Shown here: positions 1-64,000 of the stretch, piece by piece | Position numbering within the stretch: position 1 is the first letter of the stretch | How the letters are laid out: every line of letters begins with the position of its first letter | NCBI RefSeq assembly: GCF_036588685.1 | Contig: NW_026963340.1 | Span: 2,790,001-2,854,000 of the forward strand | Direction: 5' to 3' | Origin: Mytilus trossulus | Taxonomy: Eukaryota | Length of the DNA: 64,000 nt | The notes under the pieces: model-generated | Seen by the model: the letters and a program-made list of their open reading frames with translations, nothing else | What the model was told of the DNA's origin: nothing | Databases searched by the model: none | Made by a program: the position numbers and the translations under genes

Positions 1-165
1 GGAGTGGATCGTAACCCTTGGCTAGCGAAGATGTAGTTTTCTATGTTGTGTATTGTGTACTAAAATGTGTCTGTTTCTTTTTTTCTTTTCTAGCCGTGGC
101 GTTGTCAGTTTATTTTCGATCTATACGTTTGACTGCTCCTCTGGTATATTTCGCCCCTCTTTTGT
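1..165 (+). repeat. Dispersed repeat, fragment matching the 3' tail of the Penelope-like element at 54562-55728
   Basis: gttgtcagtttattttcgat...gtttgactg...ctctggtat..ttcg.ccctctttt matches 55500-55728; further copies at ~5205-5425 (+), ~10948-11010 (-), ~23188-23365 (-). Confidence 0.6.
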
Positions 166-3031
166 AGAAAACCAAAAACATGAAGTTGGGATAGACAAGT
201 ACCGTGACACGTCTTATCGCAATTTGAATTTACAATCAAAAATAAAAATTGTTAATAACCTTAACATATTGAATGACTCATTGATACAACGCATTGTTCT
301 TCATATCTAATCGTATCTAATCGTTTTTAACCTTATCTCACTCTTCAGTACAAGAATAAGGAAATAATGACAACCTGTAAAAGGATCTATTGTTTCCGTA
401 TAGCGTTTACTAACTCGATAAATCTTGCTAACTATTTGGTAGGTTAAATTCACAGTGGTTGGTATTTGATTTTAGTGGGTATTGTGAAAATGTTTTTGTA
501 TTTCTTTGTTATACTAATATATACAAAGGACATGTATACATTTATCTTTTCATCTGAGGTATTAAATTTCTCCTCAACAGGGCATGTTTTACTGTATTTG
601 AACAACTCAGAGCATTGCTAAAGGTATAGAAAGGTATTTGTGCAGGAAGTTTTCCTTGTTTGTCCTTGTTTGTTTATTTGATTTAACTTTCAAACAATTG
701 TTTGGATTCGAGTGTCACTGATGCATCTGATGTAGACAAATGCGTACCTGAATAATATCAAACATATATAATTCTGGTGTTTTTATCAGATTATGCGTTT
801 ATGTCTTCTTTAAAACTAAAGATACCGCGATATTTTTAAACTTCCAATCTGCAGTTAAATTTATTGTACTAAAACTACTGTTGACAGTAAATAGGAATAT
901 TGATCATATAGACCATCATTTCAGTGATGTTTGCCAAATTTGCATTTCGTCTACAATAGTCTCATCAATGACGCTCTAAAATGACCTTAATACTGTGTGT
1001 TTATGACGTCTTCAGTGTGAATTAAGTGTAAAATGGAAAGGTTAGTCAAATCAAAGTCTATACTGCATATTTTTGTATCGTCGTGATCATTGACTAATTG
1101 TAAAATTATAATTATTGGTGAAACTTTATTATATTTACTTTACAGGGTAACAGGATTGTAATTTAATACGCCAGACGCACTCGTCCGTATAAGACTCATC
1201 AGTGACGCTTATACTGCACATTTATTTCAACGTCATGCACATGGGGTAACTGTAAAATATTTATGTAAGGCAAATTAAAGTTTTCAAAATACTTAGATAT
1301 ATATAGTAAGTACTAAAGAAAAGATACGGCGAGACCAAGTAAGAAAACGTGTACGATGAAGTCATCGTAATTCCAAGATCGAACAGCACAAATGAAATCA
1401 AAATGATCATTCCACTATCAGTTTTTAAAACCAAACTAGCACGAGCAAAATGTAGAAACTAAATTCAAATAGATTTAGAGATCCCTATGGATGTTTTACA
1501 GTTAATCATTTTATTTAAGTATTTAAATTTATATACTGTACGGCCTTGACCCATTAAATATAGTAAATTATTCAAGACCCCCGTCAGTACAAAATGTAAA
1601 CTAGTTCAACAGAGAAAAACAAAACAGGGAATATAAAGCTAGAACAACTAACGAAAAACAAATTAGGCAGACAGCAAATAACGGAAAACCCTGAATTAAA
1701 AGCTTTTGGCTCTGCATCATGTTACAATACATAAAAAGATGTGGGGTTGAGGGAAAGCGATAACATTGTAGAATTGTTAATAATCTTACCATATTAAATC
1801 ACTCATTGATGCTAGACAATTTTTTTCCGGTATCAAGCCGTATTTATTTTTTCGAACTTTTCAGTACAAAAATGAGGAAATAATAACAACCCGTACAAAA
1901 GTAAATTGTTTCCTTATAGTGTTACCAAACAAGCCCATTAATGCAAACTTTAAACAATAATGTTTGGGGTTAGATTAACAACTTTTGTTATTTGATTTTC
2001 AGTTTGTATAAATAAATTATTTTTTTTTATTTCTTTGTTTTGGTATATATTCAAAACTGAGATTTAAAAACATATGCTACTTGAATACATTTATCTCTTT
2101 AGCAGAAATTTAAAAAAAATCATATCAGGACGTATTTTTTCTCAATTTTAAATTTCAATTGGTTTAGTAATGCTTGAAATCAAATGAAACGAGTGACTGG
2201 TGAAAAATAATGTTTATTCAATTCTTGAATCAATGCATGTATATATCATAAACTTCGTCTTCTGTGCATTATTGTACTATTTTTTACGCACATTTCATTT
2301 AAAACAGCATCATATAACATTATGGAGATCTAAGTAGTTTCTAACTGAAGTCATTAAAAATGGGTTTTTACTCGCTCTTAAATCTTTGACTTGAAAATCC
2401 AAACTAGTGTTAAATCCTGAATAACTGTAAAAATTTAGGCCAAATCCAATACTTCCGGTATGATAATACATTTGTCGAACCAATCTACAGTATATGTATT
2501 ATTAACATGATGTATTTCAAATAATGCATGAAATATTTGGCACTGGACGTAAGGTCTCTTTGTCGTGTGCCTTTGGGGATGCTGAAAACCTAGAATTTAG
2601 AAAAAATGATAACCCGTATATGATTTGAATAGCTTTTACAGTATAAGAACTGTTGAAAAAAGGGAAGTTAATTCTGCTGAAAGCCCGCCAAGCAAAATTC
2701 GGATAAATATAAAAGGCACCATCGAAGTTTATTAGTACAAACTAATTTAGATAGTAAACGATTATTTAACTCTAGAAATATAGGTATGTCCGCTCTAAAT
2801 GAGTATGAAACACTTGCAACTTGACAGTCATCAATTTCAGTCAAAGGTTATTTTATATGTTAAAGATTAATTTGCAATTATGATAATCATTATAAACCGA
2901 CATTGAACTAACTAATGCTAAAAAAACTGCATCACCTGTGTCCCCCATTGTAAAATAGCCGTAAACGTTACCAATTTAGGACATGCATGTATAAGCTCCA
3001 AAATGACGTGAGACGTTCTGGCGTTTAATAG

Positions 3032-3215
3032 TGGACACGTTTTGGCGAATAACAATTATCGGGCACGTTTAGGAGTAATGAAATCAGACACATTAAGGCG
3101 GTTTGGAGAATATTTAACATGACTGGCACGTTTGGGAGAATAGAAACGTTTGGGGAGAATACACACGTTTTGGGGAATCGGACACATTTGAGGGGATGGA
3201 CACATTTGGGAATGT
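3032..3215. repeat. Degenerate ~19-bp minisatellite
   Basis: Repeated acacgtttggggagaat-like units, about 8 copies. Confidence 0.65.
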
Positions 3216-4724
3216 TACATATAAAGTATACAATCAAGAAAGAAGCATGGGTATTGAGCACGTGTATAACATGTACAAAAAGATAATAGTTTATTTCAAT
3301 GACAGATCAATGCGTATTGCAATCGCCCTTTTACGAGAAAGGTCGTGCTAAATTCACTGCTAACGGTAAACATATCGGCGAATTATTTACTGGAAGCACA
3401 CAATTCAAAAAAGGAAATTTCTTCCTAATTTGGACAATATAAAGAATGTTCTTGAGAACAAAGTATGTGTGCATAAGTTTTATAATAAAATCTAGCCACA
3501 AAATCTAGTCATAAAAACATATGCATCACTTATTTTTAATCTGAAGTTTCGTATGACTAAGATAATAAAAAATGTGTTTTTTTTAAGTAGGAAGTTTATC
3601 TCGTTGGTCTATTTGTTTCCTTGTTTTGTTTGTGTATTTTGTATAACCTTCCAACCAATGTTTTCATTCTAGCGCTACTGATTTCTTTGGTGTAGATGAA
3701 GCGGGGACCTGGAGTATATAACACATATATTCTGGAATATTTCATCAGATTTTACATTTAAGTGTGAAGTACTGTTATACTTAAGATATTGGGATATATT
3801 ACAACCACCTTGTGTAGTTAAATTTATTATATCAAACTACAGCGGACAGTACATAGCAGTAGTATATATCATTGAAGAAATGAATCACAACCTATTCCAC
3901 TGATCAAAACAAGAAGGTTGAGAATAACCTTCTCACATATACCAGTATTAACTTTTGTGTACGCCAGACGCGCGTCTCGACTATACAACTTCAACAGTGA
4001 CGCTCGTGAATGAATACATATAGCAACTGCATGTAGCTCAACCCTGCAATTTGTTTATGTGCCTTAACAAACCAACATCGATTGACAAAGAAAGATGGTT
4101 TATAAATTTTATAAATAAAGAGTTTGCCTTTTAAATGTTATACATATTACGATTTTTTTCTAATAATTTTTGGAAAGTTTCTTTTTACATAGCATTTACA
4201 TTTGCTTCTGGAAATTGTCATTTTCCCCATTATGGTAACACTGGGAAAATTGGATTTACAGTCGACCAAGGATATCAGTCTAGGTCTTCTGCAGCAAAGC
4301 ATAGCATTTGGTTTTTTTATATAAACTATCAACACCACTTATTCCTTGAAGGATGTTTTTTCTTACCTTATCGTATTTATGTTTGGACTTATTTTACATT
4401 ATAGAAAATAAATTGTGATCCTTAACATTTCTGAAATTTGTCCAAAGAAAGAATTGTGCAAGTCCATGCATAACATAAAACAATTTGTTTCAATAGAATG
4501 GCACTTTTATCTCACAGGAAGGTCTTCAACATGGTGCAAGTCTCTCAACTCACTCCAATTAAAATCCGGATCCCGAAAGGCAAAGTATAACACGTAAATC
4601 TCTACTTTATATTAATAATTCTACATCGATGCATTGTAGACAATAGTTGCGAATGCAAATTATAAATCAAAGAAAATAAGCCACCGCTGTACTGTATTAC
4701 CCAACAATATCACTTTAAGTTAGA

Positions 4725-4915
4725 GGGTTAGCGCTATAGAACCAGGTTTAATCCACCATTTTCTACATTTGAAAATGCCTGTACCAAGTCAGAAATATGA
4801 CAGTTCTTGTCCATTCGTTTTTGATGCGTTTTGTTTTTTGATTTTGCCATGTGATTATGGACTTTCCAAAATGATTTTCCTCTGAGTTCAGTATTTTTGT
4901 GATTTTACTTTTTAC
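4725..4915 (+). repeat. Dispersed repeat fragment (accaggtttaatccaccattttctacatttgaaaatgcctgtaccaagtcag family)
   Basis: Related copies at ~14175-14420 (-), ~15703-15910 (-), and tandemly amplified at 58402-58798. Confidence 0.6.
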
Positions 4916-7112
4916 TAAAGCAACATGTCAATAACCACAGGGCACATACATATGAATAAAGATATTATTACGTTAACAAAACAAATATATATACAATGTA
5001 TTAGATAATTAGGAGGAATAACGTTTGAATTGGATGATGAATTGCAAGCCATTTTTTATATTGAAAAACTTTCGAAAAGCGAGCATGTGCCAGTAGTCAA
5101 CACATGAAACATTATCTCAAGTACGATATAACTATAATTATGTATGATATATGTAAATATTTGTACAAACACATAAGGAGGAAGCAAACGAGTAATCAAT
5201 TAATCGGGTGCCACATGTGGAGTAAGATCCGCTTATTCTATCGTAGACCATAGATCACTGACAGTTGTTGGTGGGTTTCGTGTTGCTAAGTCTTTAGTTT
5301 TCTCTGGTGTGTCTAGTGTACTATTATTTGTCTGTTTGTCTTTTTGTTTGTTGACCATGACGTTGTCAGTTTGTTTTCGATATATGAGTTTGACTGTCCC
5401 TCTTGCATCTTTCGCCCCTCATTTAAACACAATGAAATTACAGTTTTGAAACATATGTGCAATGTAAAATGCTGTCTATTCTTGGTGTACTCTTTAACTT
5501 TTTTGAACTGATGTTAAATAAATTTAAAACAACAGAAATTCCAAACTCCAATGAAAATTCAAAACGAATAGTCTCTTATCATATATGTCATATACCGCAT
5601 TCCATGCATTTTGAATTGAACAAGGATTCATAGCTACATCTTGGACATGTATAACAGTAGCATAAAATGAAAACAATCGTCGCTCTATGTAAGCAAGACA
5701 TTAAAATCAAAATAAAAAAAAAATCTTAAATAATCACTGCATTATTCTTTAAGACTCATATCACAGGTATGAATCTAAATATGTAATCATTTTGTGTTAT
5801 AACATACCTCGTCAGTTCTGTAAATTGGTTACATGATTGTTATTAGATCATTCACTGTCCAAATTAAATAATATACTGGCCAATTGTGTTAAATACTCCT
5901 TTAAATCTTCATCGCAATTTTATAAGGAAATTAGAATAGGAATCTAAGGAGGAAATATTTACAGTGCAACAAAGCGTAAACAAGGAACAAAAGAAAAGTA
6001 TTATGACCCATTTTAATAATTTCCTGGCGAAAGAATGCTAAATACGTTAAATTTTCATAAAATTAACAAAAAACTGTTTGTTCGTATTATATCATTAGCT
6101 AAGTCTGATGATTATTTGTAACCGCCCAATTATCGTCAACTTTATTTTTGTCGTCGTTGAAAGCATGTATCGACAAACACTGCAAAAGACATTTTCAGAT
6201 TATAATTCACGAAAGAATATGTTCAAGGTATACAAATAATACGACTCTAAAAGCTATCGTGTTACATCTCGAATTGATGAGTTGCACGGTTTTCCAATAC
6301 ATTTAGAGGTCACGGTACGCCTATAAGATCAAACAAAGTTTTTTTTTAATCTTGAAAGGTTCAGTAGATAGATAATGCACTAACAAAACGCCTTTGTCCA
6401 TAACTCTCAGGAGGGATTCCTTTTTTTCGCGATAAACCAATTTTGCTACAAAAACAAACTCCAACATACATGGAAATGAACTATATCTGCTATCCACCAT
6501 GTAGTCACTAAAACTTCATACTTTAATCGGGCTTTTTAATTCTTTTATTCAATCTTCACTGTAGAGTATTTTGTAAAAGACATGTGTGTTGTACAAAATT
6601 AGAGGGCAATATAGAAATATTCAGACTTTAAGTTGGCCTAAATTATTAACATCAAACTCCAATAACGGTACATCAACCAAAACAATGGCACATTTCCTCA
6701 GTGAATTAAGTGAAGAATTAATCAAACAAGTATATGAATTGTAGACAAAATAAAAGATTGGTAGAAGACTAGATATATTCGATATGCCACTATATGCCGC
6801 TATATGACAATCTTATGAAAAGTATTTCGTTCATATAACGATTTAAATACTTTAAAAAACTTGCAATAAGGTAGCATGAGTCTAGTCTGTTTTATATTTC
6901 AATAGCTTGTTATTCGGGAAGTGGTATTTATTTGTTTGTCACATTTTTAGTTTCGGTTGACAGGACGCAATACAAATATAGCTGTGCTTTAAATCAAATT
7001 TGATTTAAAAAGGGGGTTAAGAATATCTTTTACATTTAATTTAAATATCATTATTTTTACACAAAATCGTTCACAAACATTGGTAAGTCGATTAATTGTG
7101 AGGCAAAATACA

Positions 7113-9456
7113 ATGTTGGTAATTCTCTTAATTGTATTTCTTGTTTCGAGTGTATGCGCACAGTGTTCTAAATATTCAGGACCTAGTGGAACTATAGAGT
7201 GTATACAACTATCTAGGTACAACAGCGAATACCAATGGGGAACTTGTTTGACAGATACATACATCAAAGCTAAATCTGGAGCAGAACACCAGTGCATAGA
7301 TCGAACTGCCACCTACTGCCATTACCAATGCATGCTCGAACTGTACGATGTTGGTTCTGGTCCAGTTGAAGGTTGTTGTAAATGTCAACAAGGACAGGAA
7401 TACACGTCAACAGATCTAACTCTTCCTTCGTCGTGTTATAGTCCTTCTGGAACAGACTGTGGGTGGTATGAAAATTGTCTTGAAAAGAAATACAAATGTA
7501 AAGGGACAGAAGATGACTATGCACTTGAATTTGCTACCAAATTTTGTAACCTCTACAATGAACATTTCAGTTCTTTCTCGTCTGGAGGACAGATATGGGT
7601 TAACTCTGTTCGCAAATGCCTACAAGTGTCTCTTGTTCCGATATTACGACCATGGTGTTCAAAGTCGTGCAAGGAAATTAAACAAATTGCCTTCGATTCG
7701 CATACCCCGTGTTATGTACGACCAAACAGACAAGATCTATCTATTTCCTTTTGCAATCTAAGCTTAAAAGATCGCGCAAGTGTATTTTGGACAATAAAAT
7801 CCAGTCTTGTAATGAAAGGAGCAGTTATTGAAACACTAAATGGAGTTATGATGACTATGAAAGAATGTACCGTACAATCATTAGACAGCTTACTAACTGA
7901 TGTCAACAGCTTGTTAACAGATGTTAAAGCCTTTACAATCGAAATTTTCACAAAAATACAAAGTTTATTACGTCGGCGTCGACGTGCGTTGTCCGATTTC
8001 ACAGATGCACTAACATTGGCAAATAGAATTGCAGATAGTATTGCTAATAAACTTCGTTGGAGTGAACAGGGAATTCTTTGGTTTTCGAGTGTCGATTCTA
8101 ACATTAGTTTGCCTTTGTCGAACGAACTACTTATGCTCGTACACCTTGCAGACAAGAAGACCTACGATTTGAATACAAATTATACCGAGTCTGCAGATAT
8201 CCATTTGATAGTTCGCGAATTTCAGAATAAACTTGAAAAAGGCGAATTGAAGGCAAATTTAGAGGATTATTTATTCCAACCTATCACTGCAAAAGGTTGT
8301 CTGGATGCCCAATGCAACATCACGCTATTTGACGTCAATGCCTCCTTGGACAGTAAGTACTTTCAAATTGTTATTTCATATTATATCATTAATAATGTAA
8401 ATCAAAATTGGTCGGAATAGTCTTGCTTTTCTACTACAATGTCACGATAGTATCGCCATTTTGAAAATCAGAGATAAACATCATTAGCAATTAATATTAC
8501 CTTTCCTTTTTACGGTATTATCATTATGTTTAACAGTAGTGCTGTATCATTCCCTTGTATCTGGATTTTTTGTCGAAAAAAATCGGCATTTTGAATATGA
8601 ACCGGAACAGCAGGTCATAACGTCATGAATATTTACAAGAATGAAGGAACGATTTTGTTTACTAAAATGGCTGAGAAATAATATAAATGGAACCTAAATT
8701 TTACAAATATTTGATATTTTGTTCTTCTCAACAAATGTTTTAAATGGTGTTCAAAGGAGTCATTTGTAAAATAAAACTAATGCAAAATTGACACGAATTT
8801 AAGATAATATAACAGTTTAAAAGAATCATAATACCCTAAACCTTGAATGACGCTACACAATTACAAAACTGATTAGTCAATCTGAATTAATGCAACTTAA
8901 TCAGGAGTAAAGTGACACTGTGGTAATTTTCTTTATAAGACAAACAATTGATAATCAGATTAGTATACGTTAACTAAGAAAAGATCAGTATGTGGTAGAA
9001 CATCCTGGTACTCGGTCAAGCAAGATCATTGTAAATAAGTAAATTCCAGATTTTAATACGTACAACTTTTAGGGAAAGTTAACTGTTTAAATCCTTTCTA
9101 TACATGACCAAGTCAACGGAAAATAATACGTTTTTCCCCAAATTGCACCGATTATACATTTGATTTTACTTTTTCTGTTTGCTCGTAATTGACAGAGTAC
9201 TATGTAGATAACCTGTTGAATAATTGTAGAACACAGAGTCAAAAGTCGGTACTATGAAAATAGTCTATTGTATGATGTATATATCTTACACCTCTCTTTA
9301 TTGGTATATGTTTGCACTGTACATTCTATAAGGATAGAACTTTAGTATGCGACAATCTTCAAATTTGATATTTAGGTTGAAATGTAGTGAATTATGGTAT
9401 AATGCAAATTTAAAACTCAATCCTTAACACTGTACTTTATTATTTCAGACTCTTAA
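7113..9456 (+). CDS. Cysteine-rich secreted protein with stanniocalcin-like domain and furin site (exon 1 7113-8352; exon 2 9449-9456)
   Basis: ATG 7113 starts a signal peptide MLVILLIVFLVSSVCA. Cys-rich N-terminal module, then the C..WY..CLE.K..C....Y...FA.KFC...W...VRKCLQ..L...C..I...AF.SH..CY...FC.L pattern recognised as stanniocalcin-like. RRRRR polybasic site. GTAAGT donor at 8353, tatttcAG acceptor at 9447-9448; spliced frame stops at TAA 9454-9456. Confidence 0.75.
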
Positions 9457-9555
9457 TCTGGTTTAAAAAGCTACGTTATCGTTGGGATTTGTACAATGGC
9501 GTTGTTTGTAGTACTTTCATGAGGATTTGCCGTCTTCTTCTGGAAAAGGAACTGA
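9449..9555 (+). pseudogene. Decayed transmembrane-anchor exon of the upstream gene
   Basis: Spliced frame reads NS*SGLKSYVIVGICTMALFVVLS*GFAVFFWKRN*: a hydrophobic helix plus basic stop-transfer tail, broken by TAA 9454 and TGA 9520. Confidence 0.6.
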
Positions 9556-11179
9556 AATTCAAAACAATGAACAAAAAAACAAAGTGAGCAGTTGCATATA
9601 AATGTTATGCGATTAATATACTAGTACCAGTATGATGTAAATGTGGTCAAACGATTAGACAAAAGCTTCCTCTTTACTTGTAGTATATATCCTTCAGAAT
9701 ACATTTTGAAAAATGTTTATTTTCAATTAAATCTGCTTAGATAATAATATATTTTGAACTTTATGAGGTTTAATTTCTGTAGTATTTTATAGGAGTAGAT
9801 CAAGAACATTAATTTGTTGAGGCGATGATCTTTTTAGCTGGTTTTGTTTTGTAAAAAAAAATTTAAGTGTTGCTCAGTTACTAATGCATGTAACTATTTA
9901 GGGAGTTGAGAAATTTCATTCGTTCCAAATCAAAACTTAAAAAGTTCTAGAAGGTGTAATAATGTTAAATAAACGCATTATAGATGGATTAGATTTGTTT
10001 ATGCCAGACTCTAGTTTCGTTTACAAAGACCCGTTTGCGACGCTCGAAACAAACATTCTAATAGGTCAAATAAAATACGAAGTTGAAGATCTTAAAGGAC
10101 AAAAAAAATATTTTGTCACACTACTACAATATAAAATACTGTTTGATACTATCTAGACTTACAACATATTTCAATGTCTGGACTAACTGTGTTTTCTATT
10201 CATATTTGAACATTTCAAAATTACTGAGAAACCCCGACTTGTTAATTGTAATGTTAACGAAACGTTTTCTTTATTGATACAGTTTAACAGAATATTACTA
10301 TTTGATTTGTAATATCTTTACATCGTTTTAGTTATTAGATAATCAAACGCCAGAACGATTCCTATTGGAAGCAGCGAATAGCAAAAACAGTGTTTAATAT
10401 CAAACAGCGATATATCAAAAATTCAGAAAATACGAATTTTTAAAACTTCTTGTTCAAATATAGGCAACAATTAAGTCTAAATATACATTCAGAAGTTAGT
10501 TAAAAGCAAAAGTTTATGTCCGCGTATAAAATTTGAAGTGCTGTGTTTTTCTTGTGTACATAATAAACAAATGCTAGAAATTCTTCTATCAATGCGATTT
10601 TTTTTTTGGTAACATTTTTCAAATTTCTTAATTTGTTTTGGAAGCAAAACTAATCACATAAGGGTTTTAAAAACATTGTCGAAATTAAATAGCTGTGGGT
10701 CAAAACTATTGTTAACATATATACAAACCTCTATTAAATTTATTAATGAACGCATCGAAACAATACATTTCCGAATCAATGCGTCCTAACATTATATTTG
10801 ATGAAATCATTTTGACGTGGCTCGCTACTTATAATCCCGTCATAGTGTTATTGTTCTGTATTTTTGTATTTTTGTATTTCATTTTTGCTAATGTACGTTT
10901 TCTGTACAACTTTTTAGCTTTTCTTTTTTGGCATATTTGATTGTTTAAAAAGAGGGACGAAATATACCCCAAGGGACAGTCAAACTCATAAATCCAAAAT
11001 AAACTGACAACGTGATGAAGATTATAACAAAATGTTGACTGATGTACCCTGTTTGTTTTGTTCACACATTGTTGTCAATATAATGAAATTTTATACGACT
11101 GTCATACATGTGTTTGTTACTTTACTTTTTATCATATTTTTTAAGTATTGCATTAGAGAGATATGTCTCTGACTACATG

Positions 11180-12891
11180 CATGCTCATATATGTTATGAT
11201 GGTATGATACTACACCCCTAACGGGAAGGATGGTGCCTGATGTTCATATGATGAAATCATAATCTTTCAGTCAGTTTAATTGAAGTCTGCAGTTGGCATG
11301 TCAGTTAACTGCTAGTAGTCTGTTGTTATTAATGTACCTTGTCATTTTGTTTATTTTCTTTGGTTACATCTTCTGTCATCAGACTCGGACTTCTCTTGAA
11401 CTGAATTTTAATGTGCGTATTGTTATGCGTTTACTTTTCTACATTTGTTAGAGGTATAGGGGGAGGTTTGAGATCTCACAAACATGTTTAACCCCGCCGC
11501 ATTTTTGCGCCTGTCCCAAGTCAGGAGCCTCTGGCCTTTGTTAGTCTTGTATTATGTTAACTTTAGTTTCTTGTGTACAATTTGGAAATTAGTATGGCGT
11601 TCATTATCACTGAACTAGTATATATGTGACCAGCCACGACATATCCAGGCTTATGGAGGTACAACGTCATTGTGAGAAATCGCCGTTAACTATATGTGAC
11701 TAGCCATTTCCAGACTTAGTTGGGTACATTGTCTAAAATTTTATTTTTGTATATTTATCTAAAATATTCCGAAACAAAACTCTCTGTCATGTTATTATGA
11801 CATATTTGTTGTAATAGCAATGAAACGAGTCATTTCGAATACCGGTATGAAAATGAGACTGTTCTATGACGACTTTTATTTATTGAAGCCACTAATTTAT
11901 AAAACACAAAATTATTGTATTTATCGGCTTTTAGTGATGTTGAATAGCGTATTTGAATAAAATTTCAAAGACTTAAATTTACTGCAATGCAAACAATTCC
12001 TAGCTCTATTTTAGAACATGTAATTTAAACTTGTTGAAATGCAGTTAGTTTGAAATTTGTCAAAGTAAGCTTTAAGAATTCCTTTTGTTTTAATTTAGAT
12101 TTATTATGCATGTCTCTATACATAGTGAGCGACACGTAACAGTTTATAAGTAGGTGTTCTCATATATTAATTTGATACGGTGCATTTATTATGGATATAT
12201 TTCAGACTTCATTTATGAAAGAAACACTTCAGAGCAGAGCAGTATTTGTTTGTTTGTAGCTCTATTTTAGAACATTTAATTTAAACTTGTTGAAATGAAG
12301 TTAGTTTAAAATTTATCAAAGTAAGCTTTAAGAATTCCTTTTTTTAATTTAGATTTATTATGCCTGTCTCTATACATAGTAAGCGACGCGTAACAGTTTA
12401 TAAGTAGGTGTTCTCTTATATGCATTTGATACGGTGCATTTATTATGGATATATTTCAGACTTCATTTATGAAAGGAAATCTATAAAGCAGAAATTTGAT
12501 TTTTTTTTGTATCAATTTAAAATGTAGATTCAAATATTTTTCACTTCACACGATAAAGTAAAACTTCTTCAAAACTCATATATGATGTATAGTTCGGCGT
12601 CCGCAAAAAAGAAGCCAACGAAAGTGTTTATCTTTTCTTCACACATACGTATTTCATTGAATCTCGATATTTATCATGTTTATAATTTTTCTAACAATGA
12701 CGTTCTACCTCAATAAGCCTGCAAATGTCATGGCGGGTCACATATTTGTTTAGGGGCCAGCTGAAGGACGCCTCCGGGTGCGGGAATTTCTCGCTACATT
12801 GAAGACCTGTTGGTGACCTTCTGCTGTTGTTTTTTTATTTGGTCGGGTTGTTGTCTCTTTGACACATTCCTCATTTCCGTTCTCAATTTTA
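11180..12891 (+). repeat. Dispersed ~600-bp repeat split by a nested TIR element (halves 11180-11624 and 12743-12891)
   Basis: The two halves join to match the uninterrupted copy at ~39530-40146. Confidence 0.8.
11625..12742. mobile_element. Non-autonomous TIR DNA transposon (MITE-like), TA target duplication, internal ~256-bp tandem duplication
   Basis: TIRs TGTGACCAGCCACGACAT / ATGTCATGGCGGGTCACA; TA duplication confirmed against the empty site at ~39995; 12001-12256 is repeated at 12257-~12495. Confidence 0.8.
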
Positions 12892-15800
12892 TTTGTCTGT
12901 AACCTCGTCATAGATATATACCAGGATAAAAAAATGTATGCATGACGCACGTTTGGTCAAGATAAAAAGGTCAAATAAAATACAAAGTAGAAAAGGATTA
13001 GAGATCCGAAATTTCGGAAAGGGTTTGGCAAATGCAACCATCATAATATATTTCTGGGGTGAAAACATCCTTAGTATTTCCAACAATTCAAAGTTTTATA
13101 ATCAATTAAGTTATATTTATAAACACATCAATGATAATTCATGTCAACACCAATATGCTGCATCACTAACTGGCTGGGTAGTCCCTCCGTGAGAAACCTC
13201 CACAAATTTGGCCTCGATCCAGTGGTTGTAATAAATTATTCCCCATTTCCATTCTCAATTTTATAACATATAATGATAACAAATGTGGACACCAGACGCT
13301 CGGTTAATCTTAAAATACATTAAAGTGACGCTCGAAAAATGTCAAAAAAAGAGTGTAATACATTGGACTTATAATGATTCACTATTTGAAATGTTTATAT
13401 TTGTTTAAATTTCTGAACCAAAGGTTGCACATGTGTTTTCGTGTGTGAAGAACAACAAATAGGTTTGATAAGTAACTAGGAAAAAATATTGTAATGATAA
13501 TAACAGGTTCCTCATATTCAGATTAGAGTAGACACAAATTTCCCTTATTAACGCAGTTCTGTTTACGGCCAGATTGGAATTTAGATTAGCACTTAACGTG
13601 AATAAAAGTAAAAATAACATAGCATCATCTTATAAAAATAGTATTTGATTCAAATACAAAGTAGTTTAATGCGATTTCGGGGAAAGACCATTTGAAGGTT
13701 AAGTTTTTGGGTTGGTCCTTTCTACATACTGTACATGCAGAAATGTTGCATAAAATTGAAAAAGGAATGTGACAAAGCGACAACAATCCAACCATAGAGC
13801 AGACAACAATGGGTCTTCAATGTAGCGAGAATTCCCGCACCCATAGCATGCATTTTTCATTGCGACTTGTGAACAATGCACAAAAATGCAAGATTAATTA
13901 TGATCTCAGTATATTTGACATAATATAAGTAAATTTCGGAATTTCAAATGCAGATGGTCCTATTCCTCGCAATCATTGAAAACCAATATCATTTTGGATA
14001 TAGTCTTGTTTCAACCCTATTAATATAGAGCTCCAAACACATTAATATTGTTCAACTTCTGAATATGTGAGAACTTCCATCTAATGCCAGGTTAACGTTA
14101 ATGTCATTAACTGGGAGCAAGACAAGAAACATTCATGCTACATTAACGGGCATAGCTGCTCTAAGCCAGTTATGAAAAGTAAAATTACAAAAATACTGAT
14201 ACTCTTGGGAAAACTTCGAAACGGAAAGTCCTCATTAGTAATCAAATGATAAAACACATAAAACAAATGACAACAAAGGTCATATTCCTGTTATTTCTTG
14301 ACTTGGTACTAGTATTTTCAAATGTAGATAATAATGGAAAGAACCTGGTTTTGCAGCGCGAAACCTCTCACTTTTATGGCTGGCTTGTCTAATCTCCTTT
14401 ACATTGAAAACGATGCATGAGCAAAACCGACTCAATAGGTGCAAATGTCACAAATAGGGGTACAACAACAACATGAACCCCACTAAAAACTCGGGGTGAT
14501 GTTAGGTACTACAAGGGATACAAAGGGAATGTATCGTATGGACTGACTTTTCAGTAATCAGCATTCATCACATTGACATTTTATTGGTATTGATATTGAA
14601 TTCATTATCAGTACATTAAAATCAAACAAATAATCATTTTAATATACGTATGCATATTCATGACTACAATCTCTCAATAACTGTATTTTGTGCATTTTGG
14701 CATTGCACAATGTCATGTTTTTTTCTGACTTTTTTTTACGTCTTTAACCTAAATCCATTATATAAGTTTTTATTGGCTTACAAGTTTAACTATCTGTCAG
14801 ATCTGTACTAAGTTCCTTTTTGGCGAGGAATGTATTTATGTACCCTGTCACCTTCACTCTTGTGATTTTGTTAATTGTCTTATCTTTGTATCTATCTAAT
14901 GAGTTAAGCCCTTTTTAAATTATTTGTATAGCTTGTTCATTTGTTGTACTGATACACCACTGTCCCAGGTAAGGGGAGGGTTGGACGTTAACATACATTT
15001 TAATGTCACATCATTCTGTATGTGCCTGTCCTAAGTGAGGAGCCCATAATTCATTGACTTTTGTTTGTTACTGTTTATCATATTTGTTATCGTTTCATTT
15101 TTTTTTAACATTAATCAGGTCGTTAGTTTTCATGTTTGAATAGTTTTACGTTTGTCCTTTAGCTGCCTTTTATAGCGCCTTTTATAGTTAACTATGTGGT
15201 ATGTGCTTTACTAATTGTTGAAGGCTGTATGGTAACAGATAATTGTTAAATTCTGTGTTATTTGTTCTCTTGTCTCATTGGTAATCATACCACATTTTCA
15301 TATTTTTATATATACAAAGCAACTCTTCTATCTTTCACAATGCAAATTTTTTTAATTAACAATGAAAGTTGAGGTTTTCTTTAAAAAATTAAAAGTATGA
15401 TTAAACTCCCTTTTGCAAAGCTGACCATAGACATTTTTATATTCTTCCTTTTTTTTAAACAATTTGAGTAATCATGCTCCAAAATATTTTTTAATTTTTT
15501 TTCCCACACTTCTTTTTTATCATGAGAAACAGAATGTAGATTGCTTTAGAAACAGGTGCAGACACCATACCAGTTTGTGTTTAGGTTTGATCACCTTGAA
15601 GTTTCTTTCTATTTTATACTATTGTCCATTTTTTTAGACTGACGCTTTATTATGATATAGAACACAAGTTACAAGTTTAACCTGAAAGACTCAGCTACAT
15701 ATAAAAAGTAAAAACACAAAAATACTGAACTCCGAGGAAAATTCAAAGGGGAAAGTCCAAAATCAAAAGGCAAAATCAAGAGTCCAAACACATCAAACGA

Positions 15801-16314
15801 ATGGATAACGACTGTCACATTCCTGACTTGGTACAGGCATTTTCTAATGTAGAAAATGGTGGATTGAACCTTGTTTTATAGCTAGCTAAACCTCTCACTT
15901 GTATGACAGATTATCATGTGACATATCTTAATGACTCTCCACTAGTATTACAATTAAATTGTTTGTTTTGTGTACTGCATAACAGTATCATAAATCATAA
16001 TTATCATTATGAAATTAAGAAAGATATGCAAGTGTGTTCAAGAATCAGTTTAATTTCTTGATTCATTTTTTTTATTCTCCATTTGATTAGGTTAAATAAA
16101 TGTTTTTTTGTTTATTTAAATTCAATATAAATTCTATAATGTGTTTGCAATTGCAGTCACCAATATTCATAAGATAAGCATAAAACAAGCACCACAACAC
16201 CCTTTCAAACGTTTTAATGTCATTTTCCCCCCCACACATGTTCATTCATACATCACTCAAATGAAGATAATTGCTTCCTCCCTATATGTAAAATGAAATT
16301 ATTTATTTAAAATG

Positions 16315-19300
16315 TCACTGTTCATCCCCTTCTGGTCCCTCTCCCCAATTGAATCCTCCTGGTCTCTCTTCTGGAAGTGGGTTATAGTTGGGGTCCTCAG
16401 TGGGTCCTTCTAATAAGTATGTTCTAAAAAAGTAAGAAGAAAAAATAAAATCATAATAAATGTTAATTTACAAATGCACTGTTTAAAAAATACTGTAATA
16501 ATTAAAGTTTTCAAAATGGGTTTTAATTACACTTATTTCAATATCACCATCAAATTGTGTGAATGGCAAACTTATTGTTAATGCACCAAAAATGTTTATG
16601 GGTTGTTATTGCGAAAAAATATAAACTCTGACTTACAGTATGCTTAAACAAATATTTTCCAGTTACTCATGTTTTTCTAAATCACCAAAAAGTAACTATG
16701 ATTGGTCGAAAAATAACACTTATCATTACTGTGGATTCATTTATTTTCGTGAGTATCAATTTTGGTGGATTGAGGGATATTTGATTTTTGGGTGTATTTG
16801 ATTTTGTTGTTTTGCCAATCTCTACTTACAAAGTCTATAGCAAATTGTAAATCGTCAAACATTTGATTTCGTGGTTTACCAGTTCCCACGAAAACTATGA
16901 AAATTGGTATCCAAAGAATAATAATGAATACACAGTAGTATAGACAAGGAATTAATTCAAGATGTATTTAATTTTAACTTCCTCACAAATAACACATGAA
17001 CCTGTCAAGTGTGATACAATATAACAATAGTGGAATCATTATGACATCTTAATATTTTACTGTTATCATGGCTATGATGAGTTTCACAATATTTACCATT
17101 TTTTTTAAATTTTACAGTTTTGTCCTAAATTTTTATAACTTTCATAAAGTCATGAAAGTTCAAATAAGGTTTAAAAAGTTATTGACGTCGACCAATACAT
17201 TTCTATCTAGGATTTACCTAATGCATATTTGTAAACTGCCAAAAAAATGTGTTCATTTATCTTCAAAATACAAAATAATCGGTTAAATAGTTAAGTTTTA
17301 AAAAGTTAAGGCTTATAATTTGATACACTCATCAGATCAAAATAGTGGAAAGCCATAGCAAAAATTATAGTTTTCTGTGATTTACAATACTTTTTTTGTA
17401 AATTTGAAAATCTTTTATCTTCAGACATGCTAGATACTGGACAGTAAGGTTGTCTGATCTGTTATTTTACTGATGCTGTTCTATTCAAGATTGTGACATA
17501 ATGACTGAGTGTAAAATTGCATGCTGGGTAATGAATGCATTGCAGGAAACACTTACCATATTTACACTGTGAATTCACCAGGTTGTACTACTTTTAGAGT
17601 TTATGTGATTCTGTCAGTTTTTAATAATTACTTTCATTTGTTTCTTTCCAACAGACTTCTTGAAAAGTGGTGCTCCAAAGGTTTTGACCACCAAAATTTC
17701 AAAAGGACCCCCAAAATTTTGGTATTTTGCAATAGAAAATAATAATTTTGAGGACCAGCAGTTTTCTTCTAGGACCACTAGAAGAAGAAATATTTCAAGA
17801 ACTCTGTTCCAATTGATTTACATGATTTGAGCATAGGTACACTACTGTTGCCTTAATTCACTATGCTAGGTTTATGCATTAAAGGAAGGTCTTTAATTGT
17901 TTATTTTAAATAATAACTATAAAATAACTTACAAAAATCTTGGTGTTTTTAAGATTCTAAAACCTCCTTGTTGTTCTGGGAAAACATCTTCTAAGAAATA
18001 ATAAATATGGCCAACTGCTATACCTGTAAAATATGATATTCATAATGAATAAAAGATTCTTGTAATGATATATAAAATGAAAATGCAGAGTAAGCTGTAC
18101 AGGATTTTGTAAATTGAACAATGTATAGTAAAATGCTTTAATTATTCTATGAATACCTTTTACTATAAATCTAGGTTAACATTTTTTTTTTGCCATTTAC
18201 AAAAGATTAAAGTATATGTGTAGTATACTAATTATTGTATCTATATGTCCCATTTACAAAAAAAAATATAATTCAGGTTTTTTTACCCATTGCTTTGCAA
18301 TGTGTAAAGCTTGAAACTTTTGTCACTGTGTTATCAAATATTTTTTTCTAAACAAGTTTATAAAACGTTCTTCAATATCCAGTGTGAATAATTTGTAACC
18401 ATAAGAAATACTCCTTACAAAAAGTTTATGCATGGTATCCAGAAAGTAACAACCCAGGCATTTATCCATGTTCATATTTCTATTCTTTTAATTTTGTGTT
18501 TCTGGCGAATCTTTTAAAATGCCTGGAAAACCTCAATTAACTCATTTTAACTTCATTTCTAGATGTATATTTTGTGAACTCTCATTGTAAGTTACTGTCT
18601 TATTGATATTTTTCTATATTGATCTCCTAAATCTTACCAAACATTTGGAGATTTATAAACAAATTTTCCTATTAATATTTAGAATACTGAAAACCCTTAT
18701 AATAAAGCTATAGAAATCTGATGAAACCCATTGAAATTGTACTAAATAATAAATGTTAATGCAACAAATATTTCAGAAATAAAAAGTTCAGAAATATTCA
18801 ATATTTCTACTAATGCAAAAAAAAGCTAAAAAATCAGGATGGCAACAATTACAATGAAGCATTAATAATTTCAGTAGTCATTTATTGCTGAATTTTCCGT
18901 ATATGAAAATCGTAAAATCCACTTTTCTAAATATGTATAATTTACTTACCCATTAAATCAATAACGACTGAATTTCCTAATAATACTGAAAACCCTAACA
19001 ACACCCACGGCAAGTACGGTGCATGAAATGTCATCAGTCCAAAGAAATTCAATCTCACATAAGGATTTCTTCTGCTCCATAAATACACTAACATAATTGT
19101 AAAAGCACTACCAAGGAAAACAATATTTACAATTAATCCTAAAATCTTAAAGTATGTTAAGGAAAGTAAAATCATGAGTGTTTAAAAATAATATGTTAAA
19201 CCATTTGACAATGGTTTCAAGTTCAAGGTACATTGCTAACAAAAAATGGAATTTTATTCTCTAAAAAAAAACCAATTACATTCTTTACTTCTAGCTGCAG

Positions 19301-22300
19301 ACTTATATAGATTCCACCACGGCAACAAGTGTGGTACAATATTTCTCCACTCAAGACAGTTGAATTTTAATATTCAACTTTAGAGAGTGGAGAAATATAA
19401 TAATCCACAAAATATAGTGGATGAACTTGCTTCTCTAATGATTTTCATCGTTCCTTTTCAAACACTTGCAGAAAGTTGTGTTCTTTAAATTTATGTGACG
19501 TCATCAGGAATAGTACCTTTTTTTCATGACGTCACAATAAGAAATTCAGAAGAAACTAAGAAAATTTGTCACCATAATGACCAATCAATTGTTGATAACT
19601 GATATTTCCATATAGTGAGGGGAGAAACGTATCTCACACCAGTCAAGAAATGTGAAAATAGCAAAAAAATTAGAGAAGTTATATACAGTACATTTCGCGA
19701 AAGCCATCCCAAACTCCAAACACCAAGTTTTTTCCTGGTGTGACAACAGGAAACTCCGACATCACTCCCTAAATTCTCAGAGAAATTTGGGAGTATTCTC
19801 TCCGACTTCCGCCGTACATAAGCTTTATATGCTTCAAACAAAAAAGTTTAACAAGTAAAGCATTCTATTTTGTTAATTTTTTTGTTTTTTTACTTGCAGG
19901 ATTATCTCCCATTTAAACTTAAAAATATGCATCAAGGGAGATAACTTAATATTAAAAATATTTTCTTTCTTTTCAATTTATTTCATCTGATTTACTTCAA
20001 ACTTCAAACTGCAAAAATAAAAATAGCTTGTCAAATCAATGATCAATTCAAAATTTCATTGTTTGGAAAAGAAAATAATTGTCTTTTATTTGACATGCAT
20101 GAAATATCAGTTTTATGATAGATTTTGAGATGTTCAAATAAGCTAAATTCTTAATAAGGCCTAAAAATATAAATTGCATTTTTTATTTGGAAAAATCTTC
20201 CTTAATTAATTTAATTTGGAAAGCTTTGTTAGGTATATATATTATATAAGCACAATAAAAGGATACAGTCATTATTGAACAACCGAACAAAATCATGAAG
20301 AAAAAATCTGCTGTCTTGTTCCGAAAGGACCCTTCTTCCAACATCCGACAATATCGGTACGCAAATATCATGTTGAATAAAAAGTTGAATCCTATTGGTC
20401 CAAAATACATAAAATTTGTTACTAATCTCCATACCTAAAATAAACAAATCATGCAAATGTTATATTGACAAATAAATCATACTAAAAATATACTATTTAA
20501 AACCAAGATACATGTATATAAAATGTATTTAATATACAACTTATATGTAACAAGTAATAAGTTTTTTGAGAAAGCCCTATTTCAAATAGTTTGTATTATC
20601 TATTAATATTATTTGTTTTATATGTTCAGTATTATTTTTCTTTCTTTCTTTTTTCTTGCTTTGAATTGATGAATATTTTTTTGTAAATGGTACAACAGAA
20701 CAGTACTTATTCTCTTTCTAAATTTCATGTTTTAAGGAGGCTCGCGGGTATAAGATTTTCAGAAAAAAAATAAACATTAATTTTTCAATACAAATTTTAT
20801 TTATAACCTTTAATAGTTGTAACTTTATCATTTGGTACAAAAATCGTTCCAAAAAATCAATTTGTGTTGACCCCAGGTAACTTTTAAAATGTAGATATCA
20901 TGTAAAAAGCTCCAAATTATCTCCCTTTGGTGCAAAAATGCCATTTTTTGGCATTAAAATCGAAATATCTTTTTTAACTTATCGGTGACCTATATTTTTT
21001 AATGTTGTTTTCAAATAAGCTGTACATAAACTAAATAATTGTAAAATTTGAGCGATTTCTGTAATTTAGTTCTTTTTTTATTTCGATATTAGCGTTTTTT
21101 CTCCTATTAGTTCAACAGAAAAAAAGGACATCAACATAAATGTATGCTTCTTTCGAAGGCAGATTGTGAGCGTAAATGAACGGTGACCCCATTTTTTTAT
21201 TTCATTTTTCTATTAAGTATAAGATAAAGTTCATTTATAGAAAAATAAAGAGAAATCCTATATTAAATAAAAAAAATCATTTAGACCCGCGAGCCCCCTT
21301 AAGTGTTTATCATGTATATTTTTGACAAAGATCATGCTATTGCAATGAAATATTTCACATTCAGGTCAATTTTTGATACATCTGATCAACATAATTAATG
21401 CAATATATATACACATGTTGTTTTGTTGTTTTATTAACTTATCCTACATCTCCTTTAACACACACATAAGAAAACTAAGTCAGGAATATTAATGTTTGAA
21501 AAGGAAATACAAATGTAATGTCACCCATGTAGTTGAGAGGAAAAATAAAGAACTGAAGAAGGTCAATGGCTGAAACCTCTTGAAAAATTGGTTTATTTAT
21601 ACAATTAATTTAAGGAATATTACAGTTGTTGTCCATTCCTTGAATGTTTTTTTTATCAGTTGATTTTCCCATTCTATAATATATAGGGACCTTCTTACAA
21701 AAAGTTGTACCCCACTATTTAGTGGGGCTCAATTCTAATGCAAGTATGGTACTTTAAAATATATTAATATATCTCCTCTAATTTCAAATTGACCCTAAGT
21801 TATTAAAATAATAATCTTGACTCATCAATGTAGATCTATCTATCGAGTACTCACCTGAAACTTTCTAAAAATTAAATCTGGATTAAAATAAATTTGAAAT
21901 GGTGTGATGATGTCTAGTTGCTGAAAAAAAAAGATAAATTAGGATTAGGATTAGGACAATAATGAGTACTACAGTCTACATGTATGTGAATTTGAAACTG
22001 AAATGCATGAATACAAGGGTTATAGTTAGTGTTATGGGAATTTGAAAATTCAAATGCATCAATCAGTTGATAAAGCAAATTTTCTCAATCATGATTTCAG
22101 TGATTAAATTACATTGTAAGAGGTTGCAACGCTCAAAACAACTGACGTTACTTTAGTTCATAATCATCAGAAAATTGTTGAATAAATTAACTTAACATGC
22201 TTAATACACTAATGACTTGATTAAACAAGACATTATAAAGATTGCTTGGAATTAAATTTTACAAACAGAACCAATTACACTCATTTTCATATCGACTTAT

Positions 22301-24428
22301 AAAATATATAATTCACCTGAATATTACCTCAATATTTGGCCTACTTTTTACTTATTCCATGTTAATAGGTTTTCAAATATATATCACCAAATCCTCTGGA
22401 GTTTAAAAAGATTATTCATATTATTATTTTCATGTTTATGGGGACAGATGGACTTTTGGCTGGATGGACTTGGGATGGATCGTCTTGAGCCAGATCGACT
22501 AGGGCTGCATCAGTTTGGGGCTGGATCAACCTGATAATGATGATGGAAGTGTTTTATGACCTTGACTGGCTTAACAGATCTTGCAGTCAGCTCTGACAGT
22601 GCCTGAATACGTTTGGTGAGCATTTCAATATTTTCTGAAGTTGGTCAGGAACAGATGGAAGGCACCATTTTAATAAAGAGTGAGCCAACTTTGTTTTCGT
22701 GAGATACCAAGACTGCTTTCAGGGCAAGGTTGGTCAGCTTGGCAGCCAACTAACCACAATGATGAAGTAGTGGTCGATAGGTCTCAGACATAGTCATAAT
22801 AATGACAGGAATCTTTATCTTTATTTGTCTATTATCCAACACCTATGATACAGACCCTTAGAAGTCAGTCAGCATAATATGTCCCCTGTAATGGGTGTTA
22901 AGGATCAAATGCCAACGCAATTTAACACAAAACTACAAGTTTAAGAACATTATGCAAAGATTTGAATTGGTTTCTGTCATCGAAAGTAGTGTGTCGTTGA
23001 TCCATCAATCAATAAACCCTGGAGTAAACCTACATTGTGGATAGCAGTAGTCCAAATATTATAATTATGATGTCTTGGAAGGCCATTTCTAATTTTGCTT
23101 TGACTCCTTCCTGCGACGATGTAAGGCGTCAAGAAAACAAATATAATAGACTTTCAAGACGTCATAATTATTTGGACTAGGGTATAGAAGAGAGACGAAA
23201 AATACCATCTGGAGGGACAGTCAAACTCATAAATCGAAAAATAAACTGACAACGCCATGGCTAATAATGAAAAGGACAAACACAATACACATGACACACA
23301 TAGAAAACTAAAGAATAAACAACCTGAAACCCCACTAAAAACTAGGGGTGATACCAGGTGCTTTGAACACTGTTATAAATGTTGAATCTCATGTTCATAT
23401 ATATTACAGCATATAATTCACATGTTTGTAAAATTGGTGCAGATTATATTCTATAATTTGTATGATTTTAACAAAAAGAGGTAGACTGCAAACTATCGAA
23501 GTTAACTGCAGATACTATCATATTTTGATGATTCTATTAAATCGCAATTATGGTATCTGTAAATAGATTACGTAACGATTATGAAGAAATTAAATTTATT
23601 ACAAGTCATGAAAGATCATGAAACGCAAATGTTTTGCCTTTTAACATTTCAAAATTACCTTAATGGAAATACCAGTTGTTGCTGTTATAATTTTTCATAA
23701 AACTCTTTCCGATTACAATCCACGCTATGTAAATTGTTTTGAAATAACAAATCATCATATCTTTAGCAAAAATCAGAAATATTAACATACATTTTATACA
23801 TAAAATTTGAAAAAAATGGTCTAGACGGAGTATCTTTACCGGAAAGACTGAAACTTTGGTGCAAACGTCATCAACATAAACACAGACGTGTTGCACTCGT
23901 TATGTTGCCTCGTGTATTATATTCGTTTGTGAATCATCTACACATGACATGCACCTAATATGGATTTAATAAAACACACTATTAATCTACAATAAACTAA
24001 TGTATGGGAAGATCAATATTTTATAACCGTTTCTTTATTTATACTCAATATAACAGTACTCTTCTTTAAAAAAATAGTATAAAATATCTTGCATCCGAGC
24101 CAACTGTCCTGATATAGAGGAGCTAACCCAGCACAGCCGTTCAGTTGTAATTACTGAGACTGTAACTAAATGCCTTATCCGTAGCCATGTGGATCGAACT
24201 CATAGTTGAATTTACTTGTACATGATTATAGGGGAATTTGATCAAGAGATAAGTCATTTTAAGTGGTTGTGTTACAGTCCTACATAATTTTATACTGCTT
24301 GTATTAAACTTTTAAGTAAAACTGAACAAGAATAATACCACAGCTATCGTTGTGATGACACATGCTGTTGTGTAAGCCCGAGTAACGGGCGGCATTTGCA
24401 TGTATTCTTGCTGAAATGTTTGTGCCAT
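16315..24428 (-). CDS. DERL2: Derlin-2 (ERAD rhomboid pseudoprotease), 239 aa, 6 coding exons
   Basis: Exons 24339-24428 ([23 protein letters not shown]), 21855-21920 ([14 protein letters not shown]), 20267-20434 ([21 protein letters not shown]), 18950-19145 ([21 protein letters not shown]), 17933-18023 ([15 protein letters not shown]), 16315-16423 ([15 protein letters not shown] box). Phases are consistent and total 720 nt. Could be the single DERL2/3 orthologue. Confidence 0.95.
16729..16935. mobile_element. MITE with CTGTG...CACAG termini and TA flanks
   Basis: ctgtggattcatttattttcg ... aataatgaatacacag; second copy at 48051-48260. Confidence 0.7.
19146..20266 (-). other. U12-type (GT-AG) minor intron of DERL2
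   Basis: 5' site GTATCCTTTT; branch TTTCCTTAAC (19156-19165) about 10 nt before the AG; no polypyrimidine tract. Confidence 0.92.
20736..21298. mobile_element. TTAA-flanked MITE (Kolobok-like) in DERL2 intron 2
   Basis: TTAA 20732-35 and 21299-302; TIR GGAGGCTCGCGGGT / ACCCGCGAGCCCCC; purine-purine start. Confidence 0.75.
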
Positions 24429-24691
24429 GGCTGTGTAGTGCAATGTTTACACCGGATGTTGAAAAATCCACGTAGAATAAGATAAAAGTAAAAAGTAAAA
24501 GATATCAATACAAATTTAACAAAATTTGTCTTTTAATTTCTTCAGAAACTATATAAGTTTTGTTTTTTATTTATTTAAATATACAATTTTTTATATCTAA
24601 TTCGTTGATTTCACGATAGGATCTTTTTCAAAAAATAAAATTGTTATCTGAAGATTTTACTTACACCGGAAGTAAAATAAATCAACAAACC
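24429..24691. promoter_or_regulatory. Putative bidirectional promoter DERL2/SUDS3
   Basis: Divergent ATGs only 263 bp apart; ETS-type motifs ACCGGATGT (24451-59) and CCGGAAGT (24666-73). Confidence 0.7.
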
Positions 24692-27600
24692 ATGGCCTCG
24701 TACGCTTCTTCCAGGGACGAAAACAATTCAGATTTTGAAGAGGTTGACAGCTTTGACTGCGATGATATGGAAGCACAAGCAACTGATGAAGGTAAATATT
24801 CAATCTGCTCAATATTTTATTATTCTTTGTGTGGATGCAAAAGATGTTTAGTGGCAGGACTCCGACACTCGACCCTGATGAGAAAGGTACTTTTTTTTAA
24901 GCATTGTGGCTGTGTGTGTACAAATGTACCAATGAGTTTTATACAAAAGTGACGTAAATTTACCAGTGTGATTCAAATTACAGAGAGATTATAGTGTCAA
25001 GTTGACACTTCTAAAGACTAAAGACTGTGTGCTGTTATAGTTTATGCTGTTGTTGTGCCGATATGGTACAAATAAGTAAAGTGTATGTGTAATAAACAGA
25101 ATACCTTTAATATCTGTAGATCGCTGTAATCTGATGAATATATAAGTCAGCAGACAGCAATAATATAATAATACATGTGTTCAATCTAGTAAGCGGAAGT
25201 AGAAGGGAAGTCTCCCTGTGACGTCACTCAGCTGCAGAGGGTAGCATGCAGTAGAATGTGGACTGGTTCTTCCTACACACACTAGCGGCACCACATCCGC
25301 CCCATTCTTGTAGAACCAGGCACATTCTCAAACTATAAAAGAAACTCAAATGCAAGATAAAATAAGGGTAATACAAAACATTAATAAAACTATACATATA
25401 TATATACACTTATGCAGTTATCAACACATCCTTGGTGATAACAAATATTTACATTACTAATTCAATAAACAATGTTAAGTTTCACGAGCTAACGGGGCCT
25501 AGGGCCCCAGCTAGCTGAATCTTGTCGCAGCTTTGGGATGCCATAGAATTTTAGGGCATTGTCATTTGTCGTCCAGTTTAGGATAGAAAGTGGGACGTTG
25601 CGTCTCTCACTAACAGCTACCGCCACTTCCCGTAAGTTCCATGGATGGTTGACAGCACAGCACGACCATGGCGTCAGAAATGGGGAGTCTGTCTCAAGGA
25701 CCAGCTGGTGTGGCAAGATTCTGGATATGGCATCTGTGTTGCAAGCATTGCTTGCATCTTTAATAAACTTGCCAGTGATGCCAAATACTACGCGAGGCAG
25801 GCTTTGCCACTGCCTCAACTCCTCCACATTCCCAGCAAAACAATGGCGATGGTAACATAGGTCAGGGAAATTTTCAGTTATCAATTTCAGCACACGGGCT
25901 GCTGCTTCTCCAGTGCCCTCATCACGGCAGTGTAATATGACAGGCAGTTTCATCCGTTGTGCCATCTCCAGCATCTGCATGAATGCCTGCTCCTGGCATT
26001 CCCTCATCCGCTGCCTGCACTGTTGTGGAGTTCTGCACCTCTTGCAGTCACAGCGTGTTGTGAAATCTAGGCCAATCTCACCAACAGCAACACATTTGTG
26101 ATTACCAAGCAGGAACTCTAGTTCTTCCAGCTGCTTTTGGGTGACCCCCTTTGCTGCAACATGTGGATGAATCCCAAATGAAACATATACAGCTTGGGCA
26201 GGTCCTACCTGTAGAGCCCAATCATTCCAATGGTCAGGGAACACATAATTGGCAATCCCATAGTAAAATGAGTTGTTGTGTTCCTTTGGAGATATTGCTG
26301 ACTTCATATGCAGGAAAGTCCTAAAATGAAGTCGTTTCAGAACCAAATCCAAGTGAAAATGGCTATCCACAAAAACGAACGGCTCTGGCAGTGGTGGCAC
26401 AATGTCCAATATGGGGCTGCCCTCGTATGTGAGAATCTCCACAGGTGACATCAGAGACTGCTGTTGCGCTGAGCCCACTCGTCGTAGTAAGCTTGCCATG
26501 ATCTCCCAATTTGTAAGGCTAATGACGTGATTTGGAGGGTTGGCGGTGATATGTACCAGACAGTCAGGACTATAGTTCTGTGCATAGTACACCAAGAGTT
26601 GCTGTTCCTGATCATTGAAACCGCTATTAACACCTTCATACAACTGTCTGTCAATGACGTACTGCAGTAGATCTTCGAGATTGGCACAACCGAACCAAGA
26701 TTTTATACGATGGAGGCAGCCGGTCACCAGTTGACACCATAGGTGAAGATGTTCCTCATCAAAGAAACATCCAAGTCTGTGCTCTTCTGTGTGCCGTAGC
26801 GCTAAGGAGGACGCCTGTACCTCTTGTCGACTACACTCCCAACAGGCAGTGGACCCAGACCAAAACCATGGCAGGTGTGTCTTCATCATGTGACGACGTG
26901 TCTTTTCCCTGGACATTATTCCACAGACAGGGCACTTCCGTAGTCTATTTTTGGAAGGCACTACTACTCTTCCTTCTGATTGGCTTTCATTTGTCTCACC
27001 TGATTCTCCCTCCTGACAAGGCTGACTAGAAAAACTCATCTGTGACATACCTGTCATGCTACTGTGTGCTTCAACAGGGCCTAGGGCCCCAGGAGAAGTA
27101 CCAGCACCTGCATCACTGTCATCAGGACCCACTTCATCAATTACCATCAAGTCCGCCACATCAAGATCTGTACAGTCGGACCGGGTATCATGCCACTCAC
27201 TGTGCGGACTAAGCGATAAAACATCTTGGTCTGAACGAGACCCTTCTTCCATTCTGGAACAAGAAGAAATGAAAACATATCATGAGTATTAAAAACATAC
27301 ATATATTTTAGAAATAATGTTATCAGCACTAATTGAAATATACAAGAGATATATACATATATACAGTCGTGAAGCTCCCACACAATACCTATTTTGTTTG
27401 GTACCGTGTTGGGCATCTGATTGGTCTACCGTATCTGGATGTTTGCACTGAGGACAGAGAGGCCGAGGGCCTCGTCTCGCCATCTGTGCCACTGACTCCA
27501 GTATCAACATTGTCCTCATTGGCATCGTTACCCAGACTTGAATTTTCCCCAAGGTCTAAATCGGGTCCCTGTTCCAGTTCTGATGTGATTGGGATATGGG

Positions 27601-30600
27601 CAAAGGAAGGGTCACCTAAAGACTGAAGTGCTGTATCATTGTCAAGCAATTGGGTATCCGATTCAAACATGCTTTGGACATTAAAGTCCACACCATAGGG
27701 AATGGTATCGTCAAGATTATCCCAGCTCTCATCGAAATCGCCTTCTTCCCTGAACATTGCATGTCTTAGTCTCTTGATCCAGGTGGGAATATCCCTATCA
27801 TTGCAACGCTTCAGTTTGTCATGATGTACCGTAGAATCTCGTTTACGTCCCCTGATAGTATACAATGGAGGTCTGCTTGATATGACCAGAAAAGGTCCAC
27901 ACCATGGCGATTTCAGCTTTCGACTCTGTCCGACTTTAGTGGTGGAGTCTGCCTTATAGACTAAATCACCGGGGTTGTATTTATGTTCGACTACTCTGAG
28001 GTCATAATCCCTCTTTTGCCGCAGCTGCGAAGCACGGAGATTATGTCTTGCAAATTCATGTGTTTTCTGCATCCGACTTACTAACTTTTGTACATAGGTG
28101 CTAGGAGTCATCTTGTTCTGGCCATATTGAGGTATTCCGAGGAGAAGTTGAATTGGTTGAATGGTCTCTCTCCCTAACATCATCTGATTCGGGGTAAATC
28201 CAGTTTGTCTATTGACCATCGAGTGCATTGCCATCGCCAGAAAGGGCAAATCTCTATCCCAGTGTCGACATTTTTTCTCGATAAAACACCTTATCATTGC
28301 TAAAACAATTGTGTTGTACCTTTCCACTTGCCCATTCGATGAAGGGTGATACGGGGTTGTCCTCGTTTTTGCAATTTCCAATGCCTCGCATAACGTCTTA
28401 AACAGATCACTGTCGAAATTCCGTCCTTGGTCTGTGTGGACCTCTAATGGACACCCAAACGTGACAATAAAATGTACAATAAACTTCTCAGCGACCATCT
28501 GGGCTGTTTGCGCAGGTAAAGACGCCATTTCGACCCATTTAGTAAACTGGTCCACCATCATTAGAACATAGTTGTTACCGCTCTTACTGGTGTTAAATGG
28601 TCCAAGTATGTCAATATGGACTCTCTCCATCGGATAGCCAGCATGGAACTGTCCCAGCGGAGCTCTTGGGTTAACATGAGCCTTTTTATTCTGGTTACAC
28701 ATGGCACAAGTACTAACATAGTCCTCACAATCCTTTCGCATATTGTACCACAAGAATGACTGTTTTAATTTTTCAAGTGTTTTTTTCTGACCCAAGTGTC
28801 CCGAAACTTTAGTGTCATGACAGTTTCGCAGCACCTCTTCTTTCAATGCTGTTGGCACAACTAAACAAAGTCCTTGGCGCTCTGGACAACCTATAAATTG
28901 GTAGTAGAGTACATCGTTAAACATAAGGAAACAAGGTCTACATAACCATAGAGATCTGGTAGCCTTTCCTCGCAAACGGAGTTCAGCTTGTGTAGGATCA
29001 GCATCTTGTTGCATCCAAGTCAATATTGGAGCTAAATCGGGATCTTCTTGCTGAAATATCTTTAACTGTTCCGGGGGGTACTCAGGTGCCCAATTACTAC
29101 ACGGATTTCCATCAGCATACGGTAAAGTGTCGTCTAGACTTGATGATGGGTGCGCTTCGCAATCCACTGCCAGAGCCGGGGGCTCTTGGTCAGGGGATTT
29201 GTCCTTTTCATTTTCAGGGACAACAGAAACAGTACGTACTGCTGCCATAAGAGACTTTGTTGCCAGTGGAATCACATCATCTACATCGTTACCAAACCTG
29301 CTCCATTGGTCATGAGCTCGCATGCAATATCGGCAGCCGTGGCATGGCAGTGTTGTAGGATCAAGTCCTGCCTGATAGCAATCACATTCAGTAACATCGT
29401 CTCGGATGCGGCTTAGGCCATCAGCGTTTAGATGTTTCTTTCCTGGTCGATGTATTATCTCCATATCAAAAGATGACAGCTCTTCTAGCCATCGTGCAAG
29501 CTGCCCTTCAATGTGCTTGAACCGCATCAACCATACTAAACTATTGTGATCCGTGCGGAGAATGAAGCGCCTACCAAGCAAATAATGGCGGAAATGCCGA
29601 CAAAATTTTACCACAGCTAATAACTCTTTCCTGGTGGTGCAGTAACGACGCTGAGGCTTCATCAGAACATGGCTGGCATAACATATAACCCGTTCTTTAC
29701 CATCTTGTATTTGCGATAACACCGCGCCTATAGTTGTATCGGACGCATCGGTGTCTAATATGAACTGGTCATTGGGATTAGGATACGTCAAGCAAGGTGC
29801 ACTTATTAACGCCGTTTTTGACTGTTGGAACGCCTTTTCGTGACACTGTTGCCATTCAGCTTCTCCTGTCTGGTGAGCAAGGTCGTATAGACATGCAGTC
29901 ATTTCTGCATAGTTGTGCAGGTGATCCCGGTGGTAATTGACAAACCCTAGGTATGACATGAGTTCTTTCTTTGACTTGGGAGTTGGCCACTTTTTCACTG
30001 CTTCTATCTTAGATGGAGAAACGGAGATGCCATTAGCACTCACCAGTTTTCCTAAAAACTCAACTTCAGGCTGAAACAGTTGACACTTCTTTGGTTTCAG
30101 CTTCAGGGTATACTGTCTAAATCTTTCAAATGCAGCCCTCAAATTAACGAGACCATCCTCGAAGTTGCGACCGAGAACCACGACATCATCAAGATAAACT
30201 AACACCTGTGTCCAAGTAAGTCCTCTCAAAACGAGTTGCATGGCCCGCTGAAATGTTGCTGGGGCGTTACAAAGGCCCATTCCCATTCTGGTGTGCTCGA
30301 ACAACCCATATCTTGTAATGAACGCCGTTTTCTTTCGGTCTTCTGGCTCAAGCTCAATCTGATAATAGCCACTGGCAAGATCCAATGTACAGAACGTGGT
30401 GGTGCCTTGGAGTGAGTCCAAGCAATCCTCAATAATAGGAATAGGGAAGCAATCTTTTATTGTTCTGTCATTTAAAGCTCTGTAGTCAATGCACCAGCGC
30501 ACGGTTCCATCTTTCTTTCTTACCAGCACTGGAGCTGAGGCCCATTCAGAAGATGATGGCTCAATGACACCTGCTTGTAACATCTTGTCAAGGTGCTGCT

Positions 30601-33600
30601 GTTCGAGATCTTGGAATCCAAGAGGTGTTCTTCGCATCCGGTGTTTAACTGGAGCGTGGTCTTTGGTATCTATTTTATGCCGGACAGCTGTAAGGCATCC
30701 GAGATCTAGGTCGTGCTGTGCAAATACATCCTGGTATTCGATTAATAACTTCTTGAGTTTTAACTTATCATCTTGACTAATTACATGCTTTGTAGAACGT
30801 TCATACAGATCTGTTAAATGGGATGGCAACGTAAACAATTCTTCTTGGCTTAAACCTGGTGCCGTGGGCACCTGGGTTTGTGTTTCTACGATGCCACGAC
30901 GGACATCTGGAGTTCGATTTTCACTTTCTTCCGAAGTCTCCTCCATTATACTGTCAATCTCTTCTAAATGACCTATCGGTGTTCCCTTTTTAATACGTAT
31001 GTAACGATTCCCATCATTCAAAATAGTTACAGGGCAAGATTTGCCTTTTCCGACAACATGCGAAACTAAAACTCCACTGGCAAGAGAGCATGGTTCCAAA
31101 ATAAACTCTTGTTCGGATCCTCTGTGTGTATCTATGCTGAAGATCATCGTTGAATTTGGCGGGACTGTAATTGTACGTTTAATGCAGACTTGTTGAGAAG
31201 CACTATCATCAGATCCAGTAACGAATGAGGCAGGTATAACTCTGTTGTTAACTGTAAGTGATGGAGTGCTGAGGTTGATGACTGCACCAAGCGTATCCAG
31301 AATATCTAGACCTAGAATGACATCATCTGTAAGTGGTGCCCTACACACGTCCCACCTTATTTCTAATCCATCTATATTCAGGAGTGTGTTCCTAATAATC
31401 TTGCCAATGACCAGTTGCTCGCCCAAACCACGTAGCGTCACTGTTTCGGAACATTCTATATTCTCCGGTATTAATTTCTCGTTGACGAGTGTAATCATAG
31501 CTGCTGTATCAACAATCATACTTGCATTTTGTTGAAATACTGTTCCCCGTACTGCCAAACTTTTTCCAATTGTACGTCTTATAACAATATCAGACGAAGC
31601 CGTGGGCCTCGGTTCTGATTTGTCGGGTGGTATTTTCCCTTGGCCATGTGATTTTAGAGTCGAGTGTTGGCCTACCGGCTCGACCCGTTGGCATTTAAAG
31701 ACTCAGTTGTTGGAGTAGAGTTTGGATAAGCTCTGTCGCCAGGTGAAGGGGACCGTTGTTTAAAGTAGCCTTGATTTCTAGAATTTGGTCGTGGTGATGG
31801 CGAACGTTGACGTTGAGGACTAAATGACCTCTGTTGGGGACTATATGACCTTTGTTGAGGACTATATGAACTTTGATTAGGAGGTGGTGTAGGTGATCGA
31901 TACGCATTGTACGTAGGTGGTGTATATCTTTCGGGAGACCTACCACGTGTATGTTGATCAGAAGAAAGCATCACCTCTGTCAATTTGGTCACAAGTTGAG
32001 TCAAGTTCCTTACTTCCTTTTCCAATGGACTATTAACAGTACTAGCACTTTCTGTGTCCTGTGATTTACCAGCGCTATCAGCAAATGAGACCTGTCTGTG
32101 GGCAAAATTTGGACTTCTAGATCCATAAATAGCCTTCTGATTCGCTATGGACGTTTTCATGATTTTCAACGCCTTATTGATGGACTCTGGGTTCCTTTCA
32201 ATCACGTGACGGGCAGCCTCTTTGTCCTTGCAACCTCTGAGGAATGCCTCTGTGCCAATTTGATCAATGACAGAATTGTCACATTTATCATACCCATCCA
32301 TTGCAACAAAATGGACCCGTTCAGCAAACTCCTCCAGTGTTTCACTGTCTTGCTGCCTCACATACTGCAACTGGCGTCTTGCTGATACAGGTTCGTCCTT
32401 TTTGCTGAAACGCTGTTTCAGTGCTTTCCTTAAAGTCTTATAGTCATCATCGATGTTGACCTTTCTTGCATATTCTAAAGCCACATCAGCTAGACAGTCC
32501 AATAGTCGGCAAACTTTCTTCCTATTTTCCCATTGTCTCCTTCCTGCTGTTCTTTCAAACTGATAGATAAAGGCTTCCCACGTAAGAAAACCTCTTCCTG
32601 TGAAAACTTGCATTTTAGGAAGCTGGGGACTTCTACTCCTGTCTCTCGCCCCAGAGTTTTCCTGCCACCTAGAGCACTCCCTATCAAGAGAGGAGTCTGA
32701 CGAAGAGCTGTGGCTTCTTTCCTTTTTCTTTTTAGTGCGTGATCTTGAAGACCTGCTAGTGTCAATTTGCATTGGTGACGGGCCTGTGGATGCTACTGTT
32801 GTCATCACAGGGGTCATAAACGCAGGCGGAGGCTGTTGTATCATTGATCCTATATGAGGGTACAGAGCTGGTCTACTCTGTACTAAGGACGCTGCATATG
32901 ATTCGCTACTTGTAGCTGGTGCAACGTGTAAAGGTGTACTAACATTGATACCCTGTGATACATATGGTGTACCAACATAGGACGGTGCAAAAGTAGCCGT
33001 TGCTGGAGTTGTGTTATGTTGGGGTTTGTATTCAGTGGATACTCCCTCTATGCCTTTGAATGGATGCTGTGTTACCATACCTGAGTTTGTCCCGTGCAGA
33101 GCCGAGGGCCCTGGCACGCTTCCCTTGTCACTCAGTAGTGGCAACGAACCTTGCATATGATAGATCTCCTGGTCACTACCAACACTTTCTGGCATGCCTT
33201 TGCCCTGAATCTGTTGAAACAACAATGTATTGTGCAGAGCCGGGGGCCCTAACACATTACCTTTGTCACTCGATACTGGAGTTGTACCTGCCTTAGATTC
33301 AGGCTGTGTAGTCTCGTCAATTGACATAATTGGCGAGAGACTAAATGCTGGAGGCTTATTTTGCAGTAATGGAGTACTGGCAATATATGGACTAGCTTCA
33401 GATTTCTGTTTAACAGGAGTATCCATAGAAGGGAGCTTGACTTCCTTATTTCTCTTGTTAATCAAATCGCTAACACTTGATGCCATCTGCTGAAATGAAC
33501 CTGGGTGTTCAAATGCACTCTTGAATTGCACGGTACTTGCCTCATCATTAGCAGCAGCCATTTTGTCTAGCCGCCTTCCCAAGGCATTAAACTTATCCGA

Positions 33601-36600
33601 TGTTAACTCTTCTAAACGTTTTCCGTTAGCATCAATCTTCTTGTCAATTCTCTGGTCTGACCGTTGCACTTGTTGGGATATTGCCACGATGTTTTCTGTA
33701 CTGATTTTTGTTGCTTCTTTTTGTTCAGATTGAATATTTAACAAACCATGGAAAATCTGTTCAATGCGATCCTCACTTTGTTTCACTCTGCTTTCAGTCT
33801 CAACAGCTCTTATTGCATTTGCTTTTCTATCCGCCTGAAACTCTTGGTATAGCTGTTCCAATGACATTTTGGTATTTTCAGCTGGTTCTGTCAAAGTAGT
33901 ATCAGCTATATTTTCTTTTGTGAATATGTCATCTTGTATCAACTCCTCTGTTTCAATGTTTTCCTTCAGTTCATTCTCATCCCCAATTCCTGCCATGTTG
34001 TCTTTATTTCAAATTACAATATTCTTAAATATTTCAAATTACAATATTATGCAACTCAAAACAATATTATAATTTGCACTGAGTAATTACTCAAGGCAAA
34101 TAAATCTCAAAATCACAACTTTTATGTGTGACTCAAGACATAAACAATGCAGCTTTTTTATAAAAGCTACTACTTTTACAATTTCAAAAATGCAGGCAAC
34201 AAAATAGGATAGAACTGGAACAGAGACTCAGTTGACACACTGTACTTTATTATACGGTGTATAATATGTTACTCATAAAATATTTATGAGTATATACCCT
34301 CTTTAATATAAAATATCAGTCTAAATTCAGTATAAAAATAATGTACGAAACTAAGTTACTGAAATCGAGACTGTTTCCGGTTTGCGTCTGCGCAATGGAG
34401 TATTGCAGACAAATGACTTCCGTGAAGAAGGACCTAATGGCGATAACCGGAAGTTCCTAACCTTATCTGATGAAAAATATCAAATATGAAGATTTCATAC
34501 GTGATAAACTGTAAAAATTTGATGCAATTTAATCTACTATCAATCTGTAGTAAATTTATGGTAATGCTTACGTAATAAATTTACAAAAAATGAAGCATCA
34601 AAAGTTTTCAAATCTGTAAAGGCGCCCTCGTGGAGTCCGCCTCACTTGCAGAAAATAATTCGTTCTTTGTCGTACGACGCCAATGTTGTGCCGATATGGT
34701 ACAAATAAGTAAAGTGTATGTGTAATAAACAGAATACCTTTAATATCTGTAGATCGCTGTAATCTGATGAATATATAAGTCAGCAGACAGCAATAATATA
34801 ATAATACATGTGTTCAATCTAGTAAGCGGAAGTAGAAGGGAAGTCTCCCTGTGACGTCACTCAGCTGCAGAGGGTAGCATGCAGTAGAATGTGGACTGGT
34901 TCTTCCTACACACACTAGCGGCACCACACTGTGACTTTTATCTCGCTATTGCATTGCATTTGGGAGGTCCTAAACCATCCGAACTCAGCGGCAATATCTG
35001 TGTTCTGTTTGGTTTTGGTTCTTGATTTTAGACGTTTCGGCCATAAATTTCGCGGTAAAGGCAAGAATATCCCAAGGATATATTTTGCTCCGGATAAAAA
35101 AAATAACAAAAACTACTGTGACATTTTTTCCTTCGGATCAAATTTCACCAGGATATAATTTTGCTTTACACCAACACCTGGTATAGTTACTCAAATGTTG
35201 CCAGCTGCCATTACACAGGTACGACAGTGGTTAAGCACAAAAACCATTTAGATAAAAATCACAAGATGAATGATTTGTTTTCATCCTTATCTGTGATTTA
35301 AAAAACAACTTTTATACTGATTTCTTAGTTGTTGTTTTTTATTTATATACATCAAAAACTACCTGAGGGTTACATTAAATATATGTTTATACAATGTAAA
35401 TATAAAAATAACTAAAAGAATGACACTGAAATTAACAAATATAGGCCTAGGTCATCTTTCAGCGTTCAACTTTTTTAAATGAAAACCAATCAAAACATTA
35501 TTAGAATACTATTATTTGAAAACTTTAACAGCAATTCTGCAATTAAGCTCAATATTTTTCCAACTGGTTATATATATTGTTTGTACAGATTTATAACGAT
35601 GTATCTTAAATTTAATTAATTTTTGAAGATATAAATTATAATTTTTGATAAAAAAAAACAATCATTAAATAAAAATTTTAAAAAATATTCTCCCCATACG
35701 GCATACCTTAACTCGGACATTTTTGTCAGAAGGAAAGAAATGAGTAAAAATATAATTAGGTCGTGAATTGACAATGTACATGTACATGTAGGTGTTGATG
35801 AGACCAGGTCCTAAACATGCTAAATTGACCAGGTTCCGATTTTGACTTGTACTGGATAATTTGTTTTTTATAGAACGATCACGTCTATCAATTGACCTGA
35901 GCTTTGCAGGTTACACCAGGGAATTTAATAGCTCAAATATCAGTTTATTATTCAAACCCCATTGGGATCAGTCAAACCATCAAATTACTTGTTATCACCT
36001 TCTAGAACCTTGCATGAAGAGTCTTCCAAAACAGGGGCCTATTAAATGGGTCATCTTGGACAAGAAATTCAATTATTTGCTCTCAATTGAATCATTTACA
36101 GCTTTAATTTCCAAACATAATTTAAACACTCTTCATTCCAGGTTATGTACAAATGTAAAAATGAAAACATGAAATTGAAATTTGAGTTTATTTTCAGCAA
36201 ATATTTCACAATTATGAATTCGAAATTTTGAATATATTTGAAGGAAACTTGTATGTATTAAAAAGAAAACGCTCAATATTAAAATTCAACTGAAAACTTT
36301 GTATGCATAAATTTTATGACCTTTTCTTCCTCAATGCATATATCTGTCACATTTCCAGAGGTTGACAGGTACATAATTAGTCATATAATAAAGTTGGTTT
36401 GCCTTCAGATATTAGTTCTCTCTCGAAATAACATTAAAAGGCAGATTCAGACTGTTACCTTATACTTACATTCTAGCATCAATTGGCATTATGTGGGTCT
36501 CAAAATGTAAGAAAAAAAAAGCCAGTATCAATTTTGATATGACCTTTTTAAGGGCATTTGAAGCCTTCCATGTAAAGAAAAGTAGGTGAAATGGGACAAC

Positions 36601-39600
36601 ATATTTTACCCTAGATATCATCATGATCTTAGGAAAAAAACAAAGAAGTCAGAACATGTGTAATCCTAGGTACAATACAGTCTTACAGAGTATGTGTGTT
36701 TAAAATTCAAACTTTCAGATACAGACCAAATAAAGACAAATCTATCCTTGTTTTAATAAATGCATCACCCCCTTGAGATGCAAAATCTGATACTACAACT
36801 ACAAGTGACACATTAATAACCTATTGATAAAAAAATAACTTAAAAACCAATACATTTTTAAGAAGAAGCTGCCAATTGGGTAGAAACTAATTTCTTTAGA
36901 CATATATATGATAGGGAAAATTTTTAAAGGTAGTTATTGCAAGTGAAGTCTCAAATTTTTGCAATACTGAAACCTGGGGAGATGTGTTTATCATAACAGC
37001 ACTAGAAATGCCTGCATCTGCTTGCTGGTAAATTAATAGATTATGATTCTGTTCCAATCGTGAAATACATTATTTTCGCCAAACATAGCCAATACCCTAC
37101 CCTGTGTGTGTTGTACTACATGTATACAGTGAATTTGGATATAGAAAGATAGCAGCTATTAAGTTTGGATGTCATGAAATCAAGTCTAAAAGTGCTTTAA
37201 GAATTTTGAGCAATCCAATATATTTTGCTTTTAAAAAATGAAAATATTGACATTTAAATTGTGAAAAAAAAGGAATAAGGATGCATATATATTTGTTTTA
37301 GGACTTTGCATTTATGCACTACATTTGTATGTATTGTAAACTGGGTTATATCTGAGATAGAAAGTTTTCAAAATTATATTTTTTTTGTTGTTTAACCAGT
37401 CTTTGAAACTTCTTACATTAAAAGTTCAATTATTGGTGACAAATCTTCAAAATCATGTAATTATCAACCTATACATAAGGTAAAGTAAATCTAATTTTCA
37501 TCTTTTATATCGTCTTTTTTTCAAAATTAGATGTGCAGAACCTTATGTTTATCATGTTTTTTATATACATGTATACTGGAATTAATTAAATAGTGAAAAC
37601 AGGAAGTTTTAAATTTCATGAGTCAATAGCACTTTTCTTGTATAACCTGAGCTTCATCAGGAATGCTTAAGGGTTACATTGTATATGATAGAAAAAGGTA
37701 TAATTTAAAAATACATGTGTGTATTAAATGGCTAAATGTGTAAATCAGTTTGAGAAATCTCTTAGGAGAGGGGAAAATATGTGTTGTCCAGTTACATCTT
37801 ATCAAAATATGATAGGGTAGGAAGGAAGGGAATAATGTAATTTTTGTTTTATGTTGTGTTTTTTACATTGAATATATTGGAGTAACATTGTGACTTAATT
37901 TAACATTGCTTAATGAAAAATGAGAACAAAAAATCTTTAGGCTTTTTTTTTAAGACTAAAACGTTGTGTTTGTATCAATAGGGTAACTGGAACCACACAT
38001 TCATATTTATTTGGCCTGACAAAGCTAATTTTAGAGATACTCATCATTTTATAATTTGAGTTATCTCCCTTATACTGCAGGGAATTTCCCAGTCTTGTAA
38101 TGAGTGACTTCACAGGTACTTTACATTTTAACATGTCAGCAATTTATTATATTTCTTTGACAGATGGGTTTAATAACTTTAAGTTTTAAATTGAATATTT
38201 TAAGGATGATATTTATCCTTTTTATCTTTATTTGTTTATTTAAATGAGGAAATATAAAGCTTGTTGTTTCACGTACGTTTCATATTTTAAAAGAGCCTTG
38301 AACTTAAAAAAAAGAGTATCAATTATCCATCAAAATCAGCTAAAAATTTAAATGTGCAACATTCAGGGAATTTAATAGAAAGGAAGAGATATGGTACATT
38401 AATTCATGAAATTTGTTTTACTATTTAATTGTACTATATATATATTCATATATTTGTTTTTATGACAAATCTGCATTCCGTCTATAAATAACTTATTTAA
38501 AGGAATCATCCAGAATGAAACAAATGTACATATAAATGTTTCAATTATGTATTGAGATGCATACTGATAAAATAACTTTATGACTATTTAAATAAACATT
38601 ACTCATAAAGGTATTATAGTATTATTAGTTAAATTATACAAGTTGGATTATTACTTTGAAGTTTTGTTTCCTCTTGTCATTGAAAAAAAAATTGAATTTA
38701 GTAATTAAACAACTATTTTTATACCTTTAACTTTTTGAAGTGGTCAATATATTGATTGGAGTACATCAGTGTGTCTTACTTTTGTATGAATTTTGTGAAA
38801 CATTTCCAGAATCTTGCAAAGAAGTTCAACCGTTGTACATTGGACCTACTTTCAATTTAATTGCTTTATAAATCTGAAGTTTATCTGTTTTTGTGTGGGG
38901 GGGGGGGTAATAAAGGTCACACCTTTGAACACATTTTGTCCTTCTAAATGATTAATCAGAATTTTAATGAAACTCTTAGAATCTTTTCCATGATTGACCC
39001 TATTTATCCTAAAATTCTTTAATTATTTTGAAGAAAAAATGGAGCACCTATTTTATGATTTTAATTCAAAATGTTTCATAATAAAGAAATCATATACTTT
39101 GTCATTGTTTTATCTTGGGGGTGAGGGCTGTTTCATCTTGTATCCGTATTTAACTCCTAACCCCCTTATTGCAATTTATTCATTTATTATCAGGTATATT
39201 TTGGGGGTTGTCTTTAGCCAATCATGGACTTTGTTATATCTTAGATAATATTATATACTAGTATGCACTATTGTCTTCCTTAACCCAGTAAAACAACATC
39301 AGAATCTTCAAATGTCATGGGATAATTAAAACAAATGCCATGATTCCTGAAATAATGTAGGTGTCAGTATTCACCTCAGAAACTTTCAAAACCTTTGAAT
39401 AGACTTATTAAGAAGGGATATAATTACGATACTGTTGTCAAGTCATTAAAGATTGCATATTTTGGCGTTAATATAGAGTCACTGATAAGGTCTTTGCGTC
39501 GGATCTAAACACATTTATTCTAAAAACAATTGTTGGCGTGACACGGGTTATGTTCTTCTCATATATGTTATGATGGTATGATACTAAACCCCTGACGGGA

Positions 39601-42600
39601 AGGATTGTGCCTGATGTTCATATGATGAAATCATAATCTTTCAGTCAGTTTAATTGAAGTCTGGAGCTGGCATGTCAGTTAACTGCTAGTTGTCTGTTGT
39701 TATTTATGTATTATTGTCATTTTGTTTATTTTCTTTGGTTACCTCTTCTGACATCAGACTTGGACTTCTCTTGAACTGAATTTTAATGTGCGTATTGTTA
39801 TGCGTTTACTTTTCTACATTGGTTAGAGGTATCGGGGGAGGGTTGAGATCTCACAAACATGTTTAACCCCGACGCATTTTTACGCCTGTCCCAAGTCAGG
39901 AGCCTCTGGCCTTTGTTAGTCTTGTATTATTTTAATTTTAGTTTCTTGTGTACAATTTGGAAATTAGTATGGCATTCATTATCACTGAACTAGTATATAT
40001 TTGTTTAGGGGCCAGCTGAAAGACGCCTCCGGGTGCGGGAATTTCTCGCTACATTGAAGACCTGTTGGTGACCTTCTGCTGTTGTTTTTTTATTTGGTCG
40101 GGTTGTTGTCTCTTTGACACATTCACCATTTCCATTCTCAATTTTATTCATTGAAGAAAATGATAGGTTTAAATCTGGTAATTGAAATCATATTCACTCT
40201 AAAATTTACTACCTATAGCTATATATACTAGTAGTGAATAATTTATCTAACTTTTCCTAACATTTGATATTATACATGCAGAGTGCATACATAGTTAGTT
40301 AGATTGGCTATGTTTCTTTTTATGGAATTAAGTACTTTGTTTCTGAAATAAGATCATATATACAAGGTCAGATTCGATAATTGGAAATATTCAATTTAAT
40401 TTTATTTAATTTTGTTCACTTTCATTCACTTTCAGATACCGAAGATGCCAGTGAAACAGACCAGGCCAAACAAGAAACAGAATATACAGAAATTAAAGAA
40501 CAGTATGTTGTTTTTTGTCCTCCGGGATAGGACCAGTAAAGTAATCACCCCTCTTGTCAGGACATTAATTAACAGTAATGCAACCGTTATCTGTTAATTA
40601 AGGTTCATAAAATGTGCAAAGATTGGAAATACAGGGTTTTCTACTTACTAAAACATGCATCTCAGTAACAGGAATTTTAGCATTATGATTGTTTACCTTA
40701 TTTGGCTATAAATTCAAAATTGAATAAAAAACTTAAATCCGTTATAAGGCTTTGCTCATTGTAAAAGTCTGTACGTCGACAATATTTTTTTTGTTCCTGA
40801 ATTCTTAAAGACAGACCAGTTTGACTTAGTCATAGGTATAGATAGACAGATAGATATTTTTATTTTAAAGTACTACTTGGTACATATACATGAAATACAA
40901 TATATTACAATTTTAAACATTAGCAGTCAATTAACATGTATATTTATACCAACCAGCCTTGAGAGGCTTATGATGCACTGTCATTTATGCAAGAAAAATT
41001 ATATGAATAAATTTCAAATCCATTAAACATGTTAATCCTTATTATATCAGAGGCTAATTATTAATTCTTAGTAGGTACATATATTCATATACGTATATAT
41101 ATTCATTTACTGGTGCAAACAAATTTTTATGGTGGAATTTGGAATAAATCTGTTCAACTGGATATAGGAAGATGTGGTGTGAGTGCCAATGAGACAACTC
41201 TCCATCCAAATAACAATTTAAAAAGTAAACCATTATAGGTTAAAGTATGGCCTTCAACACGGAGCCTTGGCTCACACCGAACAACAAGCTATAAAGGGCC
41301 CCAAAATTACTAGTGTAAAACCATTCAAACGGGAAAACCAACGGTCTAATCTATATAAACAAAACGAGAAACGAGAAACACATATATATTACATAAACAA
41401 ACGACAACTACTGTACATCAGATTCCTGACTTAGGACAGGTGCAAACATTTGCAGCGGGATTAAACGTTTTAATGGATCCAAACCTTCTCCCTTTTTCTG
41501 AAACAATAGCATAACATCACAACATAGAAAAATATACGATAAAATATCAATTGGCAGACTTAACTCAATCAAAAAACGTATGATTACACAATGAAATAAA
41601 TTTGATTTTAGTCCAAATAATTGTGACGTCTTGAAAGGCCATTATATTATTTTTTTTGACGCCTTACTATCTTTTAATATGTTGATGTGCCTTTTCAAGT
41701 GCAACTTCTCCTAAACTGCTAGATTTTGATGAACATTGCATAGTATATATGCAGGAAGGAATATTATCTTGATCCTACATTTCATCTATAATGATAAAGG
41801 GGAGACAACTTACAATGTACCTACTTTGTTAAAACTTAAATAAAATAGCAAATTGATTAATTTGAAACTGTCCACCACATTTTATGCCCCACCTACGATA
41901 GAAGAGGGGCATTATGTTTTCTGGTCTGTGCCTCTGTTCGTTTGTCCGTCTGTGCGTCCATTCCTTTCAGGTTAAATTTTTGGTCAAGGTAGTTGAAGTC
42001 CAATCAACTTGAAACTTAGTACACATGTTCCCAATGATATGATCTTTCTAATTTTAATGCCAAATTATAGTTTTGACCCCAATTTCATGCTCCACTGAAC
42101 ATAGAAAATGATAGTGCGAAGTTCAGGTTAAAGTGATGAAGTTAAAGTTACATCAACTTGAAATTTAGTACACATGTTCCCTATGATATAATCTTTCTAA
42201 TTATAATTCCAAATTAAAGTTTTGACCCCAATTTCACGGTCCAATGAACATAGAAAATGATAGCGCTAGTGGGGCATCCGTGTACTATGGACACATTCTT
42301 GTTTTATGATGATATGAATGTCTGTTGACTGTTGGCTTTTAGTTCCACACTGAGAGATTTATTCTTATCACAAGAAATAGATTTTTGATGAAATCAAGTT
42401 GTGTCACATTAAAATGAGTTTTATTCTATGTTGTAGAATGTACCAAGATAAGTTAGCACATTTAAAGAAACAGCTGCAACAACTACAAGATGGAACCTTG
42501 CCAGAATATATCAAGAAAAGACGGAAAATTGAGCAACAATATAAAGAAAGAATAAGAATCAATGAAATTTGGAGAGATTTTGAGGTAAGATTTAAACAAA

Positions 42601-45600
42601 AATATGATATGTAAAATGTTTGGTGTAAAATTAGGAGTATTGTGTATCTTAGAATGGTTAAATGAGAGCAGATGTAAATTTATATGTCAGTATGTATAAG
42701 GGGATTACAGTTTAAAGTGGTACCTCACACTACAGGGAGATAACTCTGTAAAAATCACCTAAGTGTTCTTTTGTTAAGGAAATATAAACTTCTTTGTTTG
42801 TCAAACTGCTATATACCCAATGAAATATTTCTTTCAAAGTCTATATTTTTTTTTTAAATTTTATGCATTTGACCAAGTGTCAAAAGTTAATATTTTGTCA
42901 AATTTTTATCAAAATTTCTTGTTTAGTATGAAGAAAATATGTTGTGTCTGTAAAGAACACTTGAGGTTTTTAGAATGTTATTTAATTTACTTGATTGTCT
43001 TGATTTTTTATTTCAGTTAGAAGTAGTTGAAAGAGAATATATAAAGGAGAAAAAAGCTACAGCTAAAGATTTTGAGGTAGATTATTTTAAAACTTTTTTA
43101 CAAACTGTAAATACCAAGAAATACACTCAAAATACACTGGTATAGGCCAATTAAGAATAAATGAAGACATAGGGTATAATTTAATTAGACAGTAACCTAC
43201 TGGCAAAAAATTACCAAGAAAAATTGAGACAGAAAATACAATAATAACTGCATCTAGTTTTTCAAATATGTGGCCTTTGGAAAATCAATTTATGAAATCT
43301 GCATTTGACAATTTATCAAAACATTTATTATGTTATAAATAACAATTTTGGGGTCTGTTGAAAGAGCAGTTAATTTTAAATCAACAGTCTTATCAATTTA
43401 TCTTTTATATAGAAGTTGAGTGACCTAGTTTATGATTTGATTGTGAATACTCTATTTTAAGTCTGCATTCATTTCAATTTTCCATGTCCAAGTAAATCAT
43501 TTCATGGTATGTGAAAGACACCCGTATCAATTTTTGTTTTTCTACATTTCAGGAAAAGAAGATTGACTTGAAAGAAAGTTTGATACTTGAATATGAAGAC
43601 AAATCAAAGCTGATAGAAAGTGAAAGACACTCATTGGATCTCACAGGAAGTAGTATGTTTAAAATCTACAGTGAAAACTGGATTTACTGAAGATTATCTT
43701 TACATAAAACTGTTTAAATCTACAGTGAAAACTTTGTTTTACTGAAGATTATTTTTACTTAAAACTGTTAAAATCTACAGTGAAAACTTTGTTTTACTGA
43801 AGATTGATTGATTGTTGGTTGTTTTACTGCAGATTATGTTTACATAAAACTGTCAAAATCTACAGTGAAAACTTTGTTTTACTGAAGATTATGTTTGCAT
43901 AAAACTGTTAAAATCTACAGTGAAAACTCAGTTATACTGAAGATTATGTTTGCATAAAACTGTTCAAATCTACAGTGAAAACTCAGTTATACTGAAGATT
44001 ATGTTTGCATAAAACTGTTAAAATCTACAGTGAAAACTCAGTTAACTGAAGATTATGTTTGCATAAAACTGTTAAAATCTACAGTGAAAACTCAGTTATA
44101 CTGAAGATTATGTTTGCATAAAACTGTTAAAATCTACAGTGAAAACTCAGTTATACTGAAGATTATGTTTGCATATGACTGTTAAAATCTATAGTGAAAA
44201 CTCAGTTATACTGAAGATTATGTTTGCATAAAACTGTTAAAATCTACAGTGAAAACTCAGTTATACTGAAGATTATGTTTGCATAAAACTGTTAAAATCT
44301 ACAGTGAAAACTCAGTTATACTGAAGATTATGTTTGCATATGACTGTTAAAATCTATAGTGAAAACTCAGTTATACTGAAGGTTATGTTTGCATAAAACT
44401 GTTAAAATCTACAGTGAAAACTTTGTTTTACTGAAGATTATGTTTGCATAAAACTGTTAAAATCTACAGTGAAAACTCAGTTTTATTGAAGATTATAAAA
44501 CATTAAACTGTTAATACATGTTAAATTACTTAAAAGTTTTCACTGTTTGTTCTGATCAAAGAGCTTTGATATATATTCAGGCTTTGGTCAAAGCAGGCTC
44601 CTTTGTACTGTGTAGTGTGAACTTTTTTTTAACTTGTGCATCTTAATTTTCTTTGGTCAAAAATACAATGCTTTATAAAAGATTTTTGCATCTACTGTTG
44701 AAGAACATGATATTTTCATACATTTTCAACAGATTTATACTCAATTTGTAAGCAACTTACAGTTTTATGCTGAGCTTTTTAAAAATAAGTCTTTACAAAA
44801 TTTATTAGATTTATACCTTCAGAATGACATTTCATACATGTTATAATAAGCATAAATAATTGTATATTCAATACACATAAAAAATGAAAGCTTTTTGAAA
44901 GGAAAAGGGGGAGGGCTGTTAATTAAGTAAAGCAAGCTTTAGAGGTGCTACACAAGTTGCTGTCTCTTGCCATCAGGCAAGTGGTTTGAGAATTTTATTT
45001 CAAGTCCTGTTGTTTAATTGAATATTTTTTTTCCATTTCAGATTTTATGTTATCTGATACTTTAGAAACCAAAGCACCATCAACCCGTAGACTGAGGAGA
45101 CGACCTAATGACCCCATGCCACTACCTGAGAAAAGACGGAAAGCCTCACCAGATATCCTTTTAGTTCTAAAATCATGTGCTAGAAATCTGATTCTTATAT
45201 ATTTGAAATACTGTAATTGGGAATTGCTATATATATACACAATCCTTTATATTTCAAAACATTAATTCATACCTGCCAACTTTTAAAGTGCCCATGGGGG
45301 TTTTAGTGTGCGACAACAATTTCAAAGGTTACAATACTTTGCGACGACTATTTTGCTCGTGCTGTTTTGTGGTCTAGAAAAATTGTCATATTTGTGAGAT
45401 GAGCTTACATGCCTTTTTCTTAAGTTTATTTGCATGATTCTAGTTATAATATATCAGTAGAAAAGATGAACATGTGGCTGCAAGACCAGGAATTAATTTC
45501 ATGTGTAAGGATATGAAATAATTGTTGACTTTTCCAATTTAAAATTATGCACAAAGAAGGACCTTTGTCAGGTTGGGAACAACACCTAGGGGTAACCCCT

Positions 45601-48600
45601 CAATGTAATGACATAAAAAAACACTTTTTAAGTAAAAATGAGCACAAATATATTCAAATTATTAATGAAACTTTTCCCAAAGAACTATACATCTTATGAT
45701 CCATCTGGTATTATATGGTCAACACATGTCCAAGAATTTTGATATGTTCTTGGCCTTATATCTTCTATATTTTTCAAAATAATTGTACCCTTCATTTAGA
45801 AAGTTGTTCTAAATATAATGTCAGAATTTCCCATTTTTAAGTTAAAAAATTGTACATTTTATGATTTTTCGATTTTATGTTTTACAAGAGTAAAATGACC
45901 CCTTGACTAAGGGAAGTCCCTCATTTAAGAGATTCCTGATGTGGTTTTTTTTTGTTTTGTCCATGTGAAAAATAAAGAACAATACATTGTACTTAAAGTC
46001 ATAAGAATCGAGTGACCGGTGAAAAATTATGTTCTTCCAATTCTTGAACCAATGCATACACACATCATAAACTTAGTCTTCTTTGCACTAATTTATCATT
46101 TTTTTCGTGTAAATTTCGTATGATCGTCAATTTTTTTTTCAATCGGTCAGTGTTGTTGTGAAAATAGGGCAGGTAATTAAAGTTCGTGTTTTGAAGCCGA
46201 AGTTTAACGATGGTCACCTGTTCGTCAACAATCGACAAAAAATAAACAAAAAAAGCATGGAAAGAGAGCACGTGTTTAACATGTGTATTCAGATAATAGT
46301 TTATTTTAAGGACTTCCATGCGTATTGTGATCACCGGCGTTTTACGAGATGGGTTACACTGAGGTCAATTTGCATACGGAAAATATGTCGGGGGAATTGG
46401 TTGTTGGAAGCAAGCAATTAAAATAAAGTAAACTTCTTCTAAATATGAATAAATTAAAGAATTTTCTTCAGAAAAAAGTATATGTACATAAGTTTTATAA
46501 TGAAAACTATCCATTGAGTTATAAAAAACATATGCATTATTTTTTTTGATTTGAGGTTTCTTATGACTTTAAAATAATTTGGTAATTTAATTGAATACAT
46601 AAATTTATAACATTTGTTACAGCAAGTGTAATATCAATAAATTAGTGAATAAACTACTATTTATTATCTTCATGGTAGTACTGCATCATTGAAGTTTGTC
46701 AATCAGTCATGCTTTTATTTTTATTCTGTGTAAGAACCTCCTTGCAGGTGAAACACATTTGCCATGTTCACGATTTTAACAAACAGAGGAATACAACACA
46801 AGTTCAAAATCTAGGATGTTAGATTATTCTTGAGAGAAAACATTTTTGATTGGCTTACTAATTTGATCATGAGAAACACAGAATTTGATTGGCTGAACAC
46901 AATTGTATTTCATTGTACACAGTTCAAAATCGGGAACAGTCATATTTTTTCGTGTAGATTTTCACAAAATCATGTTATAGAAGGTTTTTCATGATCAAGA
47001 GCATGCAATCGTGACAAAGGGTCAAAATCGTGTAGTACACGCCTAATTCGTGAAAGTTGGCAGGTATGTTAATTTTATAAATGGTGATATTTCATAAAGT
47101 TACAATTAAGGGTCTAATGAGCTGCTTTTAAAGTCGAAAAGGTTTCAATAATTCATTTGGTACAAGCATCATAATGTATCTATCTCATAAAATGATGGGA
47201 ATATTGAAATTACTGTGGTACCACCATTAGACCATACTTCAATTCAGTAATCTGTGTGATTTTTTTCTTAACTGATCTAACTGCAGATAGACTTTTATTT
47301 GGATGATGCTGATATCATAGACGATTTACGAATTATCAATAAAGTCAGTGGTAAACCGTTTACCAAGAAAATTACATCATCCCCACCAAGTCCTATAGAA
47401 AATAATTCAGAACTGAAAATTGAAGATGGAAGGTTGTTCTATGACAAAAGATGGTAAGAAAATTAAAAAAAAATATGAATTCTAGAGAATAGCAGCTTTG
47501 TTGTGACAGAATATTGAAAATGCCAGGGTGAAACTAGAAAAGAGAGAAAAAAAAATTGTATTGTTTTTGATGGTTTCATTTGTAGAGGTGGGATTTAAGT
47601 AGATCTACATTGTATTGATGTGTATAGAATTATTTCAAGATTATAGAATAAAGCAAACAAATTAAGCTTTCAAGATAAGGCCCTCTCAATCCAACCAATC
47701 AACCAATTAGTCTTTTCATATGGTATATCAGACAATGACCCATTAAAATTTGAAAGGAAGAACTTTTTTTCGTCTTATCTTCATCTTTTTTTTTCTTGTA
47801 TATTTTATACCTGCTTTATTTGAGATAAAAAAGAACATTTTAAGTAAAACAGGCACACCATTCTTAATTACAAGTCAATGTCTTATTATATGTTCTTTAA
47901 TACGAAACAGAAACCTAATATTTTATAGTTTACATGCAATATTTAGGAAAGTTTTGCATGTATGCCCTTGTCTTTAACATGTTTAACCTGATTTGAAAAC
48001 AAGTATTTGATAAAGCTATCAAGATCAAATTAAACATGGAAATTAGTTTACTGTGGATTCATTGTTATTTGTTGGATACCAATTTTCGTGGGTTTAGAGG
48101 ATACAGGTAAACTACAAATTTAAATCTTTAACGAATATTAAATTGTATATATACATTGTATGTAGGCTCCAATGCAGACATGAAATCTAATATCCTTGAA
48201 AAATGCCAGATTTTCTCAGTCCACGAAAATTGGTACCCACAAAAATAAATGAATCCACAGTACTTACATTTTGAATAATGTACATGTACTAATGATCCAG
48301 TTATGAAGTGTTTGTATTTTTTTTCTTTTTTAGGTTTCACAGAAATCAACCTGTTTTTATTGAAGGGAAAGACATTGGTAAACTTAATGGTGTGATCACC
48401 GCTATAGGGACACAGGAGGTAGGTGTACAATAGTTCATTTTGGAATTCAAACATTGAATCATAGTTCAGAATTTTGCAAAGGGTCAATTAACTATTTGAA
48501 AAGACCTTGTTTCTGCAAGCAAATGGCATGAGTTCAGGGTATTGTAGAACAATCATTATGACTTTTTAATAAAAATTAAGAATGGAAATGTGGAATGTGG

Positions 48601-49428
48601 CAAAGCGACAACAACCCGACCATAGAGCAGACAACAGGGAAGTCCACCAATGGGTCTTCAATGTAATAAGAAACTCAAGCACCAGTAGGTGTCCTTCAGC
48701 AGGCCCCTAAACAAATATGCATACTAGTTCAGTAATAATGGATGTCATACTAAACTCCGAATTATACACAAGAAACTAAAATTAGAAATCATACCAGACT
48801 AACAAAGACCAGAGGCTCCTGACTTGTGACAGGCGCAAAATTGCAGCGGGTTAAACATGTTTTTTATGTTCATCACAAATTTATGGGAAATGGAGATTTC
48901 CCATTTCATTTATTGACTTCTATTGGTACTAAAAGAAGGGATAATGCCAATGCTGCTGACACTGAATAAACAAAGGAAGGGACGTATTACATAAATGAAC
49001 AAATCAAAATTGGTCTCATAGAACTATTTTGTGGACATAGATATTCTCTTTCAAGGTTTGGTAGACTGTTTTTGTGAAACAAGATTTAGTATGAACTAAT
49101 GTTAATTTTTACTAAAATTTGAACAAATAACATATAATTTTTAGCAATTTGCTTCATGAATGACTATTTGTAATAGCTGCAATTCATTTTATTTTCCTTT
49201 CTATAAAGAATTGATGTTTACAAAATTAAATAGACCTCTTACTTATGAATTGTTGCGTTTTTCTGATTTTAACATTGATATTTAGGTGACTGAATCATTT
49301 TTTATAACAAAAAAATGTCTTCTTATTTTCAGATTTATGTACGGAAGTTATCAGACAGTTCAAAGATAAAGATATATCTATCACAACTACAGAAAGGACG
49401 ATACATTTTACGGAGAAGACAAACATGA
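24692..49428 (+). CDS. SUDS3: Sin3 histone deacetylase corepressor complex component SDS3, 312 aa, 9 coding exons
   Basis: Exons 24692-24791, 40436-40502 (DTEDASETD), 42437-42584 ([21 protein letters not shown]), 43017-43076, 43553-43652, 45042-45152 ([13 protein letters not shown]), 47282-47453 ([13 protein letters not shown]), 48334-48418, 49333-49428 ([15 protein letters not shown]). Phases are consistent and total 939 nt. Confidence 0.93.
25051..25295 (-). repeat. 3' LTR
   Basis: Identical by eye to 34684-34928; near-perfect terminal inverted repeat TGTTGTGCCG/CGGCACCACA; ATTAAA signal on minus strand at 25106-11. Confidence 0.95.
25296..25310 (-). other. Polypurine tract
   Basis: CAAGAATGGGGCGGA on the minus strand immediately before the 3' LTR. 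Confidence 0.75.
25489..27252 (-). CDS. Retrotransposon ORF3: acidic N-terminus, two C2H2-like zinc fingers, C-terminal TatD-family metal-dependent nuclease (587 aa)
   Basis: TatD motifs in order: [48 protein letters not shown]. Finger-like CPVC..HMMKTH and CWEC..HTEEH. Intronless, lies between pol and the 3' LTR. Confidence 0.92.
   Translation of the reverse strand: MEEGSRSDQDVLSLSPHSEWHDTRSDCTDLDVADLMVIDEVGPDDSDAGAGTSPGALGPVEAHSSMTGMSQMSFSSQPCQEGESGETNESQSEGRVVVPSKNRLRKCPVCGIMSREKTRRHMMKTHLPWFWSGSTACWECSRQEVQASSLALRHTEEHRLGCFFDEEHLHLWCQLVTGCLHRIKSWFGCANLEDLLQYVIDRQLYEGVNSGFNDQEQQLLVYYAQNYSPDCLVHITANPPNHVISLTNWEIMASLLRRVGSAQQQSLMSPVEILTYEGSPILDIVPPLPEPFVFVDSHFHLDLVLKRLHFRTFLHMKSAISPKEHNNSFYYGIANYVFPDHWNDWALQVGPAQAVYVSFGIHPHVAAKGVTQKQLEELEFLLGNHKCVAVGEIGLDFTTRCDCKRCRTPQQCRQRMRECQEQAFMQMLEMAQRMKLPVILHCRDEGTGEAAARVLKLITENFPDLCYHRHCFAGNVEELRQWQSLPRVVFGITGKFIKDASNACNTDAISRILPHQLVLETDSPFLTPWSCCAVNHPWNLREVAVAVSERRNVPLSILNWTTNDNALKFYGIPKLRQDSASWGPRPR
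27254..27276 (-). promoter_or_regulatory. Putative splice acceptor for ORF3 subgenomic mRNA
   Basis: ttttcatttcttcttgttcCAG|aATG: polypyrimidine tract and CAG ending 1 nt before the ORF3 ATG. Confidence 0.65.
27389..31699 (-). CDS. pol: Pol polyprotein (protease, RT, RNase H, integrase), probably reached by -1 frameshift from gag
   Basis: PR IVDTAA..ILGLD; [41 protein letters not shown]; RH DTDAS..KELLAVV..TDHNSL; IN HHCC, DILGP..TDQG..VERYN, GPF. Frame is open up to the slippery site at 31699. Confidence 0.95.
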   Translation of the reverse strand, partial: FKCQRVEPVGQHSTLKSHGQGKIPPDKSEPRPTASSDIVIRRTIGKSLAVRGTVFQQNASMIVDTAAMITLVNEKLIPENIECSETVTLRGLGEQLVIGKIIRNTLLNIDGLEIRWDVCRAPLTDDVILGLDILDTLGAVINLSTPSLTVNNRVIPASFVTGSDDSASQQVCIKRTITVPPNSTMIFSIDTHRGSEQEFILEPCSLASGVLVSHVVGKGKSCPVTILNDGNRYIRIKKGTPIGHLEEIDSIMEETSEESENRTPDVRRGIVETQTQVPTAPGLSQEELFTLPSHLTDLYERSTKHVISQDDKLKLKKLLIEYQDVFAQHDLDLGCLTAVRHKIDTKDHAPVKHRMRRTPLGFQDLEQQHLDKMLQAGVIEPSSSEWASAPVLVRKKDGTVRWCIDYRALNDRTIKDCFPIPIIEDCLDSLQGTTTFCTLDLASGYYQIELEPEDRKKTAFITRYGLFEHTRMGMGLCNAPATFQRAMQLVLRGLTWTQVLVYLDDVVVLGRNFEDGLVNLRAAFERFRQYTLKLKPKKCQLFQPEVEFLGKLVSANGISVSPSKIEAVKKWPTPKSKKELMSYLGFVNYHRDHLHNYAEMTACLYDLAHQTGEAEWQQCHEKAFQQSKTALISAPCLTYPNPNDQFILDTDASDTTIGAVLSQIQDGKERVICYASHVLMKPQRRYCTTRKELLAVVKFCRHFRHYLLGRRFILRTDHNSLVWLMRFKHIEGQLARWLEELSSFDMEIIHRPGKKHLNADGLSRIRDDVTECDCYQAGLDPTTLPCHGCRYCMRAHDQWSRFGNDVDDVIPLATKSLMAAVRTVSVVPENEKDKSPDQEPPALAVDCEAHPSSSLDDTLPYADGNPCSNWAPEYPPEQLKIFQQEDPDLAPILTWMQQDADPTQAELRLRGKATRSLWLCRPCFLMFNDVLYYQFIGCPERQGLCLVVPTALKEEVLRNCHDTKVSGHLGQKKTLEKLKQSFLWYNMRKDCEDYVSTCAMCNQNKKAHVNPRAPLGQFHAGYPMERVHIDILGPFNTSKSGNNYVLMMVDQFTKWVEMASLPAQTAQMVAEKFIVHFIVTFGCPLEVHTDQGRNFDSDLFKTLCEALEIAKTRTTPYHPSSNGQVERYNTIVLAMIRCFIEKKCRHWDRDLPFLAMAMHSMVNRQTGFTPNQMMLGRETIQPIQLLLGIPQYGQNKMTPSTYVQKLVSRMQKTHEFARHNLRASQLRQKRDYDLRVVEHKYNPGDLVYKADSTTKVGQSRKLKSPWCGPFLVISSRPPLYTIRGRKRDSTVHHDKLKRCNDRDIPTWIKRLRHAMFREEGDFDESWDNLDDTIPYGVDFNVQSMFESDTQLLDNDTALQSLGDPSFAHIPITSELEQGPDLDLGENSSLGNDANEDNVDTGVSGTDGETRPSASLSSVQTSRYGRPIRCPTRYQTK
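31642..31699 (-). promoter_or_regulatory. -1 programmed ribosomal frameshift signal
   Basis: U UUA AAU in gag phase (31693-99), 6-nt spacer, stem GGGUCGAG/CUCGACUC, loop GGCCA able to pair with downstream UGGCC. Confidence 0.8.
31672..33996 (-). CDS. gag: Gag-like protein (774 aa): coiled coil, low-complexity linker, capsid domain, RS/SP-rich tail
   Basis: Capsid-like [16 protein letters not shown]...A...Y..L..AL..RF...[15 protein letters not shown]; first ORF after the 5' LTR. Confidence 0.9.
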   Translation of the reverse strand: MAGIGDENELKENIETEELIQDDIFTKENIADTTLTEPAENTKMSLEQLYQEFQADRKANAIRAVETESRVKQSEDRIEQIFHGLLNIQSEQKEATKISTENIVAISQQVQRSDQRIDKKIDANGKRLEELTSDKFNALGRRLDKMAAANDEASTVQFKSAFEHPGSFQQMASSVSDLINKRNKEVKLPSMDTPVKQKSEASPYIASTPLLQNKPPAFSLSPIMSIDETTQPESKAGTTPVSSDKGNVLGPPALHNTLLFQQIQGKGMPESVGSDQEIYHMQGSLPLLSDKGSVPGPSALHGTNSGMVTQHPFKGIEGVSTEYKPQHNTTPATATFAPSYVGTPYVSQGINVSTPLHVAPATSSESYAASLVQSRPALYPHIGSMIQQPPPAFMTPVMTTVASTGPSPMQIDTSRSSRSRTKKKKERSHSSSSDSSLDRECSRWQENSGARDRSRSPQLPKMQVFTGRGFLTWEAFIYQFERTAGRRQWENRKKVCRLLDCLADVALEYARKVNIDDDYKTLRKALKQRFSKKDEPVSARRQLQYVRQQDSETLEEFAERVHFVAMDGYDKCDNSVIDQIGTEAFLRGCKDKEAARHVIERNPESINKALKIMKTSIANQKAIYGSRSPNFAHRQVSFADSAGKSQDTESASTVNSPLEKEVRNLTQLVTKLTEVMLSSDQHTRGRSPERYTPPTYNAYRSPTPPPNQSSYSPQQRSYSPQQRSFSPQRQRSPSPRPNSRNQGYFKQRSPSPGDRAYPNSTPTTESLNANGSSR
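34665..34682 (-). other. Primer binding site (tRNA not assigned)
   Basis: TGGCGTCGTACGACAAAG starts 1 nt after the 5' LTR; TGG is complementary to a tRNA CCA end. Confidence 0.7.
34684..34928 (-). repeat. 5' LTR
   Basis: Identical to the 3' LTR; contains GTGACGTCAC (34851-60), GGGAAGTCTCCC (34838-49), GCGGAAGT (34826-33). Confidence 0.95.
39530..40146 (+). repeat. Dispersed ~600-bp repeat, uninterrupted copy
   Basis: Matches 11180-11624 + 12743-12891; end fragments also at ~13750-13845, 48575-48862, 49566-49762 (-) and 63200-63450. Confidence 0.8.
41165..41600 (+). repeat. Dispersed repeat (aagatgtggt..gccaatgagacaact family)
   Basis: Related copies at ~15020-15305 (-), 57545-57675 (+), 63900-64000 (-). 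Confidence 0.6.
41881..42303 (+). mobile_element. Helentron-associated non-autonomous element (HINE/DINE-like)
   Basis: tttatgcccc...ggggcat 5' hairpin, (gtcc)-like microsatellite, two internal ~150-bp repeats, ggggcat...acacattcttgtt end, T-rich flanks; second copy at 58999-59229. Confidence 0.65.
43660..44512. repeat. 55-bp minisatellite, ~15 copies, in SUDS3 intron 5
   Basis: Unit aaatctacagtgaaaactcagttatactgaagattatgtttgcataaaactgtta; period 55 (43921, 43976, 44031). Confidence 0.92.
45153..47281 (+). other. U12-type AT-AC minor intron of SUDS3
   Basis: 5' site ATATCCTTTT; branch TTTTCTTAAC (to 47272); AC at 47280-81; splicing restores the frame SP-V-QIDFYL. Confidence 0.92.
45268..47068. 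mobile_element. Non-autonomous TIR DNA transposon with 6-bp flanking duplication
   Basis: TIR CATACCTGCCAACTT / AAGTTGGCAGGTATG; TTAATT on both sides; no transposase ORF. Confidence 0.75.
48051..48260. mobile_element. MITE with CTGTGGATTCATT TIRs, TA flanks
   Basis: ctgtggattcatt ... aatgaatccacag; same family as 16729-16935. Confidence 0.75.
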
Positions 49429-50850
49429 CCTAGTTTTATATAGAACTGTAGAATCTCATTGTAATCATAATCATTTCATACTAAATTCATATCAATTATT
49501 TCACTCTTTTGTTTTTCCATCAGCAGCGATAGATGGATGTATACTTAAATTTCACTAAAGTGTACTTAAAATTTGAGAATGGAAATGGGGAATGTGTCAA
49601 AGAGACAACAACCCGACCAAAGAAAAAAACAACAGCAGAAGGTCACCAACAGGTCTTCAATGTAGCTAAAAATTCTCGCACCCAGAGGCATCCTTCAACT
49701 GGCCCCTAAACAAATATATACTAGTTCAGTGATAATGAACGCCATACTAATTTCCAAATTGTGCATTTATCATAAAATTGCTTAAGCAATGAACAAAAGT
49801 TTAAGTTTAAAAAGAAGTTAAAGATACCAAAGTGACATTCGAGTCCAAAACAGTCTAACACGTTGTCATGGCAAAAAAAGAAAAGAATGTCATGAAACTT
49901 ATAATCAATACTCATTGCAAGAATACACTGATCAAGTTTGAATTTTGGTGGCGTCTCTTTAACTGTTCTAATTTTTATCTACTGAAAATTCAGAAATTAT
50001 TGCGAGGTTTTTATTATTGCCAATAATGCGACTGAGTTGTATTAAAACGCAATAATTAAAACTCGCATTTTGTAATATTTTAATTGAATTAAGCATGACT
50101 TTTCTCAAAATCGTAATAATTAAAATCGCATTCAAGTGTAAAATGACAAAAAAAATTGCTTAAAAACATGTATATAGAAAACTAAATTTTAAGCAACCCA
50201 ATCTGTGTTAAAAATTGTGATATCAGTTGGTCTCTAAAAGTAATCTGATTCAGCCTGACTAGTGCACCAGCAAATAAAAGTAGTAGATACTTTATATCTA
50301 TGTAAGATGCCTGTCTCACACAGATCATAAAATAAATCCACCAATAAAAACTAGCCGCTACAGAATAGCCCAAAAGTGGTGCTTATAAGTGGCGTTAAAA
50401 CATAAAATTTTAAAAAAAATACAAAAATCAATGATTATTGAATGTTACCGCCATAAAAAAGGACAAAATAAGATTTAGAAGGAAATGGGGAATGTGTCAA
50501 AGAGTCAACCACCCGACCATAGAACAACAGCCAAAGGCCAGCAATTGGATTGATACATCTTTCCTTAATTTAAGAATACCATGGAGATATCATACTCAAT
50601 AATGATTTAGGTACCTGTATTTTACTTGATTTGTACTTGAAATTTAAGTGCTACAGATTTTTTGTTGCATGGTTACATTTTCAGCATTTTGGATGTTTGT
50701 CTTTTTCAAATCTCATAAAGTTATGAGGTTCAAACATGGCATCCTGTGATCATTGTTGGTATCATTTTTGCACCAATATTTTAAGTACAAATCTAGGAAC
50801 TGGAAAATACAAGTACCTAAATATTACAATAATTTCTAAAGTAAAGTGTC

Positions 50851-53800
50851 GCTCATATCAAATTAGTTGTTAACCCAAACAAGTGCAAAGTTGACGGGCA
50901 TTAAGAATACAAAATTCCAAAAAGTTGTGCTAAAAAAACCAGCTAAGGTAGCCTAATCCTGGGACAAGAAAATCCTTATTTTTTCGAAAAAAATCAAAGT
51001 TTTGTAAACAGGAAATTTATAAAAATGACCTCATAATTGATATTCATGTCAACGCCGAAGTGCTGACTACTTGGCTGGTGATACCCTCGGAGACAAAACG
51101 TGCACCAGCAGTGGCATCGACCCAGTGGTGTAAATAGTTATCAAAAATACCAGGATTATAATTTAGTGCCCTAGACGCCCGTTTCGTTTACATAACACTC
51201 ATCAGTGACGCTCATATCAAAATAGTTATAAAGCCAAACAAGTACAAAGTTGGAGAGCATTGGGGATCCAAAATTCAAAAAATTGGTGCAAAATACGGCT
51301 AACTTACAGGTGATCTATTCCTGGGACAAGAAAATCCTTAGTTTTTCCGAAAAAAATCCAAGTTTTTTAAACAGGAAACTTATAAAAATGACCGCATAAT
51401 TGACATTCATGTCAACACTGGAGGGCTGACTACTTGGCTGGTGATACCCATGGGGACGAAACGTGCACCAGCAGTGGCAACGACCCAGTGGTGTAAATAG
51501 TTATCAAAAATACCAGGACTATAATTTTGTATGCCAGACGCGCATTTCGTCTACATAAGACTCATCATTGACTCTCATATCAAAATAGTTATAAAGCCAA
51601 ACAAGTTCAAAGTTGAAGAGCATTGAGGATCCAAAATTCCAAAAAGTTGTGCAAAATACGGCTCTGGTAATCTATTCCTTTGACAAGAAAATCCTTATTT
51701 GTTCCGAAAAATTTCAAGTTTTGTTAACAGCAAACTTATAAAAATGACCGCATAATTGACATCCATGTCAATACTGAAGTGCTGACTAATGGGCTGGTGA
51801 TAGGAGACGAAACGTCAACCAGCAGTGGCAACAACCCAGTGGTGTAAGTAGTTATCAAAGGTTCCAGGATTATAATTTAGTACGCCAGACGCACGTTTCG
51901 GCTACATAAGACTCATCAGTGACGCTCATATCAAAATAGTTATCAAGCCAAACAAGAACAAAGTTGAACAGCACTGAGGATAAAAAATTCAAAAAAGATG
52001 TGCGAAATACGGCTAAGGTATTCTATTTTTTGGACAAGGAAATCCTTATTTTTCCTGAAAAATTTAAAGTGTTGTTAACAGGAAACTTATATAAATGACC
52101 GCATAGTTGACATTCATGTCAATACTGAAGTGTTGACTACTGGGCAGGTGATACCCTTGGGGACGAAACGGCCACCAGCAGTGGCATCGAACCAGTGGTG
52201 TAAGTAGTTATAAAAAACAGAATTATAGTTTTTTACGCTAGACGCGCGTTTCGTCTACATAAGACTCATTATTGACTCTTTTATCAAAATAGTTAAAAAG
52301 CCAAACAAGTACAAAGTTGAAGAGCACTGAGGATCAAAACTCAAAAAAAGTTGTGCAAAATACGGCTAAGGTAATCTATTCTTGGGATAAGAATATCCTT
52401 AGTTTTTCTGAAAAATTCAAAGTTTTGTAAACAGGAAACTTATAAAAATGACCGCATAATTGACATTCATGTCAATACTAATCATGAAGTGCTGACTACC
52501 GGGCTGGTGATAGGAGACGAAATGACCACCAGCAGTGGCAACAACCCAGTGGTGTAAGTAGTTATCAAAGGTTCCAGGATTATAATTTAGTACGCCAGAC
52601 GCGTGTTTCGTCTACATGAGACTCATCACTGACGCTCATATCAAATAGTTATAATGCCTAACAAGTACAAAGTTGAAGAGCATTGAGGATCCAAAATCCA
52701 AAAAAGTTGTGCAAAATACGACTCAGGTAATCTTTTCCTGGGACAAGAAAATCCTTATTTTTTCCGAAAAATTCAAAGTTTTGTTAACAGGAAACTTATA
52801 AAAATGACCGCATACTAGTAATTGACATTCGAAGTGTTGACTACTTTGCCGGTGATACCCTCGAGGACGAAACGTGCACCAGCAGTGGCATCGCCCCAGT
52901 GGTGTAAATAGTTATCAAAAATACTAGGACTATAATTTAGTACGCCAGAAGCGCATTTCGTTTACATAAGACTCATCATTGACTCTCATATCAAAAAAGT
53001 TATAAAGCCAAACAAGAACAAAGTTGAAGAGCACTGAGGATCAAAAATTTAAAAAAGTTGTGCAAAATACGGCTATGGTATTCTATTTTTTGGACAAGGA
53101 AATCCTTATTTTTCCTGAAAAATTTAAAGTTTTGTTAACAGGAAACTTATATAAATGACCGCATAATTGACATTCATGTCAATACTGAAGTGTTGACTAT
53201 TGGGATGGTGATACTCTTGGGGACGAAACGGCCACCAGCAGTGGCATCGAACCAGTGGTGTAAGTAGTAATAAAAAAACAGAATTATAGTTTTGTACGCT
53301 AGACGCGTGTTTCGTCTACATGAGACTCATCACTGACGCTCATATCAAATAGTTATAAAGCCAAACAAGAACAAAGCTGAAGAGCACTGAGGATCAAAAA
53401 TTTAAAAAAGTTGTGCAAAATACGGCTAGGGTATTCTATTTTTTGGACAAGGAAATCCTTATTTTTCCTGAAAATTTTAAAGTTTTGTTAACAGGAAACT
53501 TATATAAATGACCGCATAATTGACATTCATGTCAATACTGAAGTGTTGACTATTGGGATGGTGATACCCTTGGGGACGAAACGGCCACCAGCAGTGGCAT
53601 CGAACCAGTGGTGTAAGTAGTAATAAAAAAACAGAATTATAGTTTTGTACGCTAGACGCGTGTTTCGTCTACATGAGACTCGATCATCATTGACGCTCAT
53701 ATCAAATAGTTATAATGCCAAACAAGTACAAAGTTGAAGAGCATTTAGGATCCAATATCCAAAAAAGTTGTGAAAAATACGACTCAGGTAATCTTTTCCT

Positions 53801-54465
53801 GGGACAAGAAAATCCTTATTTTTTCCGAAAACTTCAAAGTTAACAGGAAACTTATAAAAATGACCGCATACTAGTAATTGACATTCGAAGTGTTGACTAC
53901 TTTGCCGGTGATACCCTCGAGGACGAAACGTGCACCAGCAGTGGCATCGACCCAGTGGTGAAAAATAGTTATCAAAAATACTAGGACTATAATTTAGTAC
54001 GCCAGACGCGCGTTTCGTCTACACCAGACTCATCATTGACGCTCATATCAAAATAGTTATAAAGCCAATTAAACAAGTACAAAGTTGAAGAGCATTGAGG
54101 AACCAAAACTCCAAAAAGTTGTGCCGAATACGCTAAGGTAATCCATGCCTTGGGTAAGAAAATTGTTTGTTTTTCGAAAAATTCAAAGTTTTGAAAACAG
54201 GAAATTTATAAAAATGACCACATTATTGATATTGGAGTCAACACCGAAATGTTGATACCCTCGGGGACGAAACGTCCACCAGCAGTGACATCGACCCAGA
54301 GGTGTAAATAGTTATCAAAGGTACCAGGTTTATAATTAAGTACGCAAGACGCGTGTTTTGTCTTCATAAGACTCATCAGTGATGCTCATATCAAAATATT
54401 TATAAAGCCAAACAAGTACAAAGTTGAAGAGCATTGAGGGTCCAAAAACTCCAAAAAAATTGTGC
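50851..54465 (-). repeat. Tandem array of ~350-360-bp units (~10 copies), each with a type I hammerhead motif (non-LTR retrozyme-like)
   Basis: Units start at about 50851, 51210, 51573, 51924, 52277, 52634, 52983, 53338, 53695, 54041, 54384; minus-strand consensus cgtcaCTGATGAgtcttatgtagacGAAAcgcgcGTCtggcg. Confidence 0.88.
51883..51924 (-). ncRNA. Type I minimal hammerhead ribozyme (best-preserved copy)
   Basis: Stem I CGUCA/UGGCG, CUGAUGA box, short stem II (one mismatch in this copy), GAAA box, near-palindromic stem III, GUC cleavage triplet. Confidence 0.75.
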
Positions 54466-54561
54466 ATGCACTTATAAACAATACAATAGAATATTACAAG
54501 CTAATAGTTAAGAAAGATACCAGGCTTATCTTTTAATAAACGCTACAAAGAGAGACTTATT

Positions 54562-55728
54562 GACTTTTCTACTCTTTACACAAGTATTCCATATTCCAAA
54601 CTAAAAGATAAATAGAAAGGTTTGGTATTGCTTTGCTTCATAAAAAAAATGGCCAACGTAGATGCAAGTATCTTGTCTTAGGGAGAGATAAATCCTACTT
54701 TGTTAAGGATCACTCTGATTCAAACAAAACATTCTCTGAAACTGATATTATCAAGATGCTTGCTTTCTTGATTGACAACATATTTGTTACTTTCAGAGGA
54801 CGTGTTTTTCAACAGACTGTCGACATTCCAATGGGAACAAACTGTGCCCCTCTACTTGCCGACTTGTTTCTATATTATTATGAGGCTGACTTCATACAGG
54901 AACTTCTTAGGAAGAAAGATAAGAAGATAGTGCTCAATATCCTTTAACTCTACTTTCCGCTATAGAGATGATGTTCTTTCACTAAATAATTCAAAATTTG
55001 GTGACTATGCGGAACGCATATATCCCATAAAACTAGAGATAAAGGATACTACATATACAGTAAGGTCGGCCTCATATCTTGACTTACATCTAGAAATTGA
55101 CAATGAGGGTCGGTTGAAAACAAAACTTTTTGACAAAAGAGATGATTTCAACTTTCTATTTCTAAGAAGCAACATTCCAGTAGCACCTGCATACGGGGTA
55201 TATATCTCCCAATTGATACGATATTCCCGTGCTTGCATTTCCTATCATGATTTTCTTGAAGAGGGTTGCTGCTCACAAGGAATCTATTAAACCAAGAGTT
55301 CCAATGGTGAAGTTGAAATCATCCCTTCGTAAATTTTACGGACGCCATCACGAGTTGGTTGACCGGTCGTTATGGAATAACCGTTTCACAAATGATATCG
55401 TATATGTTCCTTATACGTCGTAACTACAATCCCCTTCCCTTTCATGAATGTGACCTACCGAATTAGACTATCTACCAGATTTGTTATCACATAAGCAACA
55501 CGATGGGTGCCACATGTGGAGCAGGATCTGCTTACCCTTCCGGAGCACCTGAGATCACCCCTAGTTTTTTGGTGGGTTTCGTGTTGTTTATTCTTTACTT
55601 TTCTATGTTGTGTCATGTGTTCTATTGTTTGTCTGTTTGTCTTTTTTTTAATTTTTAGCCATGGCTTTGTCAGTTTAATTTAGATTTATGAGTTTGACTG
55701 TCCCTTTGGTATCTTTCGTCCCTCTTTT
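54562..55728 (+). mobile_element. Degenerate, 5'-truncated Penelope-like retroelement (RT relic plus 3' tail)
   Basis: DFSTLYTSIP, IPMGTNCAPLLADLFLYYYE, FRYRDDVL, SYLDL, KRDDFNF, NIPVAPAYGVYISQLIRY across stops and frameshifts. Confidence 0.8.
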
Positions 55729-57349
55729 ATTATTACGGACTATATTATTCAGTGATCCTCACAAAGCCGATGTTTTTCTGAGCCGTTCGCTTTTCATTAC
55801 ACCATGTACAAATGTATATAAATCCTGATTTGCTAAATAATGAGTGATTCGTTTATTAATGAAAGCACTATACAGTTTACTTATACACATATGTACACTA
55901 CATCAGACCAACAACTCTGTATTCATATTTAAAAAAATAAGATCTTATCTCATATAGTTTTCTTTAAAATATATCGTATAACCTTCAGATGCTATCTTAT
56001 AACGTATATGAAACATCTTATAAATTTATAAGATATCATTGGAAACCAGATTTTATATAAGATATCTTGAACTGATTTTTTTTTTAGTAAAACGGCTGCC
56101 ATAAGATAGAGTCTCTTTAGAGAAGCTCGATGCCTAAATATTTGAACATTGAAAAGAACCTATCAAAATATCGGACAGATCCTTCGAAACAAAAGACGTG
56201 TGCAAGTGTGTCCTTTTTGTAAGAGGTTGCATTTTGTATTAGGTACTACCTTTCTATTTGCATAATGTACACATGCATTTATTTCATTGGTGCGTATTCA
56301 GTCATTCTCAAACCCGAATTCTGCATTAATAAATTCATGTTGTATCTTTTGTGTATTATGCCAAAACAGTTTCATAATATTGGTACGGTAAACGCAGTTT
56401 TTAGGATTTTAATTCTGTGTGAATTTGGTACAAATATTTACTTTTAAATTTGACGTATATTCTTCATTAATAAGCCATGTCAGTCACTTCCTAGGACAGA
56501 ATTTGATTTTCAATTATAGTTTACAAAATGACATCTCATATTTATTACACATTAGATACGGTGAATTTATTTTAAAGATGCGAGAACTTTAAAACTGCTT
56601 TAGAGCAGAGAATAGATTTAAATATTTTCACCTTATTGAGTTACATTGTGATAAAGAAAGTATTCATTCATCTTATACGCTGTCGCAACCACACAAATAA
56701 CACCACTTTGGACCAAGTTTTTTAAAATAAAGTATGCTACAAATGAATGCAGAGTGTACAGATAACCGTTTATTTTAGGGGGCGATACTTAGAATTCAAG
56801 GCCAAAAATAAAAATAATAAGTCTTGCTAATATAAGTCAAGTTTATAATTAGTCATTCAGACCATAACTTCATTAAGAAACTGAAAATCGAAGTCATTTT
56901 TGTGGTTTTCATTTGAAAGATTTGTCTTTTTTCAGTTTTGTGGATTAAAAATGTGTGTTTGACATGCCAAAAATCAGAATTAAGGAATTTTTCGGTTTTC
57001 ACAGAATTTGGCGATTTTCACTTCATTAATTTTGTGTTTAAAGTTTTTAGCTCATTTCAATTACATATATACTTTTTTTTTATATAGATATAATTTAATG
57101 GGGTGGTGCATTTCATTAGTTGTTGAGAATATATATTAGGTAATGGTCTGTCACTGAATAATTTTATGTGATAATATCAATCCGATTGTGGGAATGCAGG
57201 ATACAGTTACGTCCGTTTGTTGTTGCATGCACATAGGATTCAACAACATTTACGGTTAAAAATTTACATTTACGATTGCAGAAAATAAGACTTTAAATTT
57301 TCCAAAGTGAACTTTAGGAATAAATGAGCACGCAGGTAATCCCACAGAC

Positions 57350-58160
57350 TAAACTATATTAGTTGATAAGGATGAGATTTTGGCGAACCATAAGTCCTTT
57401 GGGGCTTCAATGACAATTACATTGAACAACACATCGGAGGAGTTACCTTTTTGTATTGGATACCTATAAAGCTCAACAAAATTCCATACAAACAACGGTA
57501 CATTGCCGGCTCATCTGCATGTTCGATATAAAGTAATTATAAAAAAAGAAGATGTGATATGATTACCAATGAGACAACTATCCACAAAAGACAAAAATGA
57601 CACAAACATTAACACATATAGGTCACCGTATGGCCTTCAACAATGAGCAAAGCCCATACCGCATAGTCAGCTATGTCAAATGTCCATTTGATTGACAAAA
57701 ATACTGTCCGCAATGAAAGAGGGTTTTCAGATATACTGTGAATCTGTTTACTCGTGTTGTGGTTCAGTTTAACCATATGTGTATTCTAAAAAAAATCCTT
57801 TAAAGAACGTCTGGAGAATCGTAAATTTCGATCTTTTCTGACATTATTTCTATCAAGACTTTAGGTTTTCCAATCCTATATACCAGCATTCCCCTTGTAA
57901 AATTGAAAGTTGGTCTAAAGAAATAATCCACAACGCTTTTCAACATAAAAATGGTGGCATATATATACGCTGCTATAAATTTGTTACTTTGGCATACCAT
58001 ATGGCATATTTTGTTAAAGGTGAACAAAAAGGTAAAACTTGCTACACATGCAGAGGAACAAGTGATCAGTATGCTGGAGTTTTTTTTATTTACAACATTT
58101 TTGTTGAATTTGGAGGTAGACTCTTCAACAAATTTGTCAGCATGCCTCCTACTAGAGGGC
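57350..58160 (+). mobile_element. Older Penelope-like RT relic interrupted by another repeat
   Basis: PYKQRYIAGSSACS, LYTSIP, EEQVISMLEF, IFVEFGGRLF fragments; foreign repeat at 57545-57675. Confidence 0.6.
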
Positions 58161-58401
58161 ACATGGAGTCTTTAACACTTGGAATGGTATCTTTAACAAA
58201 ATAATATGACAAGCAACAAAACACAGATCGGCCTTTAATACCCTTATACCCGGAAAAAAACCCTGACATATACGATACGACCCCCCCCCCCCTTTATACA
58301 ATATGATACTACACGAAGCATACACTGAAAGTAAAAAATAACAAAATAAACAAAGAGAGATGAAAGGTTTACAAGTAGCTTTAAAACAATGTGTAACTCG
58401 T

Positions 58402-58798
58402 CATTTTCTACATAACTTGAAAAAAAACCGTACTAAGTCAGAAATATGTAAAAAAAAATATACATTCGTTTGAAGAGTTTGAGCGTTTGATTTTTGCCAT
58501 CATTTTCTACATAACTTGAAAAATGCCCGTACTAAGTCAGAAATATGAAGAAAAAAAATATACATTCGTTTGAAGAGTTTGAGCGTTTGATTTTTGCCAT
58601 CATTTTCTACATAACTTGAAAAATGCCCGTACTAAGTCAGAAATATGAAGAAAAAAATATACATTCGTTTGAAGAGTTTGAGCGTTTGATTTTTGCCATC
58701 ATTTTCTACATAACTTGAAAAATGCCCGTACTAAGTCAGAAATATGAAGAAAAAAATATACATTCGTTTGAAGAGTTTGAGCGTTTGATTTTTGCCAT
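58402..58798. repeat. ~99-bp tandem repeat x4 derived from a dispersed repeat
   Basis: Unit cattttctacataacttgaaaaatgcccgtactaagtcag...gatttttgccat at 58402, 58501, 58601, 58700. Confidence 0.9.
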
Positions 58799-58998
58799 TT
58801 CATTAGGGACTCTCCGTTTTGGACTTTCCTCAGGGTTCATTCTTTTTTTTTATTTTGCTATTTATACATGTATATATGATATATATATTTTTCATTTCTG
58901 CGCAGCCTGTGTTGGATGCTGATAAGCCTGATTGCTGTCGAGATCATTGAATTTTCGGTCACCTTCCTTACTGGGCATTCTTTCCTCTACGATTGTAT

Positions 58999-59229
58999 TT
59001 TTATGCCCCATCTACGATAGTAGAGGTGCATTATGTTTTCTGGTATGTGCGTCCGTTCGTCCGTCCGTCTGTTCGTTCGTTCGTCTGTCCCGCTTCACGG
59101 GTTAAAGTTTTTGGTCGAGGTAGTTTTTGATGAAGTTGAAGTCCAATCAACCTGAAACTTAGTATACATGTCAATTCCTTATAATATGATCTTTCTAATT
59201 TTAATGCCAAATTAGACACATTCTTGTTT
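58999..59229 (+). mobile_element. Internally deleted HINE-like element
   Basis: Same ends and microsatellite as 41881-42303. Confidence 0.6.
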
Positions 59230-59497
59230 CTTGTTTTCTTCGTCCATGTTTCAAAGTTTATCATCCAGTTTTTTTTCGTTTTCCTTTATTTGTGTTCATT
59301 TTGCTTTTGTTTCTTTTTTTCTCGTATTTTTTTTTAAGCAAACGACCGGGTGTGGTGTTTTTTTCCTCACAAATGTGCGCAACCCTTATCATAATAAAAG
59401 AATATATATACGTAAATGTATTATTTTATGTAAATACTATTGACCTTCCTATTGACCTCAACAACATATAAAAGCCCCCCCCCCCCCTCATAAAAGA

Positions 59498-60204
59498 GAG
59501 CCGTGGTGTAGTGGTTAGTGCATCGGACTACTAACACAAAGGTTCCTGGTTCGATTCCCGTTTGGGATGGAAATTTCAGGAACTCAATTTTCGGCTCTCC
59601 CTTGACACCATCACAGGTATTTGGGGCATGGACCCCCTTTTTTGTACCTCACTAAAAAAAATATTGTTTATTGTTTTTTTTATTTATTTACAATATTCTA
59701 CAATGTATAAACATATATCAAGTCTCAACAATCCATTGCTAGTCGATTACAATATTTTTTTTACTATCCATACGAGCCCAAGTATTTTTCACTTGGGCTC
59801 GTATGGATAGTAAAAAAAATATTGTAATCGACTAGCAATGGATTATTGAGACTTGATATATGTTTATACATTGTAGAATATTGTAAATAAATAAAAAAAA
59901 CAATAAACAATATTTTTTTTAGTGAGGTACAAAAAAGGGGGGTCCATGCCCCAAATACCTGTGGACACCATCTGCGAGTATGGTCTTGAGGAAACGATGA
60001 TAGTCCGTCGGAAAGGGACGATAAATGGCTGACCCGTGTTAAGAGAGAGCCACATCTCTTGCACGTTAAAGACACCATTGTAGATTTCGAAAAAGAGTAG
60101 GCTAATGCCGCTACAAGGCAGGACTCGCACCCGCAAAGTGGAAAGGGATTAATATAAGTTGCACAACTTGTTTTCCAATCCACTATAAATAAATATGTTT
60201 AAAC
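59498..60204 (+). mobile_element. tRNA-derived SINE with Nin/Deu-like core, interrupted by a foldback element
   Basis: A box TGGTGTAGTGG, B box GGTTCGATTCC; core ggacgataaa...gcacgttaaagacacc...tttcgaaaaagagtagg resembles the Deu/Nin domain; TAAAAGA on both flanks. Confidence 0.75.
59612..59963. mobile_element. 352-bp foldback MITE with 8-bp TSD
   Basis: Arms 59612-59783 and 59791-59963 are near-perfect inverted repeats with a 7-nt spacer; GACACCAT duplicated at 59604-11 and 59964-71. Confidence 0.9.
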
Positions 60205-60601
60205 TAAAAGAAATATTAATATTTTTACCAAAAGTCTCAGTAGGCTGAGTAGCTGACAACACAGTGGGAGTGTCATTTAATAATGCTGTCAATCAGACAT
60301 ATATCTGTATCAATCAAGTAATTTTTTCCTTCGTTATTGTTCTTTTGTATTTGTATAATATGTGTTATGCTATAATTCCCTTGTATTTAAAAAAAGTATA
60401 TTATGATAAGATAAGATAAGATAAATTTTATTTTCCAAATTAGGTCCCCAGGGGGGCATATACACATAACATATATGATTGATACAACATATACAGTATT
60501 TTACATAACATTGTAAAATAAACTATTGAAATAGTCATACAGGTATTATTTGTTAAATAAAAAAGTATTTGAGAGTTGCTACTCCAGAGATGTGGCAAAC
60601 C

Positions 60602-60632
<31 letters not shown>

Positions 60633-60829
60633 CTCACTTGATTTTATAATATTTTGCTGAAAATGTATAAATATAAAGTATAAAATAAATGATTGTTTAG
60701 CTGCAACAGACACCAAGGGACGATGCTCTAGGATTGTGATCTTAAAAGCTCTAACAATCCTCCTCGTATCTGATGCAGAAAAACAAACACAAATGAAAAA
60801 AGTTTATGTATATTCACAGCAAATAACAC

Positions 60830-61395
60830 GGTACCACGATTTCCCGAAAACTACGAGAACAACATAATATCCCGAAAACAAGATTATATATCCCGAGAAC
60901 AAGATTTTTTATGGTGTTATATGTGTTTTTTTGCTTAAATAAGTGTAACAGCATACAATGATTAAGGTTTATGGCGTTCATAATTAATAAAAGTACACGC
61001 AATCTTCAGAAAAAGAAACAACACCAAGCTTTAGCTTAAAAGTAGATATTTGGAGAAAATTGTACAGTAATTACAGCATTTAATTATATCATAAGAAAAC
61101 AATATAATTACTAAGATTTTGAAAACATGTTATTTTAGTAAACACTTTGACGAATCATAATTTATTTCATTTTATCAACAATAACAATAACGATATAAAT
61201 AAAATTTATTAACAATAGAGACATATAATTAATTAACAAAAATCAGTTTTTATATGAATGTTTAACATTTTTTTTTAATAAAATCTATTCTTTCAGTACA
61301 TTTGATACTTTTCTTTTCTGTCAGTTCTTCTAAGATCTTGTTCTTGTTTTCGGGATATTATGTTGTTCTCGTAGTTCTCGGGAAATCGTGGTACC
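60830..61395. mobile_element. MITE-like element with ~55-bp inverted ends
   Basis: ggtaccacgatttcccgaaaactacgagaacaacataatatcccgaaaacaaga and its reverse complement at ~61340-61395; no clear TSD. Confidence 0.65.
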
Positions 61396-64000
61396 CCAGA
61401 CAACATATACTGCAGTAAACAAGTATTGAGAATAGTGTAGGTTTCCCTACTGCAACAGACACCAAGGGGCGGTACTCAAGGAGCTGTGGTATTTACACAG
61501 TCCTCCTCGTGTCTGAAGCAGACAAGAAGGCCACATAATTAACAATTTTTCGAAATAAATTTACATGCAGCAGTGAGAATAGACTTATGTATTATCATAG
61601 GTTTAAAAATTGCGCGAAAACTCAGTTATCTCCCTTAGCGAGCACTTGCAAATATTACTACGCTTATGTCAATATTTTATGCAACAGACAGTCTGTTATC
61701 GTTATTTGCATCAGTATTTGTATCAACTATAATTTTCATATCAACATAGCAGAATTGGAATATTTAATAAAATTGCGTTTATTTTGTTAATTATAATCTA
61801 AATAACATTGACATATTTCGTGTCGTAAGTTTATTATCATCTGCCATGCGGTCAAAATGAAAATATAAACAAAAGGAGTAAGAAATCATGAGCTTTAATT
61901 TGACTGATTAAATCTCAATTAATGATTAGAAGATCTTTGTATGTGTGCAAGAGATAGTGAAAGGAGTTCATGACGTGTTTGCAATGATGCTCCAAAAGGC
62001 ACGGCGTATTCTTTGTTCTATTTAATCCGGACAAATTATGGTCGATGAGGTCATTTAGATATTTACTTTCAGACCGTAAATAAAAAGTGAAGACACTACT
62101 CGTTGGACAGACCTTTATTGTGGATAAAGACATATAGATGCTATACACTTTTATTGGATATTATATTGGAAGGTAATGGTGACAATTTAAAACTACAAAT
62201 AGTGACCTGTGTTTGGAATTACCCAAAAAGGGGGAGGGTCAAGAGAAAACTGATGCACAAGATTATTATCATGTATTATCCTTTGCTATCACTAACCCTG
62301 GTAAACATTATAAAACTAATTAAAAAAGATTTATAAAGACAAAGTCACATTTATATATTTAACTTAAACAATATGTCAGAAGAGGAAAGTAAAACTACAT
62401 TTATTCCTTGACCCTAGCTTCATTTTCCACTTTCCCCTTCAGAATCAGGCTTATTGAAATCATTTCAGTTGCAAACTACAAGGGTAGGCTTATAACAGTA
62501 AATAATGACATACATGAAAATCATGCAAATTTCGGCATTTAAGCTCAATATCTGATTCAAGTCAGTAAGTACAAATTCAGGATTAAAAGTAATTTCTTAA
62601 CCAATTCTAGGCACGGAAATTATATACAGGACTGGGTTCGTGTTATGCTTGATGTAGGTGTGATGTAAGCAATAAATACATCCATCACAAACAGTCTGGG
62701 GTAACACTAATATTTTTTATTTACAAATACAATGTATACAGGTACAGGTAAACTATTTTTAAGGTAGAGTTATATCCCTTAGACATAATTTTTTTACTCA
62801 CATGTATATAAAAAACAAAGTCCAATTTTCTCTTGACTACATTGATGTAATACAACTCATTGAAAAACCTCTAGATTGCTATTGAAAGAATGTAATGTGT
62901 ACTTTAAATCTGCTGTTAGTTTCTGTGTAAAGATCTCAAGACAAAGGTTAAACTCTGATTAAAAAATTAGCAAACCAGGAAAAAATGGTTCAAGCATGTC
63001 TCGACTTTATATAAGTTAGAATTTAATTTTATTTAAGTAAGGAGATTATTCTAACTTTAAAAAAAAGAGAAAAATGTTACATTTTGTAAATTTGGTAGAT
63101 TTTGTAAATATTCATGAATTACATCGGATGATCCTACATGTACATGTATAGCTAAAATTCATGGAACTTCATGATATTGGACAGAAGCTACATTCAAGAC
63201 CCATAGGTGGCCTGCTCTATGGTTGGGTTGTTTTCGCTTTGACACATTCCGCAATTTCCATTATCAATTTTATTACATGCATACACATGATATATGTTGG
63301 TGTAACTGACCGTGCAAGGGCTGTATAGCCAGTCAAGGTCGTTAAAAACTTCCATTTGTTGTATATGTTGGTGACCTTCTGTTGTTGTCTGTTCTATGGT
63401 CAGGTTGTTGTCTCTCTGATACATTCACCATTTCCATTCTCAATTTTACATGTAAATGTATGACCAAAAGACAATATTCATATTTAAAATTTTGCATGTT
63501 TAGCAATGAAAAAAAAAGGCACATCTGGCCAAGGCTTATCATTTTAATGAAATACATTGAAGTCAGCCCACTCCAACATGTCCAAATTCTAAGATTCACA
63601 TTACACTGTACATATAGATTTGAATCCTCTAACATCCTGATATTACAGGTCTTTGTCATCTTTTCATTGCAAAACATGCAAAATTTTAGATAATACATGT
63701 ACATGTATGAGACTCTTGGCAATAAATCATTCATTTCTAATTATTATTTCATTCCCAAAGCTGCATACATTGTACATGTAAAATTGTACGTAAGTAACGT
63801 AACGTGTACCATGAAAGCTCCAGTTAGATTTGGTTTTATTGATTTACTTGTTTAACTTGATATCCTTCAGGTACTAAATGTATATACATGTATATATTAG
63901 ACCGTTGGTTTTCCCGTATGAATGGGTTTTACACTAGTAATTTTGGGGCCCTTCATAGCTTGTTGTTTGTGAACCAAGGCTCTGTGTTGAAGGCCGTACA

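Follow-up and report, generated by a model that had tools for sequence, protein, structure and literature searches.

A zinc-finger protein fused to a TATDN2-type domain is the third gene of a young Ty3/Gypsy retrotransposon family in the mussel Mytilus trossulus

Background

LTR retrotransposons are usually viewed as gag-pol elements with an optional env gene. What, then, is a TatD protein doing in one of them? The question is raised by a locus of Mytilus trossulus (assembly GCF_036588685.1, contig NW_026963340.1) situated in a stretch of 64,000 nucleotides (positions 2,790,001 to 2,854,000), here called the window. From the letters of the window it had been predicted that an intact Gypsy element carries, in the position of env, a gene for a zinc-finger protein with a TatD nuclease domain (ORF3), and that a retroelement lineage may thus possess an accessory nuclease of its own. 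Here we consider the structure of the element, the extent of the gene within the lineage, the origin of its TatD domain and the purpose that it might serve.

Structure of the element

The element occupies positions 25051-34928 on the minus strand of the window (9,878 bp) and carries gag, pol and ORF3 (Table 1). Two direct LTRs with TG...CA ends, a target-site duplication and a gag gene followed by protease, RT, RNase H and integrase assign it to the Ty3/Gypsy group. Its identical LTRs, 4-bp duplication, PBS-like and purine tracts and gag-pol region bear out the prediction of an intact Gypsy element, and ORF3 does lie within the LTRs, on the strand of gag-pol, between pol and the PPT with the 3' LTR. 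The protease of the window element gave a weak Pfam match (E 0.067); that of the sister element L036 was strong. The calling of -1 frameshift sites is based on the heptamer rule, and the heptamer in the gag/pol overlap is likely, by its sequence, to be such a site; similar heptamers occur where gag ends in two other elements (L037 and L046). The PBS-like tract has the same sequence across sister copies, and one pattern search for its primer found no matching tRNA. A search of Rfam gave no match.

Table 1. Features of the window element (window coordinates)
Feature	Position	Strand	Remarks
5' LTR	34684..34928	-	245 bp, TGT...ACA; contains the ORF3 splice donor
LTR splice donor	34736..34738	-	AAG/GTATTC (exon/intron); 34738 is the last exon base; from joints 34738-27253 and 34738-25332
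PBS-like tract	34668..34682	-	begins TGG, one base past the LTR; includes a 10-bp palindrome
gag	31672..33996	-	774 aa; Retrotrans_gag (Pfam), PNMA-like
TTTAAAT heptamer	31693..31699	-	inside the 31-nt gag/pol overlap
pol	27389..31702	-	protease, RT, RNase H, integrase; Gypsy order; 1437 codons open
Polypyrimidine tract and AG splice acceptor	27253..27275	-	AG ends one base before the ORF3 ATG
ORF3	25489..27252	-	587 aa; single open frame; starts 136 bases past the end of pol
Tandem C2H2-like zinc fingers	26773..26940	-	ORF3 residues 105-160; C107, C110, H121, H126; C137, C140, then less conserved histidines
Helical domain	26413..26760	-	ORF3 residues 165-280; no Pfam family, no clear fold match
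TatD domain	25540..26370	-	ORF3 residues 295-571; TATDN2 branch; H298, H300, E392, H441, H470, E520, D522
Second splice acceptor	25332..25334	-	shortly before the PPT; joint in runs X1 and X2
Polypurine tract (PPT)	25296..25309	-	terminates in GA ahead of the 3' LTR
3' LTR	25051..25295	-	245 bp, 100% identical to the 5' LTR
Target-site duplication, one copy	25047..25050	.	4 bp, ACAG on the minus strand
Target-site duplication, other copy	34929..34932	.	4 bp

The window element belongs to a family of six copies, 99-100% identical, at six places in the genome. The two LTRs of a copy are identical to each other and stand about 9.6 kb apart, and there are no solo LTRs, as all 12 LTR matches at 97% identity or above pair into the six copies. 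The target duplication is perfect in four copies and deviates at the last two bases of its upstream copy in the remaining two. This family is very young and has been active recently. ORF3 is missing from none of the six full-length copies; in each it is open and has all six of the TatD motifs named in the original prediction.

The ORF3 protein

Behind an acidic, disordered N-terminus the ORF3 product has a zinc-finger pair, a helical domain and a TatD domain. The Pfam family TatD_DNase (PF01026) matched residues 295-571 over its full profile (E 1.4e-42; 146 bits against a cut-off of 27), and an AlphaFold model of ORF3 (mean pLDDT 84.8) matched the TIM-barrel of solved TatD structures in Foldseek (best E 9.5e-15; TM 0.85 by target), so that profile and structure searches confirm what the motifs had suggested. 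On this evidence the deduced protein is a member of the TatD family, TATDN2 branch, in which the metal ligands and the catalytic Glu/Glu/Asp are present. A four-cysteine insert at ORF3 residues 401-412 is found in about one third of the relatives. Because Pfam and the fold search matched TatD alone, a protein of the rotifer DEDDy/DnaQ type can be rejected. The zinc-finger part gave weak fold matches to tandem C2H2 arrays (best Z 4.3 in the PDB). Modelled by itself, the N-domain reached a pLDDT of 92.7; searches with it gave no match in phage genomes, none in BFVD at E 0.001, a best Z of 4.3 in the PDB and no usable match in the ESM Atlas, and these nulls are not evidence of a new fold.

The predicted absence of a signal peptide and of a transmembrane segment was confirmed, since the acidic N-terminus has no signal-like stretch and the highest 19-residue hydropathy mean of ORF3 is 0.92. 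Lacking a signal peptide, a membrane anchor and homology to fusion proteins, ORF3 was rejected as an env gene. The named proteins closest to it come from M. trossulus (99%), followed by entries from M. coruscus, M. edulis and Saccostrea.

Distribution within the lineage

The expectation that TatD would be flanked by Gypsy pol proved correct for this genome: pol lay directly upstream on the same strand in 28 of the 30 loci fetched by an ORF3 search, and the flanks of the other two were too short. A profile search of the genome gave at least 140 TatD matches and an integrase search at least 122. When their coordinates were crossed, a TatD match within 10 kb downstream of an integrase was scored as linked; 114 of the 140 TatD rows entered the crossing, and the remaining rows were further fragments, mostly of the same loci. 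Among the matches listed, TatD followed 62 of the 74 integrases with at least 46% identity and none of the 48 with 36-44%. ORF3 with TatD is present in at least 11 families, between which ORF3 identity falls to about 25%; inspected directly were the window's family, a family 70% identical to it, L019, L022, L023, L026, L028, L041, L036, L042/L043 and L045. Two distant families (L019/L037 and L036/L046) showed the complete set of gag, pol, ORF3 and paired LTRs. A lineage with its own accessory nuclease, as had been proposed, is well supported by these family and integrase counts (the latter among the matches listed) and by the presence of the gene in every young copy.

Two of the 12 integrases with at least 46% identity and no TatD were opened. 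In one element (L149) the zinc fingers and helical part of ORF3 are still present, matching the ORF3 profile at E 5e-11, but the C-terminus is a different one; the other (L150) has no ORF3, an unrelated open frame lying downstream. Copies of the TatD-less L149 family look recent, and the TatD domain is therefore dispensable for mobility. In the outgroup elements L151 and L152 the integrase is followed by a 240-aa ORF3 with paired Cys/His motifs, for which zinc-finger matches were weak, and a coiled coil.

In other Mytilus species gene models fuse integrase to ORF3, and ORF3-type proteins occur in oysters (P0018 and P0072, seen as proteins). Among 84 metagenome and viral loci, pol was found upstream in two (L048 and L052, both metagenome contigs); the 80 loci kept from the metagenome scan were nearly all TatD-only matches, as were all four matches in viral contigs. 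The N-domain was carried by 152 of the first 178 database proteins, and B-box proteins without TatD also have it, in repeats. In a sister branch a Tpt1/KptA domain precedes the protease and a PHD finger follows the integrase; read by eye, 14 of 33 Tpt1 matches had a TatD 4-12 kb downstream of them on the same strand. NADAR occurs on some ORF3-type proteins. No fixed ORF3 locus free of LTRs was found among the loci fetched.

Selection on ORF3

Neutral evolution of ORF3 had been named as an outcome that would speak against an accessory function. Between the window family and the 70% identical family, however, ORF3 does not behave neutrally: pS is 0.81-0.93 and thus saturated, and pN is 0.12-0.17 over the folded domains. 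Judged from these substitutions, ORF3 is under strong constraint between families. The catalytic residues are nearly invariant among 91 aligned relatives (E392 in 91, E520 in 91, D522 in 90), as are the metal-site histidines (H298 in 91, H300 in 88, H441 in 90, H470 in 90), although the relatives were picked by similarity, which biases such counts toward conserved sites. Within the young family the six copies of ORF3 differ at 12 non-synonymous sites and one synonymous site, which fits neutrality (p 0.32), and the end of pol, with 17 and seven, likewise does so. A neutral pattern among fresh insertions is expected, yet it gives no support for selection. Taking the sequence evidence together, we consider it very probable that ORF3 is maintained as an active accessory nuclease.

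Origin of the TatD domain

It might be thought that the domain was simply copied from a TATDN2 gene of the host. In a tree of 37 rows, from which TATDN1 was left out and L045 dropped (long branch), the TatDs of the elements group with TATDN2 at 100/99 against a TATDN3-like and six bacterial-type proteins. They nevertheless fall outside the clade of host orthologues (96/89), which comprises sequences from a fungus, a coral, arthropods and lophotrochozoans. The TATDN2 of the mussel itself (P0278, locus L132) is a multi-exon gene whose product is 28% identical to ORF3. The near identity to a host gene that a one-off transduction would leave is thus not seen, and ORF3 as a host TATDN2 orthologue or recent retrocopy is rejected. 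Capture from bivalve TATDN2 was rejected as well when 15 element sequences were forced to group with it (p-AU 0.0009, a value that long branches may bias). A single clade for all 17 element-type TatD rows was not rejected (p-AU 0.36), which does not establish one origin. The N-domain was detected in two of 95 proteins searched, neither of them a named host TATDN2.

The congruence of integrase and TatD trees, which had been suggested as a check, was found for three groupings: the window family with the 70% identical family, L036 with L042, and L023 with L026. In their other parts the trees disagree or leave the placement open, and in the integrase tree the TatD-bearing families are not resolved from the outgroups (77/76).

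The element, then, comes from an old Ty3/Gypsy lineage in which the third gene encodes zinc fingers joined to a nuclease of the TATDN2 type. ORF3 would have begun as a double-zinc-finger accessory protein, which can still be seen in sister lineages without TatD, and would have gained the TATDN2-like domain long ago.

Expression of ORF3

The env gene is made from a spliced subgenomic message. A contig of run X1 joins the LTR donor at 34738 to 27253, one base before the ORF3 start, with GT-AG ends (a single contig, its shorter side 29 letters long, from a single run; that the run is RNA is a guess). In runs X2 and X3, from one study, a different, host exon of 28 bases is joined at the same acceptor base, 27253; this exon has a single place in the genome, with a GTGAGT donor behind it. 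The ORF3 acceptor is thus used in three of the four runs examined, as judged from assembled contigs of guessed RNA status which carry no level or strand. A further joint, from 34738 to 25332 (X1 and X2), corresponds to a short LTR-to-LTR transcript omitting all three genes. Among 12 family start contexts AG ends within one base of the ATG in nine, and the others have AG a few bases upstream.

Given the spliced message from the LTR, ORF3 is made apart from Gag-Pol. Two terms of the original prediction have to be adjusted here. The gene was called intronless, which is true of its coding region but not of the message, since ORF3 is reached by a splice from the LTR. It was also said to occupy the env position; location and splicing agree with this, but nothing suggests an envelope role. 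ORF3s in general are described as products of a spliced subgenomic message in PMC5408684.

Possible functions of ORF3

Why should a retrotransposon keep such a protein? It had been assumed that ORF3 shares the DNA exonuclease/AP endonuclease activity of TatD proteins in general. The TatD domain stands, but the premise is weakened by its assignment to the TATDN2 branch, whose human member is an RNA nuclease (PMC10711561). According to that paper, the human enzyme breaks down RNA in R-loops and hairpins, shows little DNase, no flap endonuclease and minimal activity on plain RNA:DNA duplexes, and requires its N-terminal arm for R-loop binding and E593, E705 and D707 for the degradation of R-loop RNA. 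By motif, these residues correspond to E392, E520 and D522 of ORF3. In medaka, tatdn2 shields primordial germ cells from R-loop damage (PMC12709183). Because of these properties, namely the RNA of R-loops and hairpins, the arm and the germ cells, we rank RNA clearing first, followed by anti-silencing, immune evasion, end trimming, competition or host benefit and, last, neutrality. Of the roles proposed originally, the resolution of RNA:DNA hybrids is thus favoured by the TATDN2 branch, and the trimming and clearing of cDNA are weakened.

Our preferred explanation, plausible but held tentatively, is that ORF3 could be an anciently captured, tethered RNA nuclease of the TATDN2 type which degrades RNA in R-loop or hairpin structures or intermediates of the element itself. 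The fingers and the helical domain would replace the targeting arm of the host enzyme and tether the nuclease to element DNA or RNA. Thus tethered, ORF3 would degrade the RNA of R-loops and hairpins, either in nascent transcripts at integrated copies or on replication intermediates, and this clearing would sustain expression of the element and preserve the integrity of its loci in germ cells. At only 28% identity to host TATDN2, ORF3 may differ from it in specificity.

A tethered nuclease might instead destroy the small RNAs or nascent-RNA scaffolds that guide Piwi-type silencing. The separate, spliced expression of ORF3, its zinc fingers, the preference of its closest characterised relative for RNA (PMC10711561), the PHD fingers that sister-branch integrases carry and the link to silencing raised for the rotifer DEDDy ORF3s (PMC5408684) are all in keeping with this idea. 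We nevertheless regard it as unlikely; it overlaps with the clearing of RNA, from which sequence cannot separate it. Molluscs possess STING-type sensing, and ORF3, as a separately expressed protein, could work in trans to remove cytosolic cDNA or RNA:DNA hybrids and so avoid cGAS-like/STING sensors. Such immune evasion seems improbable: bacterial TatD and TATDN1/3 are indeed DNA exonucleases, but ORF3 belongs to the TATDN2 branch, whose human member has little DNase activity and acts minimally on plain RNA:DNA duplexes (PMC10711561), and a nuclease directed against free cDNA would endanger the element's own intermediate.

We think it quite improbable that ORF3 is a replication helper which trims cDNA ends, primers or integration gaps. 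Pressure on nucleic-acid ends is suggested by the branch that carries Tpt1/KptA, an RNA end-healing enzyme, but ORF3 lies outside Gag-Pol, human TATDN2 has no flap endonuclease activity (PMC10711561), and the only visible end-processing trait does not track TatD. Some insertions carry, in place of the final two bases of their upstream duplication, the dinucleotide that follows the element's own PPT, as if the 5' overhang left by integrase had been kept. This retained-dinucleotide junction was seen in 5 of 22 TatD-bearing insertions; the TatD-less L149 family had it in 3 of 7, and so did one of three LTR relatives with unchecked interiors, one of which has another mismatch. L136/L009 and L135/L008, which have the same flanks, were taken as one; L141, L144-L146, L166-L168 and the LTRs of L011 and L016 (without a matching end pair) were not scored for junctions. 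The TatD-less control rejects TatD as the cause of the junction, which is a trait of the lineage and not of TatD, and the proposed trimming of integration ends finds no link to the nuclease.

Still less probable is an attack on competing elements or viruses, or a benefit to the host by supplementing TATDN2 in germ cells; two runs from a single study show a host exon joined to the ORF3 acceptor and the N-domain recurs in B-box proteins without TatD, but ORF3 moves with young, dispersed insertions and has no fixed LTR-free locus among those fetched. A neutral passenger, that is a host cDNA transduced once, would agree with the neutral-looking differences among the six young copies but is hardly credible and is refuted by the constraint between families, by the spread over at least 11 of them with ORF3 identity down to about 25%, by low amino-acid change at saturated synonymous sites with invariant catalytic glutamates, and by the rejected capture from bivalve TATDN2.

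It is possible, though we lean against so complete a scheme, that an old invertebrate LTR lineage encodes a targeted R-loop/RNA nuclease through an env-like spliced message as a counter-defence against silencing or RNA damage. If this were true, the lineage would be collecting enzymes that act on nucleic-acid ends (Tpt1/KptA in pol, NADAR on some ORF3-type proteins), and retroelements would possess an RNA-processing accessory toolkit, not yet described, that can be likened to the accessory genes of retroviruses. The natural occurrence of sister families with and without TatD makes the role of the nuclease testable. Of the bivalve genes that bear the label 'tatD' or 'TATDN2-like', many are element cargo, and this has a bearing on claims of gene-family expansion.

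Comparison with known systems

A TatD-type third gene points to an undescribed accessory enzyme of retrotransposons. Our literature search, whose scope excluded subscription journals and Repbase/GyDB/Dfam, found no paper on TatD cargo in retrotransposons, and the main texts of PMC5408684, PMC13524379, PMC12440569, PMC10886601, PMC6338049 and PMC6431247 make no mention of 'TatD', although their supplements could list such families. Consensus entries for such oyster or mussel families are likely to exist in repeat databases; that one of them already names TatD we consider somewhat unlikely. Host group and superfamily are shared with the mollusc Gypsy clades (C-clade, MolGy1-16; PMC6238403), in one of which the mussel lineage probably falls. 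That survey classifies by RT/RNase H and its main text does not use the word 'ORF'.

TATDN2 (human, PMC10711561; medaka, PMC12709183; mussel, P0278/L132) resembles ORF3 in its TatD branch (100/99), in the catalytic acidic residues recognised by motif and in a long N-terminal part ahead of the barrel. It differs in being encoded by a multi-exon host gene and in sequence (28% identity), and the helical domain is not found in the named host TATDN2 proteins. With the errantiviruses and other env-carrying Ty3/Gypsy elements (PMC13524379) the mussel element shares a third ORF between pol and the 3' LTR; unlike theirs, ORF3 has no signal peptide, transmembrane stretch or fusion-protein homology, and its donor lies inside the LTR.

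The closest precedent is provided by Juno and Vesta of bdelloid rotifers (Rodriguez, Kenefick and Arkhipova 2017, PMC5408684), whose ORF3 encodes a DEDDy 3'-5' exonuclease. These elements too are of the Gypsy type and have an enzymatic, non-envelope ORF3 with intact catalytic residues behind pol. The likeness is limited to position and broad chemistry (a predicted 3'-5' nuclease), since the TatD TIM barrel and the DEDDy fold are unrelated. In the rotifers each ORF3 is confined to its own family, such genes were acquired on more than one occasion, and no departure from neutrality is reported for them. The mussel ORF3, in contrast, has zinc fingers and a helical domain joined to its nuclease, occurs in at least 11 families, is strongly constrained between them and has a splice joint. 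Enzymatic third genes thus have one well-described precedent, in rotifers, without evidence there of long-term selection; the mussel nuclease is old, widespread in its lineage and conserved in its active site, and the families that bear it have very young copies in an animal that is both common and farmed.

Related families and their accessory domains

A sister family that also bears TatD possessed further domains. Its pol, represented by the locus L036, opens with a Tpt1/KptA domain (RNA 2'-phosphotransferase, E 1e-35), a PHD finger follows the integrase, and a helix-hairpin-helix motif lies at the start of gag. A genome search with Tpt1 gave 33 matches, 14 of which (L036 and 13 other loci) had TatD 4-12 kb downstream. 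No description of a retrotransposon carrying Tpt1 and PHD in this manner was found in the literature searched. In the family of L149, which belongs to the PHD branch and has no TatD, the N-domain of ORF3 (the zinc-finger pair and helical domain) is kept and the C-terminal end is a different, unnamed domain. The LTRs of this family end in TG...TA, and the open frames that contain integrase matches of the L149 kind reach about 2,500 codons.

Coordinates of the features discussed
Feature	Sequence	Position	Remark
Open frame	window	6993-8420 (+)	475 codons
Repeat adjoining the insertion site	window	24919-25026	108 bp
Tandem array	window	43626-44593	~55 bp
Tandem array	window	50847-54565	~353 bp
Tandem array	window	58401-58855	~99 bp
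Near-perfect inverted repeat	window	59633-59941	151 bp
Second splice acceptor	window	25332	before PPT
ORF3 splice acceptor	window	27253
LTR splice donor	window	34738
Host exon (L148)	G000:C1	21492065-21492092
Tpt1-bearing sister family	L036 (G000:C10)	1-5286
TatD-less family	L149	2873-4291
Intronless TatD gene	L038	2698-3519	outside TATDN2 branch
Intronless TatD gene	L039	1551-3492	TATDN2 branch
Intronless TatD gene	L040	2388-3347	TATDN2 branch
Inverted pair	G000:C11	5641318-5649024
Inverted pair	G000:C3	91493428-91499919

Insertion junctions

In 9 of 32 scored insertions (L002/L031, L006/L035, L007/L137, L139/L140, L019/L037, L183/L184, L153/L154, L163/L164 and L165) the upstream copy of the 4-bp duplication had its final two bases replaced by the dinucleotide that follows the element's own PPT, the substituted dinucleotides being GA, AA, AG or GG. 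None of the 32 showed such a replacement at the opposite end of the element, and one additional insertion had a mismatch of a different kind. This suggests that the 5' overhang of U3 is often retained in gap repair. The phenomenon does not depend on TatD. The repeat adjoining the insertion site in the window occurs in at least 38 other genomic places (94-100% identity).

Transcripts

In the presumed RNA runs X2 and X3, which come from one study, the ORF3 acceptor was joined to a host exon (L148), which implies that ORF3 is transcribed as a chimera from an insertion that the assembly lacks. A joint between the LTR donor and the second acceptor (X1, X2) leaves out gag, pol and ORF3, giving a short LTR-to-LTR RNA, and the same donor was also spliced to unrelated downstream sequence (X2, X3).

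TatD and the N-domain in other contexts

Three unnamed proteins of 1.4-1.9k aa (P0101, P0134 and P0137) contain the zinc-finger/helical domain of ORF3 two or three times without TatD, together with an N-terminal B-box; they possibly represent a domestication of this domain, or else its source. NADAR-TatD fusions (P0080, P0180, P0305) include ORF3-type proteins as well as a host-type TATDN2 of Lingula. The unnamed protein P0352 has the N-domain of ORF3, yet its TatD was placed beside host TATDN2 (80/61); judged from this placement, it might be a second capture.

The intronless genes of L039 and L040 have no Gypsy integrase upstream. That of L039 comes after an OTU-like protease reading frame and RT fragments, and is perhaps the cargo of a different mobile element. 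The gene of L038 fell outside the TATDN2 branch in the 37-row tree; from its motifs we take it to resemble a processed TATDN3 copy. At two places in the genome, parts of TatD-bearing elements formed inverted pairs, each contained in a stretch of no more than about 8 kb. Elsewhere in the window, the 475-codon frame had no match in a Pfam search, and three tandem arrays are followed by an inverted repeat.

In the giant squid Hox cluster a figure legend names a 'TATDN2' gene among transposon-like genes (PMC6962438). The gene so labelled may be a TatD-bearing element of the kind described here, in which case the range of these elements would widen to cephalopods.

Follow-up and report, generated by a model that had tools for sequence, protein, structure and literature searches.

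An LTR splice donor is joined to the TatD nuclease gene of a mussel Ty3/gypsy retrotransposon

Anatomy of the element

The window, a 64,000-nucleotide stretch of the Mytilus trossulus genome (assembly GCF_036588685.1, contig NW_026963340.1, positions 2,790,001 to 2,854,000), contains a Ty3/gypsy element of 9,878 bp on the minus strand (34928-25051). Flanked on both sides by the 4-bp target-site duplication ACAG (34929-34932 and 25047-25050), and with identical LTRs, TG..CA ends and the gag/pol order of its kind, it is a young Ty3/gypsy LTR retrotransposon (Table 1). Behind gag comes a pol open frame whose Pfam domains run in the order reverse transcriptase (RT), RNase H and integrase, and a spacer separates pol from a third frame, ORF3. 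The TGG-starting motif at the expected place of the primer-binding site is conserved in related LTRs. Within the 30-nt overlap of gag and pol, TTTAAAT (31693-31699, minus strand) is by its position a candidate -1 frameshift site.

Six copies of the element in the genome carry ORF3 at 99-100% identity. A search of the genome with ORF3 gave 77 matches, many of them more distant TatD-bearing loci. Two matches of equal score diverge from one another (G000:C11:5641321-5642691, minus; C11:5647651-5649021, plus) and lie only 5 kb apart, too close for two full elements. Two short elements of ~4 kb with related LTRs (L113, G000:C4:20220769-20224913; L114, G000:C13:62756084-62760084) have gag and a short next frame, with no long pol or ORF3 frame.

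Table 1. Features of the element, in window positions and in the element's reading direction.
Feature	Position	Strand	Remarks
5' LTR	34684..34928	-	245 bp, TG..CA, 100% identical to 3' LTR
ATTAAA hexamer	34739..34744	-	one base before donor; candidate poly(A) signal
Splice donor in use, AAG/GTATTC	34732..34740	-	exon end 34738, GT 34737-34736; X1, X2
Primer-binding-site position (putative, from position)	34666..34683	-	TGG one base past LTR
Three leader donor candidates	34456..34645	-	34645-40, 34571-66, 34461-56
gag	31672..33996	-	774 aa; Pfam Retrotrans_gag
pol open frame	27389..31702	-	1437 aa; Pfam RVT_1, RT_RNaseH, Integrase_H2C2, rve
Intron of ORF3 RNA	27254..34737	-	7,484 nt: LTR 3' part, primer-binding site, leader, gag, pol, spacer
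pol-ORF3 spacer	27253..27388	-	136 bp, 72.8% AT, five ATGs
Polypyrimidine tract and CAG acceptor	27254..27277	-	first exon base 27253
ORF3	25489..27252	-	587 aa
CxxC..H..H and helical domain	26449..26946	-	ORF3 residues about 103-268
TatD nuclease domain	25540..26370	-	residues 295-571; DxHxH, GExGLD, HxR, HCF, ExDxP
Two more acceptors	25332..25346	-	first exon bases 25344 (X1), 25332 (X1, X2); same LTR donor
Purine-rich tract before 3' LTR	about 25296-25310	-	
3' LTR	25051..25295	-	245 bp; second donor copy, exon end 25105

ORF3 encodes a TatD-domain protein

ORF3 is built of a disordered acidic N-terminus, a zinc-finger-like and helical domain, and a TatD domain. The last matches the full Pfam profile PF01026 (TatD_DNase) at E 1.4e-42, with 146 bits against a cut-off of 27. 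A predicted model of ORF3 (mean pLDDT 79, first 100 residues disordered) has solved TatD structures as its best matches. Cellular TatDs (T. maritima TM0667, 1j6o; E. coli TatD/YcfH; human TATDN1/3) match the same full profile. The predicted fold superposes on the 1j6o chain with a TM-score of 0.84, with the metal-binding motifs kept, and identity to solved TatDs is about 18-26%. ORF3 departs from the cellular proteins in lying in a retrotransposon and in having a cysteine-rich insert and, at its N-terminus, a zinc-finger-like and helical domain. Residues H298, E392, H441, H470 and E520 are invariant in 23 homologs. In a scan with motif patterns, 12 of 13 families have all six TatD motifs, and the family-B copy scanned has five.

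Between families A and B the synonymous sites of ORF3 are saturated (pS 0.81) at a pN of 0.16-0.17 (three B copies); on this codon comparison ORF3 is under purifying selection. In the TatD tree all five starred clades are compatible with the RT tree, while shallower, unstarred forks differ. The initial annotation of this DNA had proposed that the TatD gene belongs to the element's expression programme and is not passive cargo. Purifying selection (~17% non-synonymous), kept catalytic motifs and an ORF3 tree that follows the RT tree together support the view that it is not. From its kept motifs, ORF3 is likely an active metal-dependent nuclease, made separately from Gag-Pol and acting in trans. 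As to its role, we would tentatively put first that it clears RNA:DNA hybrids or single-stranded DNA arising while the element replicates; almost as likely, it may counter host nucleic-acid defence; that it does something other than either is somewhat less likely.

The closest named protein among the matches listed is from Mytilus trossulus (99%), and other named matches listed come from M. coruscus, M. edulis, Saccostrea and Crassostrea. Three public M. coruscus gene models called 'tatD' (P0003, P0039, P0046) fuse integrase-region sequence to ORF3. Because the P0003 fusion meets the ORF3 start methionine, these models look like mis-annotated retrotransposon copies. Scans of metagenome and viral contigs gave 80 and 8 loci, matched in the TatD domain only and at 26-34% identity; ESM Atlas gave no usable match. 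With regard to an origin of ORF3 from host TATDN2, no named TATDN2 stands in the best 120 of 570 matches.

A splice acceptor abuts the ORF3 start codon

A polypyrimidine tract with CAG one nucleotide before the ORF3 ATG, inside an AT-rich 136-bp spacer, had been the starting point of the initial annotation, and both parts of that description are confirmed. The element reads ...ttttcatttcttcttgttccag/A ATG (slash at the cut), with CAG at 27256-27254, A at 27253 and the ATG from 27252, and base composition from the end of the pol stop at 27389 to this ATG is as given in Table 1. Pyrimidines fill 17 of the 20 tract bases before the acceptor. On a generic score with approximate frequencies, this site ranks second among the element's 711 AGs. 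When the spacer was put through 5000 dinucleotide shuffles, 6 yielded an equal site at most 25 nt from the ORF3 ATG. An unspliced RNA has 165 ATGs upstream of ORF3. A donor-like AG/GTATTG at the pol stop (27388) was rejected, as no joint uses it and family B does not keep it.

Splice joints in public transcript-like contigs

We mapped four of 22 listed public runs (X1, X2, X4 and X8, from four studies) on 25296-34928. All four consist of contigs only and their RNA status is guessed, 16 of the 22 listed runs being guessed RNA; joints in such contigs carry neither strand nor RNA start, and rare forms are dropped. A contig of X1 joins 34738 to 27253, skipping 7,484 nt, with CT..AC on the plus strand and hence GT..AG on the strand of the element. 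This LTR-to-ORF3 joint was seen in one of the four runs, in one contig of depth 13.6 with 29 letters on its short (LTR) side. That side falls below the 31-letter bar for bridging and sits at the limit of an assembly from 31-letter words, and the side lengths fit such an assembly (28 letters if exons share their first 2 letters, 27 if they share 3).

An RNA with gag-pol spliced out, as proposed by analogy with env, is supported by this LTR exon joined exactly to 27253 with GT..AG ends. The junction had been expected to run from the 5' leader to 27253. Its acceptor is used as expected; its donor lies in the LTR (34738/34737) and not in the leader. The three leader motifs put forward as donors (GTGAGG, GTAAGC and GTTAGG) are all present, and no joint in the four runs starts from any of them; contigs drop rare forms, so the missing joints are no proof of absence and allow minor use. 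The leader motif at 34571-66 has two changes in X4 and X8.

Two further joints run from the LTR donor to acceptors 25332 and 25344, 37 and 49 nt before the 3' LTR, again with CT..AC on the plus strand; they make a short RNA without a coding part. Three acceptors use one donor, with GT..AG throughout and an overlap of only 2 letters. In X2 the 25332 joint and re-entry into the LTR stand at equal depth, 28.1. X4 and X8 represent a diverged relative with almost no ORF3 cover at the 88% setting, and under these conditions neither shows a splice joint; one X8 contig passes unspliced through the ORF3 acceptor. Among other holes in the contigs, 27254-27480 in X1 and 27254-27489 in X2 are without cover.

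A conserved donor inside the LTR

The donor in use precedes the primer-binding-site position and lies within the LTR, 54 nt from its end. A generic donor matrix gives it -0.1, below all three leader candidates (4.7, 1.1, 3.2). Among 30 related LTRs fetched, with identity down to 76%, AAG/GTATTC is present in 29. ATTAAA is likewise found in 29 of the 30; it is the sole such hexamer and stands just upstream of the donor. As a clade-wide poly(A) signal ATTAAA was rejected, the LTRs of 11 distant TatD families being without it.

Scored against shuffles (P<0.1), the best LTR donor beats chance in 3 of 13 TatD families, 1 of 9 families with another ORF3 and 0 of 3 without ORF3, the last control being only 3 elements. 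A strong donor in the 3' part of the LTR of all families was rejected by this scoring. Since distant LTR donors are not above chance and the donor in use scores weakly, the LTR donor is shown only for the family of the window element.

Both splice sites are also joined to host exons

Two X2 contigs connect the same element bases with foreign sequence. In the first, the element match stops exactly at 27253 and 28 foreign letters follow, which map once and without mismatch to G000:C1:21492065-92 and end at a host GTGAGT donor. The second leaves the element at 34738 with at least 255 foreign letters; the letters beyond 34738 map once and exactly at C1:21493967-96 and begin after a host acceptor. 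The partner exons are separated by a host intron of 1,874 nt (G000:C1:21492093-21493966), in which this assembly has no similarity to the element, and downstream exons of the locus (G000:C1:21492065-21493996; L155-L158) encode ankyrin repeats. The simplest reading suggests a polymorphic sense insertion of the element in this intron in the X2 animal. The joints fall on host exon borders. They show X2 to contain spliced RNA, with the two element sites cut exactly where they are in X1 although the partners are foreign. The ORF3 acceptor is real and in use.

The DNA control is the genome assembly rather than the animals behind the runs. LTR matches of at least 97% identity number 12 (of 38 matches), and all 12 fall in six full-length pairs, 9,606-9,633 bp apart. 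The region 27000-27420 has 14 matches, 11 of them taking in the spacer and 3 being pieces from within ORF3. None of the 14 starts at the acceptor, and the assembly yielded no intron-less DNA copy (counts are lower bounds).

The acceptor is conserved across families

The sample, drawn entirely from this genome, had one copy per family, with 13 TatD families and 10 whose ORF3 is of another kind. For each we took the best-scoring AG from the pol stop to 45 nt into ORF3 and compared it with 500 shuffles. This AG is followed within 25 nt by the in-frame ORF3 ATG in 10 of 13 TatD families (2.9 expected) and 9 of 10 other-ORF3 families (3.7 expected), and within 2 nt in 6 of 13 (1.3 expected) and 7 of 10 (2.2 expected). 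Applied before gag, the same test gave 4 of 23 within 25 nt and 0 of 23 within 2 nt (an inner gag ATG in B and J2). Acceptor conservation in related families, which the initial annotation had named as a check on its proposal, is borne out at 19 of 23 within 25 nt, compared with 4 of 23 before gag. The four families that fail are D, F, R and S6. C, S2, S4 and S9 add little, since their shuffles almost always pass at the 25-nt setting, and because the families are kin, the P values from shuffling make them look more independent than they are. The arrangement tract-YAG-N-ATG is kept between families A and B despite saturated synonymous sites in ORF3.

In the RT tree all TatD families fall, together with S1-S3, into a single well-supported clade of 16. 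In S1-S3, ORF3 has the same N-terminal domain (hhalign probability 95.3, E 2e-8) and the acceptor is kept, but TatD is lacking, so the expression slot is broader than TatD cargo.

Most sister gypsy families sampled have a third ORF (L116, L122, L124 and L126 in S1-S3; L132-L150 in S4-S10). ORF3 gives C2H2 zinc-finger matches in S4, S6 and S7, and no Pfam match in S10 and others. In family R (L120:3592-5235) a TatD ORF3 lies in frame right behind a single pol stop, with no nearby acceptor before its first ATG; the family may use another expression route, or the copy may carry a deletion. Families A and B (window 34928-25051 against L061 and L009) are 97-100% identical from the leader to about 30000 and 71-86% identical past it, in the rest of pol, ORF3 and the LTR; by this pattern they look recombinant.

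A two-RNA model and its rivals

We propose that the 5' LTR gives rise to at least two RNAs. The unspliced one would be the genome and the message for gag and gag-pol. In the other, a short LTR exon ending at donor 34738 would be joined to acceptor 27253, with 7,484 nt taken out; this RNA would be linear and capped, its first exon being at least 29 nt long and starting in the 5' LTR. Because the ORF3 ATG follows one base past the joint, ordinary scanning could make a separate protein and would avoid the 165 upstream ATGs. As the primer-binding-site position is inside the intron, the spliced RNA lacks a primer-binding site; it would presumably not be copied back into DNA and would serve as message only. 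We hold this model, with a linear LTR-to-ORF3 message from the 5' LTR and separate translation of ORF3, to be highly probable. Its solid parts are the joint and its GT..AG ends, the use of both sites with host partners, the conservation of the acceptor and the selection on ORF3; the linear form of the RNA, its start in the 5' LTR and its translation we infer.

The main rival, which we consider improbable, is back-splicing, in which the donor of the 3' LTR (25105) would be joined to the upstream acceptor 27253 and yield a 2,149-nt ORF3 circle, or to 25332 and yield a circle of 228 nt. Since the LTRs are identical, the 5' LTR donor is indistinguishable from that of the 3' LTR, and the joint sequence is the same either way. 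The equal depth in X2 of the 25332 joint and the return to the LTR is consistent with a loop in the assembly graph, but a linear RNA with an LTR at both ends gives the same loop. The X2 joint from the LTR donor to a downstream host exon may likewise derive from the 3' LTR. Against circles, the documented errantivirus route is forward splicing, and an ATG 0-2 nt past the acceptor in 13 of 23 families would fit scanning from a short capped leader.

Less probable still is that the sites are real but ORF3 RNA arises mainly by accident, when host transcription runs into intronic insertions and the element is trapped as an exon. In X2 the sole joint listed at 27253 indeed comes from a host exon and not from the LTR, but the X1 joint is LTR-to-ORF3. 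Moreover, the acceptor-ATG layout is kept over ~40-50% RT difference and is absent before gag, which random read-through would not maintain.

A third account, to which we give only a slim chance, is that ORF3 is expressed mainly without splicing, either from an internal promoter close to where pol ends or because ribosomes re-initiate past the pol stop, the tract being merely part of an AT-rich spacer. The AT-rich spacer does have TATA-like runs, an X8 path crosses the acceptor unspliced, and in family R just one stop codon divides pol from an ORF3 in the same frame; set against this are exact 27253 joints from two different donors in two studies, the five ATGs within the spacer, and the shuffle and gag controls. 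That the joint reflects a deletion in the DNA of some unsequenced copy, or template switching during library preparation, would be helped by the runs' lack of an RNA record and by genome counts that are lower bounds, and we give it next to no weight in the face of three acceptors with one donor, GT..AG ends, only 2-letter overlap, X2 joints exactly on host exon borders and the absence of any such DNA form among the copies found.

Relation to known systems

The envelope gene of retroviruses is expressed from a spliced RNA from which gag and pol have been removed. In errantiviruses the third ORF is described as expressed from a spliced RNA without gag-pol (bioRxiv 10.1101/2023.08.03.551782; for Springer, PMC13097621). 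Drosophila errantiviruses (gypsy/gypsy clade: ZAM, Beagle, springer, idefix) are, as described there, Ty3/gypsy elements like the one in the mussel, with a spliced third ORF after pol, and their intronic insertions splice an element donor to host exons, as X2 does here. They differ in what the third ORF encodes, an envelope protein in errantiviruses and a nuclease in the mussel element, and in how it starts. The mussel ORF3 keeps its whole ATG after the acceptor, whereas errantivirus env is reported to be joined to an upstream peptide, a Gag peptide or part of a start codon. Having no envelope, with ORF3 identified as TatD by Pfam, PDB sequence and fold, the mussel element is not an errantivirus.

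The donors differ as well. An errantivirus- or orthoretrovirus-type donor lies downstream of the 5' LTR, by 43 nt in Springer according to PMC13097621; that of the mussel element was seen inside the LTR, 54 nt from its end. The errantivirus splice maps in the supplements of bioRxiv 10.1101/2023.08.03.551782 may include LTR-internal donors. In foamy viruses (Spumaretrovirinae) the major splice donor is placed in R (PMC3694450). On that description, foamy viruses and the mussel element both carry their donor within the LTR, hence at each end of the element, and ahead of the primer-binding site. In foamy viruses the donor precedes the poly(A) signal, and U1 bound to it suppresses 5' polyadenylation. 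The candidate ATTAAA of the mussel element, one base upstream of the donor and not conserved distantly, reverses the order described for foamy viruses, and the mussel element has no env. With its donor in the LTR, its layout is nearer to foamy viruses than to orthoretroviral or Springer env.

The bdelloid rotifer elements Juno and Vesta have an ORF3 that encodes a DEDDy exonuclease or a GDSL esterase, and the main text of the same report states that such ORF3s are typically expressed from spliced messages (PMC5408684). As described there, they share with the mussel element a non-envelope enzyme as ORF3, nucleases included, with catalytic residues intact; the nuclease folds are unrelated, that of the mussel element being a TatD barrel. 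We found no mapped ORF3 splice sites in the main text of PMC5408684, where the word 'donor' is absent. Human TATDN2, another cellular TatD nuclease, is reported to degrade the RNA strand of R-loops (PMC10711561). In the literature outside subscription journals, Repbase and supplements, we found no description of a gypsy element with TatD, and 'TatD' is absent from the main text of PMC5408684, PMC13524379 and PMC6238403.

Implications

With these results an animal retrotransposon whose third gene does not encode an envelope has a mapped splice joint for that gene, where there had been a guess from sequence. They also recast the mussel TatD that public annotations call 'tatD' as a maintained, separately expressed retrotransposon gene. 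A donor inside the LTR is unusual, and in identical LTRs it offers a testable case of control by splicing versus polyadenylation. It also explains how insertions of the window element's family rewire host transcripts. For annotation, an acceptor 0-25 nt before an ATG is a rule that finds accessory genes in mollusc gypsy elements.

A wider reading, speculative and taken as a whole rather unlikely, is that a large clade of mollusc gypsy elements has a splice-defined accessory slot, served by the LTR donor and the pre-ORF3 acceptor, whose cargo has changed over time. The slot would hold a TatD fusion, the N-terminal domain without TatD, or C2H2 zinc-finger proteins. In the family of the window element, the donor that touches ATTAAA would set genomic RNA against nuclease mRNA, short non-coding RNA and polyadenylation, foamy-virus-like control would have been reached independently by a retrotransposon, and TatD would be a counter-defence nuclease encoded by the retrotransposon.

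Other features of the window

Outside the element, the window has a 435-aa cysteine-rich ORF at 7113-8420 on the plus strand, with a hydrophobic start and no Pfam match. Tandem arrays have units of ~55 bp (43626-44593), ~353 bp (50847-54565) and ~99 bp (58401-58855), and blocks at 11.2-12.9 kb and 39.6-40.1 kb are duplicates of one another.
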